From: a virus
Lineage: Duplodnaviria > Heunggongvirae > Uroviricota > Caudoviricetes
Strand: one strand, 5' to 3'
Virus record (IMG/VR): IMGVR_UViG_2547132415_000014
Coordinates: 1-21,879 of that record
Length of the DNA stretch: 21,879 nt
In this document: positions 1 to 21,879 of the stretch, one piece after another
How positions within the stretch are numbered: the stretch's first letter is position 1
How the letters are laid out: each line of letters opens with the position of its first letter
The notes under the pieces: generated by a model
What the model was told of the DNA's origin: nothing
Database searches by the model: none
What the model saw: only the letters and a program-made list of their open reading frames with translations
Translations under genes and position numbers: made by a program

Positions 1-344
1 CGGGAAGAGTTATGACAAGGCCAATGTGTAATGATGATGATGGAATGTTGATTTCTCAGGTCGTCGATTCCGTCATGTACATTGACAAGAAAGCCTTTGG
101 CATCCTCCTCAGCTACTACGCCCACGGCTCTTCCAAGCACGCCATTGCATCTTACTATCATCGCGTCGCAAGACCTCGCAAGATGTTATGCCGGGGCGGC
201 GGGCGCATTCAAAAACCATCGCTCGCAACCTGTCGACGGGAAGTTGACGAAATCCTCAATGCCTCGTTGTTTATGATTTACCCGGTTCTGGATAGTGCGT
301 TTAAAAACCGGAAACGTGTAGAGAAAATTAAACATGTAGCATAG
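1..344 (+). CDS. late-gene antiterminator Q-like protein, C-terminal part (5' end lies outside window)
   Basis: Reading frame stays open to the window start (stop TAG 342-344); Cys/His-rich product; located immediately upstream of a tR'-type terminator and a lambda-type lysis cassette, the canonical Q position in lambdoid phages. Family assignment is by position, not by recognised sequence. Confidence 0.5.
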   Translation, partial: GRVMTRPMCNDDDGMLISQVVDSVMYIDKKAFGILLSYYAHGSSKHAIASYYHRVARPRKMLCRGGGRIQKPSLATCRREVDEILNASLFMIYPVLDSAFKNRKRVEKIKHVA

Positions 345-350
345 AACGTG

Positions 351-381
351 TTGACATCATTGAGCAAATGAGCAACACTAT
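351..381 (+). promoter_or_regulatory. candidate late promoter (PR'-like): TTGACA -35 at 351-356, weak -10 candidates 17-19 bp downstream
   Basis: Perfect TTGACA hexamer 7 bp after the Q stop and upstream of the T-tract terminator; -10 element is poor (aacact/cactat), as is typical for Q-dependent late promoters. Positional inference. Confidence 0.25.
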
Positions 382-387
382 TCGCAT

Positions 388-431
388 AAGCTGCCGTTAG
401 TGACTCTTAAGTTGCAACGGTGGCTTTTTTT
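388..431 (+). terminator. tR'-like intrinsic terminator (GC-rich stem 388-398/416-426 followed by T7 run 425-431)
   Basis: ccgtt(394-398) pairs with aacgg(416-420), extended by flanking pairs, then tttttttat; sits between Q and the late genes as tR' does in lambda. Confidence 0.5.
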
Positions 432-435
432 ATTT

Positions 436-510
436 GGGTCAGTCGTATAAAGGTCATTACGGAAGGCTGTTAACCTTCTTATCGTGGTTCGAGCCCACGC
501 TGTCCCGCCA
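436..510 (+). tRNA. tRNA-Asn (anticodon GTT), phage-encoded, divergent
   Basis: Hand-folded cloverleaf: acceptor 436-442/500-506 (6 of 7 pairs, one T:T mismatch), D-loop with GG, anticodon stem gaagg/ccttc perfect, loop ctGTTaa, T-arm cgtgg-ttcgagc-ccacg, discriminator G plus encoded CCA 508-510. Confidence 0.6.
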
Positions 511-515
511 AACAT

Positions 516-591
516 GCTGGTTTAGCTCCAATGGTAGAGCGGTCGCCTTGTAAGCGAATGGGTAGCGGTTCAAGTCCGTTAACCAGCACCA
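516..591 (+). tRNA. tRNA-Thr (anticodon TGT), phage-encoded
   Basis: Hand-folded cloverleaf: perfect 7-bp acceptor gctggtt/aaccagc, D-arm gctc-caatggta-gagc, anticodon loop ctTGTaa (one mismatch at 27:43), 5-nt variable loop, T-arm agcgg-ttcaagt-ccgtt, discriminator A plus CCA 589-591. Confidence 0.65.
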
Positions 592-813
592 TAACTGAGC
601 TGTAGCCACTGGCTATCCTGAATTCATCAGTGATAGTTACGCTGCGGCCTTCTACACATGACCTTCGTGAAAGCGGGTGGCAAGAGGCTGCGCTAACAAC
701 CTCCTGCCGTTTTGCCCGTGCATATCGGTCACGAACAAATCTGATTACTAAACACAGTAGCCTGGATTTGTTCTATCAGTAATCGACCTTATTCCTAATT
801 AAATAGAGCAAAT

Positions 814-827
814 CCCCTTATTGGGGG
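814..827 (+). promoter_or_regulatory. sdi-type RNA stem-loop (cccc-ttatt-gggg) just upstream of the dual start codons of holin S
   Basis: Hairpin ccccttattggggg lies 6 nt upstream of the Met1-Lys2-Met3 dual start (ATG 834 and ATG 840), matching the lambda S translational-control arrangement. Confidence 0.6.
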
Positions 828-833
828 TAAGAC

Positions 834-1157
834 ATGAAGATGCCAGAAAAACATGACCTGTTAGCCGCCATTCTCGCGGCAAAGGAACAAGGCATCGGGG
901 CAATCCTTGCGTTTGCAATGGCGTACCTTCGCGGCAGATATAATGGCGGTGCGTTTACAAAAACAGTAATCGACGCAACGATGTGTGCCATTATCGCCTG
1001 GTTCATTCGTGACCTTCTCGACTTCGCCGGACTAAGTAGCAATCTCGCTTATATAACGAGCGTGTTCATCGGCTACATCGGTACTGACTCGATTGGTTCG
1101 CTTATCAAACGCTTCGCTGCTAAAAAAGCCGGAGTAGAAGATGGTGGAAATCAATAA
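834..1157 (+). CDS. S: holin, lambda S-type class I (dual-start holin/antiholin)
   Basis: 107-aa product beginning [22 protein letters not shown]..., recognised as essentially lambda S; three hydrophobic segments; Met-Lys-Met dual start. Confidence 0.95.
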
Positions 1158-1617
1158 TCAACGTAAGGCGTTCCTCGATATGCTGGCGTGGTCAGAAGGA
1201 ACTGATAACGGACGTCAGAAAACCAGAAATCATGGTTATGACGTCATTGTTGGCGGAGAGCTATTCACTGATTACTCCGATCACCCTCGCAAACTTGTCA
1301 CGCTAAACCCCAAACTCAAATCAACAGCCGCCGGACGTTACCAGCTTCTTTCCCGTTGGTGGGATGCCTATCGTAAGCAGCTTGGCCTGAAAGACTTCTC
1401 TCCGAAAAGCCAGGACGCTGTGGCACTGCAACAGATTAAAGAGCGTGGCGCTTTACCGATGATTGATCGCGGTGATATCCGTCAGGCTATCGACCGTTGC
1501 AGCAATATCTGGGCTTCACTGCCGGGGGCTGGTTACGGTCAGTTCGAGCATAAGGTTGACAGCCTGATTGCAAAATTCAAAGAAGCAGGCGGAACGGTCA
1601 GAGAGATTGAGGTATGA
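1141..1617 (+). CDS. R: endolysin, lambda R-type lytic transglycosylase
   Basis: 158-aa product [35 protein letters not shown]..., recognised as near-identical to lambda R; overlaps the S 3' end as in lambda. Confidence 0.95.
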
Positions 1618-2051
1618 GCAGAGTAGCCGCGATTATCTCCGCTCTGATTATCTGCATCATCGTCTGTCTGTCATGGGCTGTTAATCATTACCGTGATAAC
1701 GCCATCGCCTACAAAGAGCAGCGCGATAAAGCCACATCCACAATCGCTGACATGCAGAAGCGTCAACGTGACGTAGCAGAACTTGACGCCAGATACACAA
1801 AGGAGCTTGCTGATGCTAATGCGACTATCGAAAGTCTCCGTGCTGATGTTTCTGCTGGGCGTAAGCGCCTGCAAGTCGCCGCCACCTGTGCAAAGTCAAC
1901 GACCGGAGCCAGCGGCATGGGCGATGGAGAAAGTCCAGGACTTACAGCAGATGCTGAACTCAATTATTACCGTCTCCGAAGTGGAATCGACAGGATAACC
2001 GCGCAGGTTGACTACCTGCAGGAATACATCAGGACTCAGTGCCTGAAATAA
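1614..2051 (+). CDS. Rz: i-spanin Rz (inner-membrane spanin subunit)
   Basis: Start overlaps R stop (ATGA); N-terminal TM ([16 protein letters not shown]) followed by coiled-coil-prone periplasmic domain; lambda Rz-like N-terminus with a divergent C-terminus. Confidence 0.9.
1813..1998 (+). CDS. Rz1: o-spanin Rz1 (outer-membrane lipoprotein), embedded in the +1 frame of Rz
   Basis: Internal ATG 1813 preceded by AGGAG at 1801-1805; signal peptide with lipobox VSAC, Pro-rich mature part ([14 protein letters not shown]); fully nested in Rz as in lambda. Confidence 0.8.
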
Positions 2052-2083
2052 TTTTTTTGCAAATCACAAAGTCCATTTAATGA

Positions 2084-2106
2084 GCCTCGCGATGCGGGGC
2101 TTTTTT
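2084..2106 (+). terminator. intrinsic terminator after the lysis cassette (stem gcctcgc/gcggggc, loop gat, T6)
   Basis: 7-bp GC-rich stem (one G-U pair) 2084-2090/2094-2100 followed by tttttt 2101-2106. Confidence 0.55.
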
Positions 2107-2253
2107 ATGTCCGCAGTAAACGCGCTTCACACGCGCGATTTATGAACACAGAACCTTTCAGGATGACCCTTGAGGATGCCGGTTTGGTGATCGGTGCCTT
2201 TCTGTGGGCCGGAATCCTGTGTGACAAGGTTCATCACTAAAAGGTAATCACCG

Positions 2254-2796
2254 ATGAATTATCCAACTATCGTTGACGGCATTGATTTCAAAGAACTGGT
2301 TTTTATTACCAACAATGACCCTGTCACCGATTCATTTATGGTGGCGAAAGCATTTCGTAAGCGACATGACAACGTTGTGCGTGATGTAGAAAGAACTATC
2401 GCTGCTTGTCCTGAAGAGTTTGATACAAAACTCAATTTTGAGGTTTGCTATAAAAACAATGAGTTACAGAATGGTAAGCCACAAAAATTCTATCGGCTAC
2501 GTAAGGATGGGTTGATGCTTTTGGTTATGTCCTACACCAAAAAAGAAGCAATGCGGATCAAAATTGCTTACATCAACGCATTCAACTGGATGTACGCCAT
2601 GCTTCAGGTTGGTCATCGTCAATTTGAAGAAGAGAGAAATGCCGTAATGCTGGAGTACATGAAAGAGAAGGATGTTGCCAGCATGTCAGGCCGCCTGCTT
2701 AATCGCTGGGGAAAAATTAAGAAGCCTCAGCTACTGGCGAGAATTGAACGCCTTGAACAGCACGGGCAAACCGTAATCCCCGGACTCACCAATTAA
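2254..2796 (+). CDS. Rha-family phage regulatory protein
   Basis: 180-aa product with the Rha-domain signature region (DSFMVAKAFRKRHDNVVRDVERTI) near the N-terminus; accessory position between lysis and terminase genes. Confidence 0.75.
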   Translation: MNYPTIVDGIDFKELVFITNNDPVTDSFMVAKAFRKRHDNVVRDVERTIAACPEEFDTKLNFEVCYKNNELQNGKPQKFYRLRKDGLMLLVMSYTKKEAMRIKIAYINAFNWMYAMLQVGHRQFEEERNAVMLEYMKEKDVASMSGRLLNRWGKIKKPQLLARIERLEQHGQTVIPGLTN

Positions 2797-2954
2797 CGGC
2801 AGTACCACGAAACAACCCAAGCCAGTAAGTGGGGAAATAACACTGGCAGCCACTGAAAGATGAACCTCCTGCCTTATGGCAAAAAAGATTCTTTGTGGTG
2901 GCGGACTGATGGAAAGACATCCTAATCAAGCAACTACTCTACAGGGCCATAATT

Positions 2955-3326
2955 ATGAACGACCAGCAAATCGAAAAAGAAATCGTTGAGAAAGGCAAAA
3001 CCGCTCCGCGAGTTACCCCGCAGCACATCGAAGACGTGATTAAAAGCGAGCATTGCTTCACCGCATACGATGGTATTGGCGGAGAGGGCGCTATGGCGAC
3101 ATACAAATCCGCGCTTGATTTAACCGAAAGTCAGGAAGCATTAAAGCTTCTTACATTCTGCGTCCTGGTGCTGCGCAACGGCTTCACCGTCACCGGCGAA
3201 AGTGCCTGCGCCAGCCCGGAAAACTTCGACCCGGAGATCGGTCGCAAGATCGCCCGCGAAAATGCTGTAAACAAAATCTGGATGCTCGAAGGTTACTTGC
3301 TGAAGCAGAAACTAAGCGAACAGTAG
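2955..3326 (+). CDS. hypothetical phage protein, Gp49/Sf6-gp66-like (function unknown)
   Basis: 123-aa ORF with coding-like composition; recalled resemblance to the small uncharacterised family found just upstream of terminase genes in P22-like phages (GFTVTGESACASPENFDPEIGRKIA...). Family call unverified. Confidence 0.55.
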   Translation: MNDQQIEKEIVEKGKTAPRVTPQHIEDVIKSEHCFTAYDGIGGEGAMATYKSALDLTESQEALKLLTFCVLVLRNGFTVTGESACASPENFDPEIGRKIARENAVNKIWMLEGYLLKQKLSEQ

Positions 3327-3429
3327 TTATTACAAAAGCCATTCCCTACAGAGTGGCTTTGATAATGGCTTATACCCTACACGGGATAACTTAACTGATA
3401 TCCCTTTTAACGGATAAACGGAGCCAACA

Positions 3430-3672
3430 ATGGCAGAGATTATTCCCATGACTGAAGAACAGAAATTCCAGTTAGAGATTTACAAGCTGGTCATGAACCA
3501 GAACGCAGCTGCAGAGGAAGCATTTCAGTTCATTGGCACTGACGAACTGAAGCTTGAGCTATTCAAAATTCACTTCCAGTCAGGTGGCGCTAATTCAGAT
3601 ATCACGACCCGTACAATCGAAGCGGTGCGTAAATCGAAGGAAGCGTTAGACCTGTTTACTACCGGAGCATAA
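3430..3672 (+). CDS. hypothetical small helical protein (80 aa)
   Basis: ORF with SD-like acggag upstream; stop 3 nt before the small terminase start, implying co-expression with the packaging genes. Confidence 0.55.
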   Translation: MAEIIPMTEEQKFQLEIYKLVMNQNAAAEEAFQFIGTDELKLELFKIHFQSGGANSDITTRTIEAVRKSKEALDLFTTGA

Positions 3673-3674
3673 AC

Positions 3675-4115
3675 ATGGCGCGCCCAACAAAGTATCAAGA
3701 GGCGTATGCCGAACAGGCACGCAAACTGTGCTTGCTGGGCTACACCGATGCAGAACTTGCTGATTTCTTTGAAGTCAGTGAGTCAACTATTAACAAGTGG
3801 AAGCTTGATTATCCTAAGTTTTCGGAGTCCATAAAAAAGGGTAAGGCCGTCGCTGATGCAGAAGTTAGTGACCGTCTTTATCAACGCGCTATGGGCTTTG
3901 TGGCTCCAGACATCGATATTCGTGTTATTGAAAACAGAATTGTCGAAACTCCGCTTGAGAAGTATTACCCGCCTGATACAACCGCCGCCATCTTCTGGCT
4001 TAAGAACCGACAGAAGGATAAATGGCGCGACAAGGTTGATCACGAGCTAACAGGCAAAGACGGCGGCGCAATCCAGATTGAAACATCACCGATGAGCACT
4101 CTATTCGGAAAATGA
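3675..4115 (+). CDS. terminase small subunit (Sf6 gp1-like)
   Basis: 146-aa product; C-terminus ELTGKDGGAIQIETSPMSTLFGK recalled as matching the Sf6-type small terminase; immediately precedes and overlaps the large terminase (ATGA). Confidence 0.85.
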   Translation: MARPTKYQEAYAEQARKLCLLGYTDAELADFFEVSESTINKWKLDYPKFSESIKKGKAVADAEVSDRLYQRAMGFVAPDIDIRVIENRIVETPLEKYYPPDTTAAIFWLKNRQKDKWRDKVDHELTGKDGGAIQIETSPMSTLFGK

Positions 4116-5527
4116 CCTCGATTAATCCTATCTTTGAACCGTTCATTGAGGCGCATCGCTACAAAGTCGCCAAAGGCGGTCGAGGTAGCGGTAAGTCATG
4201 GGCAATTGCGAGACTGCTTGTTGAAGCGGCGCGTCGTCAGCCAGTGCGTATTCTCTGCGCTCGTGAACTGCAAAACAGTATCAGCGATTCGGTAATCCGG
4301 TTGCTTGAAGACACTATCGAGCGTGAAGGGTATTCGGCTGAGTTTGAAATTCAGCGTTCCATGATTCGTCATCTCGGAACGAATGCCGAATTCATGTTCT
4401 ACGGCATCAAAAACAACCCGACAAAAATTAAATCGCTCGAAGGTATTGATATCTGCTGGGTGGAGGAAGCGGAAGCGGTAACGAAGGAATCGTGGGATAT
4501 TCTGATTCCAACCATCCGCAAGCCATTTTCCGAAATATGGGTGAGCTTCAACCCGAAAAACATCCTCGACGATACCTATCAGCGATTCGTTGTAAATCCT
4601 CCCGATGATATTTGTCTGCTGACAGTGAACTACACCGACAACCCGCATTTTCCTGAAGTTCTCCGTCTGGAGATGGAAGAGTGTAAACGCAGAAATCCGA
4701 CACTGTATCGTCACATCTGGCTTGGTGAGCCGGTAAGCGCAAGTGATATGGCAATCATCAAACGTGAATGGCTTGAAGCCGCAACCGATGCGCACAAGAA
4801 ACTCGGATGGAAAGCGAAAGGCGCTGTTGTTTCTGCACATGACCCGTCAGATACAGGGCCAGATGCTAAAGGTTACGCATCGCGTCACGGGTCGGTGGTT
4901 AAGCGCATTGCCGAAGGTCTACTGATGGACATCAACGAGGGTGCTGACTGGGCTACTTCGCTGGCGATTGAAGACGGCGCTGACCATTACCTGTGGGATG
5001 GTGATGGTGTTGGTGCCGGGCTACGCAGACAGACAACGGAAGCGTTCTCCGGCAAGAAAATCACCGCCACGATGTTCAAGGGCAGTGAATCGCCATTCGA
5101 TGAAGATGCTCCGTATCAGGCCGGAGCATGGGCTGATGAAGTCGTACATGGCGACAACGTTCGCACTATTGGCGATGTGTTCCGCAATAAGCGAGCGCAA
5201 TTCTATTACGCGCTGGCTGACAGGCTGTATCTGACATATCGGGCGGTTGTTCACGGTGAGTATGCAGACCCCGACGACATGCTGAGTTTCGACAAAGAAG
5301 CGATAGGCGAGAAGATGCTGGAGAAGCTGTTTGCAGAACTGACGCAGATTCAGCGCAAATTCAATAACAACGGGAAGCTGGAGCTTATGACTAAGGTCGA
5401 AATGAAGCAGAAGCTCGGTATTCCATCTCCTAACCTGGCTGATGCGCTGATGATGTGTATGCATTGCCCGGAGTCGGCTGCGCAACCCGACTATTCCAGT
5501 TACTCTATTCCTTGTGGTGTAGGTTGA
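4112..5527 (+). CDS. terminase large subunit (ATPase plus nuclease)
   Basis: 471 aa; Walker A-type motif KGGRGSGKS near the N-terminus; Walker B-like ICWVEE; position between small terminase and portal. Confidence 0.9.
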   Translation: MTSINPIFEPFIEAHRYKVAKGGRGSGKSWAIARLLVEAARRQPVRILCARELQNSISDSVIRLLEDTIEREGYSAEFEIQRSMIRHLGTNAEFMFYGIKNNPTKIKSLEGIDICWVEEAEAVTKESWDILIPTIRKPFSEIWVSFNPKNILDDTYQRFVVNPPDDICLLTVNYTDNPHFPEVLRLEMEECKRRNPTLYRHIWLGEPVSASDMAIIKREWLEAATDAHKKLGWKAKGAVVSAHDPSDTGPDAKGYASRHGSVVKRIAEGLLMDINEGADWATSLAIEDGADHYLWDGDGVGAGLRRQTTEAFSGKKITATMFKGSESPFDEDAPYQAGAWADEVVHGDNVRTIGDVFRNKRAQFYYALADRLYLTYRAVVHGEYADPDDMLSFDKEAIGEKMLEKLFAELTQIQRKFNNNGKLELMTKVEMKQKLGIPSPNLADALMMCMHCPESAAQPDYSSYSIPCGVG

Positions 5528-5528
5528 T

Positions 5529-7727
5529 ATGGCAGAAAAAAAGATGACTGACTGGCATCGCAAGGTGCTGTGCAACTTTGATAATGCCTGGTCAGCAACG
5601 CAGGATATGCGTGAGCAGATTATTGAGGCTCAACGCTTCGTCAGGGTGTCCGGCGCACAGTGGGAAGGCAGCACAAACGCTGGTTACTCATTTGATGAAG
5701 GCAGGTTCGAGCATTATCCGCGTTTTGAACTGAATAAGATTACCCGTGAATGTGATCGCATCATTGGCGAGTATCGACAGAATCGCATCAGCGTTAAATT
5801 CAGGCCGAAGGATGACAAGGCATCGGAAGCGTTAGCCGAAAAAATGAACGGCAAATTCCGCGCTGACTATCAGGAAACATCCGGTGGCGAAGCGTGTGAT
5901 AACGCATTTGATGATGCCGTAACGGGCGGATTCGGTTGTTTCCGCATGTGTGCCGATTATGAAGATGAAATGGATCCGAGTAACGAGAAACGCCGTATAA
6001 GCCTTCTCCCTGTTTACGACCCAGCGACATGCGTCTTCTTTGATCAGGACAGCAAGCAATATGACCGCTCTGATGCTATGTGGGCTATGGAAATGTTCTC
6101 CATGACGCCTAAAGCGTTCGAGGCTGAATACCCTGATTCCATCGCGGCAAGCCTTTCTCGTGATGACACTGGCACTCAATATGACTGGTCAACCCCTGAT
6201 GCTATCTATGTTGGTCGCTACTACGAAGTTCGCATAGAGAAGGTGAAGCTCGCGGCATGGCGCAACCCTGTCAGCGGAGAAACGGCAATCTATGATGAAG
6301 AGCAAATCAAAGATATTGTCGACGAGCTGACCGATGGCGCATTCGAACTGATTGGTGAGCGGACAGTGAAGAAACGCAGAGTTTATTGCGGTCTTCTGTC
6401 TGGCGCTGAATGGCTGGAAGAACCGAAGCGTATTCCGGGCGAACATATTCCTCTCATCCCGGTATATGGGCGTCGATCATTTGTTGATAATCAGGAGCGA
6501 ATCGAAGGCCACGCAGCAAAAGCGATGGATGCACAGCGTCTTGAGAACCTGATGGTTTCCATGATTGCAGATAACGCCACTCAGGCTGGCGGCGATGGCA
6601 TTCCTGTAGTTGATGTTGACATGATTCCTGGTCCTCTTGCCACTCATTGGGCGGAGCGCAACAAAAAGCGCCCGGCGTTCCTGCCGATGGTCAGTCTGAA
6701 AAACAAAAACGGAGATATTACTGCGCAGGCTCAGGTCAGCAGTTATACACCTCCGACACAAATGCCTCCTGCTCTTGCCGGGCTATTGCAGTACACCGGA
6801 ACGGCTATTCAGCAAATTACAGGTGCGTCGCAGCTTGAGAATATGCCGAGCAACGTCGCTACCGATACCGTTGATAGCATCTTTAACCGGATGGACACGC
6901 AGTCCTATATCTACATGGACAACATGGCTAAATCCATGCGCCGTGCTGGCGTCGTGTGGCTTTCTATGGCTCGTGAAGTCTATGGCAGTGATACGCCGAT
7001 GCGTATCGTTAATGAGGACGGCAGCGATGACGTGGCGCTGATGACTGGTGAAGTGGTTGACCGTCAGACAGGGCAGGTTATCGCGCTTAATGACCTTTCG
7101 CAGGGTAACTATGAAGTGACTGTCGATGTTGGCCAGTCGTTCGCTACTCGCCGTGATGCAACGGTTAAGTCGTTACTTTCCATGCTGGCACTTATCCCAC
7201 CAGGAACTCCGAAGCACGACCTTGTATCGTCGATGATTCTCGACAATATGGACGGCGAAGGGATGGACGACCTGAAAGAATACAACCGCAATCAGTTGCT
7301 TCTGTCTGGCGTTATCAAGCCGAGAACGCCTGAAGAACAGCAGATGGTTGAACAGGCGAAACAACAACAGGCCAGTCAGCCAGATCCGGCTATGGTTGCA
7401 GCGCAAGGTCAGCTTCTTGCTGGTCAGGCTGAATTGCAGAAAGCGCAGAACGAACAGGCAGCCATTCAGGTTAAAGCATTCCAGGCACAGACTGATGCTC
7501 AGGTTGCAGCGGCAAATGTTGTGAAAATCCTCGCATCTGCCGATAGCCAGCAGAAATCTGATATCCGCGAGGCTCTGAAACTGCTCGGACAGTTCCAGCA
7601 ACAGCAAGGAGACAATGCCCGTGCTGATGCAGAGCTTGTCCTGAAAAGTCAGGCACAGGGTCATGCGCAGCGCATGGACATCAACAGCATCCTGCAAAAA
7701 TCAACTCAGCAACAACCACAGCAGTAA
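5529..7727 (+). CDS. portal protein (P22 gp1-like) with Gln-rich C-terminal barrel region
   Basis: 732 aa; recalled P22-portal hallmarks (GEHIPLIPVYG, PEEQQMVEQAKQQQASQPDPAMVAAQGQLLAGQAELQKAQ, ARADAELVLK...QRMDI); starts 2 nt after the terminase stop. Confidence 0.9.
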   Translation: MAEKKMTDWHRKVLCNFDNAWSATQDMREQIIEAQRFVRVSGAQWEGSTNAGYSFDEGRFEHYPRFELNKITRECDRIIGEYRQNRISVKFRPKDDKASEALAEKMNGKFRADYQETSGGEACDNAFDDAVTGGFGCFRMCADYEDEMDPSNEKRRISLLPVYDPATCVFFDQDSKQYDRSDAMWAMEMFSMTPKAFEAEYPDSIAASLSRDDTGTQYDWSTPDAIYVGRYYEVRIEKVKLAAWRNPVSGETAIYDEEQIKDIVDELTDGAFELIGERTVKKRRVYCGLLSGAEWLEEPKRIPGEHIPLIPVYGRRSFVDNQERIEGHAAKAMDAQRLENLMVSMIADNATQAGGDGIPVVDVDMIPGPLATHWAERNKKRPAFLPMVSLKNKNGDITAQAQVSSYTPPTQMPPALAGLLQYTGTAIQQITGASQLENMPSNVATDTVDSIFNRMDTQSYIYMDNMAKSMRRAGVVWLSMAREVYGSDTPMRIVNEDGSDDVALMTGEVVDRQTGQVIALNDLSQGNYEVTVDVGQSFATRRDATVKSLLSMLALIPPGTPKHDLVSSMILDNMDGEGMDDLKEYNRNQLLLSGVIKPRTPEEQQMVEQAKQQQASQPDPAMVAAQGQLLAGQAELQKAQNEQAAIQVKAFQAQTDAQVAAANVVKILASADSQQKSDIREALKLLGQFQQQQGDNARADAELVLKSQAQGHAQRMDINSILQKSTQQQPQQ

Positions 7728-7817
7728 TTAACCCATAACGTGCAATGGCTGTCTTTATGAGGCCTGGCACCCTATTGCCTTCCGATGGGCTGAACATCGA
7801 GTAAACAGGGGTAACAA

Positions 7818-8711
7818 ATGGACCAGATGGCAGAAAACACACCAGAAGTTGAAATCGAAACCGACGCGTCAGAGCAGATTCCTGATGATGTCGAACTGGC
7901 TGAAGAAGTCGAAACAGAAGATGGCAGTGAGTCATCCGGCAATGATGTAGAGGAAGCTACTGAAACTGATGACGACGAATCAGAACAGGAATTCTACTTT
8001 GGTGACGAAAAGCTGGATTCGCCAACCAGCGAAGATGGCGCAGAGCATGGACTGGTAAAACACCTGCGCAAGACGATTAAAGAGAAAGACCGCGAGCTGA
8101 AAGAGCTGATGCGTCAGTCTCAGAAACCCGTCGAGCAGCAGCCGGTAATCACTCAACCACCGCGAATGCCAAAACTGGACGATGAGGACATCGGTTTCGA
8201 TGAAGAAATCTACCAGCAACGCATGGCTAAGTGGGCAGAGGATAACGGCAAGTACCAGCAACAGGAGATGGCTCGCAAGCAGAAGGAGCAGGAGCTTCAG
8301 GCTGCTTATCAAGAGCGATTATCCAAATATCAGCAACGTGTTAAGGCTCTCAAGGTTCCTGGCTATCAGGAAGCAGAACAGGCCGTACTCGAGGAAATCC
8401 CCATCGAGACACAAAACGCGATCCTGTTTGAGTCAGAGAAGCCGGAAATCGTTGTTCTAGCGCTTGGTCGCAACGCTGAACTGCGCAAGCAACTGGCAGA
8501 AGCTACCAACCCCGTAGCAATTGGTCGTCTGCTGGAACGTATCGAATCGAAGGCCAGAATCATGCCAAAAGCAAAAACCACGGCAGCCACAACCCCGACA
8601 GTTAAGGGGAGCAACGGCGCAGTAATCAATAACCTCGACAAACTGAAAGCCAGGGCGCTGGAAACTGGTGACTGGACGCCGTATTTCGCCGCTAAAAAGG
8701 CAAAAAAATAA
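7818..8711 (+). CDS. scaffolding protein
   Basis: 297 aa, acidic N-terminus, charged helical middle, basic C-terminus; located between portal and coat as in P22 (gene 8). Confidence 0.8.
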   Translation: MDQMAENTPEVEIETDASEQIPDDVELAEEVETEDGSESSGNDVEEATETDDDESEQEFYFGDEKLDSPTSEDGAEHGLVKHLRKTIKEKDRELKELMRQSQKPVEQQPVITQPPRMPKLDDEDIGFDEEIYQQRMAKWAEDNGKYQQQEMARKQKEQELQAAYQERLSKYQQRVKALKVPGYQEAEQAVLEEIPIETQNAILFESEKPEIVVLALGRNAELRKQLAEATNPVAIGRLLERIESKARIMPKAKTTAATTPTVKGSNGAVINNLDKLKARALETGDWTPYFAAKKAKK

Positions 8712-8729
8712 CCTATCGGAGCATTAAGC

Positions 8730-9983
8730 ATGACTAACCAATTAGCAAAAGACCTTGAAATCATGTTCGAAAACTACGTTGAAGGCTTTGAGGCCGCCTG
8801 CGTAGTTTCCCGTAACGCTAAAAAATTCCGTCCCGGTGATACAGCAATGCAGCGAGCAGGTGATGTTCTGTATCGTCCGCAGCATTACCACATGAACATT
8901 GAGGAAGGCCTCGACCTCAGCAGCAAAACGCCAACAGCACTGGTTCAGCGCCTTGTTCCTTCTGTGTTCAAGGAGCCGAAAAACATTCTGTACACTCTGG
9001 ATGCGCGTGAAATGCGTGACCCGGAACATAAAACTGAAGCTGGTCGCGCTGCAGGTATGCGCCTTGCTGCACAGATTGACTCTGACCTGATTTCCATGGT
9101 CACGCAGCGTGCTACTAACGTGATCACAATGGCTGATTCAACCACTGGTTCACAGGGCCGTGATTTGTGGAACTGTGCGGCAGGTATTGATGCCACCATG
9201 ACGGCGATTGGTGTACCGCAGGGTATCAATCGTCGCTCTTTCTGGAACCCCTTCAACTACAAAGACCTTGCTGGCGAGCTTGGTCACCGTGCCTATGCTC
9301 AGGGCGCAACCCTGACAGCATACGAAAAAGCGCAGATCCCTCCGGTTGCGTCCTTCGATAGCTACAAGACCGATATTTCTGGTCGTGTTCCGAAGGGTAC
9401 AGCAACTTCCCTGACGCTGGCGGCTGAACCTGCGCACAAGGTTGAAGCGAAAGATGCCAACGATATGCCAGTGGATAACCGACAGGGGACTATTACGGTA
9501 TCTGCATCTGGGTTGCAGGTTGGCGATGCGTTCACCATTGCTGGCGTGAATTCTGTACACCAGATCACCAAAGACACCACCGGGCAGCCGCAGGTATTCC
9601 GCGTTCTGGCAGTAAGCGGAACGACAGTAACTATCTCCCCGAAAATTCTGCCGCCTGACAACGCAGATGTCGCCAGCCGTCCATATGCAAACGTTGATGC
9701 TAACGCGGCAAATGGTGCAGCAATTACCATTCTCAACAAGAATGCCGCACCGGCTAACCTGTTCTGGGCTGATGGTTCTGTTGAGCTGATGTACGGCAAA
9801 CTGGCGTTCCCGACTGGTCAGGGTCCACAGGTAATGACAGCAACCACCGAGCAGGGCGCTACGCTGATCATGTCTTACGCCTTCGACCACATCAAAGGCG
9901 TAACCACTGCGCGTTTCACCACTCTGTACGGTTGCTCTGTACTTGTTCCTGAATATACGGGCATCGTTATTGCCGGGCAGTAA
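8730..9983 (+). CDS. major capsid (coat) protein, P22 gp5-like HK97 fold
   Basis: 417 aa; strong SD (cggag); followed directly by a strong terminator; position and size match P22/Sf6-type coat proteins. Confidence 0.9.
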   Translation: MTNQLAKDLEIMFENYVEGFEAACVVSRNAKKFRPGDTAMQRAGDVLYRPQHYHMNIEEGLDLSSKTPTALVQRLVPSVFKEPKNILYTLDAREMRDPEHKTEAGRAAGMRLAAQIDSDLISMVTQRATNVITMADSTTGSQGRDLWNCAAGIDATMTAIGVPQGINRRSFWNPFNYKDLAGELGHRAYAQGATLTAYEKAQIPPVASFDSYKTDISGRVPKGTATSLTLAAEPAHKVEAKDANDMPVDNRQGTITVSASGLQVGDAFTIAGVNSVHQITKDTTGQPQVFRVLAVSGTTVTISPKILPPDNADVASRPYANVDANAANGAAITILNKNAAPANLFWADGSVELMYGKLAFPTGQGPQVMTATTEQGATLIMSYAFDHIKGVTTARFTTLYGCSVLVPEYTGIVIAGQ

Positions 9984-9989
9984 TTTTGG

Positions 9990-10010
9990 TGGGGCTTCGG
10001 CCCCATTTTT
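9990..10010 (+). terminator. intrinsic terminator after the coat gene (tggggc-ttcg-gcccca then T5)
   Basis: Perfect 6-bp GC stem with a ttcg tetraloop, followed by ttttt 10006-10010. Confidence 0.65.
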
Positions 10011-10024
10011 ATTGGGAGAAGACA

Positions 10025-10213
10025 ATGGCACGAACAATGCTCTATAAGCCGGGCAACATGATCACCTGTGGTCAGTTTGCTGTCGATTACATCATTGTTG
10101 ATGACGAAGAAGTTAAATCTCACCTGAAAAAAGGTTGGGTGAAAACTCCTGAAGAAACCGCAACGAAGCAAAAAGTGGCTAAGGCGGAAGAAGATGGCGA
10201 AAACGAAGGGTGA
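10025..10213 (+). CDS. hypothetical small protein (62 aa)
   Basis: ATG 10025 preceded by gggagaag; the longer ORF from 9986 would start inside the terminator hairpin, so the internal start is preferred; overlaps the gp4 start by 20 nt. Confidence 0.45.
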   Translation: MARTMLYKPGNMITCGQFAVDYIIVDDEEVKSHLKKGWVKTPEETATKQKVAKAEEDGENEG

Positions 10214-10655
10214 TCTCGTTCTAAAGGCTTTACGAAAAGCCGGGCTGTATTCCAATGCCACGTTGACAGATGCTGACCCTCAGGCAATTGAAGATGCCAT
10301 TAATGACCTCGAAGACATGATGGCAGCATGGCAGGCTAAAGGTATCGAGCTTGGATATCAGTTTGCTGATACAGAAAACGGCATCATGCCGTTACCTGAC
10401 GATGATTCAGGCATCCCTGCATGGGCAAATGATGGCGTCGCTTTGAAACTCGCTGTGCAAGTGTGCATGGATAACGTCATTCAGCCGTCAGACGCTCTCC
10501 TTACCGCTGCTGACAGTGCATATCAAACAATCTGTATCGCTTTAACCAAAATACCACCACTTGAGCGGCGAAATGACATGCCTCGCGGTAGTGGCAACAA
10601 AAGCGCGTTTACGTGGAATCGGTTTTACATCGAGAAAGATGATCCGAGTACGTGA
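10194..10655 (+). CDS. head-to-tail adaptor (P22 gp4-like)
   Basis: 153 aa; N-terminus KTKGDLVLKALRKAGLYSNATLTDADPQAIEDAINDLEDMMAAW and MPRGSGN motif recalled as P22 gp4-like. Confidence 0.85.
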   Translation: MAKTKGDLVLKALRKAGLYSNATLTDADPQAIEDAINDLEDMMAAWQAKGIELGYQFADTENGIMPLPDDDSGIPAWANDGVALKLAVQVCMDNVIQPSDALLTAADSAYQTICIALTKIPPLERRNDMPRGSGNKSAFTWNRFYIEKDDPST

Positions 10656-10664
10656 GGTGAATAA

Positions 10665-12083
10665 ATGCCGATTCAGCAACTTCCGCTTATGAAAGGTGTC
10701 GGCAAAGATTTCCGAAACGCCGACTATATCGACTATCTGCCAGTGAATATGTTGGCTACACCCAAAGAAATCCTTAACAGCAGCGGATATCTTCGCTCAT
10801 TCCCGGGCATTGCCAAACGCTCTGATGTGAACGGTGTATCGCGCGGCGTCGAGTACAACATGGCGCAGAATGCTGTTTATCGCGTGTGTGGTGGCAAACT
10901 GTACAAAGGAGAAAGCGAAGTCGGTGATGTTGCCGGAAGTGGTCGTGTATCAATGGCGCATGGTCGGACATCTCAGGCTGTAGGCGTTAATGGTCAACTT
11001 ATCGAGTATCGCTATGATGGTACGGTTAAAACCGTCTCAAACTGGCCTACAGACAGTGGATTCACTCAGTATGAGTTAGGTTCAGTTCGCGACATTACGC
11101 GCTTGCGTGGGCGTTATGCGTGGTCAAAAGACGGCACTGATTCATGGTTCATCACTGACCTTGAAGACGAATCGCATCCTGACCGTTACAGCGCACAATA
11201 TCGCGCAGAATCGCAGCCGGACGGCATCATCGGTATCGGCACATGGCGAGATTTCATCGTCTGTTTTGGTTCATCGACGATTGAATATTTTTCCCTGACT
11301 GGTGCAACCACTGTTGGTGCCGCTTTGTATGTCGCACAGCCATCACTGATGGTGCAGAAAGGTATTGCCGGAACTTACTGCAAAACACCATTCGCTGATT
11401 CCTATGCGTTTATCAGCAATCCGGCAACAGGTGCGCCGTCTATATATATCATCGGCTCCGGTCAGGTGTCACCAATCGCCAGCGCGAGCATTGAGAAAAT
11501 CCTCCGCTCCTACACTGCTGATGAACTGGCTGATGGCGTGATGGAGTCTCTGCGATTTGATGCGCATGAGCTGCTGATTATCCACCTTCCGCGCCATGTT
11601 CTTGTTTACGACGCATCTTCAAGCGCCAATGGTCCGCAATGGTGTGTGCTGAAAACAGGCCTGTATGACGATGTGTACCGCGCTATCGACTTCATTTACG
11701 AAGGCAATCAGATAACGTGCGGCGATAAGCTGGAGTCCGTGACCGGGAAATTGCAGTTCGATATCAGCAGTCAGTATGGTCTTCAACAGGAACACCTGCT
11801 GTTTACTCCGTTGTTCAAAGCGGATAATGCCAGAGTGTTCGACCTTGAGGTTGAGTCGTCAACTGGCGTTGCGCAGTATGCTGACCGCCTTTTTCTCTCT
11901 GCAACCACTGACGGCATCAATTACGGGCGTGAGCAGATGATTGAGCAGAATGAACCGTTCGTTTACGACAAACGTGTTTTGTGGAAGCGTGTCGGGCGCA
12001 TCAGGAAAAATGTCGGCTTCAAATTGCGCGTTATCACTAAGTCACCTGTCACTCTGTCAGGCTGCTCTATTAGGCTGGAGTAA
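10665..12083 (+). CDS. tail hub / head-completion protein (P22 gp10-like)
   Basis: 472 aa; begins MPIQQLPLMKGVGKDFRNADYIDYLPVNMLATPKEILNSSGYLRSFPGI, recalled as closely matching P22 gp10. Confidence 0.9.
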   Translation: MPIQQLPLMKGVGKDFRNADYIDYLPVNMLATPKEILNSSGYLRSFPGIAKRSDVNGVSRGVEYNMAQNAVYRVCGGKLYKGESEVGDVAGSGRVSMAHGRTSQAVGVNGQLIEYRYDGTVKTVSNWPTDSGFTQYELGSVRDITRLRGRYAWSKDGTDSWFITDLEDESHPDRYSAQYRAESQPDGIIGIGTWRDFIVCFGSSTIEYFSLTGATTVGAALYVAQPSLMVQKGIAGTYCKTPFADSYAFISNPATGAPSIYIIGSGQVSPIASASIEKILRSYTADELADGVMESLRFDAHELLIIHLPRHVLVYDASSSANGPQWCVLKTGLYDDVYRAIDFIYEGNQITCGDKLESVTGKLQFDISSQYGLQQEHLLFTPLFKADNARVFDLEVESSTGVAQYADRLFLSATTDGINYGREQMIEQNEPFVYDKRVLWKRVGRIRKNVGFKLRVITKSPVTLSGCSIRLE

Positions 12084-12085
12084 TA

Positions 12086-12579
12086 ATGATTTCACATGAA
12101 GAGTTGAAGCGTCATTTATCATATGACCCAGAAACCGGGGTTTTACCCGAAAAATATCAAATACAGCGAGCGTCACCGTTGGTGATGAAGCGGGAACCAT
12201 GTGCACTGGTTATTTAAGGATAATGGTCTGTGGTAAGAGATACTTAGCGCATAGGCTTGCTTGGTTTTATATGACAGGAAAACCTGCAAATTGCTTAATA
12301 GATCATATTAACGGAGACAGAACGGATAACAGATTTTCAAATTTAAGATTGGCAAATAGATCCCAGAATGGGATGAACAGGAATATTCAAAGAAATAATA
12401 AGTCAGGATATCCGGGTGTCTGTTGGCACAAAAATCTCTGCAAGTGGACTGTTTCTTTCAAGAAAAATAAAAAACAGGTTCACGTTGGATGCTTCGATGA
12501 CCTGGACGAAGCTATCTCAGCATCAATGATGGCAAGAGCAGAAAATTTTGGAGAGTTTGCAAGGCAGAGGATTGAGTAA
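12086..12579 (+). pseudogene. free-standing HNH homing endonuclease gene, interrupted by a 1-nt frameshift in the G4T4 run at 12137-12144
   Basis: ATG 12086 encodes MISHEELKRHLSYDPETGV then runs into a stop at 12212-12214; the -1 frame continues FTRKISNTASVTVGDEAGT into the 12199 ORF. Inserting one T in the T4 run restores a single ORF of about 164 codons. Confidence 0.5.
12199..12579 (+). CDS. HNH endonuclease, C-terminal ORF (HNH motif plus AP2-like DNA-binding domain)
   Basis: 126 aa with AHRLAW...[24 protein letters not shown] (HNH) and [19 protein letters not shown] (AP2-like); visibly AT-rich versus flanking structural genes; stop overlaps the needle start (TAATG). Confidence 0.8.
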
Positions 12580-13280
12580 TGGTTGATTCATCACTGAATG
12601 ATCCTGTTGTGGTTCAGGCTACGCGCCTTGATGCTTCAATTTTGCCACGCAATATATTCAGCCAGTCTTACCTGCTGTATGTCATAAATCAGGGAGCTGA
12701 TGTCGGCGCAATTGCCGGGAAGGCAAATCAGGCTGGTCAGGGCGCTTACGATGCTCAGGTAAAAAACGATGAACAGGACGTCGAACTGGCTGATCACGAC
12801 GCAAGAATCACCGCAAACACAAAAGCGATAAATCTACTTGAGGTCAGGTTAACAACTGCCGAAGGGAAGATAGTCGTACTGCGTAGCGATGTTGATTACT
12901 TGCTGGATGAGGTTATCGATATTCAGGCGCATCTGGTCACTGTTGACCAAAGACTGGATGACGTAGAAAGCGATGTATCTGACATTAAGAGTGATTACGT
13001 ATCGAAAACCGTAACCGAATCGCAGTCTCTTGCGTCACCGCTGGATGTAAAAACATCATATTCAGTTGATGGGATTCAGGTCGTTGGAGCAAGGCAGACC
13101 GGATGGACGGCGGCCACAGGTACACCTCTTCTTGGCTCATTCAACGCTAACCAGTCATACACTGTCGGCACTACGTACGCACAATCCGAAGTCGCAGCTC
13201 TCGCTACAGGTTTGCAGCAGTCGCGGCAGCGTATTCTGGCGCTTGAAACAGCACTTAGATTACATGGGCTGATTGACTGA
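12579..13280 (+). CDS. tail needle (P22 gp26-like trimeric coiled-coil plug)
   Basis: 233 aa; N-terminus [66 protein letters not shown] and C-terminus LRLHGLID recalled as P22 gp26-like. Confidence 0.9.
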
Positions 13281-13735
13281 TGATTACATTCAAACCAACG
13301 CGAAACATCGACCTGATAGAAGCAGTCGGAAATCACCATGACATTATCGCCGGGAGCAACAACGGTGATGGATACGACTACAAACCTGAATGCCGTTACT
13401 TTGAGGTTAACGTGCACGGGCAGTTCGGCGGCATTGTTTACTATCAGGAGATTCAGCCGCTGACATTCGATTGCCACGCCATGTACCTGCCAGAGATTCG
13501 AGGCTTCAGCAAGGAAATCGGGCTGGCGTTCTGGCGATACATTCTGACTAACACCACCGTTCAGTGCGTCACATCGTTCGCTGCGCGCAAATTCCGCCAC
13601 GGTCAGATGTACTGCGCAATGATTGGTCTTAAGCGTGTAGGAACCATCAAGAAATACTTCAAAGGCGTGGATGACGTGACGTTTTACAGCGCCACACGTG
13701 AAGAACTAATCGACTTCCTGAATAACGGGAGATAG
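13280..13735 (+). CDS. P22 gp14-like protein (head/ejection-associated)
   Basis: 151-aa ORF translationally coupled to the needle gene (TGATG); assignment rests on its position between gp26 and gp7 in the P22 gene order. Confidence 0.65.
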   Translation: MITFKPTRNIDLIEAVGNHHDIIAGSNNGDGYDYKPECRYFEVNVHGQFGGIVYYQEIQPLTFDCHAMYLPEIRGFSKEIGLAFWRYILTNTTVQCVTSFAARKFRHGQMYCAMIGLKRVGTIKKYFKGVDDVTFYSATREELIDFLNNGR

Positions 13736-13737
13736 CC

Positions 13738-14430
13738 ATGTTATATGCATTTAAGCTGGGCAGAAAACTGCGCGGCGAGGAACCTTATTGTCCTGAAAAA
13801 GGCGGGAAAGGTGGCTCCGATAAAAGCGCAAAGTATGCAGCAGAAGCCCAGAAGTATGCCGCAGACCTGCAAAATCAGCAGTTCAACACCATCATGAACA
13901 ACCTGAAACCGTTTACTCCTCTGGCTGAGAAGTATGTCGGCAGCCTCGAGAACTTATCGTCTCTGGAGGGGCAAGGTCAGGCGCTTAACCAGTATTACAA
14001 CTCTCAGCAGTACAAAGACCTTGCTGGTCAGGCGCGCTATCAGAGTCTGGCGGCAGCGGAAGCAACAGGTGGATTGGGTTCCACCGCAACCAGTAATCAG
14101 TTAGCAACAATCGCACCAACGCTTGGTCAGCAGTGGCTGTCTGGTCAGATGAACAACTACCAGAATCTGGCAAATATTGGTCTTGGCGCGCTTCAGGGGC
14201 AGGCAAATGCCGGGCAAACATATGCCAACAACATGAGCCAGATTTCACAGCAAAGCGCGGCACTGGCGGCGGCAAACGCTAATAGACCTTCCGGCCTTCA
14301 ATCTGCAATAGGCGGGGCTGCCTCTGGAGCAATTGCTGGAGCACAACTTGGCAGCATTGTTCCTGGTATTGGTACTGGTATTGGTGCCGCTGTTGGTGGC
14401 GGTCTTGGTCTGCTTGGCTCGTTGTTTTAA
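13738..14430 (+). CDS. ejection protein (P22 gp7-like) with Gly/Ala-rich hydrophobic C-terminus
   Basis: 230 aa beginning MLYAFKLGRKLRGEEPYCPEKGGKGGS; Gln/Asn-rich middle and GxxxG-rich C-terminal tail; position in the 7-20-16 ejection block. Confidence 0.85.
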   Translation: MLYAFKLGRKLRGEEPYCPEKGGKGGSDKSAKYAAEAQKYAADLQNQQFNTIMNNLKPFTPLAEKYVGSLENLSSLEGQGQALNQYYNSQQYKDLAGQARYQSLAAAEATGGLGSTATSNQLATIAPTLGQQWLSGQMNNYQNLANIGLGALQGQANAGQTYANNMSQISQQSAALAAANANRPSGLQSAIGGAASGAIAGAQLGSIVPGIGTGIGAAVGGGLGLLGSLF

Positions 14431-14439
14431 GGGGTAATC

Positions 14440-15915
14440 ATGGCTACGTGGCAACAGGGTATTAATTCTGGTGGTTTTCTGGCTGGCATCGGTACGCAAA
14501 ATGAGAATGCGCCAAAGGCAAGCGACATTAACGCAACGCTTGGTCTGATCCGCGAAAACAATGAATTGGCTCGATCAGGTGCAAATAACGTTGGTCTGAC
14601 CGCGTTACGTGGTCTGGCTGGAGTTGCTGATATTTATAAGCAGGAACAGCAACAGAAAGCTATTAGGGCGTTCAATAAGGTTCACGCTGATGCATGGGCT
14701 TCTGGTGATCCATCGGGACTATTTAAGTTTGCCAAGGAAAATCCAGCGTTTGTTGCACAGGCACAACAGGCGTTTTCCGGTCTTAATGAGCAGCAACGTA
14801 ACGATATGGGCGATTTAGCCATGAGGGCTAACGTCGCTCTTTCTCAGGGACCGGAAGCCTACAGTAAATTCATTACTGACAACAAGGACAGGTTAAATCG
14901 CGTTGGCGCTAATGCTGACTGGATGATTCAGACAGGTATTCAGAATCCAGAGCAGCTATCACACATGCTGACTACTATGTCTCTCGGTGCGCTTGGACCA
15001 GAAAAGGCGTTTGCTGTTCAGGACAAGATAGCTGGTCGTGAGATTGACCGAGGCAGACTGGCAGAGACAATCCGCAGCAATCAGGCCAGCGAAGCACTTC
15101 AGGCGAGAGGGCAGGATATTAGCCGAGCAAATGCGTTAACGTCAGCATATGCACCAACAGCCGCAATGCAGAATTACAATCAGTACGCGCAAATGTTAAA
15201 GGCGGATCCAGATGGTGCAGCGGCATTTGCGGCAGCGGCGGGAATTAATCCCAATGCTAAGAAATTACTTAAGGTTGAAACCAATCCTGATGGCTCGGTA
15301 ACTAAGTATTACACCGATGGCAGCGAGGAAGCAGGAAAACTAAACCAACCTATATCTGGTGATGGCATTAAACCAATTAGTTTGCCACAAGCGCAAAGCA
15401 TCATAGATAAGGCTAATGAGGGTTCCAAGAAGGCGGCAGGATTTGCTTTGCGATTAAAAGATTCAATGGACTCAATGAATCAGCTTAGTAAAAGCATTGA
15501 CCCTAAGCGAGTTGCATTAATAAATCGCTCTCTTGGTGATGGGACTATTGCAAATTTAAGCCTATCACCAGCGGAGCAGCAATATATGGTAAATGCGAGA
15601 GACGCCTTGTATGCAATTTTGCGCCCAGAAACAGGTGCAGCAATTACTCTGCCAGAGATGCAGGAGTATTCCAAAATGTACCTGCCTCAGCCCGGTGATT
15701 CCAAGGCTGCTACTGAAACAAAAATGCGAAAAATGCAGGGCCAATATAACTCATTACGTGGTCAGTCTGGTCGCGTTTATGATGCTTTGGTGGTTTCAAG
15801 TGCTGCAAATAGTCAACAACAGAGCAATAGCCAACAACCGACAAATACCCAACAGCAGCAGAGTCAATCCGGATCATATACCTCAAAATCAGGCATTCAA
15901 TTTACGGTGGAATGA
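14440..15915 (+). CDS. ejection protein (P22 gp20-like)
   Basis: 491 aa; second gene of the ejection block; Q/S-rich low-complexity C-terminal tail. Confidence 0.85.
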
Positions 15916-17753
15916 TGAAAGTAACTGCAAACGGTAAGACATTTACCTTCCCTGATGGTACGAGCACGGAAGATATTGGCACCGCCATTGATGAGTATTT
16001 TGCTGGTCAGGCTGTTCAGCAACAAACAGTTAATCAGGCCAATAATGAACCAGCACGTGAAGAACCATCATTGATGCAACAAGCTGGCGATTGGCTCACA
16101 GGTGGTCAAAGTGCAGGGCAAATTGCAGAGCAGGCTGGTCGTGGTCTGGTAAACATACCATTTGACGTATTGCAGGGTGGCGCAAGTCTGATTAATGCAA
16201 TCAGTCAGGGGCTTGGTGGGCCAAAAGTTTTGGATGATGTTTATCGTCCTGTAGATAAACCGACAGACCCATACGCACAAGCCGGTGAAACAATTGGTGG
16301 GTATTTAGTTCCAGGAGTTGGAACGGCAGGAAGCATGGCTATTGGATCGCTGGCAGAGGCCGCAAATCAGAAAGGCGATTTCGCACAAAATGCAGCTAAA
16401 AATGCCGGAGTTAACCTTGCCGCTCAGGGTGTTCTTTCCGCAGCAGCAAAGGGAATAGGGCGTGGAATAACGGCTATAAAAGGTGATATTGCGCCAGAAG
16501 TGGCGAAGAAAATTGCCACATCAGAATCGATGGGCGTGACACCAATGACATCTGATGTTATCCCGCCGAAAAATGCTTTCACTCGCGGCCTTACTCAGGA
16601 TGCCGAGGGGGCTTTGCTCGGGACGGGCTCAAAGCGAGCAGAGCAATATGCAACGCGTAGTAAGCTGGTAAGCAATTATTTTGACCGTTTTGGTGAGTAC
16701 AACCCTGATGATGTGGTGAAATCTCTGACCACCACGTTAAGGGGGCGGAAGGATGCTGCTGGCGCTGTTATCAATGACGTCACCAATAAAATGGGTAATG
16801 CCGCAGTTGATACTACAAATACCATGAATGCTCTGAATACAGCGATCGCAAGACAGGAACGGCTTGGGACTTCAGCCAATCAAAGCCTGCTTACATCCTT
16901 GCGTAACCTGCGTGAAGAATTAGCAAACCCTGCAACTGATTTGGATGTTACGTTTGATCTCTTGCGTCAGCACAGAACAGCATTTAGATCTAATGTTCAG
17001 GGAGATGCTATGGTCTTCCCCAACCAGGCAAAAGCAGCTACCAATATGGTAGAGAATGCAATGTCAAAAGACCTTCGTAACGCAGTTGCAAAAAACCTCG
17101 GTGCGTCAGACGCAGCAAAATACCTTAAAGCAAATTCCGATTATGCAAACGTTTATAATAAGGTGCTTAATAAAAACATTGCTAACAAGCTCAACAAGGC
17201 AAGCAGTGAAGCCAGTCCTGAACTTATAAATACTGTTGTATTAAGCAGAAAACCATCTGACGTGAAACGAATCTGGAGCGCATTGGATGATAAAGGGAAA
17301 GATGCTATGCGTGCAGCTTACGTCAGCAAAATAGCGGAAAAGGCCGGTGACTCTCCAGCCAAGTTCATCACTGAAGTTAATAAGCTGAAATCTCAGTCAG
17401 GCGGTGAAATTTACAACACTATTTTTTCTGGAAAGCACATGAAAGAGCTTGATTCTCTTCATGAAGTTCTAAAGCAAACAGCAAGGTCAGACACCGCAAA
17501 TGTAGTAACTCAGACGGGGCAATCGCAAGCCAACCGGATAAGGACGATTGGCGCAACTGCGACTCTTGGCGTATCAATGGGGCTTGAGGCTGGCTTTGGT
17601 GCAATGATGCGTTTGTATGAGTCTAAAGCAGCAAGAAACATGCTTCTCCGCCTTGCAAACGTCAAGCCTGGAACTCCGGCATATGAGCGAGCGTTAAATC
17701 AGGCTGCTAACGCCGTTCGCCCTCTCCTAACTAACGAAGCTACCAGGCAGTAG
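15912..17753 (+). CDS. ejection protein (P22 gp16-like)
   Basis: 613 aa beginning [38 protein letters not shown], recalled as P22 gp16-like; start overlaps the gp20 stop (the true start may be the second ATG at 15915). Confidence 0.9.
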
Positions 17754-17772
17754 AAATGAACGCCAAGGAAGG

Positions 17773-18102
17773 CTATTTAATTCTCTTTTCAATGGCTGCA
17801 ATTATTGCTTTTCCTGATGTTTCAGGAGATTTTGTAGCCATATAAGACGAAAAAATCATGTCGGTCATTCTTTCATAACTTACTATTTCCCACTTAGCCA
17901 ATGCATGGGACAGTTTGTAGTTGTCATCAGTTAGTGCCCTTATGGAATTTTTTAAGTGTTTATTCTCTTCTGTTAATCGCGCAATTTTTGTATCAATTTC
18001 ATGTGAGCGATCTAATTCCTTAACCTGTTTCTTGAGGGCAGCTAACCCTGCATATAGTACGCAACAGGATATCCCAAGAGCGAGTACGACTATTTCTAAC
18101 AC
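17773..18102 (-). CDS. small bitopic membrane protein: N-terminal TM helix plus coiled-coil domain (function unknown)
   Basis: GTG start at 18102 with a strong SD AAGGAGG 5 nt upstream (plus-strand cctcctt 18108-18114); product MLEIVVLALGISCCVLYAGLAAL then a heptad-like KKQVKELDRSHEIDTKIARLTEENKHLKNSIRAL; AT-rich. The 181-aa ATG-extended version looks like antisense junk. Confidence 0.6.
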   Translation of the reverse strand: MLEIVVLALGISCCVLYAGLAALKKQVKELDRSHEIDTKIARLTEENKHLKNSIRALTDDNYKLSHALAKWEIVSYERMTDMIFSSYMATKSPETSGKAIIAAIEKRIK

Positions 18103-18132
18103 ACCAACCTCCTTAGTTTTTCGCAGGATACC

Positions 18133-18498
18133 ATGAAAAAAGTTAACATTGGAAACGTACCAAAGATGCTCGTTCCGCTCTTTGAGAGCGGTACAATTGT
18201 GTTTTGTAGAGACTTTCCAGAATGGCAACGCCTGCATCAAAAACTTGGTGTGGACGTGCAGGACTCGGATGCCAACGGAGCGTCTCATACAATGAGCAGC
18301 GAGAATGGTGTTTTGCATGTGATAGGCGTGTTCAATGGCAAACTATCTACTATTGCCCATGAGTGCGCTCACATGGCATTCGATATCTGCTCAAGGGTCG
18401 GTGTTGATGTTGAACCAGGAAGAGCCAACGAGACTTACTGCTACTTAATGAGCAGGCTTGTTGAGTTCTGCGAGCGACATATCAAAAAGCCGGAGTGA
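18133..18498 (+). CDS. HExxH zincin-like small protein, possible minimal ImmA/IrrE-type metallopeptidase (function unknown)
   Basis: 121 aa; motif TIAHECAHMAF followed about 14-20 residues later by E...ANE...YLM, a pattern recalled from M78-type peptidases; SD-like agga 5 nt before the ATG. Start codon uncertain (internal Met alternatives exist). Confidence 0.55.
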   Translation: MKKVNIGNVPKMLVPLFESGTIVFCRDFPEWQRLHQKLGVDVQDSDANGASHTMSSENGVLHVIGVFNGKLSTIAHECAHMAFDICSRVGVDVEPGRANETYCYLMSRLVEFCERHIKKPE

Positions 18499-18506
18499 CC
18501 CGGCTT
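18487..18506. terminator. candidate bidirectional terminator hairpin (aagccgg-agtgac-ccggctt) between the HExxH gene and the YjzC-like gene
   Basis: 7-bp stem flanked by an A-run on one side and a T-rich stretch on the other, so it reads as a hairpin plus U-tract on both strands (better on the minus strand). Confidence 0.45.
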
Positions 18507-18511
18507 GATTA

Positions 18512-18691
18512 TTACTTTTTGCTGTCTGGAGTTCGCTTATCTAATACCCAGCCATGACCTGGCTTTGTTGTTGGTGGAAGCCTTTCGTTGTCCTTGACGG
18601 TGGCAAAATTGTCTTTCTTACCGCCGCGCGGGCCAACTTCTTGGTATATTCCGCCGTTTTTTCCTGTGTTTTCACCTGGTTTTTTCGCCAT
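18512..18691 (-). CDS. YjzC-like small protein (59 aa)
   Basis: ATG at 18691 preceded by gaggt; product MAKKPGENTGKNGGIYQEVGPRGG...LPPTTKPGHGWVL shows the KPGE/NGGIY/LPPT pattern recalled for the YjzC family; own promoter candidate upstream. Confidence 0.6.
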   Translation of the reverse strand: MAKKPGENTGKNGGIYQEVGPRGGKKDNFATVKDNERLPPTTKPGHGWVLDKRTPDSKK

Positions 18692-18727
18692 GATATACCT
18701 CAACATACACCCGTTATTGGGCGATTA

Positions 18728-18756
18728 AATATTGATCTCATTTTATAAGTAGTCAA
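18728..18756 (-). promoter_or_regulatory. candidate sigma70 promoter for the YjzC-like gene (-35 TTGACT, 17-bp spacer, -10 AATATT)
   Basis: Minus-strand TTGACT (plus 18751-18756) and AATATT (plus 18728-18733) with 17-bp spacing, about 35 nt upstream of the start codon and just downstream of the mnt terminator. Confidence 0.4.
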
Positions 18757-18783
18757 TATGGCCCAGGTAAATGCAAAAATTAA

Positions 18784-18805
18784 CCCACCGTCAGGTGGGT
18801 TTTTT
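18784..18805. terminator. bidirectional intrinsic terminator (cccacc-gtca-ggtggg) flanked by A5 upstream and T6 downstream
   Basis: Perfect 6-bp GC stem; T6 on the + strand (18800-18805) and ttaattttt on the - strand; the hairpin overlaps the mnt stop codon. Confidence 0.7.
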
Positions 18806-19042
18806 GTACAAATCCTTCAGCGTATCAAACACCATCTTCTTAACAAGTTCGGACTGCTCATCAGCGATGCGTTCCGCATCGTCTCGATAGCCTGAAATTT
18901 TGGATGGCTTTGATACAGCATCAGTCACTATCTGAACTAATTCTGAATTAAGAGAGCGGCCATTGGATTTGGCTCGCTGTTTTAGTTTTTCCTTTAATTC
19001 GTAAGGTAGCCGCAGATTAAATTGCGGGTCATCTCTTCCCAT
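18791..19042 (-). CDS. mnt: Mnt repressor (ribbon-helix-helix, Arc/Mnt family)
   Basis: 83-aa product MGRDDPQFNLRLPYELKEKLKQRAKSNGRSLNSELVQIVTDAV...DAERIADEQSELVKKMVFDTLKDLYKKPT, recalled as closely matching P22 Mnt; leftward orientation as in P22 immI. Confidence 0.9.
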   Translation of the reverse strand: MGRDDPQFNLRLPYELKEKLKQRAKSNGRSLNSELVQIVTDAVSKPSKISGYRDDAERIADEQSELVKKMVFDTLKDLYKKPT

Positions 19043-19101
19043 TCTTGATGCCTCGCTTTTGTGAGTGGATCGGCATCTTATTATCTGCTGGTTGCATCCT
19101 C

Positions 19102-19124
19102 AATAAGACCACAGTGGTCGTATT
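19102..19124. promoter_or_regulatory. candidate Mnt operator: near-perfect palindrome centred on 19113 (core GACCACAGTGGTC)
   Basis: 13-bp perfect palindrome 19107-19119 extended to about 21 bp with one mismatched pair; lies in the mnt-tailspike intergenic region, where O_mnt sits in P22. Confidence 0.55.
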
Positions 19125-19189
19125 TTTTTGATTAATAATGCATCACTGTGGCAATGATGCGGCGATTCCTTGTATCTGGAGCAAATTAA

Positions 19190-21247
19190 ATGACAGACAT
19201 TACAGCCAATGTTGTAGTGAGTATGCCTTCGCAACTCTTCACTATGGCTCGTTCTTTTAAAGCCGTAGCCAATGGCAAAATTTATATCGGTAAAATTGAC
19301 ACTGACCCAGTAAATCCTGAAAACCAGATTCAGGTTTGTGTGGAGAATGAAGACGGTTCTCACGTTCCTGTTTCGCAACCAATAATCATTAACGCTGCTG
19401 GATATCCGGTATATAACGGACAGATTGCCAAGTTCGTAACTGTGCAAGGCCATTCTATGGCTGTTTATGATGCGTATGGTGCACAGCAGTTCTATTTTCC
19501 TAATGTGCTGAAGTATGACCCGGATCAGTTAAGACAAGAGTTAGCAACAGAGGGTAATGAAATACTTGTTGACGACTCCCGTATTGCAGTTAAAAGTGTT
19601 CATGTAAATTCAAAACTTAGAACCCAGCACAATAAAAACGCAGAAATAATCACGCCAAATGATTTTATATCAAATTATGACATGATATCTGCAGCTATTA
19701 ACTCTGGAGATAGTGCCGCAGTATTTAATTCCAGGTATGCATTCACAATAACAGTTGGGGAATATGGTAATTTTAAATCTATTAGTGATGCTCTAAACTC
19801 AGCTGTTGCACTGCGTCCACTATGGAAAAATGGCATTGATTTTTGCATAATTAAAATTCTTTCCGGTTTTGTGCTCAATGAGCAAATAGAAATTTCAGCA
19901 GGATGTGACTTATCATGGATTAAAATAATATCAGAAGACTCAGTGGTTTTCTCTGATACCAGTTTGTTTACTAAAACTGTTAGGACGTATTACGAATACA
20001 AATATTTATTTTACATTTGCGATGCAGCAAAAAGTCCTGTATTTGCTATTCAGATTGAAGAAAATAGAGATGATAGCGATGTTTGTGCATTTATTGTAAC
20101 TCAAAAAGCTGAACTTAATTTCTATCCGTATTCAGGTGCTCGAAAGTTCTACGTTGGAATTCATGGTAGCTTTGGTGCAAAAATTAGTGCATATCATACC
20201 GGATGTGCTCCTGATGAGGAAAGTGTTGCTGCATATATGCCAGAAGGGTATTACGTATGTGATTTTTCTTATAGCAGATACTCTTCCCTGCAACTGGTAA
20301 ATAATGTCAAGGCATCAATGCCTGTAAGCAAGTTTGAACGGTGCACAGAGAGTACGGTTGCGTCAGTTAATTGTATTTATAATGTTAAAGCAGATTTTCA
20401 GGGGTCAAGTGCAAGCTATTGTTATATAGGATGGAATGTAAGAGATGGTTCAAATGTTAATATACGCGACCATAAAACTATACATTGCTCATATCGTGGA
20501 TTAACCTGCATTCATACAGCATATGTTGATGCAAGACGACATGACGTTGAAGAAAGTGATGCAGAAACAAGTGGTAAAGTCCTTGAACCAAATATTGAAA
20601 AAGGTTTTTATGGATGTGCACTTGGTGTGCGTATTGATGGTGCGGGTTGTGTTGATGTTGCTGGTAATGATATGCGCAATTGTGGAACAGCCGTTAATGC
20701 AGACACTGGTGCTGTTATTTCAGGAAAGGCTGTAGATATCTCAGGGGCTGAGTTGGGATTTGATTGCCATGCAGGAGCATCTGTTAATTTTCCAAGGCTA
20801 TGGGGTACAGATATAAAAAAATTAATGCACCTCCAAGATGGTGTAAGGTTTAACTCTAATATTTGTCATGTATTTGGTGCAAATCCCACAAAAGATATTA
20901 GATGGATTGATGTAGAGAGATCTGAAGCTTCTTTTATGAATGCAACGCTGGATGCAGATTCAGGATTTATTGCCGACTGTGGTAGTAGGATAACCATTGA
21001 AGGAAGTAAAGTTAAAAACCAAACAATAAGAAGTTTTTTTGGATCACATGTGGCTATAAATAATACTGTTGCTGACAGAACTTATTCAGATATAGCCGAT
21101 GTTCCGCAGTTGACTATTAGTGGAGGATCTTTTATTTCTGCTACAGGATATTCTAATTCTGACTCCAGCCCTCTTAGGTTGAGCACAACACGAAATACAC
21201 TTGGAGTTGGAGGAGCCATATTTTCAACCAATGGGGAAGTTTCATGA
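19190..21247 (+). CDS. tailspike protein: P22 gp9-type N-terminal head-binding domain fused to an unrelated beta-helix-like receptor-binding/depolymerase domain
   Basis: First ~110 aa ([34 protein letters not shown]...NVLKYDPDQ) recalled as P22 tailspike head-binding domain; the rest is unrelated, AT-rich, Cys-rich (~20 Cys) and Asn/Ser/Gly-rich. Confidence 0.9.
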
Positions 21248-21543
21248 TTAAGAGCATTGATGTCACTCCATTTCTTCACTCGCTTTGCGCTTTTGCGGCT
21301 CAGGTACTGGTTGGTATTTTTACCGGAAACTGGGCTTACGGTGCGATAGCCGGTTGTACGTTCTTCATTGCGCGTGAACACACCCAGGCAGAATATCGCT
21401 GGATAGAAAAGTTTGGGAAAGGGAAACGTGTCAACATGCCGTGGTGGGGAGGTTTTGATCCACGCGTGTGGGATGTGGGAAGTTTGTTGGATTTTTCTTT
21501 CCCAATTATCGGATGCTTATTGGTATGGATTCTTGCATCGTAG
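21244..21543 (+). CDS. small membrane protein (99 aa, two hydrophobic segments), translationally coupled to the tailspike
   Basis: ATG overlaps the tailspike stop (ATGA); hydrophobic segments [30 protein letters not shown] and [19 protein letters not shown]; occupies the slot between tailspike and att that holds conversion genes in P22. Confidence 0.5.
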
Positions 21544-21774
21544 CGAACACATAATTACCGATGAGACAAAACTGAGACACACCAAGCTTTGCACTGGATT
21601 GCAAGGCTTTGTGCTCTTCTATGCTGGGTGGCTACATGTTTGAAGATCGTTGTGCCGTATTTGTGACATACACATGACAACATCATGCATCAACTTTCTG
21701 TTTGTGCCATCAACTATTGCTTGGTGAATGCGGCTAATGCTTGCTAAAACAGATAGTTATGATTGGTGCTACAG

Positions 21775-21820
21775 ATTCGTAATGCGAAGGTCGTAGGTTC
21801 GACTCCTATTATCGGCACCA
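21775..21820 (+). other. attachment-site core: 3' 46 nt of a tRNA-Thr(CGU) gene (thrW-like), anticodon loop to CCA, without the 5' half
   Basis: attcgtaatgcgaaggtcgtaggttcgactcctattatcggcacca contains anticodon CGT in its loop, T-arm GGTTCGACTCC, acceptor 3' strand and CCA; upstream sequence cannot form the 5' half. P22-type phages integrate into thrW. Confidence 0.7.
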
Positions 21821-21879
21821 TTAAAATCAATAAGTTACACATCATTAGTACCTTCCTTATTTTTTGACTGGGACAAATT

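What the first reader, a model, noticed from the sequence alone, without database searches (positions are those of the whole stretch)
436..591. Two tandem phage tRNAs (Asn-GTT, Thr-TGT) placed 5 nt after the tR'-type terminator
Both fold into cloverleaves with encoded CCA ends and are separated by only 5 nt. Because they begin 5 nt after the terminator T-tract, they would be made mainly when Q antiterminates, tying tRNA supply to late gene expression. The tRNA-Asn is divergent (acceptor T:T mismatch, 3-bp D-stem) and the tRNA-Thr has a 27:43 mismatch, so functionality is not assured. The AT-rich tailspike domain is a plausible consumer of ACA and AAC-type codons.
Basis: seen in the sequence. 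Interest (0 to 1): 0.45.

Follow-up and report, generated by a model that had tools for sequence, protein, structure and literature searches.

The report
Known nuclease-resistant phage tRNA pair
Two genuine tRNA genes (Asn and Thr) sit directly after the late-gene terminator of this P22-like coliphage; the same pair is already annotated in phage 21, Sf6 and over 100 other phages, and its odd-looking tRNA-Thr has been shown elsewhere to be a cleavage-resistant stand-in for a host tRNA that anti-phage nucleases destroy.

Summary
ARAGORN and Rfam both call tRNA-Asn(GTT) at 436-510 and tRNA-Thr(TGT) at 516-591. Both encode CCA, a 5-nt spacer separates them, and the first starts directly after the U-tract of a strong hairpin terminator.

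The feature is not new. The whole Q, pR', QBE, tR' and tRNA module matches phage 21: Q is 113/113 aa identical, the promoter and leader are 100% identical, and each tRNA differs by 1 nt. The pair is annotated in phage 21, Sf6, SfI, BTP1 and others, and occurs in 117 phage records and 347 of 5,426 complete E. coli genomes.

Published work points the other way for tRNA-Thr. The phage 21/HK446 allele is 75/76 identical with the same anticodon arm. It resists the P2 OLD nuclease and rescues cells and phages, because of its shortened (27:43) and altered anticodon stem.

[quoted passage not shown] Both phage tRNAs differ from the host at the mapped determinants (16, 39, 41).

My best reading is a late-operon cassette of nuclease-resistant replacement tRNAs, with supply of the over-used ACA codon (3-fold enriched) as a compatible second benefit. 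The tRNA-Asn role is untested.

The parts
1..344 (+). 3' two-thirds of the late antiterminator gene Q (phage 21 type); it runs off the window start
   Evidence: The translation of 3-341 is 113/113 aa identical to residues 50-162 of phage 21 Q. The stop at 342-344 matches the phage 21 annotation.
351..393 (+). Late promoter pR' with its Q-loading signals: -35 at 351-356, Q-binding element at 359-374, -10 at 374-379, transcription start at 386, sigma-dependent pause element at 387-393
   Evidence: Coordinates were transferred from the phage 21 GenBank annotation (window = locus - 1171). The window is 100% identical to phage 21 across 340-435.
388..435 (+). tR' intrinsic terminator of the late leader: hairpin 388-426, then U7 at 425-431 and AUUU at 432-435
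   Evidence: RNA fold of -20.2 kcal/mol, z -6.1. It is annotated as a terminator in phage 21 and Sf6.
434..592 (+). The 159-nt tRNA cassette as a mosaic unit. It replaces a 163-nt lambda segment between the tR' T-tract and AACTGAGC
   Evidence: Three-way alignment of lambda, HK446 and the window. The same cassette follows both Q21-type and lambda-type leaders.
436..510 (+). tRNA-Asn(GUU), 75 nt, CCA encoded. It has G73, a U4.U69 mismatch, a U13.U22 mismatch, a 4-nt variable loop and anticodon stem GAAGG/CCUUC
   Evidence: ARAGORN and Rfam at 53.0 bits. It differs from the phage 21 tRNA-Asn by 1 nt, in the T-loop at 494.
511..515 (+). 5-nt spacer AACAT
   Evidence: Sequence. Among related loci, 25 have AACAT and 25 have AATAT.
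516..591 (+). tRNA-Thr(UGU), 76 nt, CCA encoded. It has G1-C72, C2-G71, A73, C14, anticodon stem GUCGC/GCGAA and a G27.A43 mismatch
   Evidence: ARAGORN and Rfam at 61.2 bits. It is 75/76 identical to the phage 21 and HK446 tRNA-Thr; the only difference is position 26 (G versus A).
593..833 (+). Lambda-type untranslated late leader upstream of the holin gene, including a strong hairpin at 599-648
   Evidence: Near-identical to lambda and HK446. The hairpin folds at -28 kcal/mol, z -4.5.
834..1157 (+). Holin gene (lambda S type), the first protein-coding gene of the late operon
   Evidence: ORF list. It is aligned to lambda S and the HK446 holin.

Best explanation
These are two functional phage tRNA genes forming a 159-nt mobile cassette at the head of the late operon.

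How they are made: pR' fires constitutively and RNA polymerase normally stops at tR' (388-435), a few nucleotides before the first tRNA. When Q21 loads at the QBE and pause site, polymerase reads through. It transcribes tRNA-Asn, tRNA-Thr, the lambda-like leader, and the lysis and virion genes as one RNA. RNase P and 3' trimming then release the two tRNAs, whose CCA ends are encoded.

[quoted passage not shown] Those host tRNAs are cut in the anticodon stem by Toprim abortive-infection nucleases carried by rival mobile elements (P2 OLD, PARIS AriB). The replacements would let the ACA- and Asn-rich late proteins still be translated. Extra capacity for the over-used rare codon ACA is a compatible secondary benefit.

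Shown here: the genes, their anatomy, their conservation, and their differences from the host at the nuclease sites.

Shown by others: promoter, Q and terminator function in phage 21, and OLD resistance and rescue by the phage 21/HK446 tRNA-Thr.

Inferred: that this holds for the G26 allele in this window, any role of tRNA-Asn, resistance to AriB, and the processing and timing.
For: Genuine, constrained tRNAs:
- Searches detect both genes.
- 117 phage records and 347 of 5,426 complete E. coli genomes carry the pair.
- Compensatory double changes occur in tRNA-Thr at 3:70, 5:68 and 6:67, and in tRNA-Asn at 6:67, 7:66 and 28:42 (canonical numbering).
- Identity elements are present: Asn has G34 U35 U36 and G73; Thr has G1-C72, C2-G71, G35 and U36 (sequence; identity sets from established knowledge).

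Regulatory context: Q, pR', QBE and tR' are identical to phage 21 and the terminator fold is strong.

Anti-nuclease reading, tRNA-Thr:
- P2 OLD cuts host tRNA-ThrU after nt 28 and nt 40. It needs paired CNG motifs and a full-length anticodon stem.
- The HK446 tRNA-Thr, which has the same sequence, restored plating of OLD-sensitive phages.
- The window's anticodon arm is identical: G27.A43, U28-A42, 28-30 UCG and 40-42 CGA, against host CUG and CAG.
- G27.A43 is kept in 53/53 family loci but occurs in only 3/67 other phage tRNA-Thr(UGU) genes.

Anti-nuclease reading, AriB and tRNA-Asn:
[quoted passage not shown] T5 Lys, Thr and Asn variants together neutralise PARIS (PMC12409363).
- Both window tRNAs differ from the host at all three positions. 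Thr has A16, G39, G41; Asn has A16, C39, U41. T5 Thr also has G39.
- Host tRNA-Asn has CNG on both strands (CGG and CCG). The window tRNA-Asn has it on neither (AAG and CUU).
- P2 OLD also cleaves host tRNA-Asn(GUU), more slowly than ThrU.

Phage context: phage 21 itself encodes Gam, the OLD trigger. The window's late genes contain 101 ACA and 306 Asn codons.
Against: - The phage tRNAs are only 54/76 (Thr) and 47/76 (Asn) identical to the host tRNAs. Differences at positions 16, 39 and 41 could therefore be incidental.
- No experiment addresses tRNA-Asn, or AriB resistance of either tRNA.
- One divergent tRNA-Asn variant (1 of 52 loci) carries CNG on both strands (CAG and CUG).
- The cassette lacks tRNA-Lys(UUU), the main AriB target, which T5 needs in order to escape PARIS.
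- A single phage tRNA-Thr did not rescue lambda or recB cells from OLD. HK446 also carries a protein inhibitor (Oad2), and the preprint's authors doubt an anti-OLD purpose for its tRNA.
- That preprint's top OLD targets do not include Asn.
- The tRNAs are made behind tR', but OLD is triggered early by Gam, so the timing is awkward unless leak through tR' matters.
- ACA enrichment gives an independent, older rationale.
Confidence: 0.6

Rival explanations
1. Codon supplementation only. The tRNAs simply raise decoding capacity for codons that the lower-GC phage genome over-uses relative to E. coli, above all ACA, which is read by the single-copy minor tRNA ThrU. They are timed with bulk late protein synthesis.
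For: - ACA is 16.8 per 1000 codons in the window's late genes against 5.4 in 42 E. coli K-12 genes (3.1-fold). It makes up 29% of Thr codons against 10% in the host.
- The tailspike uses ACA at 23.4 per 1000.
- The same bias was reported for SfI (17.3 against 7.1; PMC3636060).
- The phage L authors noted that 24 of 25 Asn codons in the coat gene are AAC (PMC8022706).
Against: - Asn codons are only 1.35-fold enriched. Asn is read by an abundant tRNA with four gene copies in K-12 (own knowledge), and the SfI authors found no Asn bias.
- AGG (6.8-fold), AGA (6.3-fold) and ATA (3.2-fold) are more enriched than ACA, yet the phage carries no tRNA for them.
- In phage 21, ACA is no more frequent in late genes than in early genes (12.6 against 14.2 per 1000).
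- This reading does not explain why the 27:43 mismatch and the altered stem are conserved.
- Extra host tRNA-ThrU did not substitute for the phage tRNA under OLD.
Confidence: 0.25
2. Decaying or non-functional tRNA-like relics. The mismatches (U4.U69, 3-bp D-stem, G27.A43) would reflect erosion of genes that are no longer used.
For: - The mismatches are real.
- tRNA-Thr also has C14 instead of the near-universal A14.
- A few singleton variants carry likely damaging changes, for example in the anticodon loop.
- One E. coli prophage has a truncated, chimeric tRNA-Asn.
Against: - The covariance-model scores are 24-32 bits above the threshold.
- Copies are nearly identical across more than 100 phages of Escherichia, Salmonella, Shigella and Klebsiella.
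- The mismatches are invariant, while true pairs change by compensation.
- The 75/76-identical tRNA-Thr is functional in vivo and restores ACA decoding.
Confidence: 0.04
3. Compensation for a host tRNA gene disrupted by prophage integration. The 2026 OLD preprint suggested this for the HK446 tRNA.
For: The suggestion appears in 10.64898/2026.07.10.737580. Many temperate phages integrate into tRNA genes.
Against: - The cassette lies at the late-operon leader, not at the attachment site.
- Phage 21 carries it but integrates in icd, not in a tRNA gene.
- P22-like phages integrate in thrW (anticodon CGU) and rebuild that gene (PMC8022706).
- Neither anticodon in the cassette matches those targets.
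- Expression behind tR' is the wrong regime for a lysogen housekeeping function.
Confidence: 0.03
4. RNA-processing punctuation. The tRNAs would mainly serve as RNase P and RNase E cleavage signals that detach the structured pR' leader from the late mRNA and set its 5' end and stability. Decoding would be secondary.
For: - The first tRNA abuts the terminator.
- A strong conserved hairpin (599-648) follows the second tRNA.
- The phage L authors note that it is unknown how the tRNAs are excised.
Against: - Lambda has the same leader and hairpin with an unrelated 163-nt segment in place of the cassette, and it works without tRNAs.
- Identity elements and anticodons are conserved, which a mere processing signal would not need.
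Confidence: 0.05

Closest known systems
Phage 21 late-leader tRNA-Asn and tRNA-Thr (GenBank OL657228, CPT_21_64/65; 'tRNAThr21' of Govande et al. 2025, PMC12445682)
   Same: - The Q protein is the same (113/113 aa).
- pR', QBE, the pause element and tR' are identical.
- The two tRNAs have the same order, spacing and position.
- The anticodon arms are identical.
   Different: - Each tRNA differs by one base: Asn T-loop C versus T at 494, and Thr position 26 G versus A at 541.
- The downstream genes differ. Here they are a lambda-type S/R/Rz lysis cassette and P22-like virion genes, whereas phage 21 has a pinholin, a SAR endolysin and a lambda-like siphovirus tail.
Sf6, SfI, BTP1, HK446 and other lambdoid and P22-like phages with the same cassette
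   Same: The tRNA-Asn plus tRNA-Thr pair is 96-98% identical and always sits immediately after the TTTTTTATTT end of tR'.
   Different: - The upstream antiterminator modules differ. HK446 has lambda Q and the roughly 200-nt 6S leader; Sf6 has a Q21-like protein with a different promoter and QBE.
- The HK446 record does not annotate the tRNAs.
[quoted passage not shown]
   Same: - The Thr and Asn anticodons are the same.
- There are substitutions at AriB determinant positions 39 and 41. T5 Thr also has G39.
- The anticodon stems carry mismatches: T5 Asn G27.A43, T5 Lys C27.U43 and T5 Thr U28.U42.
   Different: - The sequences are unrelated.
- T5 is a virulent phage with about 24 tRNAs under early and middle promoters.
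- The cassette here has no tRNA-Lys.
- AriB resistance of the lambdoid tRNAs has not been tested.
Other tRNA cargo in the same lambdoid slot: phage L/ST64T Asn+Leu(UAA) (PMC8022706), and Stx phage 933W ileZ-argN-argO downstream of Q (own knowledge)
   Same: The tRNAs lie between the Q/pR'/tR' module and the first late genes, and are read only by polymerase that has passed the late terminator.
   Different: The anticodon sets differ. The 933W set matches the rare codons AUA and AGA/AGG and fits codon supplementation better. Variants seen here include Asn|Phe|Thr|Arg(UCU), Ile(GAU)|Thr and Ser(GCU)|Thr|Arg|Met(CAU).

Membership tests
Canonical elongator tRNA (Rfam RF00005) | Covariance-model score at or above the curated gathering score (29 bits), matched over the full model | tested here: met
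   53.0 bits (Asn) and 61.2 bits (Thr), model positions 1-71 of 71. ARAGORN independently calls both.
Canonical elongator tRNA (Rfam RF00005) | Cloverleaf with a 7-bp acceptor stem, a 7-nt anticodon loop with U33 and purine 37, a T-arm with GTTCRA, G18-G19 and U8 | tested here: met
   The alignment to the model and the sequences show all of these. Exceptions that are not defining: Asn has U4.U69 and U13.U22; Thr has G27.A43 and C14 instead of A14.
Canonical elongator tRNA (Rfam RF00005) | Evolutionary maintenance of the helices (compensatory changes) | tested here: met
   Double changes occur in Thr at 3:70, 5:68 and 6:67, and in Asn at 6:67, 7:66 and 28:42 (canonical numbering), among 11-12 distinct variants from 52 loci. 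Diversity is low, so this is supportive rather than statistically strong.
Canonical elongator tRNA (Rfam RF00005) | Processing, aminoacylation and use in translation | not testable with these tools
   The identity elements are present by sequence. Function has been published only for the 75/76-identical phage 21/HK446 tRNA-Thr. There are no data for tRNA-Asn.
Phage 21-type Asn-Thr late-leader cassette | Near-identity to the annotated phage 21 and Sf6 tRNA pair, in the same order and with the same 5-nt spacer | tested here: met
   One difference per tRNA against phage 21. Megablast identity is 98.8% to phage 21 and 96.8% to Sf6.
Phage 21-type Asn-Thr late-leader cassette | Placement immediately 3' of the tR' U-tract and 5' of the lysis genes | tested here: met
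   The TTTTTTATTT|GGG junction is shared by almost all family loci, with five or more leader types.
Nuclease-evading phage tRNAs (anti-OLD / anti-PARIS) | Same anticodon as a host tRNA targeted by the nuclease | tested here: met
   UGU and GUU. Host tRNA-Thr(UGU) is the primary OLD target and a prime AriB target. Host tRNA-Asn(GUU) is a secondary target of both.
Nuclease-evading phage tRNAs (anti-OLD / anti-PARIS) | Altered recognition or cleavage site relative to the host tRNA | tested here: met
   - Thr: C28U/G42A, G27.A43, G39, G41, A16.
- Asn: no CNG on either strand, C39, U41, A16.
- Caveat: overall identity to the host tRNAs is only 62-71%, so these differences may be incidental.
Nuclease-evading phage tRNAs (anti-OLD / anti-PARIS) | Demonstrated resistance to cleavage | not testable with these tools
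   Published for the phage 21 tRNA-Thr against P2 OLD. Not done for the G26 allele, for tRNA-Asn, or for AriB.
Nuclease-evading phage tRNAs (anti-OLD / anti-PARIS) | Rescue of cells or phage from the defence system | not testable with these tools
   Published for phage 21 tRNA-Thr (1000-fold or greater gain in viability) and HK446 tRNA-Thr (plating of HK97, HK542 and Bas34 restored). Rescue was insufficient for lambda.

The most novel reading that the evidence does not exclude
The Asn-Thr pair is a dedicated two-part counter-defence cassette against Toprim anticodon-stem nucleases (P2 OLD and PARIS AriB), which rival P2/P4-type elements carry in the same hosts. On this reading, the so-far ignored tRNA-Asn (not annotated in the HK446 record, and not mentioned in the preprint that tested HK446) is a second resistant replacement tRNA. 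Its conserved non-host positions 16, 39 and 41 and its lack of CNG would be the resistance determinants. Placement directly behind the leaky, constitutively fired pR'/tR' would supply the tRNAs both at a basal level and massively in the late phase.
Probability: 0.4. Interest if true: 0.5.

Novelty: already known. Interest (0 to 1): 0.3.

Why it matters
As a sequence feature this is ordinary. The cassette has been annotated since the Sf6 and phage 21 genomes, and its tRNA-Thr was characterised functionally in 2025-2026.

There are two useful points. First, structural 'defects' in a phage tRNA (a shortened anticodon stem, odd stem sequences) should not be read as signs of decay, because they can be the adaptive feature. 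Second, the partner tRNA-Asn matches a secondary target of the same nucleases, differs from the host at the mapped determinants, and has not been tested. It is overlooked in at least one studied phage (HK446).

If tRNA-Asn is also protective, then common temperate coliphages and Salmonella phages carry a compact, portable anti-abortive-infection module. About 6% of complete E. coli genomes contain the cassette. That would bear on prophage competition and on phage host range.

Tried and rejected
1. I asked whether the 163-nt lambda segment that occupies the cassette's place is a decayed tRNA pair. Rejected: there is no Rfam match even at E<=10, and a global alignment scores no better than shuffles (z 0.9, 96 of 500 shuffles as good).

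2. The simple promoter and terminator scan of 1-1200 found neither pR' nor tR'. These are limits of the scan's criteria, not absence. Identity to the phage 21 annotation and folding settled the question.

3. I looked for a separate promoter for the tRNAs. There is no space, because the tRNA starts 4 nt after the T7 run, and no candidate was found.

4. The first genome-contig scan used a wrong spacer length and found nothing. The corrected scan gave only 5 species representatives, so it says little beyond 'Enterobacteriaceae and gut metagenome contigs'.

5. I tried to obtain BTP1 expression values for the tRNAs from the supplements. They are not held.

6. Guo et al. 1991, the original phage 21 late-region paper, is not held.

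7. The bacterial Schlafen and HepS papers were checked for Asn and Thr(UGU) relevance. Schlafen is not relevant. HepS cuts tRNA-Thr isoacceptors in the anticodon loop, which is identical in the phage and host tRNAs, so no evasion is predicted.

8. I considered whether late genes are specifically ACA-rich. In phage 21 they are not.

Full report
**What is there**

ARAGORN finds exactly two tRNA genes in the window: tRNA-Asn(GTT) at 436-510 and tRNA-Thr(TGT) at 516-591, both on the + strand. Rfam's tRNA model scores them 53.0 and 61.2 bits over its full length, against a gathering score of 29 (E 5e-9 and 3e-11). Both carry an encoded CCA, and the spacer is AACAT.

tRNA-Asn has a U4.U69 mismatch and a U13.U22 mismatch, which leaves a 3-bp D-stem. 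tRNA-Thr has a G27.A43 mismatch. tRNA-Thr also has C14 in place of the usual A14.

The 50 nt upstream (386-435) fold into a long hairpin spanning 388-426 (-20.2 kcal/mol, z -6.1), followed by U7 and AUUU. The first tRNA therefore starts 4 nt after the T7 run, essentially at the release point of an intrinsic terminator.

**Context**

The window is the late region of a mosaic P22-like coliphage or prophage. Its best overall match is CUS-3, with 66% of the window covered at 95% identity.

Its left end is the phage 21 late control module. The partial Q protein is 113/113 aa identical to Q21, and nucleotides 340-435 are identical to phage 21. The curated phage 21 annotation can therefore be transferred:
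- pR' -35 at 351-356
- Q-binding element at 359-374
- -10 at 374-379
- transcription start at 386
- sigma-dependent pause element at 387-393
- terminator at 388-435

In phage 21 the two tRNAs follow immediately and are annotated as such. Sf6 has the same annotation, 'similar to phage 21'.

An alignment with lambda and HK446 defines the unit exactly. A 159-nt cassette (434-592) replaces an unrelated 163-nt lambda segment between the tR' T-tract and AACTGAGC. After that, the lambda-type leader and the S holin gene follow. The lambda segment is not a relic of the cassette.

**Distribution and conservation**

Megablast finds the region in 117 phage records from Escherichia, Salmonella, Shigella and Klebsiella. 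At least 80% of it is present in 347 of 5,426 complete E. coli genomes.

In an IMG/VR scan, 53 loci carry this tRNA-Thr family.
- The G27.A43 mismatch is present in 53/53, and the whole anticodon arm is identical in 51/53.
- Only 3 of 67 other phage tRNA-Thr(UGU) genes in the same scan have a 27:43 mismatch.
- True helix pairs vary by compensation: Thr at 3:70, 5:68 and 6:67, and Asn at 6:67, 7:66 and 28:42 (canonical numbering).
- The Asn U4.U69 mismatch is never repaired; it is U.U or U.C in all 12 distinct variants.

The cassette follows at least two well-characterised antiterminator systems, the Q21-type short leader and the lambda Q/6S leader as in HK446. The junction is always TTTTTTATTT|GGG.

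Asn|Thr is the arrangement in 51 of 55 loci. Rare alternatives combine the same tRNA-Thr with Phe, Arg(UCU), Ile(GAU), Ser(GCU) or Met(CAU) tRNAs.

**What is already published**

The pair is described for Sf6, phage 21, SfI, ST64T/L (Asn+Leu there) and BTP1.
- The SfI authors reported an ACA bias and no Asn bias (PMC3636060).
- The phage L authors noted that it is unknown whether the tRNAs are excised from late mRNA (PMC8022706).
- BTP1 transcriptomics lists the two tRNAs among highly expressed prophage loci and places the start of the lytic operon 'directly after' them (PMC7067206).

Two recent lines of work are decisive.
- Govande et al. [quoted passage not shown] Cleavage needs paired CNG motifs and a full-length stem. 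The phage 21 tRNA-Thr protects cells, resists cleavage, and owes this to a shorter stem plus altered pairs (C28U/G42A).
- A 2026 preprint found that the HK446 tRNA-Thr restores plating of OLD-sensitive phages. That tRNA has the same sequence as the phage 21 one.
- Belukhina et al. [quoted passage not shown] Positions U39, A41 and U16 are determinants, and T5's Lys, Thr and Asn variants together neutralise PARIS.
- P2 OLD also cleaves host tRNA-Asn(GUU), more slowly.

**Comparison done here**

The window's tRNA-Thr differs from the tested allele only at position 26 (G for A), and its anticodon arm is identical.

| tRNA | Stem 27-31 / 39-43 | CNG motifs (28-30, 40-42) | Positions 16, 39, 41 |
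|---|---|---|---|
| Host thrU | ACUGA / UCAGU | CUG, CAG | U, U, A |
| Window Thr | GUCGC / GCGAA | UCG, CGA; G27.A43 mismatch | A, G, G |
| Host asnT | GCGGA / UCCGU | CGG, CCG | U, U, C |
| Window Asn | GAAGG / CCUUC | AAG, CUU (neither strand CNG) | A, C, U |

T5's PARIS-neutralising tRNAs show the same kind of changes: Thr has G39, and there are stem mismatches at 27:43 or 28:42.

The caveat is that the phage tRNAs are only 71% (Thr) and 62% (Asn) identical to the host tRNAs overall. Differences at these sites could therefore be incidental. One divergent Asn variant has CNG on both strands.

**Codon usage, the classical explanation**

- In the window's late genes ACA is 16.8 per 1000 codons, against 5.4 in 42 E. 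coli K-12 genes (3.1-fold).
- The 38%-GC tailspike uses ACA at 23.4 per 1000, which is 43% of its Thr codons.
- Asn codons are only 1.35-fold enriched and mostly AAT.
- AGG, AGA and ATA are more enriched than ACA, but the phage carries no tRNA for them.
- In phage 21, ACA is as frequent in early genes as in late genes (14.2 against 12.6 per 1000).

Codon supply is therefore plausible for Thr and weak for Asn. It does not explain the conserved stem peculiarities.

**Mechanism I commit to**

1. pR' fires constitutively, and polymerase terminates at tR' just before the tRNAs.
2. Polymerase modified by Q21 reads through and transcribes the two tRNAs as the first elements of the late RNA.
3. RNase P and 3' trimming release the tRNAs.
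4. They are charged. The Asn and Thr identity elements are present by sequence.
5. [quoted passage not shown] A general boost for the over-used ACA codon is a side benefit.

I put about 0.6 on this overall. It is higher for tRNA-Thr and about 0.4 for tRNA-Asn.

Problems that remain open:
- The cassette has no tRNA-Lys(UUU).
- A single tRNA-Thr does not rescue lambda from OLD.
- HK446 also carries a protein inhibitor of OLD.
- OLD is triggered early, whereas the tRNAs lie behind tR'.

**Verdict**

The feature is real and well conserved, and it is already known. The worry about functionality is contradicted for tRNA-Thr by experiments on the 75/76-identical allele, and weakened for tRNA-Asn by its conservation, though tRNA-Asn itself has not been tested. 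The codon-supply idea is only partly supported. The residual novelty is the untested role of tRNA-Asn and the view of the pair as a portable anti-Toprim-nuclease cassette.

Noticed in passing
L127 (HK446, JQ086372) 611-766: The HK446 GenBank record annotates no tRNAs, but ARAGORN finds both tRNA-Asn and tRNA-Thr right after a lambda-type tR'. [quoted passage not shown]
   Followed up: partly
window 529 (tRNA-Thr position 14) and 451 / 531 (position 16 of Asn / Thr): tRNA-Thr has C14 instead of the near-universal A14; the position is C or U, never A, across the family. Both phage tRNAs have A16 where the host tRNAs have U16. U16 is a D-loop contact of AriB, and its U16C mutation impairs cleavage.
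   Followed up: partly
window 439 and 503 (tRNA-Asn 4:69): The acceptor-stem U.U mismatch is never repaired in 12 distinct variants from 52 loci (U.U or U.C), while neighbouring pairs change by compensation. I found no explanation.
   Followed up: partly
window 599-648: A strong hairpin lies 8 nt downstream of the tRNA-Thr CCA (-28 kcal/mol, z -4.5). It is conserved in lambda and HK446 upstream of the holin gene. It could be a processing or stability element of the late leader.
   Followed up: no
window 679-712 and 733-773: Two further conserved stem-loops lie in the lambda-type leader. The first is GGCAAGAGG...CCTCCTGCC followed by GTTTTG; the window has an A.C mismatch where lambda and HK446 pair perfectly. 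The second is GAACAAATC...GATTTGTTC. Neither is statistically striking (z -1.5 and -2.7).
   Followed up: no
L135 (E. coli LZSFT34, NZ_CP132728) 701-860: This locus has the same Q21-type leader and terminator, but the tRNA-Asn is broken in the T-loop. It is fused to the 3' end of a Gly-like tRNA (…GGTTCGATTCCCGCTACCCGCTCCA), followed by another terminator, and ARAGORN calls no tRNA. This looks like recombination between tRNA genes at the conserved GGTTCGA.
   Followed up: partly
L100, L017, L034, L045 (IMG/VR loci): The same tRNA-Thr family occurs with other partner tRNAs: Asn|Phe|Thr|Arg(UCU), Ile(GAU)|Thr, and Ser(GCU)|Thr|Arg(UCU)|Met(CAU). Thr, Ile(GAU) and Ser(GCU) are the reported targets of the Gifsy-1 HepS anticodon nuclease (PMC13043305), which may or may not be a coincidence.
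   Followed up: no
window 386-435: Terminated pR' transcripts would be a roughly 45-50-nt structured RNA, made constitutively in lysogens. This is analogous to lambda 6S RNA and the Stx-phage sRNA StxS (PMC7547250, title and abstract seen). The leader alone, without the tRNAs, is present in several hundred more E. coli genomes: 828 have a match, against 347 that have at least 80% of the query.
   Followed up: no
window 19190-21247: The 685-aa tailspike ORF has 38% GC against about 50% for the neighbouring virion genes. Only its first ~340 nt (to about window 19530) match most related phages, while the rest matches a different set (JEP4, Sf101). This is the usual receptor-binding-domain mosaicism.
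   Followed up: no

What the first reader, a model, noticed from the sequence alone, without database searches (positions are those of the whole stretch)
2254..3672. Accessory block between lysis and packaging genes: Rha regulator, Gp49/gp66-like protein and an 80-aa helical protein
These three genes are not part of the lysis or morphogenesis core and are bounded by a terminator at 2084-2106 and the terminase start. Rha-family proteins are known to interfere with phage growth in some hosts, and the other two have no known function. The 80-aa ORF ends 3 nt before the small terminase, suggesting co-expression with packaging. A hairpin (3335-3341/3354-3360) separates the gp49-like gene from it.
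Basis: partly seen in the sequence, partly recalled or inferred. Interest (0 to 1): 0.4.

Follow-up and report, generated by a model that had tools for sequence, protein, structure and literature searches.

The report
Late-operon accessory block with Acb4 sponge
This is the usual swappable accessory stretch between the lysis and DNA-packaging genes of a P22/Sf6-like prophage; its middle gene belongs to the recently described Acb4 family of phage proteins that soak up bacterial CBASS alarm nucleotides, so the block is largely explained and only the 80-aa protein remains a real unknown.

Summary
Three ORFs lie at the stated coordinates: Rha+ORF11CD3 (2254-2796), a PF13876 protein (2955-3326) and DUF2560 (3430-3672). 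They sit between a real intrinsic terminator (2082-2102 plus T-run) and the small terminase ATG (3675).

PF13876 (N4 gp49 / Sf6 gp66) was defined in 2024 as the Acb4 anti-CBASS cyclic-dinucleotide sponge family, and Sf6 gp66 is in the published list. The window protein scores E 3.5e-34 against the Pfam model. Its AF2 model hits only the Acb4 crystal structure 9E4W in the PDB.

Comparing about 160 related loci shows a mosaic:
- acb4 is a 405-bp bare-ORF cassette (2922-3326), present in about a quarter of loci.
- The Rha slot holds Rha, KilA-N or Tad2-like genes, or is empty.
- DUF2560 was present in 75 of 75 loci anchored on this terminase. It is under extreme purifying selection, yet its P22 counterpart (orf80) is dispensable in the laboratory. 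No structural or sequence relative gives a function.

The hairpin is real and larger than reported (3328-3367). It shows compensatory changes and is not a terminator. It coincides with the 3' end of P22 small RNA P22G.

Verdict: ordinary, mostly known biology. Interest 0.3.

The parts
2082..2108 (+). Intrinsic terminator after Rz/Rz1 (stem-loop 2082-2102 plus T-run). It is the left boundary of the accessory region.
   Evidence: 9 pairs, 6 of them G-C, loop of 3, tail TTTTATGTCC. About 60 of 160 related loci share this segment.
2142..2240 (+). 32-aa hydrophobic small ORF (matches positions 23-54 of the 63-position phrog_16173 profile). It overlaps a region resembling P22 small RNA P22F (2167-2234). 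Gene status is uncertain.
   Evidence: phrog_16173, E 2.1e-23; 52/65 identity to P22F (sequence taken from PMC13397905). Sf6 has a different small hydrophobic ORF, gp65, at the same place.
2254..2796 (+). Rha-family protein: an N-terminal Phage_pRha domain (putative DNA binding) and a C-terminal ORF11CD3 domain. pI 9.3.
   Evidence: (phrog_518, E 2.2e-81). At the same position HK620 hkbK is KilA-N + ORF11CD3 and phage Huey has a Tad2-like gene.
2738..2921 (+). Conserved segment made of the last 59 nt of rha plus 125 nt of intergenic sequence. It is homologous to nt 1-186 of P22 small RNA P22G.
   Evidence: 176/184 identity to P22G; positions 2801-2900 are present in 143 of 160 loci, whatever gene lies upstream.
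2876..2989 (+). 37-aa ORF overlapping the acb4 start. Probably not a gene: only its first ~16 codons are conserved, and its C-terminus depends on what is inserted downstream.
   Evidence: No PHROG match. It is annotated as hypothetical in phage Huey.
2922..3326 (+). acb4 cassette: a 33-nt leader plus the ORF, inserted as a bare ORF between P22G-equivalent nt 186 and 187.
   Evidence: 40-43 of 160 loci carry it, while both flanks are near-universal. define the junctions. One search finds no promoter-like or terminator-like site inside it.
2955..3326 (+). Acb4-family protein (anti-CBASS 4, cyclic-dinucleotide sponge), 123 aa. It has a hypervariable insertion at residues 41-64.
   Evidence: PF13876, 117.6 bits against a cut-off of 27; phmmer against 9e4w, E 0.004. 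AF2 model, then Foldseek, where the top 13 PDB hits are all 9E4W; the family definition includes Sf6 gp66; entropy profile.
3328..3367 (+). Conserved interrupted stem-loop: a 10-bp inner stem (3335-3344 / 3351-3360) and a 5-bp outer stem, with no U-tract. It is the left edge of the conserved DUF2560 module.
   Evidence: fold. (covariation). (haplotypes AAAGCCA/TGGCTTT, GAGACCA/TGGTCTC, AAGCCCA/TGGGCTT). P22G ends in its left arm.
3383..3408 (+). Second hairpin, GGGATA(N10)TATCCC, followed by TTTT, 22 nt upstream of the DUF2560 ATG. It is nearly invariant in relatives, so there is no covariation test.
3430..3672 (+). DUF2560 protein (P22 orf80, HK620 hkbM, Sf6 gp67): 80 aa, four helices, pI 4.7. 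Function unknown.
3675..4115 (+). Small terminase subunit. It is the right boundary of the block and starts 2 nt after the DUF2560 stop.
   Evidence: phrog_309, E 9.7e-68; 75 of 75 loci with this TerS have DUF2560 at identical spacing.

Best explanation
The block is the mosaic accessory region that P22-like and other lambdoid phages carry between the lysis cassette and the packaging genes.

Transcription (inferred). The block has no promoter of its own. It lies downstream of the late antiterminator Q, a tRNA pair and the S/R/Rz genes. It is therefore read as part of the late operon by Q-modified polymerase, which passes the terminator at 2082-2102.

The block consists of independently exchangeable units.

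(1) A 'Bro-network' protein, here Rha-N + ORF11CD3. It is a basic, putatively DNA-binding late regulator or antirepressor-like protein. Its only documented phenotype is blocking phage growth on IHF-deficient hosts.

(2) A 405-bp bare-ORF cassette encoding an Acb4-family protein. By homology, this protein most likely assembles into a homotetramer. The tetramer would sequester CBASS second messengers (3'3'-cGAMP, cUA and, for Gram-negative homologues, c-di-AMP) so that the host effector is not activated. It would be made at the time late proteins and packaging are under way. Family membership and fold are shown here. Oligomer formation, ligand binding and timing are inferred.

(3) A conserved module comprising a structured leader (stem-loop 3328-3367) and DUF2560, abutting the small terminase. 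DUF2560 is a small acidic four-helix protein kept nearly invariant in nature but dispensable in the laboratory. I therefore think it most likely acts on a conserved host factor or condition (counter-defence or takeover) and is not part of the packaging motor. This last step is the weakest.
For: Context:
- Q, tRNA-Asn/Thr, holin, endolysin and Rz lie upstream; TerS, TerL and portal lie downstream.
- The terminator is confirmed, and there is no promoter-like site in 2100-3430.
- In the BTP1 prophage, only pid in this region is among the five genes reported as highly expressed in lysogeny (PMC7067206).

Acb4:
- PF13876, E 3.5e-34.
- PF13876 is defined as the Acb4 family. All eight purified homologues tested bound cGAMP, and Sf6 gp66 is listed in the family table.
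- phmmer against 9e4w, E 0.004.
- The AF2 model (pLDDT 81) matches only 9E4W: probability 1.0, TM 0.61-0.71 normalised by target length. The next PDB hit has E 0.25.
- F48, F62, I66 and the Gly-Arg motif are conserved.

Mosaic structure:
-.
- Tad2-like (PF11195, E 1.7e-24) and Acb4 genes lie side by side in phage Huey.
- An enterobacterial Acb4-Sequestin fusion exists, P0164.

DUF2560:
- Present in 75 of 75 TerS-anchored loci.
- 72 distinct nucleotide alleles occur in 80 loci. 71 encode the identical protein, and one has a single amino-acid change.
- Only 42 representatives in 1.8 billion proteins.
- P22 phages with orf80 deleted or replaced grow and lysogenise.
Against: - Binding and oligomerisation were not tested. 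Only 3 of the 10 SPO1 ligand-contact residues are identical, and the guanine-reading K36 and E49 are not conserved.
- Late-operon expression could be late for a sponge.
- The no-promoter call rests on a simple consensus scan.
- Nothing here shows what Rha does. No IHF consensus site lies near it.
- For DUF2560, the host-directed role rests only on its distribution, purifying selection, dispensability and neighbours. Its near-universality is unlike typical patchy anti-defence genes.
- The 80 loci used for the allele count were the best-scoring of 403, which biases them towards identical proteins.
- The invariant 2-nt junction with this TerS allele is also what a packaging link would give.
Confidence: 0.75

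Rival explanations
1. DUF2560 is a packaging accessory factor, translationally coupled to the small terminase. This makes the right end of the block part of the morphogenesis module.
For: - A 2-nt spacer, with the TerS Shine-Dalgarno sequence inside the DUF2560 3' end.
- Identical spacing in 75 of 75 loci with this TerS.
- It is always the last or next-to-last gene before the terminase.
- Strong purifying selection.
Against: - The same 80-aa sequence precedes other genes: hkbN/orf59c-type genes in 17 loci, the HK620-type TerS about 80 nt away in 14, and something else in 21.
- In phage L the DUF2560 domain is followed by orf129 and dec.
- A 37%-identical homologue lies in an HK97-like siphovirus, separated from an unrelated TerS by two genes, one of them on the other strand.
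- P22 lacking orf80 makes viable particles.
Confidence: 0.15
2. The PF13876 protein in this phage is not primarily a CBASS sponge. It might use its dsRBD-like fold to bind RNA, or it might bind a different signal such as a Thoeris or type III CRISPR nucleotide, with the hypervariable insertion (residues 41-64) setting the specificity.
For: - Chang et al. report that the Acb4 monomer resembles dsRNA-binding domains.
- 7 of the 10 SPO1 contact residues differ.
- A 24-residue hypervariable insertion (2.55 bits per column) lies directly N-terminal to the K36-equivalent position.
- Gram-negative homologues already differ in specificity: they also bind c-di-AMP.
Against: - All eight diverse homologues tested bound 3'3'-cGAMP.
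- The core motif NGFTVTGESACASPENF..EIGRKIAR is almost invariant across Proteobacteria and is shared with A0A0B3RSW4, which was modelled as a ligand-bound tetramer in 10.1101/2025.07.12.664507.
- An Acb4-Tad2 fusion protein cancelled CBASS defence in vivo.
Confidence: 0.1
3. The conserved stem-loop and flanking non-coding segments are only recombination boundary sequences left by cassette exchange. They would have no RNA function, and the apparent covariation would reflect two or three old haplotypes.
For: - There are essentially three stem haplotypes.
- One locus (L090) is a recombinant with the crossover in the loop, and its stem is broken.
- Cassette junctions lie immediately on either side of the stem: acb4 upstream, pid downstream.
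- Perfect 7-bp hairpins are not rare here.
Against: - All three haplotypes keep pairing through changes on both sides at three or more positions, including the outer stem (A-T to G-C).
- The fold z-score is -4.3.
- In P22, a discrete 204-nt RNA (P22G) ends in the left arm of this stem.
Confidence: 0.3

Closest known systems
Acb4 (anti-CBASS 4) of Bacillus phage SPO1, PDB 9E4W, and its family PF13876, which includes Sf6 gp66 and N4 gp49
   Same: - Strong Pfam family match.
- The same helix / three-strand / long-helix fold.
- A small phage-encoded protein.
- F48, F62, I66 and the Gly-Arg motif are conserved.
- About 78% identity to Sf6 gp66, which lies in the same genomic slot.
   Different: - Only about 28% identical to SPO1 Acb4.
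- K36, E49, Y57, T70 and K81 are not conserved.
- It carries a 24-residue hypervariable insertion between the first and second strands that SPO1 lacks.
- Binding and tetramer formation are untested for this allele.
- No database protein is more than 94% identical.
rha of phages phi80 and P22 (P22 orf201)
   Same: The same two Pfam domains (Phage_pRha + ORF11CD3), and the same position and strand directly after Rz in the late operon.
   Different: - A different N-terminal sequence type from P22 Rha. The synteny BLAST assigned each locus's Rha gene to either the window type or the P22 type.
- No IHF consensus site nearby.
- The IHF-dependent growth phenotype is known only for phi80 and P22.
P22 orf80 / HK620 hkbM / Sf6 gp67 (DUF2560)
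   Same: 100% amino-acid identity to Sf6 gp67 and HK620 hkbM, and 98.8% to P22 orf80. The position before the packaging genes is the same.
   Different: Here it abuts TerS directly. P22, HK620 and Sf6 have an extra small gene (orf59c / hkbN / gp68) in between.
P22/BTP1 pid moron locus
   Same: It occupies the same interval between the rha-proximal conserved segment and orf80. It is likewise accessory and host-directed.
   Different: - pid is on the opposite strand, with its own weak promoter and Rho-independent terminator, and is expressed in lysogens and carrier cells.
- acb4 is co-oriented with the late operon and has no promoter or terminator.
- acb4 is inserted upstream of the stem-loop; pid lies downstream of it.
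Sponge gene pairs and fusions: Tad2 + Acb4 in phage Huey, Acb4-Tad2 and Acb4-Sequestin fusions
   Same: The same locus in close relatives holds a second sponge family. This supports a counter-defence role for this slot.
   Different: The window has Rha where Huey has a Tad2-like gene. DUF2560 is not related to Sequestin (hhalign probability 1.4%).

Membership tests
Acb4 / PF13876 | Match to the PF13876 profile above the gathering score | tested here: met
   117.6 bits against a cut-off of 27, E 3.5e-34, full-length profile 1-82.
Acb4 / PF13876 | Protomer fold: N-terminal helices, three antiparallel strands and long C-terminal helices, as in 9E4W | tested here: met
   The AF2 model has strands E29-36, E66-73 and E78-84 and helix H93-121. 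In Foldseek the top 13 PDB hits are all 9E4W chains, probability 1.0, TM (target) 0.61-0.71. The next hit has E 0.25.
Acb4 / PF13876 | Conservation of the ligand-contact residues of SPO1 Acb4 (K36, F48, E49, V56, Y57, F62, N63, I66, T70, K81) | tested here: inconclusive
   F77, F91 and I95 correspond to F48, F62 and I66, and the Gly-Arg motif is kept. The other seven residues differ. The paper shows that divergent homologues still bind cGAMP.
Acb4 / PF13876 | Homotetramer with four inter-protomer pockets | not testable with these tools
   Only monomer prediction was available.
Acb4 / PF13876 | Binds CBASS cyclic dinucleotides and rescues phage from CBASS | not testable with these tools
   Requires EMSA or ITC and plaque assays.
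Rha (PF09669) Bro-network protein | Phage_pRha N-terminal domain plus a swappable C-terminal module | tested here: met
   PF09669, E 2.7e-23 (residues 25-113). ORF11CD3, E 5.1e-26 (residues 125-176).
Rha (PF09669) Bro-network protein | Late-operon gene, as in phi80 and P22 | tested here: met
   Same strand, directly after Rz, with no promoter-like site. Syntenic with P22 rha.
Rha (PF09669) Bro-network protein | IHF-regulated, and inhibitory in IHF-deficient hosts | tested here: inconclusive
   No WATCARNNNNTTR site in or near the block. The phenotype itself cannot be tested here.
DUF2560 (PF10834) | Profile match and orthology to P22 orf80 / HK620 hkbM | tested here: met
   E 1.1e-43. 100% identical to Sf6 gp67 and HK620 hkbM.
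Sequestin (PF21825), considered for the 80-aa protein | Sequence or profile similarity to PF21825 | tested here: not met
   No PF21825 hit for any of 22 DUF2560 members at E up to 10. hhalign probability 1.4% against the Sequestin domain of P0164.
Classical moron (gene with its own promoter and terminator), considered for acb4 | Own promoter upstream and own terminator downstream | tested here: not met
   No promoter-like or terminator-like site in 2922-3326. The cassette is a 33-nt leader plus the ORF.
Intrinsic terminator, considered for hairpin 3335-3360 | G+C-rich stem followed by a U-tract | tested here: not met
   Not called by the scan. The stem is followed by GAUAAUGG, and other haplotypes likewise lack a U-tract on either strand.

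The most novel reading that the evidence does not exclude
The lysis-terminase junction of lambdoid phages may be a dedicated exchange site where bare counter-defence ORFs (acb4, tad2-like) are swapped in and expressed without promoters of their own. In this reading:
- a conserved structured RNA (the P22G-like segment plus stem-loop 3328-3367) frames the site and perhaps processes or stabilises the transcript;
- the always-present DUF2560 protein is itself an uncharacterised counter-defence or host-takeover factor with a highly conserved target;
- the hypervariable insertion of the enterobacterial Acb4 proteins would then tune ligand range or evade host systems that detect sponges.
Probability: 0.2. 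Interest if true: 0.6.

Novelty: new member of a known kind. Interest (0 to 1): 0.3.

Why it matters
- It assigns a concrete, testable function (anti-CBASS nucleotide sponge) to a gene that most phage records still annotate as hypothetical, and that some pipelines call 'anti-CRISPR'.
- It shows that temperate P22-like prophages of enterobacteria carry sponge cassettes inside the late operon.
- It singles out DUF2560 as a good target for a function screen: near-universal in this sample, almost invariant, and dispensable in the laboratory.
- None of this changes current understanding. It mainly updates the annotation.

Tried and rejected
1. DUF2560 as a Sequestin (PF21825) relative, because Sequestin is a short helical sponge often fused to Acb4. 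No profile similarity was found.
3. PADLOC defence models for all four ORFs: no hits.
4. An IHF site near rha: none.
5. The hairpin as an intrinsic terminator: no U-tract on either strand.
6. The P22 pid promoter persisting upstream of DUF2560 in the window. This was rejected, because P22 and BTP1 share only about 20 nt before the ATG with the window.
7. Literature on the Rha mechanism: nothing beyond the family description and 'Bro network' domain shuffling.
8. The search for related loci with the divergent DUF2560 alignment failed because no stretch was conserved enough. The closer alignment was used instead.
9. The 37-aa ORF at 2876-2989 as a gene. This is unlikely, since only its first ~16 codons are conserved.
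Full report
**What is there**

The window is the late region of a P22/Sf6-like (Lederbergvirus-type) prophage. Reading left to right:
- the 3' part of a Q antiterminator gene;
- tRNA-Asn and tRNA-Thr;
- holin, endolysin and Rz with embedded Rz1;
- the block in question;
- small terminase, large terminase, portal and virion genes.

The three ORFs of the finding are exactly where stated, and each has a strong family match:
- 2254-2796: Phage_pRha (E 2.7e-23) plus a C-terminal ORF11CD3 domain (E 5.1e-26).
- 2955-3326: PF13876 Phage_gp49_66 (E 3.5e-34).
- 3430-3672: DUF2560 (E 1.1e-43).

The terminator after Rz is real: stem-loop 2082-2102 with 6 G-C pairs and a T-run. The DUF2560 stop ends 2 nt before the TerS ATG, and the TerS GGAG lies inside the end of DUF2560. 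No sigma-70-like promoter was found in the block on either strand. In the related prophage BTP1, only pid in this region is among the five genes reported as highly expressed in lysogeny (PMC7067206). I therefore infer that the block is read only as part of the Q-dependent late transcript.

**The middle gene has a known family function**

A phmmer search of PDB sequences returned one significant match: 9e4w, 'anti-CBASS 4 (Acb4)', E 0.004.

Chang et al. (bioRxiv 10.1101/2024.12.30.630793) found Acb4 in Bacillus phage SPO1. They showed it is a tetrameric sponge for 3'3'-cGAMP and related CBASS signals. They defined the family as Pfam PF13876 (1,331 homologues). All eight purified homologues bound cGAMP, and only those from phages of Gram-negative hosts also bound c-di-AMP. 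Sf6 gp66 (Q716B1) is in their Table S3.

An AF2 model of the window protein (pLDDT 81) has the expected topology of helices, three strands and a long C-terminal helix. In a Foldseek search of the PDB its top 13 hits are all chains of 9E4W, with probability 1.0 and TM 0.61-0.71 normalised by target length. The next hit has E 0.25.

Three of the ten SPO1 ligand-contact residues (F48, F62, I66) and the Gly-Arg motif are conserved. The guanine-reading K36 and E49 are not. This fits the different specificity reported for Gram-negative homologues, but it leaves the ligand range of this allele open.

Residues 41-64 form an insertion relative to SPO1 Acb4. This segment is hypervariable among close relatives: 2.55 bits per column, against 0.16-0.82 elsewhere. 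The closest database protein is 94% identical over 96% of the length.

**Mosaic anatomy**

I fetched 80 viral loci through DUF2560 and 80 through this TerS and compared them with the window.

Among 73 related loci that contain both Rz and DUF2560 (the 72 anchored on DUF2560 plus the window itself), the slot after Rz holds:
- Rha in 29;
- KilA-N proteins in 16;
- a Tad2-like gene in 4;
- none of these in 24.

Acb4 is present in 17 of them. The TerS-anchored set gave similar proportions.

HK620 hkbK is KilA-N + ORF11CD3, and P22 Rha is Rha + ORF11CD3. The N-terminal domain is therefore exchanged while the C-terminal module stays. Phage Huey CDS0064, annotated 'anti-CRISPR', is a Tad2-like protein (PF11195, E 1.7e-24) lying next to an Acb4 gene.

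A positional coverage map shows where the cassette boundaries are:
- 2926-3325 is present in only 40-43 of 160 loci;
- the flank at 2801-2900 is present in 143 of 160;
- the flank at 3326-3672 is present in 147-160 of 160.

The left flank (2738-2921) is 96% identical to nt 1-186 of the P22 small RNA P22G (PMC13397905). The remaining 18 nt of P22G are the left arm of the stem-loop that, in the window, follows acb4. So acb4 is a 405-bp bare-ORF insertion (2922-3326) into that conserved sequence.

In P22 and BTP1 the pid moron occupies the interval on the other side of the stem-loop. It lies on the opposite strand and has its own promoter and terminator.

Only 16 of 5,426 complete E. coli genomes carry at least 80% of this particular three-gene combination. 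Parts of it occur in 2,956 genomes.

**The hairpin**

The region 3327-3445 folds at -32 kcal/mol, z = -4.3.

Related loci carry at least three stem haplotypes that all pair: AAAGCCA/TGGCTTT, GAGACCA/TGGTCTC and AAGCCCA/TGGGCTT. In these, 96.6% of cells pair, against under 49% when the partner is slid, and three pairs change on both sides.

There are few independent haplotypes, and one locus is a recombinant with the crossover in the loop. The support is therefore moderate. No haplotype has a U-tract, so this is not an intrinsic terminator. An RNA processing or stabilising element, or a mere recombination boundary, remain open.

**DUF2560**

- The protein is a four-helix, acidic (pI 4.7) 9-kDa protein.
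- It has no informative structural relative. No Pfam family other than its own scored better than E 0.01, and there was no PADLOC hit.
- The family is tiny: 42 representatives among 1.8 billion proteins.
- It is present in all 75 loci anchored on this TerS, always with the same 2-nt spacer.
- Among the 80 best-matching loci there are 72 different nucleotide alleles with 1-14 substitutions. 71 encode the identical protein; one has a single amino-acid change. This is a biased sample (the top 80 of 403), but it is still a clear sign of purifying selection.
- The same protein precedes non-homologous genes: window-type TerS, hkbN/orf59c, or HK620-type TerS about 80 nt away.
- A 37%-identical homologue lies in an HK97-like Klebsiella siphovirus, two genes from an unrelated terminase.
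- P22 derivatives in which orf25, pid and orf80 are deleted or replaced grow lytically and lysogenise (10.1101/2023.08.15.553423; PMC11016777).

This speaks against an essential packaging role. It is what one expects of a conditionally useful, host-directed function, but the function itself is not shown.

**Rha**

Nothing here goes beyond family knowledge. It is a basic protein of the domain-shuffling 'Bro network' (PMC10111431). The Pfam description records that phi80 rha is a late gene that blocks growth on IHF-deficient hosts. I found no IHF consensus site near it.

**Verdict**

The block is a new combination of known parts. It contains a new allele of Acb4 and carries ordinary lambdoid mosaicism. 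The points of residual interest are DUF2560, the structured conserved leader into which cassettes are inserted, and the hypervariable insertion of the enterobacterial Acb4 proteins.

Noticed in passing
window 436-591: tRNA-Asn (GTT) and tRNA-Thr (TGT) lie between the Q gene and the holin. Sf6 has the same arrangement, and its annotation notes the similarity to phage 21.
   Followed up: partly
HK97 (L009 2501-2584) and HK75, HK544, HK446, HK106, mEpX1, mEp235: The first 27-28 codons of DUF2560 (93-96% identical) survive as a truncated remnant. In HK97 the remnant lies just upstream of the HNH endonuclease gene. This indicates an old recombination junction inside the gene.
   Followed up: partly
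window 3075-3146 (Acb4 residues 41-64): A hypervariable insertion (2.55 bits per column against at most 0.82 elsewhere) sits in an otherwise almost invariant protein, directly before the position equivalent to the guanine-contacting K36 of SPO1 Acb4.
   Followed up: partly
L002 (phage Huey) 1935-2435 and 2670-3050; protein P0164: Huey carries a Tad2-like gene (PF11195) in the Rha slot next to Acb4, and both are annotated 'anti-CRISPR'. P0164 is an enterobacterial Acb4 + PF21825 (Sequestin) fusion.
   Followed up: partly
L005 (P22) 1076-1681: The annotated 201-aa P22 Rha starts at a GTG. Its first ~23 residues overlap the region reported as small RNA P22F. The Pfam domain and the window protein suggest the real start is the internal Met (MNELI...).
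   Followed up: no
L090, upstream of DUF2560: One locus joins the left arm of one hairpin haplotype to the right arm of another. The crossover is in the loop, and two pairs are broken.
   Followed up: partly
window 2142-2240 and L003 (Sf6) 2219-2371: Two unrelated small hydrophobic ORFs (a 32-aa phrog_16173 fragment here, the 50-aa gp65 in Sf6) alternate at the position directly after Rz. It is unclear whether either is expressed.
   Followed up: no
L074, L030, L166, L037, L122 and others, just upstream of the stem-loop: In some relatives the insert ahead of the stem-loop ends with a clear intrinsic terminator (for example GGCGGCCTTTTTTATTGCC). Some cassettes in this slot are therefore true morons, unlike acb4.
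   Followed up: no
window 4112-4115: The TerS stop and the TerL start overlap (ATGA), as is usual for translationally coupled terminase subunits.
   Followed up: no

Follow-up and report, generated by a model that had tools for sequence, protein, structure and literature searches.

A probable homing endonuclease gene of the HNH-AP2 class at the gp10/gp26 junction of P22-like phages, likely inactivated in an Escherichia coli prophage by a one-nucleotide deletion

The stretch of DNA analysed here (the window, 21,879 nt) covers the late region, from lysis to tailspike, of a prophage of the P22-like (Lederbergvirus) group. An exact look-up shows that it makes up all of AQEI01000201.1, a contig of the E. 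coli 174750 genome (assembly GCA_000354915.1). Between the intact virion genes gp10 and gp26 lies a short element whose coding sequence is split over two reading frames. The features at this locus are as follows.

10665–12083, + strand: gp10 (tail hub / packaged-DNA stabilisation protein), intact, 472 aa (ORF list; annotated homologues in loci L001, L002 and L003)
12066–12083, + strand: recoded gp10 tail carried with the element, TCT ATT AGG CTG GAG TAA, S-I-R-L-E-stop (junction comparison)
12066–12564, + strand: inserted cassette, 499 nt in and 3 nt (ATA) out, net +496 nt (junction alignment)
12077–12080, + strand: GGAG, putative Shine-Dalgarno sequence of the endonuclease ATG, 5 nt upstream of it and within the final gp10 codons (read from the sequence)
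12086–12217, + strand: N-terminal fragment ORF, 43 aa (ORF list; annotated as hypothetical protein EC174750_0708, EMX09763.1)
12137–12144, + strand: G4T4 run where one nucleotide appears to have been deleted; every intact copy has T5 (aligned pairwise against phage 683R2)
12199–12579, + strand: C-terminal fragment ORF, 126 aa, beginning at internal Met38, one frame back (ORF list, Pfam)
12241–12375, + strand: HNH_3 nuclease motif, residues 53–97 of the intact protein (Pfam)
12403–12543, + strand: AP2-type DNA-binding domain, residues 107–153 of the intact protein (Pfam)
12565–12579, + strand: putative displaced original gp10 tail, CAG AGG ATT GAG TAA, which now supplies the endonuclease ORF with its final four codons and its stop (equal to the empty site minus 3 nt)
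12579–13280, + strand: gp26 (tail needle), intact, 233 aa (ORF list and annotated homologues)

Pfam Phage_stabilise is recorded for gp10 in L022 and L023, and gp26 carries its own Shine-Dalgarno sequence (GAGGA, 12567–12571). The remaining virion genes of the window are full length, with no second frameshift. A promoter and terminator scan of the + strand from 11800 to 12800 found nothing above shuffle expectation, and Rfam and tRNA scans gave no match inside or near the endonuclease element. Elsewhere in the window, two phage-borne tRNA genes (span 436–591), tRNA-Asn(GTT) at 436–510 and tRNA-Thr(TGT) at 516–591, are flanked by a Q-type antiterminator ORF (12–344) and a holin/lysozyme/Rz cassette (834–2051). 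A 99-aa ORF (21244–21543), called in two assemblies and with no Pfam match, overlaps the stop of the 685-aa tailspike gene (19190–21247).

An earlier note on this DNA, made from the sequence alone, had described an AT-rich gene following the gp10 stop at 12083, with two frames joined in the G4T4 run at 12137–12144 and a stop over the gp26 ATG. Every coordinate checks out, and the element has 37%–39% G+C versus ~50% in the flanks. Within the run, G4 occupies 12137–12140 and T4 12141–12144. The first 19 codons, which the note had placed in another frame than the rest, match the N-terminus of an intact homologue; codons 1–19 of the 43-aa ORF (MISHEELKRHLSYDPETGV) are the authentic endonuclease N-terminus, and codons 20–43 are out-of-frame read-through to a TAA. 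Because one T is missing from the T5 run at codons 19–21, a ribosome starting at the normal ATG reads 43 codons before it meets a stop, and the T4 allele leaves both the nuclease and the DNA-binding domain in an ORF whose sole start is internal Met38. This 126-aa ORF keeps the whole HNH_3 motif and the AP2 domain, is without residues 1–37, and has a stop (TAA, 12577–12579) that overlaps the gp26 ATG (12579–12581). With one T inserted, the sequence reads ...ETGVFTRKISN... and agrees exactly with the intact homologue of 164 aa.

The restored 164-aa protein (HNH_3 plus AP2) starts MISHEELKRHLSYDPETGVFTRK and is identical to WP_021529423.1 and URC09345.1. The latter is encoded by an uninterrupted 495-nt CDS at the same site in phage vB_EcoP-683R2 (L001, 3027–3521), the one phage record having this DNA; pairwise alignment with the window shows, inside the element, the additional T, a single synonymous substitution and no other difference. 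Public records place this exact 164-aa sequence on 743 contigs, and the prophages in which WP_021529423.1 is annotated carry several gp10 and gp26 alleles. T5 is present in each of the 13 full-length copies from complete E. coli genomes (542/531 bases aligned to a 541/530-base query), and the sole indel between the window and 14 other copies is a gained T at 12141/12145. A pattern scan that permitted T4 to T6 in the run returned T5 (the 41-nt form of the pattern) in 9 of 9 IMG/VR contigs and in the single metagenome contig matched, which duplicates an IMG/VR one; it found no T4 copy in IMG/VR (9 matches), JGI metagenomes (1) or species-representative genomes (0 matches). The fifth T is needed to encode Phe20, a residue that at least 90% of 72 family members share. 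The T5 that the earlier note had predicted for the intact form is found in every other full copy, apart from the rare T4 assemblies. The element also reaches beyond Escherichia, as one member of the endonuclease's 90% cluster is recorded in a Klebsiella pneumoniae assembly.

The assignment of the gene to the HNH/AP2 type, also proposed in the earlier note, draws on domain, fold and family evidence. HNH_3 (PF13392) scores 58.7 bits in the restored protein and 59.4 bits in the 126-aa ORF, above the cut-off of 24.8, whereas AP2 (PF00847) scores 23.3–23.9 bits, below its cut-off of 33.3; many family homologues carry a precomputed PF00847 match. The predicted nuclease-domain fold matches the solved member I-HmuI, and the predicted AP2 region has the three-stranded sheet plus helix of solved AP2 domains. 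The family profile matches I-HmuI (1u3e, E = 1e-5, residues 41–112) and WRI1 AP2 domains (E = 2e-7), and PHROG 99 'HNH endonuclease' is matched at E = 4e-70. These matches identify an I-HmuI-like HNH ('HNN') nuclease fused to an AP2 DNA-binding domain, and they support placing the intact gene in that class (HNH_3, 'HNN', plus AP2), with nuclease activity as a prediction. The family comprises 4,952 proteins at E ≤ 1e-5, the majority of 160–180 aa with HNH_3 plus AP2. Across 72 homologues D73, H74, N86 and N98 are invariant (the codons of Asp73-His74, GAT CAT, lie at 12301–12306) and N76, D81, N82 and N95 are at least 90% conserved; all are kept in the window ORF. Toward the N-terminus, at least 90% of the same homologues share L7, Y13, P15, T17, G18 and F20, and G33 and G37 are also conserved. 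In the structure model residues 4–22 form a helix and a beta-hairpin, and residues 1–37 belong to the nuclease-domain sheet. The vB_EcoP-683R2 GenBank record names the intact endonuclease 'endolysin', to which none of this evidence gives any support; the label is wrong.

Comparison with insert-free gp10–gp26 junctions, suggested in the earlier note as a check, took in 6 empty and 9 occupied sites and narrows the likely target to ~25 nt. The empty junction reads GGCTGC CAG ATA AGG ATT GAG TAATGG in IME10, E212 and HK620, with Huey one base off and Sf6 similar, and the gp10 tail of these element-free genomes is CAG ATA AGG ATT GAG TAA (Q-I-R-I-E-stop). The occupied junction reads GGCTGC TCT ATT AGG CTG GAG TAA TA ATG...GCA AGG CAG AGG ATT GAG TAATGG. 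The element splits the junction in the genomes that bear it, and 8 of the 18 gp10-tail positions differ there from the empty site; gp10 start and gp26 start are 1,914 nt apart in the window versus 1,418 nt in IME10. The TAATG overlap with gp26 is retained through the displaced gp10 tail. The RIE tail of the endonuclease may be captured gp10 sequence, a reading that rests on 18 nt of similarity; it fits with the more distant homologues, which end shortly past GEFAR, without an RIE tail.

The distribution of the element was surveyed with a 501-nt probe across the IME10 gp10/gp26 junction, which was counted as uninterrupted when one uninterrupted piece covered at least 80% of the probe. By this measure 126 of 132 phage records show no interruption of the junction, and in them the gp10 stop overlaps the gp26 ATG. 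The junction is occupied in one phage record, 13 complete E. coli genomes (plus three interrupted by IS2) and nine IMG/VR contigs. When the 13 T5 copies are set against the window, the element (about 12063–12582) is near-invariant, with 0–1 substitutions in ~520 nt, whereas the flanks differ by several percent, dense differences beginning left of 12059–12062 and right of 12583–12608. The low divergence of the element relative to its flanks would indicate recent horizontal spread. Presence or absence at one exact site, combined with an invariant element in diverged flanks, supports interpretation as a free-standing homing endonuclease gene, of which it is the signature, and on these grounds the insertion proposed in the earlier note stands. 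A sister gene (78% protein and 80% nucleotide identity) occupies the same gp10/needle junction in a more distant P22-like lineage, with dN/dS relative to it of 0.08 overall and 0.17 for codons 1–37; from the shared site and the value of 0.08 it follows that the association with the gp10/gp26 site is old and the protein under selection. The sister gene comes from metagenomes (L018, 2441–2935; L019; L020); it ends R-I-E-stop over the needle ATG, and the gp10 tail preceding it is also of the TCT AT... type. In the literature we found no account of an endonuclease gene at the gp10/gp26 junction of P22-like phages, nor of this protein, the matches concerning other sites (epsilon34 gene 31, and the SEN22 terminase/portal insertion).

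The same gene is disrupted elsewhere. In three complete genomes IS2 is inserted at the equivalent of window 12193–12197; in E. coli FDAARGOS_1280 (L014, 2555–4387), where IS2 splits the gene at this position, the gene halves overlap by 5 bp. Many draft contigs end at the IS2 position (L024 and 18 similar), which fits the same IS2 break. The 126-aa 'HNH endonuclease' is called on 28 contigs because many draft assemblies break exactly at this site, and we rejected these contigs as extra frameshift alleles, most being IS2-broken or contig-end copies (L024 and 18 similar, L025). Two of the places with the 126-aa ORF, represented by L021, have a deletion joint and not a frameshift. L021 (GCA_018260195.1, ~9940–10000) is what remains of a prophage: unrelated DNA, beside a sucrose-utilisation locus, has taken the place of all sequence to the left of the T run. 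The joint reads CCGGAG/TTACCCG, against CCGGGGTTTTACCCG in the window, and suggests a deletion or rearrangement ending in the same short T run. The IS2 insertions and the L021 deletion indicate that the endonuclease gene is dispensable to the prophage and repeatedly lost, the expected fate of a homing endonuclease gene once empty sites run out.

The lesion in the window is a single base in a homopolymer, a classic error site, and the strain could in truth be T5, with an ordinary intact homing endonuclease gene and an artefact of sequencing or assembly in the record. Exact-protein look-ups of both fragment ORFs located T4 in only two places besides the window, L022 and L027, and the allele is very rare by another count as well (the 43-aa ORF is on only 2 contigs, versus 743 for the intact protein). 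L027, a noisy Logan contig (assembled from ERR2797045), has T4 alongside three further 1-nt deletions in 1.6 kb; we discounted it as a third independent T4 allele, and it demonstrates that errors yielding T4 do arise in noisy data. L022 weighs the other way. This independent assembly (GCA_043073825.1) contains another mosaic prophage, which departs from the window at 291 positions over 4027–14454 yet has the same T4 and zero differences over 10141–13585; this identical 3.4-kb block argues that T4 is an allele shared by descent and not a sequencing error. The rest of the 21.9-kb window is also free of frameshifts, and a five-base run is short for homopolymer error if the data are of Illumina type. 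We consider an artefact unlikely, and T4 is most likely a real, inherited 1-nt deletion. Among the options left by the earlier note, decay, slippage and mis-sequencing, decay is the best supported, through the T4 of L022, and slippage is without support. Viewed more widely, the window and L022 are near-identical for ~4.85 kb (window 8733–13585, coat gene to gp14) and ~3% diverged on either side, which is clearly a recombination block in virion-assembly genes.

A genuine T4 allele could still give full-length enzyme, at a deliberately low dose, by −1 ribosomal frameshifting or transcriptional slippage at G GGG UUU UA, the products then reading ...ETGVLTRK... or ...ETGVFTRK.... The shift needed is indeed −1 and inside the G4U4 run, a single-tRNA slip (Leu-tRNA, UUA to UUU) is conceivable, and the allele lasted long enough to reach two mosaic prophages. 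However, the zero-frame codons are ACC GGG GUU UUA CCC, and X_XXY_YYZ fits in no register, as the earlier note had said of the heptamer. Appreciable transcriptional slippage is known from runs much longer than T4. The 81 nt downstream (12145–12225) have a minimum free energy of −16 kcal/mol (z = −0.35), and 69 of 200 shuffles fold as well or better. Only 2–3 assemblies have the two-frame form, against a single ORF on 743 contigs and in every relative sampled; at this position the 78% sister gene reads GGTTTGTTTACT and lacks any run. With T5 in essentially all copies and a sister gene lacking the run, the two-frame layout is not conserved. Since the lost N-terminus is itself conserved and under purifying selection, we regard recoding as extremely improbable. 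It is very unlikely, too, that the 126-aa ORF is a functional shortened nuclease or DNA-binding protein made from Met38, possibly by re-initiation after the stop at 12217. Such a protein would keep the full HNH_3 motif, all conserved catalytic-type residues and the AP2 domain, the 43-codon ORF ends 16 nt downstream of the Met38 ATG, and NCBI pipelines annotate the 126-aa product as 'HNH endonuclease'; but the missing residues 1–37 are conserved in the family, under purifying selection and part of the modelled nuclease-domain sheet, and Met38 has a poor ribosome-binding context, its sole Shine-Dalgarno-like element being GGGA at 3-nt spacing. Nor do the 28 contigs with this ORF represent a common short gene, most being IS2 breaks, contig ends or the deletion. 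A compromise, in which T4 is attenuated and not dead, with rare −1 slippage at GGGGUUUUA or Met38 re-initiation yielding a trickle of enzyme, we would also rate as highly improbable. If true, the element could persist in a lysogen at less risk of cutting related prophages, and the carriage of T4 into two different mosaic prophages would be accounted for.

The reading we prefer is that the element is a free-standing HNH-AP2 homing endonuclease gene at the gp10/gp26 junction of P22-like phages, present in the window as a young pseudogene by a 1-nt deletion, and we think this probable. Cleavage and homing are what we infer from the population patterns. The intact enzyme would recognise and cut the uninterrupted junction (...GGCTGC CAG ATA AGG ATT GAG TAATGG...) of element-free phages, during co-infection or in encounters between prophage and phage, and repair off the element-bearing genome would then copy in the 499-nt cassette. 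The cassette's own recoded gp10 tail would destroy the target, and its ORF would read into the displaced gp10 tail, preserving the overlap of stop and ATG with gp26. Once resident in a lysogen, with no empty sites left, the enzyme would be unselected and inactivating mutations could pile up: T5 to T4 here, IS2 insertion or deletion elsewhere. We expect no harm to the virion genes, since the late operon is antiterminated and gp26 has a ribosome-binding site to itself.

For annotation, EC174750_0708 and the 126-aa 'HNH endonuclease' should become one frameshifted pseudogene, and past correct annotation the lesion has little significance. The public data show all stages of invasion and decay: the site without the element, the intact gene among many gp10/gp26 backgrounds, the diverged sister gene at the same site, and three independent kinds of inactivation. 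With the likely target defined within ~25 nt, the junction would lend itself readily to experiments on intron-less homing in temperate P22-like phages.

The element is an uncharacterised member of a well-known kind, and its T4 frameshift is ordinary early decay. The solved relative I-HmuI is encoded in a group I intron of Bacillus phage SPO1 (PDB 1u3e) and is reportedly a nicking enzyme. It shares only 23% identity with the present protein and, besides being intron-encoded, has a C-terminal DNA-binding module that is not AP2. The Seg and Mob genes of T-even phages (SegG, MobE) are intron-less and lie between conserved genes; their enzymes cut the element-free allele, the gene is copied by repair, and flanking markers are co-converted. 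Seg enzymes are of the GIY-YIG type and Mob enzymes are HNH proteins without an AP2 domain. Homing by Seg and Mob has been shown experimentally, whereas for the present element it is read from population patterns. The same gene at the same site is represented by WP_021529423.1 and URC09345.1, which have 100% protein identity to the window once the T is restored; those copies are intact (T5). A further parallel is in the Xanthomonas phages Xp10, OP1 and Xop411, in which free-standing HNN/HNH-AP2 genes occur as intact and as truncated or degenerate copies, read as gain followed by decay (PMC2248197). These genes have the same domain pair as the present one and the boxes HRLAW, DH, DNR and NLR, and they too stand free between phage genes (PMC2248197); like the present protein, theirs are without a mapped target. 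Here, in contrast, the host is E. coli and the carrier a temperate P22-like prophage, and single-base resolution is reached for the insertion site, for the empty allele and for the earliest inactivating lesion.

What the first reader, a model, noticed from the sequence alone, without database searches (positions are those of the whole stretch)
17754..19189. The immI slot is remodelled: orphan mnt plus three unrelated small genes, with arc/ant absent
In P22 the gp16-to-tailspike interval carries sieA, mnt, arc and ant. Here mnt and a palindromic operator are retained, but no arc or ant ORF exists between mnt and the tailspike start 147 bp away. Instead there is a bitopic TM plus coiled-coil protein (-), an HExxH zincin-like protein (+) and a YjzC-like protein (-), each on its own transcription unit and separated by two bidirectional terminators. 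Parts are AT-rich relative to the structural genes. This looks like a cargo hotspot carrying an uncharacterised exclusion, defence or antirepressor module in place of the classical antirepressor.
Basis: partly seen in the sequence, partly recalled or inferred. Interest (0 to 1): 0.72.

Follow-up and report, generated by a model that had tools for sequence, protein, structure and literature searches.

The report
Known P22-type "ant moron" mosaic variant
This stretch is an ordinary, already-described variant of the highly shuffled gene cluster that P22-like phages carry just before their tailspike gene, not a new module that replaced the antirepressor.

Summary
The ORFs, terminators, palindrome and the 147-bp mnt–tailspike gap are real. 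The interval between gene 16 and the tailspike is the published "ant moron" of P22-like phages (PMC2629481).

Two of the "three unrelated genes" are native P22 genes. The HExxH protein is hkcC, 100% identical to an ORF in P22. The YjzC-like protein is orf59a, with one residue different. In P22 both sit beside arc and ant.

Only the 109-aa membrane and coiled-coil gene is a substitution. It replaces the sieA coding sequence exactly, under the identical P22 PsieA/RBS/GTG signals. It also co-occurs with arc/ant in other prophages.

Loss of arc–sar–ant with mnt kept is known from phages L, ST64T and ST104. The same four-gene order occurs in published phages SE1 and ST160 and in 5 of 80 IMG/VR loci.

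Two points are worth keeping:
- The orphan Mnt is a maintained lineage (dN/dS 0.11). It has an Arc-like recognition strand and its own operator, GACCACnGTGGTC, and was never found next to arc/ant.
- hkcC and orf59a travel as a convergent pair, including into unrelated siphovirus prophages.

All four proteins' functions remain inferred.

The parts
15912..17753 (+). Gene 16 homologue (ejection / DNA-transfer protein). It forms the left border of the variable interval.
   Evidence: 613-aa ORF. It aligns with P22 gp16 and ST160 gp16. Annotated as a DNA transfer protein in related records.
17773..18102 (-). 109-aa protein (phrog_8100) occupying the sieA slot. It has an N-terminal transmembrane helix (residues 4-22), a long coiled-coil helix and a conserved C-terminal segment. 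The start codon is GTG.
   Evidence: phrog_8100 E=1.4e-69. No Pfam hit above cutoff; weak DivIC, bZIP and ZapB matches. AlphaFold2 gives a single helix 2-90, pLDDT 85. No K/R before the transmembrane segment and 4 K/R after it. No BLASTP match to HK620 HkcB; hhalign probability 29%. Identical to WP_000890120 in 17 of 5426 E. coli genomes.
18103..18175 (-). Conserved expression signals for the slot gene: the region P22 annotates as PsieA (equivalent to window 18133-18163), the 5' UTR and the AAGGAGG ribosome-binding site. It overlaps the 5' end of hkcC on the other strand.
   Evidence: 76 nt up to and including the GTG are nearly identical in the window, P22, HK620 and ST160: the window and HK620 match throughout, and the others differ at two or three positions. 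The sequences diverge right after the start codon. PsieA annotation is in AF527608.
18133..18498 (+). hkcC: a 121-aa soluble mini zincin-like protein with HExxH plus a downstream Glu. It is co-oriented with the late operon.
   Evidence: 100% identical to an ORF in P22 and equal to HK620 hkcC. phrog_1365. H76, E77, H80 and E100 invariant in 59 homologues. 526 representative clusters in 1.84 billion proteins. AlphaFold2 pLDDT 88.6, pTM 0.83. Foldseek finds uncharacterised phage proteins, a few labelled SprT-like, metalloprotease or IrrE. No significant PDB match.
18487..18506 (.). Bidirectional hairpin terminator between the convergent hkcC and orf59a genes (P22 'tmnt', HK620 'tORF59A').
   Evidence: 8-pair stem found on both strands. 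Annotated in P22 and HK620 records.
18512..18691 (-). orf59a (HK620 hkcD): a 59-aa basic, Gly/Pro-rich protein with sub-threshold YjzC similarity.
   Evidence: One residue different from P22 orf59a. phrog_3202 E=7e-31. PF14168 E=1.3e-3, below cutoff. Homologues at 61-78% identity lie convergent to hkcC homologues in unrelated prophages.
18728..18756 (-). Promoter-like site upstream of orf59a (TTGACT-17-AATATT).
   Evidence: Consensus scan, 9 of 12 matches. The total number of sites in the region is not above the shuffle expectation, so this is weak evidence.
18782..18801 (.). Bidirectional hairpin terminator overlapping the 3' end of mnt (HK620 'tMNT').
   Evidence: 8-pair stem with T-rich tails on both strands. 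Annotated in HK620.
18791..19042 (-). mnt: an 83-aa ribbon-helix-helix repressor of the 'orphan', Gln6 type (N-terminus MGRDDPQFNLRL).
   Evidence: Pfam Arc and Repressor_Mnt domains. About 78-80% identical to P22-type Mnt (sequences). dN/dS 0.11 against ST160 mnt at dS 0.44. All 80 IMG/VR homologues are full length.
19075..19103 (-). Pmnt-equivalent promoter (TTGAGG-17-TAAGAT). The overlapping P22 Pant hexamers are degraded here (TCGGCA at 19070-19075, TGCATC at 19093-19098).
   Evidence: Read from the alignment to the annotated P22 Pant/Pmnt region. It scores 8 of 12 and so falls below the scan threshold. This is an inference from position.
19107..19119 (.). Mnt operator variant GACCACAGTGGTC. 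The P22 operator is GGTCCACGGTGGACC.
   Evidence: Unique in the window and in the whole ST160 genome. Conserved across the orphan loci while the sequence 3' of it diverges. It tracks the Gln6 Mnt in the samples and is never followed by arc.
19120..19142 (.). Junction sequence standing in place of about 1.3 kb of P22 (arc, sar, ant, t-ant).
   Evidence: P22 homology stops at 19042, or at the operator in the alignment, and resumes at 19143, equivalent to P22 locus position 4831.
19190..21247 (+). Tailspike gene. It forms the right border of the interval.
   Evidence: Head_binding PF09008 E=4e-66 over residues 1-113.

Best explanation
The interval is a mosaic variant of the 'ant moron' that P22-like phages carry between gene 16 and the tailspike gene. 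It is assembled from known modules.

(1) The backbone is P22-type: hkcC, orf59a and mnt, with the two hairpin terminators.

(2) The sieA coding sequence has been exchanged exactly, from the base after the GTG start to just before the stop, for a different 109-aa inner-membrane-anchored coiled-coil protein. This protein inherits P22's PsieA promoter, UTR, ribosome-binding site and start codon. I infer that it is made in the lysogen. The most likely role is envelope-level superinfection exclusion or another lysogenic-conversion function.

(3) arc, sar and ant are absent, as in the whole Gln6-type 'orphan Mnt' lineage. Pant is degraded. Pmnt and a specificity-shifted operator are kept, so Mnt most likely binds that single site, controls its own transcription unit and guards the approach to the tailspike gene (inferred).

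(4) hkcC encodes a small zincin-like, probably metal-dependent hydrolase. It is read with the late operon. orf59a is read in the opposite direction, and the two behave as a linked pair.

Shown: homology, module boundaries, conservation and distribution. Inferred: expression timing and every biochemical function.
For: - P22 matches window 18099-19042 (92.6% over the whole block, 98.4% over hkcC-orf59a) and again from 19143.
- P22 encodes an identical HkcC and an Orf59a with one residue changed.
- The literature lists hkcC and 59a as P22 ant-moron genes. It describes mnt-only morons in ST64T, ST104 and Para1 and in phage L.
- The whole four-gene block aligns at about 92% to SE1, ST160, SW-70, ST-32, ST-87 and ST-29.
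- IMG/VR surveys show free recombination of {SieA | HkcB | 109-aa | 161-aa | none} x {hkcC+orf59a | 139-aa | none} x {mnt only | mnt+arc+ant}. The exact arrangement appears in 5 of 80 loci.
- 107 of 5426 E. coli genomes share the mnt-tailspike junction, and 17 carry the 109-aa gene.
- The slot's upstream 76 nt are nearly identical (two or three differences at most) in four phages with three unrelated ORFs.
- SieA, the P22 occupant, is an inner-membrane injection blocker.
- Orphan mnt has dN/dS 0.11. Its operator is conserved while the flank varies.
- The hkcC/orf59a pair recurs in Klebsiella, Rosenbergiella and a metagenome contig.
Against: - No expression data exist for this locus. The promoter scan did not reach threshold for Pmnt or PsieA.
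- The 109-aa protein has no detectable similarity to SieA or HkcB. Its charge distribution puts most of it in the cytoplasm, so an exclusion role rests on position alone.
- HkcC has no significant match to a solved metalloprotease.
- 11 of 80 hkcC-anchored loci lack orf59a, so the pairing is not obligatory.
- No complete E. coli genome in the collection carries this exact combination.
Confidence: 0.85

Rival explanations
1. The three small genes form one new exclusion, defence or antirepressor module that was inserted in place of arc/ant.
For: All three genes lack assigned functions. The site is a recognised moron hotspot. The 109-aa gene is AT-rich.
Against: hkcC and orf59a coexist with arc/ant in P22. 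The 109-aa gene coexists with arc/ant in CFSAN004176 and in IMG/VR loci. The three genes assort independently. The arc/ant deletion lies on the other side of mnt from all three genes. There are no PADLOC matches.
Confidence: 0.05
2. Decaying remnant. The region is a degrading immI locus, and mnt and its palindrome are functionless relics awaiting deletion, as in HK620.
For: Pant hexamers are degraded. HK620 and E. coli PKF8 have lost most of mnt (window 18822-19142 is missing). Phage L lacks functional immI, and its authors raise this possibility.
Against: Orphan mnt has dN/dS 0.11 at dS 0.44. All 64 orphan copies sampled are full length. The operator half-sites are conserved in about 60 of 64 loci while the adjoining sequence differs between lineages. 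The same junction is present in 107 E. coli genomes.
Confidence: 0.1
3. The 109-aa protein is a lysis or cell-division factor. It could be an i-spanin-like or DivIC/FtsB-like bitopic coiled-coil protein rather than an exclusion protein.
For: Weak matches to DivIC (E=3.7e-3) and ZapB (E=0.02). The architecture, an N-terminal transmembrane segment plus a coiled coil, resembles FtsB/DivIC and Rz.
Against: All matches are below the curated cutoffs and are typical coiled-coil noise; GCN4 and Fos score equally. The gene is antisense to the late operon and sits behind PsieA. The positive-inside rule puts the coiled coil in the cytoplasm, opposite to FtsB and Rz. There is no o-spanin partner.
Confidence: 0.07

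Closest known systems
Ant morons of Salmonella phages SE1 and ST160 (also SW-70, ST-32, ST-87, ST-29)
   Same: The gene order is identical: gene 16, 109-aa gene(-), hkcC(+), orf59a(-), mnt(-), tailspike, with no arc or ant. The block is about 92% identical over 1.5 kb. The Gln6 Mnt and the GACCACnGTGGTC operator are the same.
   Different: The window's copy belongs to the E. coli-type sequence lineage (98-100% to E. coli prophage pieces). It has about 12 extra bases after the operator. The 109-aa protein is about 80% identical (19 nonsynonymous differences). The tailspike receptor domain and gene 16 type differ.
Phage P22 immI / ant moron (sieA, hkcC, orf59a, mnt, arc, sar, ant)
   Same: The position is the same. 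HkcC is identical and Orf59a nearly so. The PsieA/RBS/GTG signals are identical, both terminators are shared, mnt is homologous, and the Pmnt/operator layout is the same.
   Different: The sieA ORF is replaced. arc, sar, ant and t-ant (about 1.3 kb) are absent. Pant is degraded. Mnt has Gln6, Leu9 and Leu11 instead of His6, Phe9 and Met11. The operator half-site is GACCAC instead of GTCCAC.
Phage HK620 hkcB-hkcC-hkcD region
   Same: A bitopic 109-aa GTG-started gene sits in the same slot. hkcC and the orf59a equivalent are 98.8% identical, and the terminators are the same.
   Different: HK620 HkcB is not detectably homologous to the window's 109-aa protein. HK620 has lost all but about 30 bp of mnt.
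Phages L, ST64T and ST104 (mnt-only ant morons)
   Same: They keep an mnt homologue and lack sieA, arc and ant. The function of the orphan mnt is an acknowledged open question.
   Different: According to the papers, those phages carry only one further short gene (orf62 in L), not hkcC, orf59a and a slot gene. I did not align them directly.
P22 SieA (inner-membrane DNA-injection blocker)
   Same: Same locus, same promoter, ribosome-binding site and start codon, and a membrane protein.
   Different: SieA is a 164-aa protein that the literature describes as an inner-membrane protein with several predicted transmembrane helices and the FxRYPxEAxxFNK motif. The window protein has one transmembrane segment, a coiled coil, no similarity and no motif.

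Membership tests
P22-like 'ant moron' (variable interval between gene 16 and gene 9) | Lies between homologues of P22 gene 16 and the tailspike gene, inside the late operon | tested here: met
   Gene 16 homologue ends at 17753 and a tailspike with the Head_binding domain starts at 19190. Definition is in PMC2629481.
P22-like 'ant moron' (variable interval between gene 16 and gene 9) | Shares sequence with at least one other described ant moron | tested here: met
   92-99% nucleotide identity to the P22, HK620, SE1 and ST160 morons.
Functional immI region (mnt-arc-sar-ant) | arc repressor gene present | tested here: not met
   No Arc-like ORF apart from mnt itself.
Functional immI region (mnt-arc-sar-ant) | ant antirepressor gene present, with sar antisense RNA | tested here: not met
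   tblastn with P22 Ant finds nothing in the window. P22 positions about 3519-4830 have no counterpart.
Functional immI region (mnt-arc-sar-ant) | Pant promoter with consensus-like hexamers overlapping the arc operator | tested here: not met
   TTGACA/TATATT in P22 correspond to TCGGCA/TGCATC here. The arc operator is not conserved.
Mnt repressor (Arc/MetJ ribbon-helix-helix with Mnt tetramerisation tail) | N-terminal Arc-like RHH domain plus C-terminal Repressor_Mnt domain | tested here: met
   PF03869 at 78.8 bits and PF11423 at 66 bits, both above cutoff.
Mnt repressor (Arc/MetJ ribbon-helix-helix with Mnt tetramerisation tail) | P22 Mnt recognition residues (Arg2, His6, Asn8, Arg10; list recalled from the Sauer-laboratory literature, not verified here) and the P22 operator GGTCCACGGTGGACC | tested here: not met
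   His6 is Gln. The strand PQFNLRLP equals Arc's PQFNLRWP. The operator half-site is GACCAC. So this is a member of the family but of a different specificity class.
Mnt repressor (Arc/MetJ ribbon-helix-helix with Mnt tetramerisation tail) | Binds its operator and regulates transcription | not testable with these tools
   Only co-conservation of protein type and palindrome is available.
SieA superinfection-exclusion proteins (types A-C) | Sequence similarity to SieA, including the FxRYPxEAxxFNK motif, and several predicted transmembrane helices | tested here: not met
   Different PHROG families (8100 against 7745). One hydrophobic segment only. The motif is absent from the alignment.
SieA superinfection-exclusion proteins (types A-C) | Encoded between gene 16 and gene 9, antisense to the late operon, behind PsieA | tested here: met
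   The upstream 76 nt are nearly identical to P22, two bases differing.
SieA superinfection-exclusion proteins (types A-C) | Blocks DNA injection by P22-like phages | not testable with these tools
   Needs plating and injection assays like those in PMC10883804.
HK620 HkcB (phrog_5962) | Detectable sequence homology | tested here: not met
   BLASTP gives no alignment. hhalign probability is 29% over 36 coiled-coil columns. Only the size, architecture and slot are shared.
Zincin metallopeptidases (HExxH; SprT-like as nearest label) | Invariant HExxH on a helix, plus a downstream third ligand | tested here: met
   H76, E77, H80 and E100 are the only invariant columns in 59 homologues at 23-74% identity. 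They lie on predicted helices 71-88 and 100-116.
Zincin metallopeptidases (HExxH; SprT-like as nearest label) | Significant sequence or fold match to a curated or solved zincin | tested here: inconclusive
YjzC-like (PF14168) | Score above Pfam's gathering threshold | tested here: not met
   19.4 bits against a cutoff of 25, E=1.3e-3.
Known anti-phage defence systems (PADLOC-DB v2) | Any component model matched | tested here: not met
   Only a coiled-coil-type LmuB hit at E=1.4e-3 for the 109-aa protein. Nothing for the others.

The most novel reading that the evidence does not exclude
Three separate small novelties may lie inside this ordinary mosaic.

(a) The Gln6 'orphan' Mnt with an Arc-like recognition strand and its private operator may be a selectively maintained regulator with a new job. 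Its single operator sits about 70 bp before the tailspike start. It could gate or insulate transcription into the tailspike gene in the lysogen, rather than controlling an antirepressor.

(b) The PsieA-driven slot may be an ORF-precise cassette site. It holds non-homologous envelope proteins (SieA, HkcB, the 109-aa protein), and the 109-aa protein may be a new cytoplasm-facing blocker of DNA entry.

(c) hkcC and orf59a may be a mobile late-protease / prophage-small-protein pair with opposed expression. The protease might neutralise the small protein when the phage itself goes lytic.
Probability: 0.25. Interest if true: 0.5.

Novelty: already known. Interest (0 to 1): 0.15.

Why it matters
The region is a textbook-adjacent, published mosaic, and the "replacement of the antirepressor" is a misreading of P22's own gene content.

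The follow-up gives three testable leads in a well-developed genetic system:
- An answer to the question raised for phage L, whether orphan mnt is a relic or functional. Purifying selection and a co-conserved, specificity-shifted operator argue for function.
- A defined cassette site where unrelated envelope proteins are expressed from identical signals. That makes it a convenient place to look for new superinfection-exclusion proteins.
- A conserved pair of a small zincin-like protein and a 59-aa protein that moves between podovirus and siphovirus late operons.

Tried and rejected
- Profile searches of PDB sequences with the HkcC alignments found nothing below E=0.09.
- The 109-aa model is a single long helix, so no fold search was attempted on it. 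A profile search of PDB returned only leucine zippers.
- NCBIfam gave no names for the three small proteins, and PADLOC gave none.
- The search for related loci with the broad HkcC alignment failed because no stretch was conserved enough. With the narrow alignment it returned only copies at least 99% identical, so it did not reach distant contexts.
- The literature search for the RefSeq accessions found nothing. The search for the Mnt His6/operator literature found no usable open paper, so the list of residue contacts rests on my memory.
- I considered that the orphan Mnt protects the lysogen by repressing ant of incoming phages that carry the same operator. No contig in IMG/VR has the GACCAC-type operator followed by an arc start, against 99 contigs for the P22 type. 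This idea therefore lacks a target.
- I considered a second Mnt operator elsewhere. There is none in the window or in the full ST160 genome.
Full report
**What is in the sequence**

The window is the late region of a P22-like (Lederbergvirus) phage or prophage. Its structural genes are closest to E. coli phages CUS-3 and phiv205-1.

Between the gene 16 homologue (15912-17753) and the tailspike gene (19190-21247, Head_binding domain E=4e-66) lie four genes:
- A minus-strand gene at 17773-18102.
- A plus-strand gene at 18133-18498.
- A minus-strand gene at 18512-18691.
- mnt at 18791-19042 on the minus strand.

The mechanical ORF list shows the first gene as 181 aa. The extra 72 codons are merely the antisense of the next gene and are equally "open" in P22. 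The real start is the GTG at 18102, five bases after AAGGAGG, which gives 109 aa. RefSeq annotates the same protein this way in E. coli.

Other points of the observation hold:
- The gap holds no arc or ant ORF, and tblastn with P22 Arc and Ant finds nothing else in the window.
- Two hairpins at 18487-18506 and 18782-18801 score as terminators on both strands.
- The palindrome GACCACAGTGGTC at 19107-19119 is unique in the window, with 0.04 matches expected by chance.

It does not.

- Villafane et al. 2008 (PMC2629481) named this interval the "ant moron". They list sieA, hkcC, 59a, mnt, arc, sar and ant for P22, and report ten moron types in sixteen genomes.
- P22 DNA matches window 18099-19042 continuously, at 98.4% over the hkcC-orf59a part.
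- P22 encodes a protein 100% identical to the window's HExxH protein. This ORF is not annotated in record AF527608.
- P22's orf59a differs at one residue from the window's "YjzC-like" protein.

So two of the "three unrelated small genes" are native P22 genes that sit beside arc and ant in P22 itself. The arc-sar-ant loss lies on the other side of mnt from all three genes. P22 homology runs through mnt and the promoter/operator region, breaks right after the operator, and resumes at 19143, about 47 bp before the tailspike start.

**The one true substitution**

The 109-aa gene occupies the place of sieA.

- An alignment of the window, P22, HK620 and ST160 shows 76 nt upstream of the ORF nearly identical in all four, with two or three differences at most. 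This includes the region annotated as PsieA in P22, the ribosome-binding site and the GTG itself.
- The sequences diverge within two bases after the GTG.
- At the other end, homology to P22 resumes about ten bases before the stop.

This is an ORF-precise cassette exchange under constant expression signals.

Three unrelated ORFs were seen directly behind these identical signals:
- SieA, phrog_7745.
- HK620/CUS-3 HkcB, phrog_5962.
- The window's 109-aa protein, phrog_8100.

A 161-aa protein (phrog_6067) with a lipoprotein-type N-terminus sits next to gene 16 in other prophages, but I did not check its upstream region. A 139-aa lipoprotein-like protein replaces hkcC/orf59a in other loci.

The window protein and HkcB are both 109 aa, with an N-terminal transmembrane segment and a coiled coil. 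However, BLASTP finds no alignment, and hhalign gives 29% probability over 36 coiled-coil columns. They are analogues at best.

The 109-aa protein has these features:
- Its hydrophobic segment is residues 4-22, with no K/R before it and four in the 15 residues after it. By the positive-inside rule, the bulk of the protein faces the cytoplasm.
- AlphaFold2 gives one helix over residues 2-90 (pLDDT 85) plus a short C-terminal helix.
- The most conserved part is the C-terminal KWEIxSYExMTDMIFxSYxATxSPETSG segment.
- The family is small and enterobacterial.
- The gene is carried by 17 of 5426 complete E. coli genomes.

**The arrangement is not new**

- The whole 1.5-kb block aligns at about 92% to the published Salmonella phages SE1 and ST160, and to SW-70, ST-32, ST-87 and ST-29. 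ST160 has all four ORFs in the same order, although its record annotates only two of them.
- In an IMG/VR sample of 80 loci anchored on Mnt, 64 lack arc/ant and 5 have exactly the window's gene order. The modules combine freely.
- A second sample anchored on hkcC gives the same picture. It includes the 109-aa gene together with ant in 2 loci.
- E. coli CFSAN004176 has the 109-aa gene with mnt, arc and ant.
- The same mnt-tailspike junction is present in 107 of 5426 E. coli genomes, in one of them at 100% identity.
- No complete E. coli genome in the collection has this exact combination. That is what one expects of a freely recombining site.

mnt-only morons are described for ST64T, ST104 and Para1 and for phage L. 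The phage L authors ask whether that mnt is a relic or has a new function.

**The orphan Mnt**

The window's Mnt begins MGRDDPQFNLRLP. P22's begins MARDDPHFNFRMP, and P22 Arc has MPQFNLRWP. The recognition strand is thus Arc-like, with Gln in place of His6.

The operator differs symmetrically: AGACCAC-n-GTGGTC here, against GGTCCAC-G-GTGGACC in P22.

The association with the absence of arc/ant is strong:
- In the Mnt-anchored sample, all 64 Gln6-type genes lack arc/ant and carry the GACCAC-type palindrome. About four of them have a single-base variant.
- All 16 His6-type genes have arc/ant, and 12 of them show the P22-type operator in the stretch examined.
- The hkcC-anchored sample agrees.
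- Across IMG/VR, the GACCAC-type operator is never followed by a P22-type arc start (0 contigs). The P22-type operator is followed by one in 99 contigs.

Several results argue that the gene is functional:
- The central base of the operator varies freely, and the sequence just 3' of the operator differs between lineages, while the half-sites stay constant.
- Between the window and ST160, mnt has dN/dS 0.11 at dS 0.44.
- The operator is the only such site in the window and in the whole ST160 genome.

Reading the hexamers against P22's annotated promoters, Pant is degraded (TCGGCA/TGCATC). Pmnt keeps TTGAGG-17-TAAGAT with the operator three bases upstream of its -35 element, as in P22. This hexamer reading is my inference, since the consensus scan did not call Pmnt.

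The most economical reading is a functional repressor that binds one site. That site controls its own promoter, and it lies about 70 bp before the tailspike start. The epsilon34 paper notes that Mnt and Arc may influence read-through from the late operon into the tailspike gene.

**hkcC and orf59a**

HkcC belongs to a sizeable family of stand-alone proteins of about 110-140 aa. There are 526 representative clusters at E<=1e-3.

- Across 59 members at 23-74% identity, the only invariant columns are H76, E77, H80 and E100.
- The AlphaFold2 model is confident (pLDDT 88.6, pTM 0.83). It has a small sheet and two helices that carry these residues.
- Its structural neighbours are uncharacterised phage proteins, a few labelled SprT-like, metalloprotease or IrrE.
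- No solved structure matches significantly, and Pfam has no model for it.

"Zincin-like" is therefore a reasonable description of how it probably works. It is not a demonstrated family membership.

Orf59a is a 59-aa basic, Gly/Pro-rich protein whose YjzC match is below threshold.

The two genes are convergent, 13 bp apart, and share the hairpin. Their co-occurrence is as follows:
- They occur together in 29 of 29 Mnt-anchored loci that have either gene.
- 69 of 80 hkcC-anchored loci have orf59a.
- The same convergent pair, with a 59-aa partner at 61-78% identity, is found in siphovirus-type prophages of Klebsiella oxytoca and Rosenbergiella. There it lies between the tail-tube region and the tape-measure gene. 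It also occurs in a metagenome contig whose HkcC is only 43% identical.

They therefore behave as a mobile two-gene moron. Any functional coupling, such as a late protease acting on a prophage-expressed small protein, is speculation.

**Verdict**

The finding is a correct description of real ORFs and signals, attached to an interpretation that rests on an incomplete picture of P22. The locus is a known kind of mosaic, and the same arrangement is present in published genomes. Nothing indicates that the three genes form one module or stand in for the antirepressor. I score it low.

The residual interest lies in three side observations, none of which has been tested functionally:
- A maintained, specificity-shifted orphan Mnt.
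- An ORF-precise cassette slot behind PsieA.
- The mobile hkcC/orf59a pair.

Noticed in passing
window 18791-19042 and 19107-19119; loci L007-L086: The orphan Mnt's DNA-recognition strand (PQFNLRLP) matches Arc's (PQFNLRWP) rather than P22 Mnt's (PHFNFRMP). Its operator half-site is GACCAC instead of GTCCAC. This protein/operator type was never found next to arc/ant (64 of 64 and 25 of 25 loci; 0 against 99 contigs in pattern scans). dN/dS is 0.11.
   Followed up: yes
window 18133-18691; L089 544-1131, L092 4001-4556, L093 4001-4563: The hkcC(+)/orf59a(-) convergent pair also occurs inside the tail-gene clusters of siphovirus-type prophages (Klebsiella oxytoca, Rosenbergiella) and in a metagenome contig. 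This suggests a mobile two-gene moron. 11 of 80 hkcC-anchored loci lack orf59a.
   Followed up: partly
window 18100-18175 (minus strand): 76 nt of promoter, UTR, RBS and GTG are nearly identical in the window, P22, HK620 and ST160, although the ORFs that follow are unrelated. The sieA slot is exchanged exactly at ORF boundaries.
   Followed up: yes
L005 2276-2761(-) and L006 3462-3881(+): Two alternative genes at this site in E. coli prophages (161 aa, phrog_6067; 139 aa, phrog_6823) start with lipoprotein-type signal peptides (…LVGC, …LSGC). Together with SieA, HkcB and the 109-aa protein, most of the variable genes seen between gene 16 and mnt look like envelope proteins.
   Followed up: partly
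window 436-510 and 516-591: Two adjacent phage-borne tRNA genes near the left end of the window: tRNA-Asn (GTT) and tRNA-Thr (TGT).
   Followed up: no
window 19535-21247: Beyond the P22-type head-binding domain (aa 1-113), the tailspike has no Pfam match and is markedly AT-rich (GC 0.32-0.41). Phages JEP4 and Sf101 match the window through to about 21619, so the receptor-binding part is probably shared with them.
   Followed up: no
window 21244-21543: A 99-aa ORF overlaps the tailspike stop codon (ATGA). Its sequence looks hydrophobic. It matches phrog_1443 (unknown function, E=9e-54) and has no Pfam, NCBIfam or PADLOC match.
   Followed up: no
L002 / NC_014900 (ST160), AF527608 (P22), phrog_795: Annotation problems in public records. 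Mnt is labelled 'partition protein ATPase' in RefSeq ST160/SE1 and in phrog_795. P22 record AF527608 does not annotate hkcC. The ST160 record does not annotate the 109-aa gene or orf59a.
   Followed up: partly
L088 (CUS-3) 4006-4535: CUS-3, the closest relative for the structural genes, has a quite different moron. It carries hkcB, two unknown genes, two tandem mnt-like genes (one P22-type, one divergent) and ant. An additional small RHH-like ORF appears in the mnt-ant spacer.
   Followed up: no

What the first reader, a model, noticed from the sequence alone, without database searches (positions are those of the whole stretch)
17773..18102. Bitopic TM plus coiled-coil protein with GTG start and perfect SD, divergent from the HExxH gene
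The longest ORF call (181 aa from ATG 18318) overlaps the HExxH gene antisense and its N-terminal 72 residues look like non-coding translation. A GTG at 18102 with AAGGAGG 5 nt upstream gives a 109-aa protein: N-terminal TM helix, a heptad-rich coiled coil, and a short C-terminal tail. This architecture is shared by i-spanins and by divisome proteins FtsB/FtsL, and it is the kind of protein expected for superinfection exclusion at the inner membrane. The gene is markedly AT-rich, and its promoter must lie inside the HExxH coding region.
Basis: partly seen in the sequence, partly recalled or inferred. Interest (0 to 1): 0.55.

Follow-up and report, generated by a model that had tools for sequence, protein, structure and literature searches.

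The report
Swappable membrane gene in sieA slot
This is a real 109-residue membrane-anchored leucine-zipper protein of unknown function, encoded where phage P22 keeps its superinfection-exclusion gene sieA; it is one of at least twelve unrelated, mostly membrane or secreted proteins that P22-like prophages plug into the same tiny promoter/ribosome-site/start-codon "socket".

Summary
GTG 18102, AAGGAGG 18114-18108, a 5-nt spacer and a 109-aa ORF ending at 17773 are all present, and GC is 37% against 47% for the window. Comparative data settle the start. Homologues have GTG, TTG or ATG at the same position, with in-frame stops 9-16 codons upstream, and PGAP calls the same 330-bp gene. The 181-aa ORF is an artefact.

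The window is a P22-like prophage late region. The gene fills the sieA slot, convergent with ejection gene 16. It belongs to PHROG 8100 (unknown function), a very small family found only at this position.

The protein has an N-terminal TM helix and a GCN4-type zipper (a = I40/N47/I54/N61; d = L43/L50/L57/L64). Its roughly 40-aa C-terminal domain is the most conserved part (omega 0.03-0.12), not a "tail". It is not homologous to SieA, HkcB, FtsB/FtsL or spanins. The charge pattern predicts N-out/C-in, the opposite of FtsB/FtsL/Rz.

A scan of 120 viral contigs showed the same 33-nt socket driving 12 unrelated cassette families, 11 of them with a TM helix or signal peptide. Only SieA is characterised.

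Best guess, untested: a prophage-expressed, SieA-independent exclusion or defence protein acting at the inner membrane.

The parts
17773..18102 (-). CDS: 109 aa plus stop, GTG start. PHROG 8100 family; identical to RefSeq WP_000890120.1 'hypothetical protein'.
18100..18132 (-). 33-nt 'socket' GGTATCCTGCGAAAAACTAAGGAGGTTGGTGTG: short leader, SD and GTG. Shared nearly unchanged by P22 sieA, HK620 hkcB and 12 unrelated cassette families.
18108..18114 (-). Shine-Dalgarno AAGGAGG, 5 nt before the GTG.
18125..18133 (-). Candidate extended -10 promoter TGGTATCCT (TGnTAnnnT). Inferred, not mapped experimentally.
   Evidence: motif kept as TGATAGAGT / TGTTAAAGT / TGGTAAAGT at -31 to -39 in diverged loci; T precedes the socket in 120/120 loci; TGATATGCT in L134
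18133..18163 (-). Equivalent of the PsieA promoter feature annotated in the P22-pbi record (31-61 nt upstream of the GTG). Lies inside the 5' end of hkcC.
   Evidence: Leavitt 2024 (PMC10883804): 85 bp upstream of sieA suffices for function
18034..18093 (-). Codons 4-23: single transmembrane helix IVVLALGISCCVLYAGLAAL. Flanked by the acidic N-terminus MLE and by the basic LKKQVK.
   Evidence: AF2 helix
17905..18006 (-). Codons 33-66: leucine zipper (a = I40, N47, I54, N61; d = L43, L50, L57, L64).
17776..17904 (-). Codons 67-109: conserved C-terminal domain ALAKWEIVSYERMTDMIFSSYMATKSPETSGKAIIAAIEKRIK (helix, SPETS loop, helix). Under strong purifying selection.
17762..17772 (-). 3' boundary motif CCTTCCTTGGC (consensus CCATCC[AG]TGGC), immediately after the stop codon. 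Shared by 8 of 12 unrelated cassette families.
15912..17753 (+). Neighbour: gene 16-type ejection (DNA transfer) protein, convergent with the candidate; the two stops are 19 nt apart. 74% identical to P22 gp16 over residues 116-613.
18133..18498 (+). Neighbour: hkcC-like 121-aa HExxH protein (PHROG 1365, unknown function), divergent from the candidate; the two start codons are 30 nt apart.

Best explanation
The feature is a genuine 109-aa gene (GTG 18102 to TAG 17773) in the 'ant moron' of a P22-like E. coli prophage. It sits in the slot where P22 carries sieA.

Expression (inferred): it is driven by a compact, self-contained module shared with sieA and hkcB. The module is an extended -10 (TGGTATCCT), a short leader, AAGGAGG and GTG. 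It is therefore probably transcribed from the prophage, opposite to the late operon.

Product (shown from sequence, conservation and the AF2 model): a bitopic inner-membrane protein. An N-terminal TM helix is followed by a four-heptad GCN4-like zipper with Asn at two a-positions, which implies a parallel homodimer. The zipper presents a strongly conserved helix-loop-helix C-terminal domain.

Topology (inferred from charge): N-out/C-in, so the zipper and C-domain hang about 6-7 nm below the inner membrane in the cytoplasm.

Function (inferred from position only): a prophage-expressed envelope defence. Most likely it blocks DNA delivery by incoming P22-like phages at the inner membrane, as a functional analogue of SieA and not a homologue. 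The conserved C-domain would be the effector or binding surface. The fast-evolving TM and juxtamembrane part would be the membrane or target-facing adaptor.

Confidence by step: real gene with GTG start 0.97; TM plus dimeric zipper plus C-domain architecture 0.85; interchangeable cassette in the sieA socket 0.9; N-out/C-in topology 0.65; superinfection-exclusion function about 0.4.
For: Start and coding:
- GTG, TTG or ATG sits at the aligned position; an SD lies 5-6 nt upstream; in-frame stops lie 9-16 codons upstream in L005, L008, L009, L011 and L012.
- PGAP calls the same CDS, and PHROG 8100 is a 109-position profile.
- dN/dS is 0.03-0.12 in the C-domain with high or saturated dS. It is 0.15-1.03 in the TM plus coiled-coil part.
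- SPETSG is invariant while its codons vary synonymously.

Slot:
- The window, ST160, P22 sieA and HK620 hkcB are near-identical upstream (three variable columns) through the SD and GTG, and diverge right after the GTG.
- Every family member examined lies convergent on a P22-type gp16 gene between gp16 and the tailspike. This holds for Klebsiella and for the 35%-identity member.
- A fragment with 85 bp upstream of sieA gives full exclusion in single copy (PMC10883804), and that stretch is near-identical here.

Socket:
- 120 IMG/VR loci gave 119 complete products in 12 unrelated families; 11 of the 12 have an N-terminal TM helix or signal peptide.
- The candidate accounts for 22 of the 119 and SieA for 10.
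- Upstream contexts and cassettes reassort freely.
- TGnTAnnnT is conserved at -31 to -39 in diverged loci.

Architecture: KD 2.43 for residues 4-22 and the heptad register; PDB profile hits are all GCN4/Fos/Jun zippers; AF2 gives helix 2-90, a loop, and helix 96-108 at pLDDT 84.6.

Topology: the N-flank is MLE or ME with no K/R, and KK, RKR or RK follow the TM directly in all members. SieA type A has the same design, and its TMHMM model places its conserved motif in the cytoplasm.
Against: - There is no experimental datum on this family. Function is inferred only from position and from the one characterised slot occupant, SieA.
- There is no sequence or profile similarity to SieA. The protein has 1 TM against SieA's 3, and the FxRYPxEAxxFNK motif is absent.
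- PADLOC gives no hit to a relevant defence family, only weak matches to LmuB and DpdH.
- One slot family (140 aa) is soluble, and the other ten uncharacterised families have unknown roles. 'Slot = exclusion' is therefore an extrapolation.
- The candidate can occur in tandem with an hkcB-type gene, so the two may work together in some other process.
- Topology rests on the positive-inside rule only. A simple K+R count would mis-assign FtsB and Rz; the argument depends on the missing N-terminal basic residue.
- The consensus -35/-10 scan found no promoter upstream, and the extended -10 has not been mapped.
- A cytoplasmic effector domain is less obviously placed to block a periplasmic conduit.
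Confidence: 0.42

Rival explanations
1. It is an anti-phage protein of another type, not an injection block. One possibility is a membrane-tethered abortive-infection sensor or effector that dimerises and perturbs the membrane, or recruits a partner, after infection. Another is an exclusion factor aimed at phages other than P22-like ones.
For: It has the same positional and expression evidence as the main explanation. Its predicted cytoplasmic orientation suits sensing of incoming cytoplasmic components better than blocking a periplasmic tube. The fast-evolving N-terminal half (omega up to about 1) fits an arms-race protein.
Against: There is no enzymatic or pore-forming domain. It has one TM helix and a small 40-aa C-domain. 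PADLOC gives nothing meaningful. The strict linkage to the ejection-protein gene 16 across genera points to the DNA-delivery step.
Confidence: 0.2
2. It is a lysogenic-conversion gene acting on host physiology rather than on phages. Examples would be a modulator of the divisome or of envelope stress that mimics FtsB/FtsL-type zipper proteins.
For: There is weak architectural resemblance: DivIC PF04977 at 17.5 bits, ZapB at 15.8 bits, and FtsL at 13.6 bits for homologue P0012. Morons often encode host-fitness factors.
Against: All scores are far below the curated cut-offs of 28.9, 31.5 and 42.45 bits. The resemblance is confined to the generic coiled coil. The predicted topology is opposite to FtsB/FtsL. 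The conserved part is the C-domain, which has no counterpart in FtsB/FtsL. The family occurs only in P22-like prophages next to gene 16 (and the context calls).
Confidence: 0.1
3. It serves the phage's own lytic cycle. It could be an accessory to ejection-protein handling, a lysis component such as an i-spanin, or a regulator of late read-through into the tailspike gene.
For: It lies inside the late operon region next to gene 16. There are weak PHROG matches to Rz-like spanins (E = 0.015-0.064). A terminator-like hairpin on the late strand lies within its antisense.
Against: It is on the opposite strand to the late operon. The phage already has a holin, an endolysin and Rz (phrog_13, E = 1e-71) at 834-2051. 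There is no embedded or adjacent o-spanin ORF. The slot is dispensable and filled by 12 unrelated genes. Sf6-type phages lack the region altogether (PMC2629481).
Confidence: 0.05
4. The true product is the 181-aa protein initiated at ATG 18318.
For: It is the longest ORF in the mechanical list. One database entry (P0006) carries an N-terminally extended call.
Against: The extension is just the antisense of the highly conserved hkcC. It is absent in five loci with other upstream DNA, where stops lie 9-16 codons upstream. The mosaic joint with sieA and hkcB lies at the GTG. A strong SD lies 5 nt before the GTG. The PGAP and PHROG models use 109 aa.
Confidence: 0.02

Closest known systems
P22 SieA (superinfection exclusion A; PHROG 7745; types A-C of Leavitt et al. 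2024, PMC10883804)
   Same: Same genomic slot, convergent with gene 16 in the gene 16-gene 9 'ant moron'. Same upstream region, SD and GTG. Low GC. Inner-membrane-type N-terminus with an acidic or uncharged N-flank and a basic post-TM flank. Present only in P22-like prophages.
   Different: No detectable homology. It has 1 TM helix against SieA's 3, with a zipper and a soluble C-domain in place of a polytopic core. It lacks the FxRYPxEAxxFNK motif. Its exclusion activity is untested.
HK620 HkcB family (PHROG 5962; function unknown)
   Same: Same slot and socket, and the same 107-109 aa length. Same layout: an N-terminal TM helix, a variable coiled coil and a strongly conserved C-terminus of about 40 aa.
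   Different: Not homologous: BLASTP finds nothing and hhalign gives 6% probability. The C-domains are unrelated. The two genes occur in tandem in some prophages.
HK97 gp15 and T4 Imm (small inner-membrane superinfection-exclusion proteins). Cited in PMC10883804 ref. 8 and PMC11436027; details are from my own knowledge.
   Same: The same kind of object: a small membrane-anchored protein, encoded by a moron embedded in a structural-gene region (HK97 gp15), that blocks genome entry by phages using the same entry apparatus.
   Different: No sequence relationship was tested or expected. They belong to different phage groups (siphovirus, myovirus). No zipper has been reported for them.
FtsB / FtsL / DivIC and lambda Rz i-spanin (bitopic TM plus coiled-coil proteins)
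   Same: Gross architecture: one N-terminal TM helix followed by a coiled coil.
   Different: Scores are below every curated threshold. Their N-termini are basic (MGK, MSR), giving N-in/C-out; here the N-terminus is acidic (MLE), so the predicted orientation is opposite. The genomic context is different, there is no partner gene, and the phage has its own Rz.
GCN4/bZIP leucine zippers
   Same: Four heptads with Leu at d and Ile/Asn at a. These are the best PDB profile hits.
   Different: This is similarity of motif only (E about 0.02). The segment N-terminal to the zipper is membrane-proximal and mixed-charge, not a basic DNA-binding region.

Membership tests
PHROG 8100 / WP_000890120.1 family (uncharacterised) | Full-length profile match | tested here: met
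   E = 1.4e-69, residues 2-109 on profile positions 2-109 of 109. The 330-bp sequence is 100% identical (blastn) to the CDS that PGAP annotates as WP_000890120.1.
SieA (types A-C) | Sequence homology to SieA (PHROG 7745 / BLASTP) | tested here: not met
   PHROG 7745 is hit by SieA (E = 3.7e-108) but not by the candidate. The two form separate clusters in all-vs-all BLASTP.
SieA (types A-C) | Three or four TM helices and the cytoplasmic FxRYPxEAxxFNK motif (PMC10883804) | tested here: not met
   One hydrophobic segment only. The motif is absent on reading the sequence.
SieA (types A-C) | Location between gene 16 and gene 9 homologues of a P22-like prophage, using the sieA upstream region | tested here: met
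SieA (types A-C) | Blocks DNA injection by P22-like phages | not testable with these tools
   Needs plating, K+ efflux and DNA-entry assays.
HkcB (PHROG 5962) | Profile or profile-profile homology | tested here: not met
   BLASTP finds no alignment. hhalign gives probability 6.4% over 32 coiled-coil columns. phrog_5962 scores E = 0.011 with no stretch passing.
FtsB/DivIC and FtsL | Score above the curated cut-off of PF04977 / TIGR02209 / NF049847 | tested here: not met
   PF04977 scores 17.5 bits against a 28.9 cut-off. The candidate itself has no NCBIfam FtsL hit. Homologue P0012 scores 13.6 against 42.45 and 13.4 against 50.
FtsB/DivIC and FtsL | N-in/C-out topology with a periplasmic coiled coil | tested here: inconclusive
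   Charge distribution predicts the opposite: no K/R before the TM helix and KK, RKR or RK after it. No dedicated predictor or experiment was available.
i-spanin (Rz-like) | Gene in the lysis cassette with an embedded, overlapping or adjacent o-spanin lipoprotein gene | tested here: not met
   The lysis cassette with Rz is at 834-2051. There is no same-strand ORF of 20 aa or more inside or beside the candidate.
i-spanin (Rz-like) | Significant profile match to an Rz family | tested here: not met
   phrog_739 scores E = 0.015 and phrog_89 scores E = 0.064.
Moron (Juhala/Hendrix sense, as used for the 'ant moron' in PMC2629481) | Non-essential gene inserted in an operon, present or absent among relatives, with atypical composition and its own expression signals | tested here: met
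   Variable occupancy of the slot. GC 0.37 against 0.474. Opposite strand to the late operon. The promoter is inferred only.
Parallel dimeric leucine zipper | At least 4 heptads with Leu at d and a buried Asn at a | tested here: met
   L43, L50, L57, L64 and I40, N47, I54, N61 are invariant or nearly so. The oligomeric state itself was not tested.

The most novel reading that the evidence does not exclude
The sieA slot of P22-like phages may be a dedicated cassette-exchange site. A roughly 35-nt self-contained expression socket (extended -10, leader, SD, GTG) and an 11-nt 3' motif (CCATCCRTGGC) flank at least 12 unrelated genes, mostly for envelope proteins, that reassort freely with their surroundings. 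On this reading the 109-aa zipper protein is a new, SieA-independent exclusion factor. It would act from the cytoplasmic face of the inner membrane on the gp16/gp20 ejection conduit, possibly together with HkcB. That would make the slot a compact, mineable hotspot of about eleven uncharacterised anti-phage proteins.
Probability: 0.2. Interest if true: 0.75.

Novelty: new variant of a known kind. Interest (0 to 1): 0.5.

Why it matters
Leavitt et al. 2024 report that only 22 of 66 sequenced P22-like phages carry sieA, and nobody has said what the others carry in its place. This analysis shows the place is rarely empty. The same promoter/RBS/start socket drives at least a dozen unrelated small proteins, mostly membrane or secreted. 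The gene in this window belongs to one of the commonest of these families in the capped sample (22 of 119 loci, against 10 for SieA).

If these are alternative exclusion or defence proteins, several things follow:
- They give a ready-made panel for dissecting how podovirus ejection proteins cross the inner membrane.
- They would help explain host-range barriers among Salmonella, E. coli and Klebsiella P22-like phages.
- They are relevant to phage-therapy cocktails.

The comparative socket also bears on a point the literature calls uncertain: the SieA start codon. If the gene has no phage phenotype, it is simply one more conserved hypothetical moron.

Tried and rejected
- The 181-aa ORF from ATG 18318 is rejected.
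- The i-spanin reading is rejected: the phage has its own Rz in the lysis cassette, the candidate has no o-spanin partner, and no profile match is significant.
- FtsB/FtsL/DivIC/ZapB membership is rejected on sub-threshold, coiled-coil-only scores.
- A bZIP-type DNA-binding reading is rejected: only the zipper matches, and the upstream segment abuts the membrane and is not basic.
- Remote homology to HkcB was tested by hhalign and not found.
- PADLOC gave only noise, with weak hits to LmuB and DpdH.
- The Pfam, NCBIfam and PDB profile searches gave no informative hit for the C-terminal domain.
- The exhaustive HMMER search of 1.84 billion representatives added only one new full-length relative, P0017. 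The C-domain does not occur in other protein contexts apart from truncation or fusion fragments (P0013-P0016).
- The one-genome-per-species scan found no member.
- The consensus sigma-70 scan found no -35/-10 promoter upstream of the gene.
- I asked whether SPETSG invariance reflects an RNA or DNA hairpin. Synonymous variation says the constraint is on the protein; the hairpin covariation is suggestive but not significant.
- I did not run a fold search, because the AF2 monomer is one long helix and would match any coiled coil.
- Hofer 1995 (PsieA and the sieA start) and Cumby 2012 (HK97 gp15) are not in the held library.
Full report
**1. What is there**

On the minus strand the sequence reads ...CTAAGGAGGTTGGTGTGTTAGAAATA.... 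AAGGAGG occupies 18114-18108, followed by a 5-nt spacer and GTG at 18102-18100. The open frame has 109 codons and ends at TAG 17775-17773. The mechanical ORF list gives a 181-aa ORF from ATG 18318 in the same frame. That ORF runs antisense through the 121-aa HExxH gene at 18133-18498. GC is 0.37 for the gene and 0.474 for the window.

**2. Where it is**

The window is the late region of a P22-like (Lederbergvirus-type) prophage. Its layout is:
- holin, endolysin and Rz at 834-2051
- terminase, portal, coat and the other virion-assembly genes
- ejection genes 7, 20 and 16, with gp16 at 15912-17753
- the candidate
- an hkcC-like gene
- an orf59a/YjzC-like gene at 18512-18706
- mnt at 18791-19042
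- a tailspike with a P22 head-binding N-terminus at 19190-21247

The best overall phage matches are E. coli phages CUS-3, phiv205-1 and relatives. The gene itself is 100% identical in 17 of 5,426 complete E. coli genomes, always on the chromosome.

In P22 the position between gene 16 and hkcC holds sieA. In HK620 it holds hkcB. The ST160 and SE1 records contain the candidate at 94% nucleotide identity but leave it unannotated. PGAP annotates exactly the 330-bp CDS as WP_000890120.1, 'hypothetical protein'. PHROG 8100, a 109-position profile of unknown function, matches at E = 1.4e-69.

**3. The start codon**

Several lines of evidence agree on the GTG.
- An alignment of the window, ST160, P22 sieA and HK620 hkcB is near-identical (three variable columns) from about 100 nt upstream through the SD and the GTG. 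It then diverges within one to six bases. The mosaic joint therefore lies at the initiation codon.
- In five homologous loci with other upstream DNA, the aligned first codon is GTG (L008, L012), TTG (L009, L011) or ATG (Klebsiella L005).
- In those loci an SD lies 5-6 nt upstream, and an in-frame stop lies 9-16 codons upstream.
- The 35%-identity member P0017 starts at an ATG after AAAATAAGGAGGTTGGTT.

The 72-residue extension exists only where the antisense frame of the highly conserved hkcC happens to be open. The same is true upstream of P22 sieA and HK620 hkcB. Leavitt et al. 2024 call the SieA start codon uncertain. The shared socket argues for the GTG there too.

**4. It is a protein under selection, and the 'tail' is the core**

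Fourteen database relatives and an exhaustive profile search of 1.84 billion representatives define a very small family. About five of the representative clusters are true relatives. The rest of the hits are generic coiled coils.

Pairwise Nei-Gojobori estimates give omega of 0.03-0.12 for residues ~68-109, even where dS is above 1 or saturated. The TM plus coiled-coil half gives 0.15-0.5, and 1.03 for the closest pair (window against ST160: 18 non-synonymous and 5 synonymous changes).

Invariant residues cluster in the stretch KWEI.SYE.MTDMIF.SY.AT.SPETSG..II.AIE.R. Codons of SPETSG vary synonymously while the peptide does not change.

**5. Architecture**

- There is a single hydrophobic segment, residues 4-22 (KD 2.43).
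- The family alignment fixes L43, L50, L57 and L64 at d positions and I40, N47, I54 and N61 at a positions. This is the GCN4 pattern; by established coiled-coil rules a buried Asn at a-positions favours parallel in-register dimers.
- PDB profile hits are exclusively GCN4, Fos and Jun zippers at E of about 0.02.
- AF2 with the family alignment gives a helix at 2-90, a loop at 91-95 and a helix at 96-108, with mean pLDDT 84.6.

Topology is inferred. Every member has an acidic or uncharged N-flank (MLE, ME, MIA) with no Lys or Arg. Every member also has KK, RKR or RK immediately after the TM helix. FtsB (MGK) and Rz (MSR) carry a basic N-terminus and are N-in/C-out.

The slot's other cassettes fall into the same two classes. 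One class has MK(K/R/Q) signal-type N-termini. The other class (SieA, HkcB, the candidate and the TM103/106 and 4TM116 families) lacks an N-terminal charge. The TMHMM model of SieA type A in Leavitt 2024 puts its C-terminal motif in the cytoplasm, which implies an N-out start. I therefore favour N-out/C-in at about 0.65. No dedicated predictor was available.

**6.

- DivIC scores 17.5 bits against a 28.9 cut-off. ZapB scores 15.8 against 31.5.
- FtsL scores at most 13.6 against 42.45, and only for homologue P0012.
- Rz-like PHROGs score E of 0.015 or worse.
- The phage has its own Rz (phrog_13, E = 1e-71) in the lysis cassette.
- There is no o-spanin ORF in or next to the candidate.
- HkcB has the same length, slot and layout, including a variable TM plus coiled coil and a conserved C-terminus of about 40 aa. 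It is not detectably homologous: BLASTP finds nothing, and hhalign gives 6% probability.
- The candidate does not match SieA's profile, TM count or motif.

**7. The socket: the most informative context**

I scanned IMG/VR for GGTATCCTGCNNAAAACTAAGGAGGTTGGNGTG. Translating from the GTG gave 119 complete products in 12 families that are unrelated by BLASTP:

| Family | Loci |
|---|---|
| 129-aa signal-peptide protein | 23 |
| the candidate | 22 |
| HkcB | 17 |
| 62-aa two-TM protein | 10 |
| SieA type A | 10 |
| 140-aa soluble protein | 8 |
| 75-aa two-TM protein | 7 |
| 103/106-aa TM protein | 7 |
| 116-aa four-TM protein | 5 |
| 149-aa TM protein | 4 |
| 99-aa signal-peptide protein | 4 |
| 68-aa YobH-like protein | 2 |

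Eleven of the 12 begin with a TM helix or a signal peptide. Nearly all are convergent on an ORF of at least 300 aa (gp16), typically within -4 to 63 nt. Only SieA has a known function.

The socket is also bounded on its upstream side. At least six unrelated upstream contexts join at ...T|GGTATCC, and contexts and cassettes reassort; one context is seen with 11 families. In complete E. coli genomes the socket occurs in 458 of 5,426, and the candidate in 17. These proportions come from an exact-pattern, row-capped sample and are indicative only.

**8. Promoter**

The P22-pbi record annotates PsieA 31-61 nt upstream of the GTG, which corresponds to window 18133-18163, inside hkcC. Leavitt 2024 showed that 85 bp upstream suffices for SieA function in single copy. 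That stretch differs here at two positions.

The socket works with unrelated upstream DNA, however. All 120 loci have T before GGTATCCT, giving TGGTATCCT. Diverged family loci keep TGATAGAGT, TGTTAAAGT, TGGTAAAGT or TGATATGCT at -31 to -39, against about 0.008 expected per locus.

I therefore infer an extended -10 promoter at 18133-18125. It lies in the 30-nt spacer between the divergent start codons and would give a short leader. This has not been mapped. The consensus -35/-10 scan finds nothing there.

**9. The 3' edge**

Eight of the 12 families (64 of 119 loci) carry CCATCC[AG]TGGC, with up to two mismatches, 0-6 nt after their stop codon. This includes the candidate (21 of 22) and SieA (10 of 10). 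The background rate is 0.0075 per window.

The window has CCTTCCTTGGC at 17772-17762. The 35%-identity member has CCATCCTTGGC. The same 10-mer forms the last codons of hkcB, encoding ...NPSMDD. It may be a remnant of an ancestral hkcB, or a linker used in cassette exchange. I cannot tell which.

**10. Mechanism, with its status**

Shown:
- It is a real gene.
- Its product is a membrane-type zipper protein with a conserved C-domain.
- Its position is fixed next to the ejection-protein gene across Escherichia, Salmonella and Klebsiella.
- It shares its expression signals with sieA.

Inferred:
- It is expressed from the prophage.
- It forms a parallel dimer.
- Its topology is N-out/C-in.

Conjectured (about 0.4): like SieA, it interferes with DNA delivery by incoming P22-like phages at the inner membrane. 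The conserved C-domain would be the interacting surface, and the rapidly changing TM and juxtamembrane part would reflect adaptation. SieA's genetic targets are the C-terminal regions of gp16 and gp20 (PMC10883804).

Rivals are another defence mode (0.2), a host-physiology moron (0.1), a lytic-cycle accessory (0.05) and the 181-aa form (0.02). The tandem candidate-plus-hkcB arrangement in L009, L010 and L012 shows that the cassettes can be stacked. That fits independent defences or a two-component function.

**11. Novelty and verdict**

The variability of the gene 16-gene 9 'ant moron' is published (Villafane 2008, PMC2629481), and so is SieA's mechanism (PMC10883804). The gene itself is already in RefSeq and PHROGs as a hypothetical protein.

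I found no description in the held literature of any of the following:
- this family's architecture;
- the finding that sieA-less phages carry alternative envelope cassettes in a shared expression socket;
- the flanking motifs.

The two most relevant older papers (Hofer 1995, Clark 2001) could not be read. I rate it a new variant of a known kind, with interest 0.5.

Noticed in passing
window 18100-18133 (minus); loci L014-L133: The 33-nt sequence ending in the GTG is a shared expression socket. In 120 viral contigs it is followed by 12 unrelated cassette families, and 11 of the 12 begin with a TM helix or signal peptide. Only SieA has a known function. Upstream contexts and cassettes reassort freely.
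   Followed up: yes
window 17762-17772 (minus); L134 4048-4058; 64 of 119 socket loci: The motif CCATCC[AG]TGGC lies 0-6 nt after the stop codon of 8 unrelated cassette families (background 0.0075 per window). The same 10-mer encodes the last residues of HkcB (NPSMDD). It contains the small dyad GCCA-N4-TGGC. Its role is unknown: a linker, an hkcB remnant or an RNA 3' element.
   Followed up: partly
window 18125-18133 (minus); L005, L008, L009-L012, L134: A TGnTAnnnT extended -10-like motif is kept 31-39 nt upstream of the start in all diverged loci, in five sequence versions. It suggests a promoter that needs no -35 element and sits between the two divergent start codons.
   Followed up: partly
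L012 5001-5680; L009 92-771; L010 86-765: In some prophages the candidate homologue is followed in tandem by an HkcB-family gene (107 aa) with its own SD. The two slot families can therefore be stacked in one operon.
   Followed up: partly
window 17810-17829 (+ strand): A terminator-like hairpin with a T-run lies just downstream of gene 16 on the late strand, antisense to the invariant SPETSG codons. The third-position pair is complementary in five of seven homologues (T/A, A/T, G/C) and broken in two. This is suggestive of covariation but not significant.
   Followed up: partly
window 15912-17753 (gp16), C-terminal ~100 residues: gp16 is 74% identical to P22 gp16 over residues 116-613. Within the otherwise conserved C-terminus the divergent patch coincides with the region where the SieA-escape mutations G532W and P546S map. 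G532 is conserved here, and the P546 equivalent is Ala.
   Followed up: no
L003 (P22-pbi) 2004; window 18100-18102: Leavitt 2024 state that the SieA start codon is uncertain. The mosaic joint shared by 12 cassette families at the GTG supports that GTG (the 164-aa form) as the SieA start.
   Followed up: partly
window 18133-18498 (+): The hkcC-like 121-aa protein carries HECAH (HExxH) and belongs to PHROG 1365, with no Pfam or NCBIfam hit. The same sequence is 99.4% identical in P22 but is not annotated in the P22-pbi record. It is only one of at least six alternative upstream neighbours of the socket.
   Followed up: no
proteins P0013, P0014, P0016, P0042, P0043: Truncated or fused derivatives exist. 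One example is the candidate's C-domain joined to the ORF antisense of mnt (P0013). Another is the HkcB C-domain on a different, non-TM N-terminus (P0042, P0043). Both indicate ongoing deletion and recombination in this region.
   Followed up: no
window 18512-19189: This 'ant moron' has orf59a/YjzC-like (64 aa) and mnt genes but no arc or ant; only 147 nt separate mnt from the tailspike start. This is the ST160/SE1-type arrangement. Bidirectional terminator-like hairpins lie at 18487-18506 and 18782-18801.
   Followed up: no
window 2254-2796 (+): A Rha-like regulator or antirepressor (PHROG 518, E = 2e-81) sits just after the lysis cassette. It may be an alternative antirepressor in a phage whose immI region lacks ant.
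   Followed up: no

What the first reader, a model, noticed from the sequence alone, without database searches (positions are those of the whole stretch)
18133..18498. Small HExxH protein that may be a minimal ImmA/IrrE-type metallopeptidase replacing Ant
The 121-aa product carries TIAHECAHMAF and, about 14-20 residues later, E...ANE...YLM, resembling the HExxH plus downstream Glu and AN...LM pattern of M78 peptidases that inactivate repressors by cleavage. It is unusually short for that family and is not paired with an HTH repressor gene. If active, it could be a protease-type antirepressor or an anti-defence factor sitting where Ant normally is. The start codon is uncertain because the divergent gene's start is only 30 bp away.
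Basis: inference. Interest (0 to 1): 0.65.

Follow-up and report, generated by a model that had tools for sequence, protein, structure and literature searches.

The report
Conserved small HExxH phage protein HkcC
The ORF is a real, strongly conserved P22/HK620 gene (hkcC, function unknown) from a large family of ~120-residue phage proteins with an invariant zinc-protease-like HExxH...E signature; it is not an ImmA/IrrE (M78) protease and it does not replace the Ant antirepressor.

Summary
It is gene hkcC, 100% identical in protein to the copies in HK620 and P22, and catalogued only as "unknown" (PHROG 1365). It is a real gene: 81 near-identical copies show 25 synonymous against 5 non-synonymous polymorphic sites. 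An exhaustive profile search finds 551 clusters, almost all 105-140 aa. In 123 diverse members H76, E77 and H80 are invariant and E100 is kept in 122. The spacing HExxH-x19-(N)E equals that of thermolysin.

"Replacing Ant" is wrong. P22 carries hkcC together with arc and ant, and 30 of 80 related loci have both. hkcC also lies on the far side of mnt.

The gene reads in the same direction as the late operon, and only 20-33 bp upstream of it are conserved. Distant relatives sit between the lysis and terminase genes, or among early genes of lytic podophages.

Best reading: a stand-alone minimal zinc metallohydrolase, probably a peptidase, with an unknown target.

The parts
18133..18498 (+). hkcC coding sequence (121 aa), member of PHROG 1365
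   Evidence: ORF; 100% aa identity to HK620 hkcC and to P22; phrog_1365 at 1.4e-39; 25 synonymous against 5 non-synonymous polymorphic sites, and all 37 alleles intact.
18358..18372 (+). Codons H76-E77-C78-A79-H80 (HExxH), in predicted helix 71-88
   Evidence: Invariant in 123/123 diverse members and in A3. Helix assignment.
18427..18444 (+). Codons N99-E100-T101-Y102-C103-Y104: putative third metal ligand E100 at the start of helix 100-117, with the conserved N99, C103 and Y104
   Evidence: E100 122/123, N99 92/123, C103 100/123, Y104 118/123. E100 lies 20 residues after H80, the same spacing as thermolysin H146-E166. The ungapped profile match 69-114 to 135-180 has E about 1.
18125..18128 (+). 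Shine-Dalgarno-like AGGA, 4 nt before the hkcC ATG
   Evidence: Sequence. Lies in the ~20 bp before the ATG that stay near-identical in the related loci.
18100..18132 (.). Conserved 20-33 bp junction. It holds the start codon and AAGGAGG Shine-Dalgarno of the leftward gene (minus strand) and the hkcC RBS. Sequence conservation with other phages ends here.
   Evidence: identity to the window breaks 20-33 bp upstream of the ATG in 71 of 81 sequences; homology to P22 starts at about window 18099.
18133..18163 (-). Position equivalent to the annotated P22 sieA promoter, inside hkcC codons 1-11. It drives the leftward cassette gene.
   Evidence: BK000583 annotates the sieA promoter at 13861-13891, which is the first 31 nt of the hkcC ORF. 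Assigned here by homology only; the consensus scan found no strong -35/-10.
18487..18506 (.). Bidirectional stem-loop terminator overlapping the hkcC stop codon (tORF59A / mnt terminator)
   Evidence: One search finds it on both strands. Annotated in HK620 and in P22.
17773..18102 (-). Context: hkcB homologue (109 aa, GTG start, one predicted TM segment plus coiled coil) in the slot that sieA occupies in P22
   Evidence: phrog_8100 match 1-109/109 begins at residue 73 of the long ORF. HK620 annotation. Cassette analysis.
18512..18706 (-). Context: orf59a/hkcD homologue (64 aa), convergent with hkcC
   Evidence: phrog_3202 at 1.3e-31. P22 annotation.
18791..19042 (-). Context: mnt (Arc/Mnt-type RHH repressor). 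No arc or ant follows.
   Evidence: PF03869 at 2.8e-22 and PF11423 at 2.2e-18. Only 147 bp separate mnt from the tailspike gene at 19190.

Best explanation
hkcC encodes a cytoplasmic, single-domain protein of about 120 residues that represents an uncharacterised phage family (PHROG 1365). Most likely it is a minimal gluzincin-type zinc metallohydrolase, probably a peptidase.

Inferred mechanism: His76 and His80 on helix 71-88 and Glu100 at the start of helix 100-117 hold one Zn2+. Glu77 is the general base that activates the metal-bound water. The strand 59-66 and the GVF(N/D)G turn just before the HExxH helix would bind an extended peptide. Asn99 and Tyr104 would support the site.

Expression: the gene has no conserved promoter of its own and reads in the same direction as the late operon, between gene 16 and gene 9. 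It is therefore probably made late in lytic growth from antiterminated late transcripts.

It is an accessory (moron-type) gene, independent of the Mnt/Arc/Ant circuit. Its substrate is unknown; my guess is a host or competing-phage protein.

Shown: the gene is real and under purifying selection; the motif is invariant across the family; the fold is confidently predicted; the genomic positions are as stated. Inferred: metal binding, catalysis, peptide substrate, late expression.
For: Real gene: 25 synonymous against 5 non-synonymous polymorphic sites in 37 alleles, all intact.

Large family: 551 clusters at E<=1e-3, nearly all 105-140 aa. All 131 aligned members hit phrog_1365.

Invariant H76, E77, H80 and E100, plus G49 and Y104. 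These are also kept in homologues from Autographiviridae and Schitoviridae.

AlphaFold with 131 sequences: pLDDT 93.8, pTM 0.86, element order strand-strand-helix-strand-strand-helix(HExxH)-helix(E100). From established knowledge of zincin architecture, this is the order backing helix, active-site helix, glutamate helix.

The only sub-threshold PDB sequence hits of the full-length profile are zinc metallopeptidases. The thermolysin match is ungapped and places H76/E77/H80/E100 on H142/E143/H146/E166.

Expression: only 20-33 bp upstream are conserved, and at least 10 unrelated leftward genes abut the gene. The region lies inside the single-promoter late operon (PMC8022706). Relatives lie on the late-operon strand between lysozyme/Rz and terS.

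Against: The predicted domain lacks the lower sub-domain that most zincins use to close the cleft.

There is no expression or proteomic evidence. The curated P22 record BK000583 does not annotate the ORF at all.

HExxH also occurs in non-peptidase hydrolases and hydroxylases; two members gave weak hits to an aKG-HExxH hydroxylase model.
Confidence: 0.55

Rival explanations
1. ImmA/IrrE-type (M78) protease that inactivates a repressor (Mnt, C2 or LexA) by cleavage and substitutes for the missing Ant.
For: HExxH plus a downstream Glu and an A-N dipeptide loosely recall the M78 signature. The window lacks arc and ant.
Confidence: 0.04
2. Catalytically inert zinc-binding, or merely HExxH-bearing, small protein that acts by binding a partner. 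For example, it could inhibit or sequester a host protein as an anti-defence or host-takeover factor, with the metal site purely structural.
For: The domain is very small, has no lower sub-domain and has no significant fold neighbour. It lies in accessory or early-gene positions typical of host-directed phage proteins. The extra conserved Cys103, and C78/C86 in the hkcC subgroup, could serve structure.
Against: The general-base Glu77 is as invariant as the two His (123/123). A purely structural site would not require that. The whole HExxH-x19-NE catalytic signature is retained across clusters below 50% identity.
Confidence: 0.2
3. Metal-dependent hydrolase or other enzyme acting on a non-peptide substrate, such as a nucleotide-derived signal or a cell-wall or lipid-linked compound, rather than a peptidase.
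For: HExxH is not exclusive to peptidases; there are weak hits to an aKG-HExxH hydroxylase model. No peptidase family is matched significantly. Many members lie next to lysis genes.
Against: The combination HExxH plus NE at the thermolysin spacing, on consecutive helices preceded by a beta-strand, is the peptidase-type arrangement. All weak PDB hits of the full-length profile are peptidases. There is no signal peptide or TM segment for an envelope role (sequence).
Confidence: 0.15
4. Not a functional gene. On this view the segment is conserved only as DNA: the sieA-type promoter at one end, a bidirectional terminator at the other, and a homologous linker for cassette exchange.
For: The curated P22 records leave it unannotated and place the sieA promoter and the mnt terminator on it. 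The flanks are mosaic while the segment stays 99-100% identical.
Against: The 25:5 synonymous to non-synonymous pattern with no disrupted allele. 551 homologous clusters in unrelated genomic positions and in lytic phages. A confident fold prediction.
Confidence: 0.02

Closest known systems
Thermolysin-type gluzincins (MEROPS clan MA(E), e.g. M4 thermolysin; also M9 collagenases and M3 oligopeptidases)
ImmA/IrrE metallopeptidases (MEROPS M78, Pfam PF06114)
   Same: Small cytoplasmic HExxH proteins of mobile elements with a downstream Glu ligand. This is a functional analogy only.
   Different: No profile or fold match. The downstream motif differs in order and spacing. There is no adjacent HTH repressor gene. 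Family members occur in strictly lytic phages.
Minigluzincins (proabylysin/projannalysin) and other minimal zincins (Zincin_1/DUF1025, e.g. PDB 3e11)
PhageMetallopep (Pfam PF18894), the putative phage metallopeptidase found immediately downstream of family members in 20 of 79 loci
   Same: A phage-encoded HExxH protein in the same lysis-to-terminase interval.
   Different: About 210 aa. hhalign probability is 1.6% and only the HExxH helix aligns. It is absent from the window.
hkcC of HK620 / unannotated ORF of P22 / Orf129 of ST64T and L (PHROG 1365)
   Same: Identical protein in HK620 and P22. 38-40% identical paralogue in ST64T, L and epsilon34. All are listed as 'unknown' (PMC2629481; PMC4837284).
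   Different: Nothing differs: this is the same gene. No function or motif is attached to it in the sources I read.

Membership tests
ImmA/IrrE (M78, PF06114) | Significant match to the family profile | tested here: not met
   No PF06114 hit for the query at E<=1. None among 131 family members at E<=0.01. No NCBIfam ImmA/IrrE model hit.
ImmA/IrrE (M78, PF06114) | Fold of the IrrE/ImmA zincin domain | tested here: not met
ImmA/IrrE (M78, PF06114) | Encoded next to, and acting on, a cognate HTH (Xre/ImmR-type) repressor | tested here: not met
   The neighbours are hkcB, orf59a and the RHH repressor Mnt on the opposite strand. Relatives sit between Rz and terS, or among early genes of lytic phages.
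ImmA/IrrE (M78, PF06114) | Site-specific cleavage of a repressor | not testable with these tools
   Needs co-expression or in-vitro cleavage assays.
Gluzincin-type zinc metallopeptidase (clan MA(E)) | HExxH on a helix with an invariant general-base Glu | tested here: met
   H76, E77 and H80 are invariant in 123/123 members and lie in helix 71-88.
Gluzincin-type zinc metallopeptidase (clan MA(E)) | Third ligand Glu on the following helix | tested here: met
   E100 is kept in 122/123, preceded by N99 in 92/123, and is the first residue of helix 100-117. The spacing equals thermolysin's. That it is a ligand is inferred.
Gluzincin-type zinc metallopeptidase (clan MA(E)) | Zincin fold (mixed sheet, backing helix, active-site helix) recognisable by structure comparison | tested here: inconclusive
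Gluzincin-type zinc metallopeptidase (clan MA(E)) | Significant sequence homology to a defined peptidase family | tested here: not met
   PDB profile hits are all at E>=0.16. Pfam gives only 2/131 weak SprT-like and 1/131 DUF5700 hits.
Gluzincin-type zinc metallopeptidase (clan MA(E)) | Zn2+ binding and metal-dependent hydrolysis | not testable with these tools
   Needs biochemistry.
PHROG 1365 / hkcC family | Full-length match to the family profile | tested here: met
   phrog_1365 at 1.4e-39, residues 1-121 on 3-120/127. All 131 aligned members match. 100% identical to HK620 HkcC.
P22 immI antirepressor module (Ant) | Homology to Ant, or occupation of its position downstream of arc under Pant/Mnt control | tested here: not met
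   There is no similarity to Ant. hkcC lies left of orf59a-mnt and coexists with ant in P22 and in 30 of 80 loci.

The most novel reading that the evidence does not exclude
PHROG 1365 (HkcC) could be a previously unrecognised family of metallopeptidases with a stripped-down fold of about 120 residues and no close solved relative. On this reading, temperate lambdoid phages (late or moron positions) and lytic podophages (early positions) use it to cleave a specific host protein, for example a defence or envelope-stress factor. That would make an unannotated ORF of the model phage P22 a new class of phage counter-host enzyme.
Probability: 0.25. Interest if true: 0.65.

Novelty: new variant of a known kind. 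Interest (0 to 1): 0.42.

Why it matters
P22 and HK620 are reference phages, yet this ORF is missing from the curated P22 annotation and has no function anywhere.

This work shows that it is under strong purifying selection. It belongs to a family of more than 500 clusters and carries an invariant catalytic-type HExxH-x19-NE signature on a confidently predicted fold with no significant solved neighbour. That gives a concrete, testable hypothesis: a minimal zinc hydrolase, with E77A as the key mutant. The gene sits in a genetically tractable system.

If confirmed, it would add a new minimal metallopeptidase family and probably a new phage-host interaction.

The result also corrects a tempting mis-annotation. 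Small HExxH phage proteins should not be filed as ImmA/IrrE or as antirepressor substitutes on motif resemblance alone.

Tried and rejected
- **Family libraries.** Pfam, NCBIfam and PADLOC scans of the query gave only noise, such as lantibiotic models.
- **PDB sequence searches.** The close-homologue profile gave 0 hits. The broad profile gave only E>=0.16. A C-terminal sub-profile, built to print the thermolysin alignment, instead ranked RNase A fusion chains first and was uninformative.
- **PhageMetallopep.** hhalign of the family against the neighbouring PhageMetallopep cluster gave probability 1.6%, so they are not related.
- **Longer family members.** Ten members of 155-283 aa were scanned for fused domains. 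None was found.
- **Window ORF 2955-3326.** I suspected it was the second-site paralogue. It is not: BLASTP E is 9.3 and it is a Gp49/Sf6-gene-66 family protein.
- **M78 control.** A regex search for M78-type ORFs in all fetched loci, to build a control profile, found none.
- **Literature.** A search for 'hkcC' alone returned almost only unrelated acronyms. The P22 pid ORFan papers concern a different locus, between orf25 and orf80. A search for phage HExxH anti-defence proteins found nothing relevant. The phage L proteomics supplement is not held.
- **Locus scans.** The genome-contig scan with the close alignment returned only 11 gammaproteobacterial loci, which I did not analyse further.

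Full report
**1. What is at the coordinates**

The window is the late region of a P22-like (Lederbergvirus-type) phage or prophage. From left to right the region holds:
- gene 16, at 15912-17753 on the + strand;
- a 109-aa leftward gene, at 17773-18102;
- the target ORF, at 18133-18498 on the + strand;
- a 64-aa leftward ORF, at 18512-18706;
- mnt, at 18791-19042 on the - strand;
- the tailspike gene, from 19190.

**2. Identity**

The protein is 100% identical to HK620 HkcC and to the corresponding ORF of P22 and of dozens of Salmonella phages. HK620 annotates it as hkcC, 'unknown'. UAB_Phi20 does likewise (PMC4837284). [quoted passage not shown]

Two P22 records (BK000583, AB362338) do not annotate it. 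BK000583 instead places the sieA promoter on its first 31 nt and the mnt terminator on its 3' end. It matches PHROG 1365, 'unknown function', over its full length. Part of this region is found in 1065 of 5426 complete E. coli genomes, where the ORF is called 'hypothetical protein'.

**3. Is it a gene or only conserved DNA?**

I extracted 81 copies, 80 from IMG/VR loci plus the window. They comprise 37 nucleotide alleles with 30 polymorphic sites. Of these, 25 are synonymous and 5 non-synonymous (the latter in 3 codons), and every allele is intact. That is strong purifying selection on this reading frame.

The four polymorphisms in codons 1-11 are all synonymous. AGGA lies 4 nt before the ATG at 18133, and the last ~20 bp before the ATG, which include it, are near-identical in the loci examined. 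The annotated start is therefore well supported. The 181-aa ATG-initiated ORF on the minus strand that overlaps hkcC is an artefact. The real leftward gene is the 109-aa hkcB homologue, which starts at GTG 18102 behind AAGGAGG.

**4. The family**

A word-indexed search found only 32 mostly close relatives. An exhaustive profile search of 1.84 billion representatives found 551 clusters at E<=1e-3 and 152 at E<=1e-10. Nearly all are 105-140 aa.

In 123 full-length members, conservation is as follows (alignment A3):

| Residue | Members retaining it |
|---|---|
| H76, E77, H80 | 123/123 |
| E100 | 122/123 |
| G49 | 122/123 |
| Y104 | 118/123 |
| G90 | 112/123 |
| L105 | 111/123 |
| F67 | 110/123 |
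| C103 | 100/123 |
| N99 | 92/123 |

The signature is HExxH-x19-(N)E-x3-Y. No member matches Pfam M78. Only 2 of 131 give weak SprT-like hits and 1 gives DUF5700. NCBIfam and PADLOC give nothing meaningful. All 131 match phrog_1365.

**5. Structure**

- With 19 sequences AlphaFold gave pLDDT 83.
- With 131 sequences it gave pLDDT 93.8 and pTM 0.86, with all five models agreeing.
- The elements are strands 11-13 and 21-25, helix 28-37, strands 49-56 and 59-66, helix 71-88 (HExxH) and helix 100-117 (E100 first).

From established knowledge of zincin architecture, this order is that of a minimal gluzincin: sheet, backing helix, active-site helix, 'glutamate helix'.

Structure comparison does not confirm the assignment statistically:
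- M9 collagenases, M3 oligopeptidases and the 'predicted zincin-like metalloprotease' 3e11 sit among unrelated folds at the same scores.
- Foldseek against PDB gave a best E of 0.16.
- No IrrE/ImmA chain appears anywhere.

The full-length profile searched against PDB sequences returns only zinc metallopeptidases, all at E 0.16-1: myroilysin, astacins, peptidyl-Lys endopeptidase and thermolysin. The thermolysin match (69-114 on 135-180) is ungapped. It therefore superposes H76/E77/H80/E100 on H142/E143/H146/E166 (the ligand identities are textbook knowledge). This is suggestive but not significant.

I could not measure the site geometry because model coordinates are not exposed.

**6. Genomic logic**

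(a) **Ant.**
- P22 carries hkcC together with mnt, arc, sar and ant.
- Among 80 viral contigs with 99-100% identical HkcC, 30 have an ant homologue, always to the right of mnt, and 50 do not.
- hkcC is therefore independent of Ant and is not in Ant's position.
- In the window that position is a 147-bp spacer.

(b) **Promoter.** Upstream conservation stops 20-33 bp before the ATG in 71 of 81 sequences. Beyond it lie at least 10 unrelated leftward genes, nearly all encoding small proteins with predicted TM segments: SieA, HkcB and others. There is thus no room for a conserved hkcC promoter.

The gene reads with the late operon, which has a single promoter in P22 and runs through this region to gene 9 (PMC8022706). 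Terminator-like hairpins flank it at 17810-17829 and 18487-18506. I infer expression from antiterminated late transcripts.

(c) **Relatives.**
- A 38-40% identical paralogue (Orf129 of ST64T/L, gene 70 of epsilon34) and the mEp021-type homologues lie between Rz and the small terminase gene.
- In 79 diverse viral contigs the member is on the late-operon strand, downstream of lysozyme/Rz and upstream of terS, terL and portal. It is followed by DUF2560 in 25 loci or by PF18894 PhageMetallopep in 20.
- hhalign shows PhageMetallopep is unrelated to the family.
- Homologues that keep H/E/H/E/Y also occur in a Pseudomonas autographivirus, between the ligase and RNA polymerase genes, and at the head of a rightward block of small hypothetical genes, divergent from the terminase genes, in a schitovirus.
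- No HTH repressor, toxin or other constant partner accompanies the family.

**7. Interpretation**

The invariance of the two His, the general-base Glu and the downstream Glu across clusters below 50% identity argues for a functional metal-dependent active site rather than a chance motif or a purely structural one. So does their placement on two consecutive helices after a beta-hairpin.

I therefore favour a minimal stand-alone gluzincin-like zinc hydrolase, probably a peptidase. It would be made late in temperate lambdoid phages and early in lytic podophages, and would act on an unknown host or competitor target (confidence about 0.55).

Rivals:
- an inert binder that uses the motif structurally (0.2);
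- a hydrolase of a non-peptide substrate (0.15);
- 'not a gene' (0.02, refuted).

**8. Comparison and novelty**

As a sequence feature this is an already catalogued ORF (hkcC, PHROG 1365). I found no statement of its HExxH signature or of any function in the papers read.

It works, if at all, like a gluzincin. Membership in any defined peptidase family fails the profile tests, and the fold test is inconclusive. It is best described as a possible new minimal variant of the zincin theme. Interest is moderate.

Noticed in passing
window 18100-18163, and L007-L086 at the equivalent position: The 5' end of hkcC acts as a fixed 'socket' for a swappable leftward gene. Sequence identity between phages ends 20-33 bp upstream of the hkcC ATG, exactly at the shared AAGGAGG-N5-GTG of the leftward gene. 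At least 10 unrelated small proteins, nearly all with 1-4 predicted TM segments or a signal-like N-terminus (SieA, HkcB and others), occupy that slot. Presumably all are driven by the sieA-type promoter that P22 annotation places inside hkcC codons 1-11. These may be alternative superinfection-exclusion or defence cassettes.
   Followed up: partly
window 17773-18318 (-): the ORF listing reports a 181-aa ATG ORF that overlaps hkcC by 186 bp. The real gene is the 109-aa HK620 hkcB homologue (phrog_8100, full-length match from residue 73), which starts at GTG 18102. It has one N-terminal TM segment followed by a coiled coil and sits where P22 has sieA.
   Followed up: partly
window 18791-19189: mnt is intact but arc, sar and ant are absent, as in SE1 and ST160. 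Upstream of mnt an imperfect palindrome, TCAATAAGACCACAGTGGTCGTATT (about 19100-19124), resembles the P22 Mnt operator TCAATAGGTCCACGGTGGACCTGTATT but has changed half-sites. It is followed by a T-run. It could be a variant operator for an orphan Mnt, a terminator, or both.
   Followed up: partly
window 18512-18706 (-): The orf59a/hkcD homologue (64 aa, Gly/Lys-rich; phrog_3202) gives a sub-threshold match to Pfam YjzC (E 0.0017, below the gathering score). Its function is unknown. It is co-oriented with mnt and ends at the bidirectional terminator that overlaps the hkcC stop codon.
   Followed up: no
L087-L166 (e.g. L105 5355-5993): In 20 of 79 diverse viral contigs the HkcC-family gene is followed within 4 bp by a 212-aa PF18894 'putative phage metallopeptidase' (HELYH). 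In 25 contigs it is followed by a DUF2560 protein. The two HExxH proteins are unrelated by hhalign (probability 1.6%), but their tight adjacency might indicate a shared function.
   Followed up: partly
L003 3501-3890 (ST64T Orf129); also phage L and epsilon34 gene 70: A second, 38-40% identical paralogue class of the family sits between Rz and dec/terS. Several phages (ST160, SE1, UAB_Phi20, Phi75) show two matching places per genome, so they may carry both paralogues. The second places were not inspected.
   Followed up: partly
window 2254-2796 (+) and 2955-3326 (+): The lysis-to-terminase interval of this window does not hold an HkcC paralogue. It holds a Rha-family regulatory protein (Phage_pRha plus ORF11CD3 domains) and a Gp49/Sf6-gene-66 family protein.
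   Followed up: partly
proteins P0027 and P0030: Two database proteins join an HkcC part to foreign domains: P0027 to PF10548 (P22 antirepressor C-terminal domain) and P0030 to PF04492 (Phage_rep_O). They are probably recombination or assembly chimeras rather than true fusions.
   Followed up: no
window 17810-17829 (+): A weak terminator-like hairpin (3 G-C pairs) lies just after the gene 16 stop, inside the 3' end of hkcB. Together with the hairpin at 18487-18506 it would insulate hkcC from transcription that is not antiterminated.
   Followed up: no

What the first reader, a model, noticed from the sequence alone, without database searches (positions are those of the whole stretch)
19043..19189. 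Mnt operator-like palindrome directly upstream of the tailspike, with altered Mnt recognition residues
GACCACAGTGGTC (19107-19119, extended to about 21 bp) lies between mnt and the tailspike. A second partial site, gcatcaCTGTGGcaatgatgc (19140-19160), repeats the CAC-N-GTGG half-site inside a 6-bp-arm inverted repeat. The N-terminal beta-strand of this Mnt (GRDDPQFNLRLP) differs from the P22 version I recall at several positions, consistent with co-evolved specificity. With arc and ant missing, Mnt here may control a promoter reading straight into the tailspike and the coupled membrane protein.
Basis: partly seen in the sequence, partly recalled or inferred. Interest (0 to 1): 0.55.

Follow-up and report, generated by a model that had tools for sequence, protein, structure and literature searches.

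The report
Variant Mnt operator beside orphan mnt
The palindrome between mnt and the tailspike gene is very likely the binding site of this prophage's own Mnt repressor, a natural variant in which protein and site changed together, but nothing in the sequence suggests it switches a tailspike promoter on and off.

Summary
The window is the late region of a P22-like (Lederbergvirus) E. coli prophage. The palindrome AATAAGACCAC-A-GTGGTCGTATT (19102-19124) is real. It sits at the position of P22 O_mnt, abutting the -35 of the leftward mnt promoter. Among six diverged relatives it is the most conserved block of the intergenic region.

Protein and site co-vary. 58 distinct Gln6-Mnt loci carry AGACCAC-N-GTGGTC and 45 distinct His6 (P22-type) loci carry GGTCCAC-N-GTGGACC, with no crossovers.

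Gln6 loci with the window-type AGACCAC operator always run straight into the tailspike gene. His6 loci always carry arc, usually followed by ant. This mnt-only layout is already known from phages L, ST64T, ST104, SE1 and ST160, with its function stated as unknown.

The second "partial site" (19140-19160) is not conserved as a Mnt half-site. It is the window's version of a hairpin in the tailspike leader with modest covariation support.

The P22 Pant hexamers are absent, and no rightward promoter is positionally conserved. The leftward Pmnt candidate is conserved at fixed offsets in every lineage except Sf101. The orphan mnt is under purifying selection (dN/dS about 0.1). Three whole (pro)phage genomes hold a single operator each and no P22-type ant.

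Verdict: a genuine Mnt operator of altered specificity, most likely an autoregulatory site. Control of tailspike expression is unsupported but not excluded.

The parts
18791..19042 (-). mnt gene (83 aa) for a Gln6-class Mnt repressor, with a ribbon-helix-helix domain and the Mnt C-terminal tetramerisation helix
   Evidence: Pfam PF03869 (2.8e-22) and PF11423 (2.2e-18). PDB 1mnt (2.8e-34) and 1qey (3.1e-12). 76% identical to P22 Mnt. dN/dS against ST160 mnt is 0.11.
19103..19123 (.). Mnt operator: the 21-bp equivalent of P22 O_mnt, ATAAGACCAC-A-GTGGTCGTAT, centred on 19113. The perfect core is 19107-19119.
   Evidence: Inverted repeat. Positional alignment to P22 ATAGGTCCACGGTGGACCTGT. Most conserved 15-nt block among six diverged lineages, 13 of 15 invariant against 41% overall. 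Central base varies freely in relatives.
19098..19103 (-). Predicted Pmnt -35 hexamer TTGAGG, overlapping the left edge of the operator by 1 bp
   Evidence: PWM scan. The offset from the operator centre is the same as the P22 Pmnt -35 (TTGAGA), and it holds in all mnt-only lineages tested except Sf101.
19075..19080 (-). Predicted Pmnt -10 hexamer TAAGAT with a 17-bp spacer. The transcription start is predicted near 19068, which puts the operator centre near -45.
   Evidence: 11.2 bits, the best candidate on either strand. The position is conserved as TAWGAT (TACGAT in VSe13). The start site is inferred, not mapped.
19051..19054 (-). mnt ribosome-binding site (GAGG on the minus strand)
   Evidence: Read directly from the sequence. 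The surrounding GATGCCTCAC block is conserved in the alignment.
19143..19165 (+). Conserved hairpin of the tailspike 5' leader. In the window a C-to-A change favours an alternative register.
   Evidence: RNAalifold and pair counts on 18 distinct leaders: 93% of cells paired, 3 pairs with compensatory changes, covariation score above all 500 shuffles, slid registers 24-59% paired. The CACTGTGG motif is not conserved.
19178..19181 (+). Tailspike ribosome-binding site GGAG
   Evidence: Invariant in the alignments.
19190..21247 (+). Tailspike gene with a P22-type head-binding domain. It is expected to be expressed by read-through of the late operon.
   Evidence: Pfam PF09008, 4.4e-66. Expression from the late operon is inferred from P22 biology as described in PMC2629481.
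18782..18801 (.). Bidirectional terminator-like hairpin at the 3' end of mnt. It has a T-run on the + strand, so it would also stop un-antiterminated rightward transcription.

Best explanation
The palindrome is the cognate operator of the prophage's own Mnt repressor. It is a natural specificity variant of P22 O_mnt.

A tetramer of the Gln6-class Mnt would bind the two half-sites, TAAGACCAC and its imperfect mirror image. The site abuts the -35 hexamer of the leftward mnt promoter, centred near -45. It is the only such site in related whole phage genomes.

The most likely role is therefore autoregulation of mnt. The bound protein may secondarily obstruct any stray rightward transcription.

The tailspike is transcribed from the late operon reading through this region, not from a Mnt-controlled promoter. 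The second site belongs to a conserved hairpin in the tailspike mRNA leader and is not a Mnt site.

Shown here: homology of gene and site to P22, protein-site covariation, conservation of the site and of the Pmnt hexamers, absence of Pant, arc and ant, and purifying selection on mnt.

Inferred: binding itself, the direction of the autoregulation, and read-through expression of the tailspike.
For: - Positional homology with P22 O_mnt and Pmnt.
- The protein is a full Mnt: RHH domain plus Mnt tetramerisation helix.
- Covariation: 58 distinct Gln6 loci have AGACCAC-N-GTGGTC and 45 distinct His6 loci have GGTCCAC-N-GTGGACC, with no mixed cases.
- Lineages only 58-63% identical in Mnt (L104, L141; L110 is similarly diverged) keep the same operator.
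- The central base varies freely while the arms are fixed, as expected for a dyad site.
- The operator is the best-conserved block of the intergenic region.
- A leftward promoter candidate lies at offsets identical to P22 Pmnt in every lineage except Sf101, scoring 8.4-11.3 bits against 13.1 for P22.
- dN/dS is 0.11.
- There is one operator per genome in Gally, ST160 and an E. coli TO6 prophage, and none has a P22-type ant.
- Residue 6 and operator positions 16/17 are the known specificity pair of Mnt. PMC1184061 summarises the single-residue effect on two adjacent positions; the identities of the residue and positions are from my memory of the Stormo and Sauer papers, which are not held in the library.
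Against: - No binding or transcript data exist.
- The single-sequence score of the Pmnt candidate (11.2 bits) is reached in 11.5% of shuffles, so the case rests on positional conservation.
- A repressor that regulates only itself has no obvious selective value, yet the module is conserved and selected. An unidentified output is therefore likely.
- A site at about -45 could activate, repress or be neutral.
- Host-genome targets were not searched.
Confidence: 0.6

Rival explanations
1. Mnt represses a rightward promoter in the intergenic region that drives the tailspike and the downstream membrane protein.
For: - The operator lies 77 nt upstream of the tailspike start.
- The mnt-operator-tailspike layout is kept in many diverged lineages, including a third specificity class in Sf101 and VSe13.
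- An AT-rich stretch follows the operator in every lineage.
- PMC2629481 speculates that Mnt and Arc may influence transcription into the tailspike gene.
Against: - The consensus scan finds no + strand promoter between 18400 and 19190.
- The Pant-equivalent position scores 3.4 bits or less, against 17.2 for P22 Pant.
- The best rightward candidates score 8.8 bits or less against a null median of 8.5, and they sit at different positions in different lineages.
- The hexamer aligned with the P22 Pant -10 drifts among near-identical relatives: TGCATC, TACATC, TTCATC, TGTATC, TATATC.
Confidence: 0.15
2. Trans-acting immunity or roadblock. The orphan Mnt is kept to act on something outside its own promoter. 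That could be a Mnt-controlled antirepressor promoter of a superinfecting or co-resident phage. Or the bound tetramer could act as a roadblock that tunes how much late transcription enters the tailspike gene.
For: - Purifying selection on mnt and strict conservation of the operator call for a function beyond self-regulation.
- P22 Mnt's established role is repression of arc and ant (PMC11016777).
- PMC2629481 raises the idea of tailspike-level control.
Against: - No window-type AGACCAC-N-GTGGTC operator was found next to arc or ant in IMG/VR, neither in the pattern scan nor in 80 Arc-anchored loci.
- No second operator exists in three whole genomes.
- The operator-to-ATG distance is not conserved, ranging from 66 to about 85 nt.
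- The terminator at 18782-18801 already blocks un-antiterminated rightward transcription.
Confidence: 0.15
3. Decaying remnant. mnt and its operator are leftovers of an immI region that lost arc and ant, with no present function.
For: - The phage L genome paper raises this possibility (10.1101/2020.10.05.325894).
- A clearly decayed example exists in Symbiopectobacterium (L210): the operator is mutated and the tailspike is disrupted.
Against: - dN/dS is 0.11.
- The ORF is intact in 58 distinct sequences.
- The operator stays invariant while synonymous sites are saturated, for example between the window and L141.
- The same layout is kept in lineages down to 58% protein identity and in at least four genera.
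Confidence: 0.07
4. Intrinsic terminator. The GACCA-CAG-TGGTC stem followed by GTATTTTTTT stops rightward transcription ahead of the tailspike gene.
For: The terminator scan lists it on the + strand.
Against: - The stem has only 5 pairs. Folding energy is -6.3 kcal/mol, z = -1.3.
- The T-run is present only in one sub-lineage. Gally has TCTCTTTGTTTG and ST160 has TTAATGACG.
Confidence: 0.03

Closest known systems
P22 Mnt repressor and its operator O_mnt (immI region)
   Same: - The protein is 76% identical, with the same RHH domain and tetramerisation helix.
- The site is a 21-bp dyad with a CCAC-N-GTGG core at the same place, abutting the Pmnt -35.
- The flank CTCAATA is conserved.
   Different: - Operator positions 4/18 and 6/16 differ: AGACC here against GGTCC in P22.
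- Contact residue 6 is Gln, not His.
- There is no Pant, arc, ant or sar, so the known regulatory target is missing.
mnt-only 'ant morons' of Salmonella phages L, ST64T, ST104, SE1 and ST160
   Same: - Same layout: mnt followed directly by the tailspike gene.
- Same Mnt N-terminus, MGRDDPQFNLRLP.
- Same operator core, TAAGACCAC-N-GTGGTC.
- The arrangement is described in PMC2629481 and in 10.1101/2020.10.05.325894.
   Different: - This is an E. coli lineage, 98.5-98.7% identical in DNA over this region to phages Gally and vB_EcoP-720R6.
- The right outer arm is GTA rather than TTA, a T-run follows the operator, and the tailspike receptor-binding part differs.
- The papers I could read do not describe the operator or its altered specificity.
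Engineered Mnt residue-6 specificity variants (Youderian, Sauer and Stormo laboratories)
   Same: A change at residue 6 goes with a change at operator positions 16/17 and their mirror positions 5/6. Here His6 to Gln goes with A16 to T and T6 to A.
   Different: - Here the change is natural and fixed in a whole lineage.
- It is accompanied by changes at position 4/18 and at residues 1, 9 and 11.
- The laboratory data are cited from memory and from the one-sentence summary in PMC1184061. The preference of a Gln6 variant was not checked.
P22 Arc repressor and O_arc
   Same: The base-contacting strand PQFNLR of this Mnt is identical to that of Arc (MPQFNLRWP). Both are RHH repressors of the same Pfam family.
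   Different: The operator sequence differs (Arc: ATGATAGAAGCACTCTACTAT), as do the N-terminal arm and the oligomerisation domain. No O_arc-like sequence is present in the window.

Membership tests
Mnt repressor protein family (P22 Mnt) | N-terminal ribbon-helix-helix (Arc-like) DNA-binding domain | tested here: met
   PF03869, E = 2.8e-22, residues 3-50. PDB 1mnt, E = 2.8e-34.
Mnt repressor protein family (P22 Mnt) | C-terminal Mnt tetramerisation helix | tested here: met
   PF11423, E = 2.2e-18, residues 53-80. PDB 1qey, E = 3.1e-12.
Mnt repressor protein family (P22 Mnt) | Base-contact residues Arg2, His6, Asn8 and Arg10 as in P22 (list from memory of Knight and Sauer) | tested here: not met
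   Arg2, Asn8 and Arg10 are kept, but residue 6 is Gln. The protein is therefore a family member with a different specificity residue.
O_mnt-type operator | Dyad-symmetric site of about 17-21 bp with a CCAC-N-GTGG core, immediately upstream of mnt and abutting the Pmnt -35 | tested here: met
   The offsets match P22: the -35 starts at -10 and the -10 starts at -33 from the operator centre.
O_mnt-type operator | Overlaps the start region of Pant, so that binding represses arc and ant | tested here: not met
   There is no Pant (3.4 bits or less, against 17.2 in P22) and no arc or ant.
O_mnt-type operator | Bound specifically by the Mnt tetramer | not testable with these tools
   Supported only indirectly, by protein-site covariation and by conservation.
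P22 immI immunity region (mnt-arc-ant-sar) | Presence of arc, ant and the sar antisense RNA downstream of the operator | tested here: not met
   Only 147 nt separate mnt from the tailspike gene. tblastn finds no Arc or Ant, and Rfam finds no RNA family in 18700-19300.
mnt-only ant moron (L / ST64T / SE1 / ST160 type) | mnt transcribed divergently from, and directly adjacent to, the tailspike gene, inside the late operon between the gene 16 homologue and gene 9 | tested here: met
   ORF map. Comparison with ST160, phage L and Gally. Described in PMC2629481.
Rho-independent terminator | Stable GC-rich stem followed by a U-run, conserved among relatives | tested here: not met
   The stem has 5 pairs and folds at -6.3 kcal/mol, z = -1.3. 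The U-run is absent in Gally and ST160.

The most novel reading that the evidence does not exclude
The orphan Mnt-operator pair could be a selected regulatory device with an output still unknown, not a self-regulating leftover. The bound tetramer might set the tailspike dose, either by impeding late-operon polymerases or by repressing a cryptic promoter. It might also act on host or co-resident prophage targets. The mnt-only layout could even be the ancestral state, with P22 immI arising from it by insertion of arc and ant and a His6 specificity shift.
Probability: 0.2. Interest if true: 0.55.

Novelty: new variant of a known kind. Interest (0 to 1): 0.35.

Why it matters
Mnt and its operator are a textbook system for how a ribbon-helix-helix protein reads DNA. 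Residue 6 was singled out in the laboratory as the residue that sets specificity.

Here nature has made the same move. Gln6 pairs with A/T at operator positions 6/16, and His6 pairs with T/A, with no exceptions among about 100 distinct loci. Further natural classes exist (Sf101/VSe13, Phlomobacter, Acinetobacter). Together they form a ready-made series for testing recognition rules.

The finding also sharpens an open question noted in the phage L and epsilon34 genome papers: what is mnt for in phages that have no antirepressor? The evidence here is against simple decay. The gene is under purifying selection and its operator is the best-conserved intergenic element. About 2% of complete E. coli genomes (104 of 5,426) hold at least 80% of the queried mnt-to-tailspike region.

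Tried and rejected
1. Second site as a Mnt half-site: rejected. CACTGTGG is CACTGCGG, CACTGCAG or GCCGTAGC in relatives with the identical Mnt. Some relatives have deleted the segment altogether.
2. Terminator reading of the palindrome: rejected as weak and not conserved.
3. Degenerate-Pant reading: the window aligns TCGGCA and TGCATC with the P22 TTGACA and TATATT. The conserved GGATCGGCATC block is equally well explained as the -10-proximal and start region of Pmnt on the other strand. Whether a Pant ever existed here cannot be decided.
4. Extra operators within the phage genome: none with up to 3 mismatches in the window, Gally, ST160 or the TO6 prophage.
5. IMG/VR scan for TAAGACCACNGTGGTC: 45 of the 80 listed loci lie next to mnt. 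A further handful lie next to diverged Mnt-like or other RHH genes. The rest fall inside unrelated coding sequence, as expected by chance for 15 specified bases.
6. Rfam: nothing in the intergenic region.
7. The first genome-contig scan with a nine-sequence alignment failed for lack of a conserved stretch. The five-sequence alignment returned only 5 loci.
8. The primary Mnt specificity papers (Man and Stormo 2001; Man et al. 2004; Silbaq et al. 2002) are not held. The base preference of a Gln6 Mnt could therefore not be checked against published measurements.
9. A long-range hairpin pairing the operator's right half with the second site (-23.7 kcal/mol, z = -1.9) is specific to this sub-lineage. 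I do not treat it as functional.

Full report
**Context**

The window is the late region of a P22-like (Lederbergvirus) prophage of E. coli. It runs from the lysis genes through the head and ejection genes to a tailspike with a P22-type head-binding domain. Part of a tRNA-Thr gene follows at the end, consistent with a thrW attachment site.

The region 18700-19260 is 98.5-98.7% identical to Escherichia phages Gally and vB_EcoP-720R6, and 85% identical to Salmonella phages ST160 and SE1. At least 80% of this region is present in 104 of 5,426 complete E. coli genomes.

mnt lies at 18791-19042 on the minus strand and the tailspike gene at 19190-21247 on the plus strand. Only 147 nt separate them.

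**The observation**

- The palindrome has 11-nt arms at 19102-19112 and 19114-19124, with one mismatch, and a perfect 13-bp core at 19107-19119.
- It is the only palindrome of that quality in the window, against 0.16 expected.
- A perfect 6+1+6 palindrome on its own is not unusual: 10 in the window against 5.3 expected. Chance cannot be dismissed from the window alone.
- The second inverted repeat at 19140-19160 is also there and shares 8 nt with the operator core.
- The Mnt N-terminus differs from P22 at A1G, H6Q, F9L and M11L.

**What the palindrome is**

In P22 the mnt-arc intergenic region reads TTGACA-17-TATATT (Pant), then CTCA-ATAGGTCCACGGTGGACCTGT (O_mnt). Pmnt lies on the other strand as TTGAGA-17-TATCAT.

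The window aligns position for position as CTCA-ATAAGACCACAGTGGTCGTAT. The palindrome is therefore the positional homologue of O_mnt. It differs symmetrically at positions 6/16 (T:A to A:T), at 4/18, and at the central base.

The protein is a complete Mnt, with an RHH domain and the Mnt tetramerisation helix.

**Covariation**

I collected Mnt loci from four sources:
- IMG/VR by protein;
- IMG/VR by operator pattern;
- IMG/VR anchored on Arc;
- annotated phages and one-genome-per-species contigs.

The result is clean:

| Mnt class | Operator | Distinct mnt-plus-upstream sequences |
|---|---|---|
| Gln6 | AGACCAC-N-GTGGTC | 58 |
| His6 | GGTCCAC-N-GTGGACC | 45 |
| either class with the other class's operator | | 0 |

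Another 17 sequences, 8 Gln6 and 9 His6, did not match either operator pattern. Most of the Gln6 ones I inspected differ by a single point mutation. Some His6 loci, such as L068-L071 and CUS-3, lack the operator altogether.

The central base takes all four values while the arms stay fixed, as expected for a dyad site contacted in its two halves.

Lineages only 58-63% identical in Mnt (L104, L141/L142; L110 is similarly diverged) still carry TAAGACCAC-N-GTGGTCT(T)A. His6 lineages from Pluralibacter and Pectobacterium still carry GGTCCAC.

Further natural classes exist:

| Source | N-terminal arm | Site |
|---|---|---|
| Sf101 and VSe13 | YDEAQFHLRL | TACC-N5-GGTA, at the same place |
| Phlomobacter | Gln6 | ATATCAC-G-GTGATAT |
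| Acinetobacter | Gln6 | three TAGTAC-N-GTACTA sites |

In every class with Gln at residue 6, operator position 6 is A. T at that position occurs only with His6.

Residue 6 and operator positions 16/17 are the specificity pair defined in the laboratory. PMC1184061 summarises that a single Mnt residue change alters the preferred site at two adjacent positions. The identities of that residue and those positions come from my memory of the Stormo and Sauer papers, which are not held in the library.

**Conservation and selection**

Among six diverged Gln6 lineages the most conserved 15-nt block of the whole mnt-tailspike spacer is 19101-19119. It has 13 of 15 columns invariant, against 41% overall.

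dN/dS between the window and ST160 mnt is 0.11. Against L141, synonymous sites are saturated, yet the operator is unchanged. This argues against a decaying remnant, the possibility left open in the phage L genome paper (10.1101/2020.10.05.325894).

**What it controls**

A position-weight scan recovers both P22 controls: Pant at 17.2 bits and Pmnt at 13.1 bits.

In every mnt-only lineage except Sf101, including the other third-class phage VSe13, the best or near-best candidate is leftward. It sits at the same offsets as P22 Pmnt: the -35 starts 10 nt and the -10 starts 33-34 nt from the operator centre. Scores are 8.4-11.3 bits. In the window this is TTGAGG (19098-19103), 17 nt, TAAGAT (19075-19080). 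That places the operator centre near -45.

Rightward candidates behave differently:
- They score 8.8 bits or less, against a null median of 8.5.
- They occupy different positions in different lineages.
- The position equivalent to Pant scores 3.4 bits or less.
- The hexamer aligned with the Pant -10 drifts among near-identical relatives.
- The consensus scanner finds no plus-strand promoter upstream of the tailspike.

Gln6 loci with the window-type AGACCAC operator are always followed directly by the tailspike gene. His6 loci always carry arc, usually followed by ant. The Phlomobacter Gln6 locus, which has a different operator, is followed by an arc-like gene.

The whole genomes of Gally and ST160, and a related prophage in E. 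coli TO6, each contain a single operator-like site within 3 mismatches. None has a P22-type ant.

The only evident target of this Mnt is thus the site beside its own promoter. I conclude that the element is an autoregulatory operator, and that the tailspike is expressed by read-through of the late operon, as in P22 (PMC2629481). The sign of the autoregulation is unknown. In P22, as I recall from Vershon et al. 1987, Mnt stimulates Pmnt indirectly by shutting off Pant, a mechanism that cannot apply here.

**The second site**

The stretch 19140-19160 lies in a leader that is conserved upstream of tailspike genes whatever precedes them. P22 has it after ant, and about 1,000 E. coli genomes match from about 19143 onward.

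The CACTGTGG that resembles the operator core is CACTGCGG, CACTGCAG or GCCGTAGC in relatives with the identical Mnt. The 6-bp arms depend on a single C-to-A change peculiar to the window.

The segment folds into a hairpin, CYGYRGC-loop-GCUGCRG. Over 18 distinct leaders:
- 93% of cells are paired, against 24-59% in slid registers.
- Three pairs have compensatory changes.
- The covariation score lies above all 500 shuffles, although the count of compensatory pairs is not itself significant (122 of 500).

Some relatives have lost the hairpin by a direct-repeat deletion, so it is dispensable. It matches no Rfam family.

**Rivals**

- A trans-acting role has conceptual appeal, because a purely self-regulating repressor should not be under selection. 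Such a role could be immunity against ant-bearing phages or a roadblock setting the tailspike dose. No window-type AGACCAC operator was found next to an ant gene, and no second site was found.
- The terminator reading fails on stem strength and on conservation.

**Novelty**

The mnt-only arrangement is known for ST64T, ST104 and Para1 (PMC2629481) and for phage L (10.1101/2020.10.05.325894), with its function stated as unknown.

In the literature I could search, I did not find three things described:
- the altered operator;
- its strict covariation with residue 6 across about 100 distinct loci and several further natural classes;
- the evidence that the module is maintained by selection.

This is a new variant of a well-known kind. 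It is of moderate interest and ordinary in mechanism, with an unresolved biological purpose.

Noticed in passing
window 19143-19165: A conserved hairpin lies in the tailspike mRNA leader about 15 nt upstream of the Shine-Dalgarno sequence, with modest compensatory changes across P22-like phages. It is present whether ant or mnt lies upstream. Its function is unknown, and some relatives have deleted it.
   Followed up: partly
window 19109-19118 with 19142-19151: Ten nt of the operator's right half are complementary to the second site. On the + strand RNA this gives a long hairpin (-23.7 kcal/mol for 19095-19192, z = -1.9). It is specific to this sub-lineage.
   Followed up: partly
window 436-591: Two phage-borne tRNA genes, Asn(GTT) and Thr(TGT), lie just upstream of the lysis cassette. 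In a related prophage (L297) they sit just downstream of the Q antiterminator gene.
   Followed up: no
window about 21767-21813: This stretch carries the 3' part of a tRNA-Thr gene (…GGTTCGACTCCTATTATCGGCACCA), which ARAGORN does not call as a full tRNA. It looks like the thrW-type attachment-site remnant marking the prophage end. The identification is from memory.
   Followed up: no
window 21244-21543: A 99-aa predicted membrane protein (phrog_1443, function unknown) has a start codon that overlaps the tailspike stop (ATGA). In phage Gally, a 95-aa hypothetical ORF in the same position lies 240 nt after the tailspike gene; its homology to this one was not checked.
   Followed up: partly
window 17773-18498: The 181-aa minus-strand ORF overlaps the 121-aa plus-strand ORF, which looks hkcC-like on the basis of its size and position compared with the hkcC entry in a table of PMC4837284. 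The PHROG match covers only residues 73-181, so the real gene probably starts at an internal Met, which removes the overlap.
   Followed up: partly
L096 about 7680-7790; L147 about 1400-1500: Distant RHH genes (MSREDPQFKLRMP…, 140-153 aa) in unrelated viral contigs are preceded by three tandem GACCAC-N-GTGGTC-like palindromes. The Gln-type arm paired with this half-site is therefore much more widespread than P22-like phages.
   Followed up: partly
L207 (Sf101) and L208 (VSe13), upstream of the mnt-like gene: This is a third specificity class in the same mnt-tailspike layout. The N-terminal arm is YDEAQFHLRL (Asn8 replaced by His), and a TACC-N5-GGTA palindrome sits upstream of the mnt-like gene. 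In VSe13 the palindrome and a Pmnt candidate are at the same offsets as in the window.
   Followed up: partly
L022, L049, L053 (IMG/VR relatives): The tailspike reading frame stops after 16 codons (MTDIINRNCYLIIFEN*). A different tailspike start follows further downstream. This looks like a module replacement just inside the gene.
   Followed up: no
L206 (phage CUS-3): Two tandem mnt-like genes are present. The first is a diverged RHH gene next to its own repeats and ant. The second is a His6 P22-type Mnt with no operator of its own upstream.
   Followed up: no

Follow-up and report, generated by a model that had tools for sequence, protein, structure and literature searches.

P22 gp9, Sf6 gp14 and HK620 gp9 are proven O-antigen endoglycosidases. 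Each has an N-terminal head-binding domain (PF09008), is encoded where the late operon ends, behind the genes for the ejection proteins and a remnant of the immI region, and carries a β-helical receptor module behind a recombination-prone junction; the swapping of tailspike modules is textbook knowledge. CUS-3, a P22-like phage of Escherichia coli K1, provides the precedent for such a spike targeting a group-2 capsule, its module being a polysialic-acid endosialidase. Among the receptor-binding proteins (RBPs) of Lederberg-, Uetake- and Justusliebigvirus, Pas et al. described modularity of anchor and receptor-binding domain and found subtypes spanning multiple serogroups, which they viewed as probably not directed at the O antigen, suggesting K antigens instead (PMC10408124).

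The tailspike described here shares the domain, operon position and junction of the P22, Sf6 and HK620 spikes, but its module is unrelated to theirs in sequence and much more AT-rich, and its lysogens differ in O antigen. Its head-binding domain is 94% identical to that of CUS-3 at the nucleotide level, whereas the two receptor modules are unrelated, and the K52 and K116 capsules are the candidate targets here. It has genera and modularity in common with the subtypes of Pas et al., but its own subtype (JEP4, HZ41, VEc3) goes without mention there (PMC10408124); the present analysis singles out two particular K loci. We consider it probable that this is a modular P22-type tailspike whose β-helix module recognises a group-2 capsule, most likely the K52 and K116 polymers, and not the O antigen.

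A P22-like late region ending in a tailspike gene

The window, by which we mean the whole stretch of 21,879 nucleotides analysed, is the late region of a P22-like prophage according to PHROG and Pfam assignments. It opens with genes for a holin, an endolysin, a Rha-like regulator, the small and large terminase subunits, the portal and the coat protein, and continues with gp10-type head closure, the tail needle, three ejection proteins, small moron ORFs, a Mnt/Arc repressor and the spike. The spike gene lies at the end of the P22-like late operon, after the gp7, gp20 and gp16 ejection proteins and the immI region. The features considered below are:

18791–19042, minus strand: Mnt/Arc-type repressor gene of the immI region, directly upstream of the spike (PF03869, PF11423 and PHROG)
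19190–21247, plus strand: tailspike gene, 685 amino acids, the gene 9 equivalent of the P22-like prophage (ORF call)
19190–19528, plus strand: head-binding (particle-attachment) domain, residues 1–113 (PF09008)
19529–19874, plus strand: neck/linker and N-terminal helix cap, residues 114–228 (blastn breakpoints and weak protein similarity to the Sf6 neck)
19875–21247, plus strand: predicted core receptor-binding β-helix, residues 229–685 (shared at 98–99.6% nucleotide identity)
21244–21543, plus strand: small ORF of 99 amino acids with two hydrophobic segments (ORF call and hydropathy profile)
19143–21619, plus strand: mosaic cassette of spike and small ORF (megablast of window positions 15001–21879 against three prophage ends)

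The repressor matched Arc (PF03869, E 2.7e-22) and Repressor_Mnt (PF11423, E 2.2e-18). By adaptor and position, the ORF at 19190–21247 is a P22-type tailspike. It matched PHROG 5662 along its full length and is identical to a protein cluster (P0001) of 190 member sequences, whose source names read “bifunctional tail protein” or “phage head-binding domain-containing”. The Pfam Head_binding profile covers residues 1–113 (E 4.4e-66, profile positions 1–113 of 113), a sequence search of the PDB returned the N-domains of Sf6 and P22, and the first ~340 nt are 82–96% identical to the spike genes of CUS-3, HK620, Sf6 and epsilon34. As part of the overall explanation that we favour, residues 1–113 probably dock the spike to the virion.

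When the spike gene was compared by megablast with 50,697 phage records, 34 matched, 30 of them aligning only over ORF nucleotides 1 to 339–355 (ending at window positions 19528–19544). CUS-3, HK620, Sf6, Sf101 and epsilon34 are among these head-only matches. A previous reading of the DNA, made from the sequence only, had described a P22-type spike in which a receptor module was swapped in behind a conserved head-binding domain, with recognisable similarity ending near residue 110 (position 19520), after the motif NVLKYDPDQ. Both the Pfam domain and the break in nucleotide similarity bear this out: the motif occupies residues 105–113 (nucleotides 19502–19528), the domain ends at residue 113 and nucleotide similarity ends at 19528–19544. 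The same reading called the remainder unrelated, which holds for the β-helix but not for the neck. Weak protein similarity to the Sf6 neck extends to residue 160, and weak similarity to the spikes of Sf6 and others, taking in the neck and an RTQH(D/N)KN motif, reaches residues ~160–200. The segment 19529–19874 also holds the recombination breakpoints detected by blastn against 92CQ, HEMP4 and the 118UI prophage: the phi92-like copy matches from 19618 and the phiV10-like copies from ~19875.

Predicted fold and family of the receptor module

An AlphaFold2 model of the spike monomer (pLDDT 92.2, pTM 0.87) consists of all-β rungs, with pLDDT falling to 43–87 over the neck and cap (residues 114–228). 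In the predicted structure, three-stranded rungs stack as a right-handed helix, in line with the β-helix guessed from the sequence. Residues ~114–685 are thus predicted to form a right-handed β-helix of the uncharacterised family PHROG 5662, and the spike would be expected to form a trimer, by analogy with its relatives.

Beyond residue 113, the protein had no match in Pfam, NCBIfam or, by phmmer and a 24-sequence family profile, the PDB. Sequence models for GH and PL families, Beta_helix (PF13229) and Pectate_lyase_3 did not match the module, PF13229 being reached only by its remote relatives, and searches of Pfam, NCBIfam and the PDB for glycosidase, lyase and phosphodiesterase families found none by sequence. 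With no GH or PL family matched, no catalytic residues pinpointed and a receptor protein as the nearest fold, the “glycanase” of the first reading stays a suggestion. No well-characterised spike of known specificity was matched either, in agreement with that reading.

The module family is small. A word-seeded search of 5.8 billion protein clusters with residues 111–685 recovered only 24 clusters, at 36–100% identity, and an exhaustive HMMER scan of 1.84 billion representatives gave 15 at E ≤ 1e-30 and 41 at E ≤ 1e-10. The family is already present in databases as PHROG 5662, without characterisation, and the receptor module is in no curated enzyme family. Comparison of the module structure with BFVD gave best named matches from Bacillus, Vibrio and Aeromonas phages; three of the top five lacked a name, and none of the matches named in look-up tables had a characterised function.

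Conservation within the family peaks at residues 236–510, while the last 130 residues are variable. Conserved polar residues lie between residues 240 and 540, and around 25 of them, found mainly in the central rungs, do not vary among homologues of 36–100% identity; they sit in motifs such as EENRxDSD, GARKF, WNxRDG, NIRDHK, ARRHD and GNDMRNCG. In one remote relative (P0150, 29% identity over query residues 9–280) the helix is fused to a GDPD phosphodiesterase, and its gene adjoins a GH108 endolysin gene on its phage contig.

The predicted module superimposed on the RBP of Staphylococcus phage Andhra (gp15, PDB 8egr) clearly above the generic β-helix background. The relation is purely structural: sequence identity is only 14–17%, and phmmer and the 24-sequence profile did not recover 8egr from the PDB at E values up to 10. 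Andhra infects a Gram-positive host, and its RBP, which has been assigned to wall-teichoic-acid recognition (PMC9710869), has a coiled-coil N-terminus in place of the head-binding domain. The pre-neck appendage of phi29 (gp12), which has an autocleaving chaperone domain, gave a much weaker structural match with no sequence similarity.

Composition of the module

Positions 19520–21247 have a GC content of 37.3% (GC3 22%), compared with 49.0% for positions 1–17753. In the HK620, Sf6, CUS-3 and Bas106 spikes, the C-terminal module is 44–46% GC (GC3 36–42%), so AT-richness is not general to spike modules; the head-binding parts of these four spikes, at 42–43%, equal that of the present spike. The AT-rich character noticed from the letters is therefore real by either yardstick.

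The enrichment in cysteine noticed at the same time is also genuine, although “about 20” slightly overstates the count of 18, of which 17 lie after residue 113 (17 of 572 residues, 3.0%). This is fivefold the 0.61% in nine upstream structural proteins. All 24 module homologues have 2–4% cysteine, including an Aeromonas copy of higher GC; four cysteines are invariant, and 92% of sequences retain a fifth. Cysteine-richness is a trait of the module family. The variable cysteines are mostly replaced by V, S, T, A, I or M, which suggests that they occupy buried positions. A cysteine ladder was considered and rejected, with three cysteine pairs spaced 21–23 residues apart where 1.4 were expected (P 0.15). 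Serine, asparagine and glycine make up 10.6%, 6.3% and 7.7% of the module, respectively. The Asn/Ser/Gly-rich “repeats” reported earlier have no counterpart in DNA, as no tandem repeats were found in the spike ORF; they correspond to the β-helix rungs, visible only in the predicted structure.

A cassette shared among coliphages

Full-length copies of the spike gene are present in two P22-like isolates, HZ41 (98.4% nucleotide identity) and JEP4 (97.2%), the latter protein being 99.8% identical over its last 515 residues. In the 130-kb phage 92CQ, a gene labelled “tail fiber” is 99.4–99.6% identical from window position 19618 (ORF nucleotide 429). The gene two positions upstream of it is 99.2% identical to phi92 gp141, from which we assign 92CQ to Justusliebigvirus; the module lies there among variable spike genes, in what we take to be the place of the endosialidase gp143 of phi92. 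HEMP4 and nine E. coli chromosomes encode a 729-residue spike that is 98% identical at the nucleotide level from about position 19875 (ORF nucleotide ~694), in a prophage that we assign to Uetakevirus because one of its structural genes is 98.8% identical to phiV10. Literature searches on HZ41, HEMP4, 92CQ and VEc3 returned nothing relevant.

In more distant copies (36–70% identity) the adaptor is of the Tail_spike_N, tail-collar, T7-fibre or head-binding type, and an SGNH esterase is also present in some; the adaptor Pfams across the 24 clusters are PF09008, PF18668, PF12571 and PF03906. The settings of these copies are a P2/HP1-like prophage of Aeromonas, a T7-like contig from Salmonella, one contig resembling SU10, another resembling a siphovirus, and a podovirus whose portal is of the P22 type; the copy in Vectrevirus VEc3 is 48% identical. 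The P22-like prophages of FORC_082, PCP07083 and MS 198-1 share the cassette at ~19143–21619 with 98.4–99.3% identity, while the DNA upstream differs. With the module at least 98% identical at the nucleotide level in three coliphage genera, and four other adaptors in distant relatives, the horizontal acquisition already proposed is supported. On these sequence comparisons, P22-like, phiV10-like and phi92-like coliphages exchange the module as a mobile cassette.

We compared the GC content of the module with its surroundings in 92CQ and six other contexts. The two are equal in 92CQ (37.5%). In the 118UI and Aeromonas prophages and the siphovirus-like contig, the GC of the module is lower than that of the flanking DNA by 7–15 points; in the remaining three contexts, whose own GC is low (41–44%), the two differ by no more than 4 points. 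The very low GC of the module matches the phi92-like genome context, and the pattern agrees with an origin in virulent phages of low GC, a direction of transfer that we infer.

Lysogens span several O antigens

On the premise that the spike of a prophage matches the cell surface of the lysogen carrying it, which Pas et al. (2023) also used for these phage genera (PMC10408124), we read the rfb loci of module-bearing complete E. coli genomes. These gave:

118UI and four relatives: O15
FORC_082: O5
PCP07083: O7
MS 198-1: O11
EC332: an unnamed rmlBDAC+glf cluster

O11 and O15 are classic CC69 serogroups. By this indirect test, the module is not restricted to an O serogroup: the lysogens span at least five O clusters, and only one of 35 O5 genomes carries it. 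A conventional O-antigen endoglycosidase, specific for one E. coli O serogroup in the manner of P22, Sf6 and HK620, would account for the head-binding domain, the gene position and the β-helix fold, all held in common with such spikes, and the spikes of Lederberg- and Uetakevirus prophages do usually track the host O serogroup (PMC10408124). Such an enzyme would not be expected at ≥98% nucleotide identity in O5, O7, O11, O15 and unnamed-cluster lysogens while being nearly absent from O5 genomes, and the opinion of Pas et al. on multi-serogroup subtypes tells against it as well. We therefore regard a single-serogroup O-antigen spike as very unlikely.

Nearly all lysogens carry one of two related capsule loci

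Capsule loci were compared across 5426 complete genomes, which include 16 module-bearing E. coli records. The group-2 kps locus of 118UI has the order kpsFEDUCS, an IS3 element, four K-specific genes (for a 524-residue protein, a HAD phosphatase, a GT2 and an 828-residue acyltransferase), kpsT, a TagF-like gene, a galactosyltransferase-related gene and kpsM. A 3.5-kb piece of its region 2 was present in 40 of the 5426 genomes, ten of which are module-bearing records and cover both phiV10-like and P22-like carriers. The locus of FORC_082 is shorter: kpsS, a 262-residue acyltransferase gene, a gene for a 1249-residue TagF-like protein, a galactosyltransferase-related gene, kpsT and kpsM. This type of region 2 occurred in nine of the genomes, five with the module (FORC_082, PCP07083, GN02461, PD23 and GPEC1186). 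Both loci encode a TagF-like protein of 1247–1249 residues (PF04464, E about 1e-40; 6e-41 for the 1247-residue protein of 118UI), a galactosyltransferase-related protein and an acyltransferase. The capsule polymers that TagF-like polymerases produce are of the teichoic-acid-like or hexose-phosphate type (PMC5974469).

The three proteins common to the two loci are 71%, 47.1% and 63.4% identical in pairwise comparison. The 2026 kTYPr paper gives 68.5% for K52_10/K116_7, 48.4% for K52_12/K116_8 and 63.1% for K52_13/K116_9, and its numbering of the genes agrees with the order in both loci (PMC13171606, Supplementary file 5). Because these values and the gene order match, rather than from a typing tool, we infer that the 118UI-type and FORC_082-type loci correspond to K52 and K116, respectively.

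Fifteen of the 16 module-bearing records carry one of the two loci, which together occur in 49 of the 5426 genomes (0.9%; one-sided Fisher p 3e-31, or 3e-29 without one duplicate record). The exception, EC332, has the module with a different group-2 locus (glf, a sugar dehydrogenase and GT2s) and no TagF Pfam hit. Apart from it, the module is restricted in these records to given capsule types, as for a depolymerase. The association is in part clonal: many K52 carriers fall in one lineage, CC69, of which K52 is the commonest K locus, and K-locus switching is frequent in such lineages (PMC13171598). When the records were collapsed to ~7 independent acquisitions, six fell in these capsule backgrounds (p 4e-12); the acquisitions involve two phage genera, different O types and, for the P22-like prophages, two attachment sites (ybhB-bio and argW), which speaks for their being independent. 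The K116-type carriers are not uniform in genome size, source or O type. The sequence-only reading held that the specificity could not be read from sequence; this applies to the protein by itself but was overly pessimistic, as the lysogens are tied to loci matching K52 and K116.

Proposed mechanism and alternatives

In the mechanism that we propose, a spike docked through its N-terminal 113 residues would use the β-helix module (residues ~114–685) to recognise the phosphodiester-containing K52 and K116 polymers made by TagF-like polymerases. The anionic polymer may bind along a groove lined by conserved Arg, Lys, His and Asp residues and then be cleaved, with the spike acting as a glycosidase or a phosphodiesterase, which would let a phage with a short tail tunnel through the capsule to the outer membrane. 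A phosphodiester-linked ligand would fit both the fold match to a teichoic-acid-binding RBP and the remote fusion of the helix to GDPD. That this is the first K52/K116-specific depolymerase, possibly a phosphodiesterase, in a β-helix lineage shared with the teichoic-acid-binding RBPs of Gram-positive podoviruses is a more tentative suggestion.

The capsule loci could instead have been carried along, with the spike binding some other shared receptor (LPS core, ECA, an exopolysaccharide or a protein) and K52 and K116 merely marking the lineages in which its phages circulate. The concentration of K52 in CC69 (PMC13171598) and the exception of EC332 would fit such a scenario, and a core receptor is compatible with the one LPS core locus that we examined, the waa locus of FORC_082, which has the common, R1/R4-like order waaQGPO-GT8-Y-W-GT2-L. 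Hitch-hiking of this kind is harder to reconcile with an association that recurs across two capsule loci, two phage genera, four or more O types and, in the P22-like prophages, two or more attachment sites, that involves diverse K116 carriers and that stays strong when six of seven collapsed events are counted. The position of the module among the variable spike genes of phi92-like 92CQ, and a fold and remote GDPD fusion pointing to phosphodiester polymers, also argue against it, and we consider it unlikely. We hold a similarly low opinion of a module that binds capsule or another glycan without cleaving it, as an adhesin-type fibre would. A short-tailed phage needs to pass the capsule, the ~25 invariant polar residues cluster in the central rungs, as they do in enzymatic spikes, and most characterised podovirus spikes with a head-binding domain and β-helix are enzymes.

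The host range reported for JEP4 stands in tension with a K52/K116 target. This phage lysed 32 of 67 ESBL E. coli from chicken (48%, and 74% of phylogroup A), in a paper that gives no determination of its receptor (PMC8425383). The range would sit more easily with a widely shared receptor; it seems too wide for two K types that occur in 0.9% of complete genomes. It is hard to square with the capsule reading, though reconcilable if the isolates were enriched for K52 and K116 or if the host-range assay overestimates infection.

Significance of the candidate target

The element itself is ordinary; its value lies in a probable and clinically prominent target. K52 is reported to rank first among E. 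coli K types in estimated invasive potential and belongs to the top five in bloodstream infections in Europe (PMC13171598), and K116 is a newly defined type also linked to invasive disease (PMC13171606). K52 is absent from a published list of coliphage depolymerase capsule specificities, relative to which a K52/K116 specificity would be new (PMC12488582). If the assignment is correct, the module could serve as a typing reagent, an anti-virulence enzyme or a host-range cassette for phages against CC69-type uropathogens, and would offer a handle on how phages deal with the teichoic-acid-like capsules of Gram-negative bacteria. Should the phosphodiester and teichoic-acid lineage prove true, one spike fold would have followed the same polymer chemistry across the Gram divide. 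More generally, typing the capsules of lysogens alongside their O antigens can assign specificities to orphan spike modules.

A small ORF downstream of the spike

The start codon of the small ORF at 21244–21543 overlaps the stop codon of the spike gene (ATGA). A promoter scan of positions 18700–21879 gave a signal at the level of shuffled sequence. The small ORF belongs to PHROG 1443, a PHROG of unknown function, and had no match in Pfam or NCBIfam. Its family comprises 424 clusters and also follows lambdoid side-tail-fibre genes, which rules it out as an exclusive partner of the module. It accompanies the module in the phiV10-like prophages, the Aeromonas P2-like prophage and two metagenomic phages, and is missing from three module contexts that appear to be virulent.

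A small ORF downstream of the tailspike gene

The tailspike gene is followed directly by a small ORF whose ATG overlaps the tailspike stop codon.

21244–21543, + strand, 99-aa small ORF

The predicted protein has two hydrophobic segments separated by a conserved loop that includes the sequence MPWWGGFD. In phiV10-like prophages, in a P2-like prophage of Aeromonas and in two phages from metagenomes, homologues with 50–90% identity lie immediately 3′ of this spike module. No homologue follows the module in the phi92-like coliphage 92CQ or in the T7-like and SU10-like contigs. The family comprises 424 clusters, with members also found downstream of lambdoid side-tail-fibre genes. Searches of Pfam and NCBIfam returned no match for the 99-aa protein, which is assigned to PHROG 1443, annotated as “unknown”. 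The product may be a lysogeny-associated membrane protein.

The receptor module itself (19750–21250) displays a strong positive GC skew on the coding strand (0.17–0.30), exceeding that of every other part of the window.

A remote relative fused to a GDPD domain

The beta-helix of P0150, a spike encoded by a metagenomic phage contig (L041), is remotely related, with 29% identity over query residues 9–280.

L041, 1276–3771, P0150, beta-helix with C-terminal GDPD domain

Here the beta-helix is joined to a glycerophosphodiester phosphodiesterase (GDPD) domain. The gene adjoins one encoding a GH108 endolysin, which we took as a sign that the host of this phage is Gram-negative.

Genomes of lysogens carrying the receptor module

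In all three lysogens for which the galF-rfb junction was seen (118UI, FORC_082 and MS 198-1; loci L004, L006 and L010), an IS element (ISAs1, IS1, IS4) sits at galF or beside it, just ahead of the O-antigen operon. In the colanic acid locus of FORC_082, wcaJ is frameshifted and fcl is truncated. Three lysogen records, NZ_AP039429.1 (EC332), NZ_CP146687.1 (MS 198-1) and NZ_CM142789.1 (GPEC1186), each match part of the receptor module at a second, separate place. The presence of two such places per record suggests a second prophage or prophage remnant carrying the module.

Accessory genes upstream of the tailspike

In the late operon, an HNH endonuclease ORF separates the gene for gp10-type head closure from that for the tail needle and lies in a local dip in GC content (0.40–0.42).

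12199–12579, + strand, 126-aa HNH endonuclease ORF (PHROG 99, E = 1e-55)

No gene occupies this position in the FORC_082 prophage, and the ORF looks like a homing-endonuclease insertion. Further downstream, three ORFs lie in a moron region (17773–18706), which separates the final ejection gene from mnt:

− strand, 181-aa ORF, PHROG 8100 (match confined to residues 72–180)
+ strand, 121-aa ORF overlapping the 181-aa ORF, PHROG 1365
− strand, 64-aa ORF, PHROG 3202, with a weak YjzC-like match

Given the limited extent of the PHROG 8100 match, the true start of the 181-aa ORF is probably downstream of the one called. In the adjacent immI region (18791–19190), the Mnt/Arc-type repressor gene stands alone, directly upstream of the tailspike gene. 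In the related prophages of FORC_082 and MS 198-1, mnt is separated from the spike gene by arc and an antirepressor gene.

Follow-up and report, generated by a model that had tools for sequence, protein, structure and literature searches.

A small gene at the end of the tailspike gene in this phage is kept when the receptor-binding domain ahead of it is exchanged. Of all phage genes the receptor-binding gene varies most, and this small gene is its most constant neighbour. We analysed it within a window of 21,879 nt (the whole stretch of DNA under study), in which it lies between a tailspike gene and a phage attachment region. Its product belongs to a family that is uncharacterised yet deeply conserved and, judging from profile searches, has no homology to any characterised protein. 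The best explanation of the whole, to which we give a probability of roughly 45%, is that the gene encodes an accessory inner-membrane protein that forms the right-hand end of a receptor-binding cassette and carries a polar site near one membrane face. This reading draws on sequence comparison and on a predicted structure.

Gene start, probable coupling to the tailspike and expression signals

The following features of the window are referred to below.

Positions 19190 to 21247, + strand: tailspike of 685 aa, with a P22-type head-binding N-terminus and a receptor-binding part that is also found on epsilon15-type tail fibres
Positions 21233 to 21239, + strand: GGGGAAG, a run of purines resembling a Shine-Dalgarno site, 4 nt ahead of the small gene's ATG, within the 3' end of the tailspike gene (read from the sequence)
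Positions 21244 to 21247, + strand: ATGA start/stop overlap, the small-gene ATG lying over the tailspike TGA; probable translational coupling (read from the sequence)
Positions 21244 to 21543, + strand: the small gene, a 99-aa CDS from the ORF list, member of PHROG 1443 and predicted three-helix inner-membrane protein
Positions 21256 to 21622, + strand: shared segment, comprising the gene from its ancestral start and about 80 nt downstream, common to the homologues of other P22-like phages
Positions 21373 to 21405, + strand: core motif, residues 44-54 (beginning with Arg44), near-invariant in the family
Positions 21436 to 21474, + strand: Trp/Gly/Pro-rich loop, residues 65-77 (beginning with Met65)
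Positions 21574 to 21616, + strand: stem-loop followed by UUCUAU, a possible weak late-operon terminator (from the RNA fold)
Positions 21564 to 21838, + strand: thrW-type attachment region, 92.9-94.6% identical to the attP/int ends of HK542, HK75, mEp213 and SfX

The ATG of the small gene (21244-21246) overlaps the TGA of the tailspike (21245-21247), as an earlier note on this DNA had described. Alignment of the start regions showed that most relatives begin with 'MDITP' behind their own AAGGAGG ribosome-binding site, and that the ancestral ATG position is an ATT (Ile5) at 21256 in the window. Judging from this alignment, a new ATG 12 nt upstream of the ATT, behind GGGGAAG, serves as the start here; in the annotation of E. 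coli FORC_082, PGAP takes the ATT as the start. The same -4 overlap is found in phage JEP4 and in 10 of 80 IMG/VR loci, namely those with the C-terminal tailspike type of the window; the coupling is a property of the window's receptor-binding cassette and not of the protein family. Stop/start codon overlaps are common in phage operons, and the overlap alone is thus unremarkable. The dN/dS of the small gene against five homologues (0.12-0.38) indicates a real gene under purifying selection.

A consensus scan found no promoter or terminator adjoining the small gene, nor any promoter-like site in the last 1.3 kb of the tailspike gene (19,917-21,243). The hairpin at 21574-21616 was missed by the terminator scan; the RNA fold of 21544-21640 has a free energy of -25.6 kcal/mol (z -2.06). 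The gene would here have no promoter of its own and would be translated together with the tailspike through the ATGA overlap, so that in the window's phage the two proteins are probably made together. The small protein would then appear late in the lytic cycle, its gene closing the late operon. In many relatives the gene has its own ribosome-binding site and is set off by a spacer of 30-240 nt, spacers among the relatives running from 6 to 240 nt overall; at some loci the upstream gene is divergent, so expression in lysogens is possible. Among the 31 genome loci with an upstream gene on the same strand, 15 have its stop codon at most 75 nt from the codon for His12.

In its position the gene resembles morons of the lambda lom and bor type, which are likewise non-structural, lie at the distal end of the late or tail operon and often have no further gene between them and the prophage boundary. 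Morons are recognised by a promoter and a terminator of their own; here no promoter-like site was found upstream in the window, and downstream there is a hairpin with a weak U-tract. The small gene further differs from lom and bor in being fused to the end of the tailspike reading frame and in having an unrelated sequence.

The placement between the tailspike and the attachment site, which the earlier note had also put forward, holds: phages that integrate at thrW have attP regions that match 21564-21838. The matching ends of HK542, HK75, mEp213 and SfX carry the annotation 'similar to thrW tRNA gene'. Within this region, we take 21775-21820 to be the 3' end of tRNA-Thr (thrW). Neither ARAGORN nor Rfam called a complete tRNA there, and an Rfam scan of 21100-21879 returned no RNA family.

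A conserved family of predicted membrane proteins

The small protein matches the PHROG 1443 HMM over its full length (E 9.1e-54, residues 5-98 on profile positions 1-94 of 97). It hits just three PHROG families, none with an assigned function, of which phrog_34165 covers the C-terminal half. PHROG 1443 is without assigned function, Pfam or NCBIfam model, or structure, and our literature search found no paper on the family. An identical protein in phage JEP4 is labelled 'hypothetical protein', and the homologue in phage 21 'putative membrane protein'. Searches with the small protein returned no match in Pfam (E ≤ 10), NCBIfam or PADLOC (0 families at E ≤ 10). When 116 distant members were scanned against Pfam, only weak matches to transmembrane regions appeared, such as PhoR_N, VirB3 and cytochrome b561. 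The PDB yielded no match by sequence or by fold, and two alignments used as profiles against the PDB sequences likewise found nothing.

The family comprises 424 homologous clusters, or 431 representatives at 50% identity, and spans Alpha-, Beta- and Gammaproteobacteria, including chromosomal genes outside prophages. Members are stand-alone proteins of about 95 aa (58-146 aa in an exhaustive HMM search of 1.84 billion representatives); the 150 best hits listed in that search include no fusion to a known domain. Alphaproteobacteria carry a family member as an ordinary chromosomal gene. Close homologues in Sphingomonas and its relatives, more than 50% identical over the core, sit among housekeeping genes, after ligA, pnp or a herA-like gene, and their synteny is conserved.

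The near-invariant core consists of H12, R44-E45-x-x-Q48-A49-E50-Y51-R52, R62, W76, D83 and P87. Across the 116 distant members R44 is invariant, and E45, Q48, A49 and E50 are at least 90% conserved; the motif at residues 44-54 is kept from E. coli phages to Sphingomonas chromosomes. AlphaFold2 predicts three helices (residues 8-27, 30-57 and 78-98; pLDDT 86). The earlier note had expected a small membrane protein with two hydrophobic segments around a Trp/Gly/Pro-rich loop. The loop is present at residues 65-77, but the first segment divides in two, residues 9-43 forming a strongly hydrophobic helix and a moderately hydrophobic one, for three helices in total. The protein is predicted to be a polytopic inner-membrane protein. 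Its 44-78 loop has about 5.6 Lys/Arg and would be cytoplasmic by the positive-inside rule. Alphaproteobacterial members have strongly basic C-terminal tails, and their charge counts conflict with those of the phage members on topology; the phage 21 record cites a TMHMM prediction of two transmembrane segments with both termini inside, which would place the loop in the periplasm. The conserved polar residues, namely His12, Arg44-Glu45, Gln48, Glu50, Arg52, Arg62 and Asp83, would all be found at the same membrane face, no more than one or two helical turns away from it and beside the Trp-rich interfacial loop.

A fixed neighbour of exchangeable receptor-binding genes

In 77 of the 80 IMG/VR loci the gene lies directly 3' of a tailspike or tail-fibre gene. 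A receptor-binding gene is directly upstream in P22-like, epsilon15-like, lambdoid and DGR-bearing phages as well as in the jumbo phage ACP1; named examples are JEP4, Gally, 611R6, phage 21, PhiR41_1, phiv142-3 and BL21, and betaproteobacterial phage contigs show the same adjacency. Homologues occur in phages of Aeromonas, Comamonas and Acidovorax. For 20 of the 80 prophages predicted in IMG/VR, no more than 20 nt separate the gene from the contig end. About one third of complete E. coli genomes match the gene, usually at two places per genome, and about 7% match it over at least 80% of its length.

The receptor-binding genes in front of it differ widely. The tailspike of the window matches phrog_5662 together with tail-spike and tail-fibre PHROGs; its residues 1-118 share 96.6% identity with the Gally tailspike, to which the rest of the protein has no match. 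This C-terminal part, together with the ATGA-coupled small gene, is found behind a P22-type N-terminus (IMG/VR loci L071-75) and behind an epsilon15-type N-terminus of the phiv142-3 type (L083-88). In 611R6, a stretch of 213 nt from the 3' end of a lambdoid tail-fibre gene is retained before the small gene. The small protein itself is 75-89% identical among phages with unrelated receptor-binding domains. Megablast matches begin at 21256 for 611R6 and at 21271 for Gally and end near 21613-21619, and JEP4, FORC_082, Gally and 611R6 share 93-97% identity over the 92 nt downstream of the gene. By these alignments, 21256-21622 is a unit that is conserved beside varying tailspikes. The gene would be accessory and non-structural, and would make up the conserved right-hand end of receptor-binding cassettes that can be exchanged.

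These comparisons bear on the earlier suggestion that coupling to the receptor-binding protein ties the gene to receptor biology. The association with receptor-binding genes proves far stronger than that note could have foreseen, but a role tied to a particular receptor does not fit the identity kept next to unrelated domains. Behind the tailspike genes of the virulent phages HC6 and KFSST3 the gene persists as a decayed remnant, in HC6 after an apparently intact tailspike ORF (859 aa); in the virulent ACP1 it is intact. Its decay in some virulent phages suggests that it is dispensable for lytic growth.

Candidate functions

Under the preferred reading, the conserved polar cluster would bind or act on a membrane or envelope component common to Proteobacteria, and not on a particular phage receptor. 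From residue chemistry, we would guess at an anionic lipid phosphate, for instance on the undecaprenyl carrier or a phospholipid, or at a metal ion. Sphingomonads have glycosphingolipids in place of LPS. A receptor-specific or O-antigen-specific role is unlikely, because the protein is conserved beside unrelated receptor-binding domains and has homologues in these LPS-free bacteria.

Serotype conversion or receptor modification, in which the O-antigen or another receptor would be altered by the protein alone or through an inhibited Wzy or O-acetylase, was the surface-modification role that the earlier note had suggested, and we consider it highly improbable. The slot is that of P22 gtrABC and Sf6 oac, which likewise lie between tailspike and att; GtrA is also a membrane protein and an accessory gene product, and in 611R6 an OafA-type O-acetylase gene immediately precedes the small gene. 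In D3 and epsilon15 there are small membrane peptides by which the O-antigen polymerase is inhibited (mentioned in PMC8787464). Yet GtrA (PF04138) is absent from the Pfam matches of the small protein (E ≤ 10) and from the 25 most frequent of the 45 Pfam families hit by the 116 distant members, and no acyltransferase or other Pfam family matched the small protein either. GtrA has four transmembrane helices and about 120 aa and is encoded with GtrB and GtrC, whereas the small protein has three predicted helices and 99 aa, and its gene has no partner genes alongside, its neighbours being only the tailspike and the att region. Conservation whatever the tailspike specificity or O-antigen type, and homologues in LPS-free sphingomonads and in phages of Aeromonas, Comamonas and Acidovorax, also speak against this role. 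Proximity to the receptor-binding gene would suit a factor for tailspike or tail-fibre assembly or maturation, in the position of Tfa or gp38-type chaperones, given that the gene is immediately 3' and often translationally coupled. Such chaperones, however, co-vary with the domain that they fold, which the small protein does not; it is a predicted integral membrane protein, many of the upstream fibres bring a Peptidase_S74 intramolecular chaperone of their own, there is no phage near the chromosomal homologues, and the HC6 gene has decayed behind its apparently intact tailspike ORF. An assembly factor is, in our view, highly improbable. A holin, antiholin or lysis-timing factor is very unlikely. 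Size and helix count recall class I holins such as lambda S and P22 gp13 (about 100 aa, three hydrophobic helices), and the gene lies directly before a holin or endolysin gene in phiv142-3 and in IMG/VR loci L060-L062 and L030. The window's own lysis cassette, however, is about 19 kb away (ORFs 834-2051, a layout as in Kapi1), and in P22-like and lambdoid phages it is the receptor-binding gene, not the lysis genes, that the small gene accompanies. Holins are poorly conserved and this protein has a highly conserved polar core; it ends in ...LLVWILAS, without a charged C-terminal tail; it has chromosomal homologues outside prophages; and holin HMMs (Pfam, PHROG) gave no match except one weak hit in 1 of 116 members (Phage_holin_8, E 0.0036).

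Superinfection exclusion at the inner membrane, by which the DNA entry of incoming phages would be blocked as by P22 SieA, T4 Imm and HK97 gp15, seems to us unlikely. It would suit a small inner-membrane protein at a prophage end beside a receptor-binding gene, in a region known for exclusion genes such as Cor and Llp, and one matched so often, and usually twice, in complete E. coli genomes. SieA, Imm and gp15 are likewise small phage-encoded inner-membrane proteins and products of prophage accessory genes, but their families are narrow and phage-specific, whereas for the present one about 430 representatives at 50% identity are spread over three proteobacterial classes; no homology to SieA, Imm or gp15 was detected. 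Exclusion proteins are lineage-specific and fast-evolving, in contrast to a core that is near-invariant from E. coli phages to the housekeeping contexts of Sphingomonas, and the intact gene in a virulent jumbo phage and the lack of a match to PADLOC defence models count against this role. Cor (phi80, N15, T1) and T5 Llp are also encoded beside a receptor-binding gene and act at the envelope; these, however, are outer-membrane lipoproteins specific for one receptor (FhuA), while the small protein is a predicted polytopic inner-membrane protein that does not co-vary with the receptor-binding domain. It also lacks a lipobox: its N-terminal stretch of 17 residues has no basic n-region and no [LVI][ASTVI][GAS]C motif, and although residues 12-15 read HSLC, Cys15 is not conserved, position 15 being Ile, Val or Leu in most members. 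Membership of the GtrA, holin or exclusion families, which had been proposed for checking, thus finds no support in Pfam, the PHROG lysis families or PADLOC, nor in a lipobox of the lipoprotein-exclusion type.

A bolder version of the preferred reading, which we regard as unlikely, is that PHROG 1443 is a new kind of minimal (about 95 aa) membrane-embedded enzyme or ligand-binding module of cellular origin, which phages took up and established as a constant 3' flank of receptor-binding cassettes. The target of the His/Glu/Asp/Arg cluster at the membrane interface would then be a metal or a lipid-linked envelope precursor of universal occurrence. The gene would have two roles: receptor-independent remodelling of the envelope in infected or lysogenic cells, and provision of a right-hand homology arm by which the tips of tailspikes and tail fibres can be swapped among P22-like, epsilon15-like and lambdoid phages.

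Candidate pay-offs for a phage include envelope remodelling, protection of progeny, exclusion and host fitness. Two sources of functional information were set aside. Kapi1 'hyp24', which lies between tailspike and int and had no LPS phenotype when tested, is an unrelated 34-aa ORF, and the phiv142-3 paper covers orf6 (the tail fibre) and orf10, whereas the homologue is orf5.

Should the protein have an envelope-directed activity, temperate phages would share a widespread accessory function that does not depend on the receptor. Irrespective of what it does, the gene marks the right-hand boundary of natural receptor-binding cassettes, which is of practical use in predicting host-range swaps and in engineering them. 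In Sphingomonadales, the chromosomal homologues provide a phage-free setting in which to look for the biochemical activity.

The small gene, its start and its expression

The small gene following the tailspike is real: phage JEP4 carries an identical annotated protein with the same ATGA overlap, the same DNA is present in E. coli FORC_082, and comparison with five homologues gives dN/dS values of 0.12-0.38 at dS up to 0.98. Sequence and ORF list agree with the earlier note on the overlap of its ATG with the tailspike TGA, its position before the attachment region, and its loop.

Features of the right part of the window
19190-21247, +, tailspike ORF, 685 aa, matched over its whole length by tail-fibre and tail-spike PHROGs
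ending 4 nt before the small-gene ATG, +, purine run GGGGAAG
21244-21247, +, ATGA, small-gene ATG over tailspike TGA
21244-21543, +, small gene, 99 codons (ORF list)
residues 65-77 of the small protein, 13-residue loop
21574-21616, stem-loop followed by UUCUAU, inside the conserved unit (RNA fold)
21564-21838, thrW-type attP/int-like region, 92.9-94.6% identical to the attP/int ends of thrW-integrating phages such as HK542, HK75, mEp213 and SfX

In the majority of relatives, a start-region alignment places an "MDITP" start after a canonical AAGGAGG site. The position of that ATG is an ATT (Ile5) in the window and in JEP4, where a new ATG, lying 12 nt upstream, serves as the start and the sequence 5' of the ATT is tailspike-specific. 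The ATGA coupling is thus a trait of this tailspike cassette and not of the family. PGAP annotates the FORC_082 start at the ATT codon; we consider the ATG at 21244 the better start. Among P22-like phages the conserved unit runs from the ancestral start at 21256 to approximately 21622, and the stem-loop within it is a possible weak terminator.

A consensus scan of the + strand found no sigma-70-like site from 19917 to the small gene, no terminator-like site was found between the tailspike ORF and the small gene, and the intergenic space between them is zero. The small gene would probably be co-transcribed and translationally coupled with the tailspike, and hence expressed late. Expression may differ in relatives that have a ribosome-binding site of their own, a spacer or a divergent neighbor.

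The segment 21775-21820 is presumably the 3' end of the thrW tRNA gene; no complete tRNA was called there. Over the final 40 nt of the window (21839-21879) the match to E. coli chromosomes continues, with an integrase gene annotated under it. The right end is either an unintegrated gene-attP-int arrangement or an attR beside the integrase of a resident thrW island.

A conserved membrane protein family

The small protein is identical to an already catalogued phage protein. Searched against 5.8 billion proteins, it matched 424 homologous clusters, in which all named matches are "hypothetical protein" and the matches listed span 73-146 aa. When 1.84 billion representatives were searched exhaustively with an HMM, 431 proteins reached E ≤ 0.001; the best 150 of these are 58-146 aa long and include no fusion to a known domain. 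Pfam, NCBIfam and PADLOC models gave zero matches to the small protein, as did profile searches of PDB sequences, and a one-by-one Pfam scan of 116 distant members returned weak transmembrane-region noise only. The protein also lacks a lipobox and a charged C-terminal tail. Tested on these grounds, it falls outside the GtrA, holin, Cor/Llp and known defense-protein families. A literature search on the family and its accessions found no paper naming either. "hyp24" of phage Kapi1, an ORF between tailspike and int without an LPS phenotype, is an unrelated ORF of 34 aa.

Conservation is extreme given the size of the protein. Thirty close members share invariant residues 44-54, together with H12, M65, P66, W68, G69, G70, D72, W76, D83 and P87. 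In the 116 distant members R44 never varies, conservation is 90% or more at H12, E45, Q48, A49, E50, W76 and P87, and Y51, R52, R62 and D83 are strongly conserved. Hydropathy peaks strongly around residues 10-28 and again around 80-99, with a moderate shoulder at 29-43; AlphaFold2, run on a 101-sequence alignment, predicts helices at 8-27, 30-57 and 78-98 (mean pLDDT 85.9). H12, R44/E45/Q48 and D83 each lie within one to two turns of the same end of their own helix, and would form a polar cluster near one membrane face, beside the Trp-rich loop. The central loop carries ~5.6 Lys/Arg against fewer than one elsewhere, so that the positive-inside rule favors a cytoplasmic loop, but other data differ. 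In alphaproteobacterial members the C-tail is strongly basic and the turn between helices 1 and 2 contains an Arg or Lys, and the phage 21 record quotes a TMHMM prediction of two transmembrane helices with both N and C termini inside.

Association with receptor-binding genes and cassette exchange

As a genomic association, the link to the receptor-binding protein proposed in the earlier note has strong support. Among the best 80 of 433 IMG/VR loci, a tailspike or tail-fiber gene is the immediate upstream neighbor in 77 and lies at most two genes away in 79, and a predicted prophage end lies no more than 20 nt from the small gene in 20. Of 5426 complete E. coli genomes, 1828 (roughly a third) have a match, the median being two places per genome; coverage of the gene length reaches at least 80% in 370 of them. 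Gene orders at individual loci:

JEP4: tailspike, small gene, int
Gally (P22-like): unrelated tailspike, 240-nt gap, small gene, int
vB_EcoP-611R6 (P22-like): tailspike, OafA acetylase, tail-fiber remnant, small gene, argW-type int
phiv142-3 (epsilon15-like): tail fiber, small gene, holin, endolysin
lambdoid (phage 21, PhiR41_1, E. coli BL21): side tail fiber, 92-aa ORF (phrog_1361), distal fiber piece where present, small gene
jumbo Aeromonas phage ACP1: intact 87-aa homologue, tail-fiber gene directly downstream
metagenomic and genome contigs: tail genes (DUF4376, DUF7338), small gene, holin, muramidase; or tail genes, small gene, two ORFs, GH108 endolysin
two DGR loci: mtd-sized gene, small gene, avd, reverse-transcriptase-sized ORF

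In Comamonas nitrativorans (L034) and Pigmentiphaga humi (L036), at ~4790-8060, the small gene lies between an mtd-sized tail-fiber gene and avd (phrog_3206), which sets the variable-region end of the target gene apart from the remaining DGR elements. In phage 21 (5386-8835), a complete sitABCD iron/manganese transporter operon follows the small gene directly on the opposite strand. In phiv142-3 (1792-4297), the family member is orf5, 76 nt downstream of the tail-fiber gene orf6. A serum and iron-limitation phenotype was attributed to orf6, the subject of that study, whose authors state that transcription downstream was not affected (data not shown); the homologue orf5 was itself never tested (PMC7724020).

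The receptor-related function that the earlier note proposed finds no support and is in part contradicted, both by cellular homologues and by conservation across unrelated receptor-binding proteins. Phages whose receptor-binding proteins have only the N-terminal adaptor in common, or nothing, encode small proteins that are 75-89% identical, and in the best 80 of 433 IMG/VR loci no fewer than eight different receptor-binding C-terminal types stand in front of the small gene. The window tailspike is itself 96.6% identical over residues 1-118 to the head-binding domain of the Gally tailspike. Its C-terminal part, with the ATGA-coupled gene, stands behind a P22-type head-binding domain in five loci (L071-L075) and behind an epsilon15/phiv142-3-type N-terminus in five others (L083-L085, L087, L088). 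Since both N-terminal partners are seen, the receptor-binding part and the small gene move as one cassette between phage genera, and this cassette is common to two podovirus genera.

The hypervariable receptor-binding region is flanked by two conserved elements, the adaptor domain on the left and the small gene on the right, and the small gene may therefore act as a homology arm for cassette exchange. Remnants and chimeras are the traces that such exchange would leave. Between the OafA gene and the small gene of 611R6, 213 nt (3793-4005) are 96.7% identical to a lambdoid tail-fiber 3' end (E. ruysiae locus L008, 5796-6008), part of which the 611R6 record annotates as a 114-nt "tail fiber protein"; Gally retains ~90 nt of a lambdoid tail-fiber 3' end before the small gene. 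The virulent phages HC6 (3465-3620) and Kuttervirus KFSST3 (3501-3650) have a frameshifted or truncated small-gene remnant directly after the tailspike gene, which suggests that their tailspike 3' modules came from temperate phages with the downstream neighbor, which later decayed. While the single gene is ordinary, the family is abundant and highly conserved, and marks the boundary of natural host-range cassettes.

In FORC_082 (3947-6300) an identical tailspike and small-gene module adjoins ybhB-bioA, and so lies on a prophage with an integration site other than the thrW-type site of the window.

Cellular homologues and possible functions

Searching GTDB with one genome per species gave 49 loci. 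Tail-protein genes lie upstream of it in Escherichia, Aeromonas, Comamonas, Pantoea, Leclercia and Acidovorax. Among alphaproteobacteria, in Sphingomonas, Sphingomicrobium and other genomes, the small gene follows ligA, pnp or a herA-like gene, or lies beside a PhyH-like dioxygenase gene; the order ligA-small gene is kept in L046 and L052, and the order PhyH-like gene-small gene in L039, L041 and L045. The alphaproteobacterial core is nearly identical to the phage core (a 29-residue stretch). The distribution is almost wholly proteobacterial, with the exception of a Desulfovibrio MAG locus (Candidatus Desulfovibrio intestinipullorum, L054); the remaining non-proteobacterial loci come only from single MAG contigs or scaffolds that are very short (Collinsella, Dehalococcoidia, Desulfovibrio piger). 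Loci L043 and L046 have only the 328-bp small gene in common (92% identical) in otherwise different contexts.

The conserved polar cluster, receptor independence, homologues in housekeeping contexts and proteobacterial range fit a small membrane protein that would bind or act on a universal membrane or envelope component, a reading to which we give a probability of about 0.45. The His, Glu, Asp and three Arg suggest a metal and/or a lipid phosphate as putative ligand; this, like a benefit to the phage, is a guess. A role as homology arm would be compatible with this reading.

The same four observations are a poorer fit to a phage-specific factor excluding other phages at DNA entry, which we consider unlikely, to a holin-like role in lysis, which is more doubtful still, and to a chaperone in fiber assembly, the least probable of the functions weighed here. 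Serotype conversion is hardly more probable than the chaperone. Sphingomonads have glycosphingolipids and no LPS, and since they carry homologues, an activity specific to O-antigen or LPS cannot be the function of the family. The rest of the probability goes to something else.

Elsewhere in the window, tRNA-Asn (GTT) and tRNA-Thr (TGT) genes (436-591) lie just upstream of lysis-size ORFs (834-2051), a layout also found in Kapi1. Between the genes for the DNA-transfer protein and the Mnt-like repressor (17773-18706) lies a slot that in P22 holds sieA and hkcC; here it contains three ORFs of unknown function, and the matching slot of FORC_082 has a Panacea-domain gene.

ORFs within 17773-18706
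−, 181 aa, phrog_8100 over the C-terminal 109 aa
+, 121 aa, overlapping the 181-aa ORF, phrog_1365
−, 64 aa, phrog_3202
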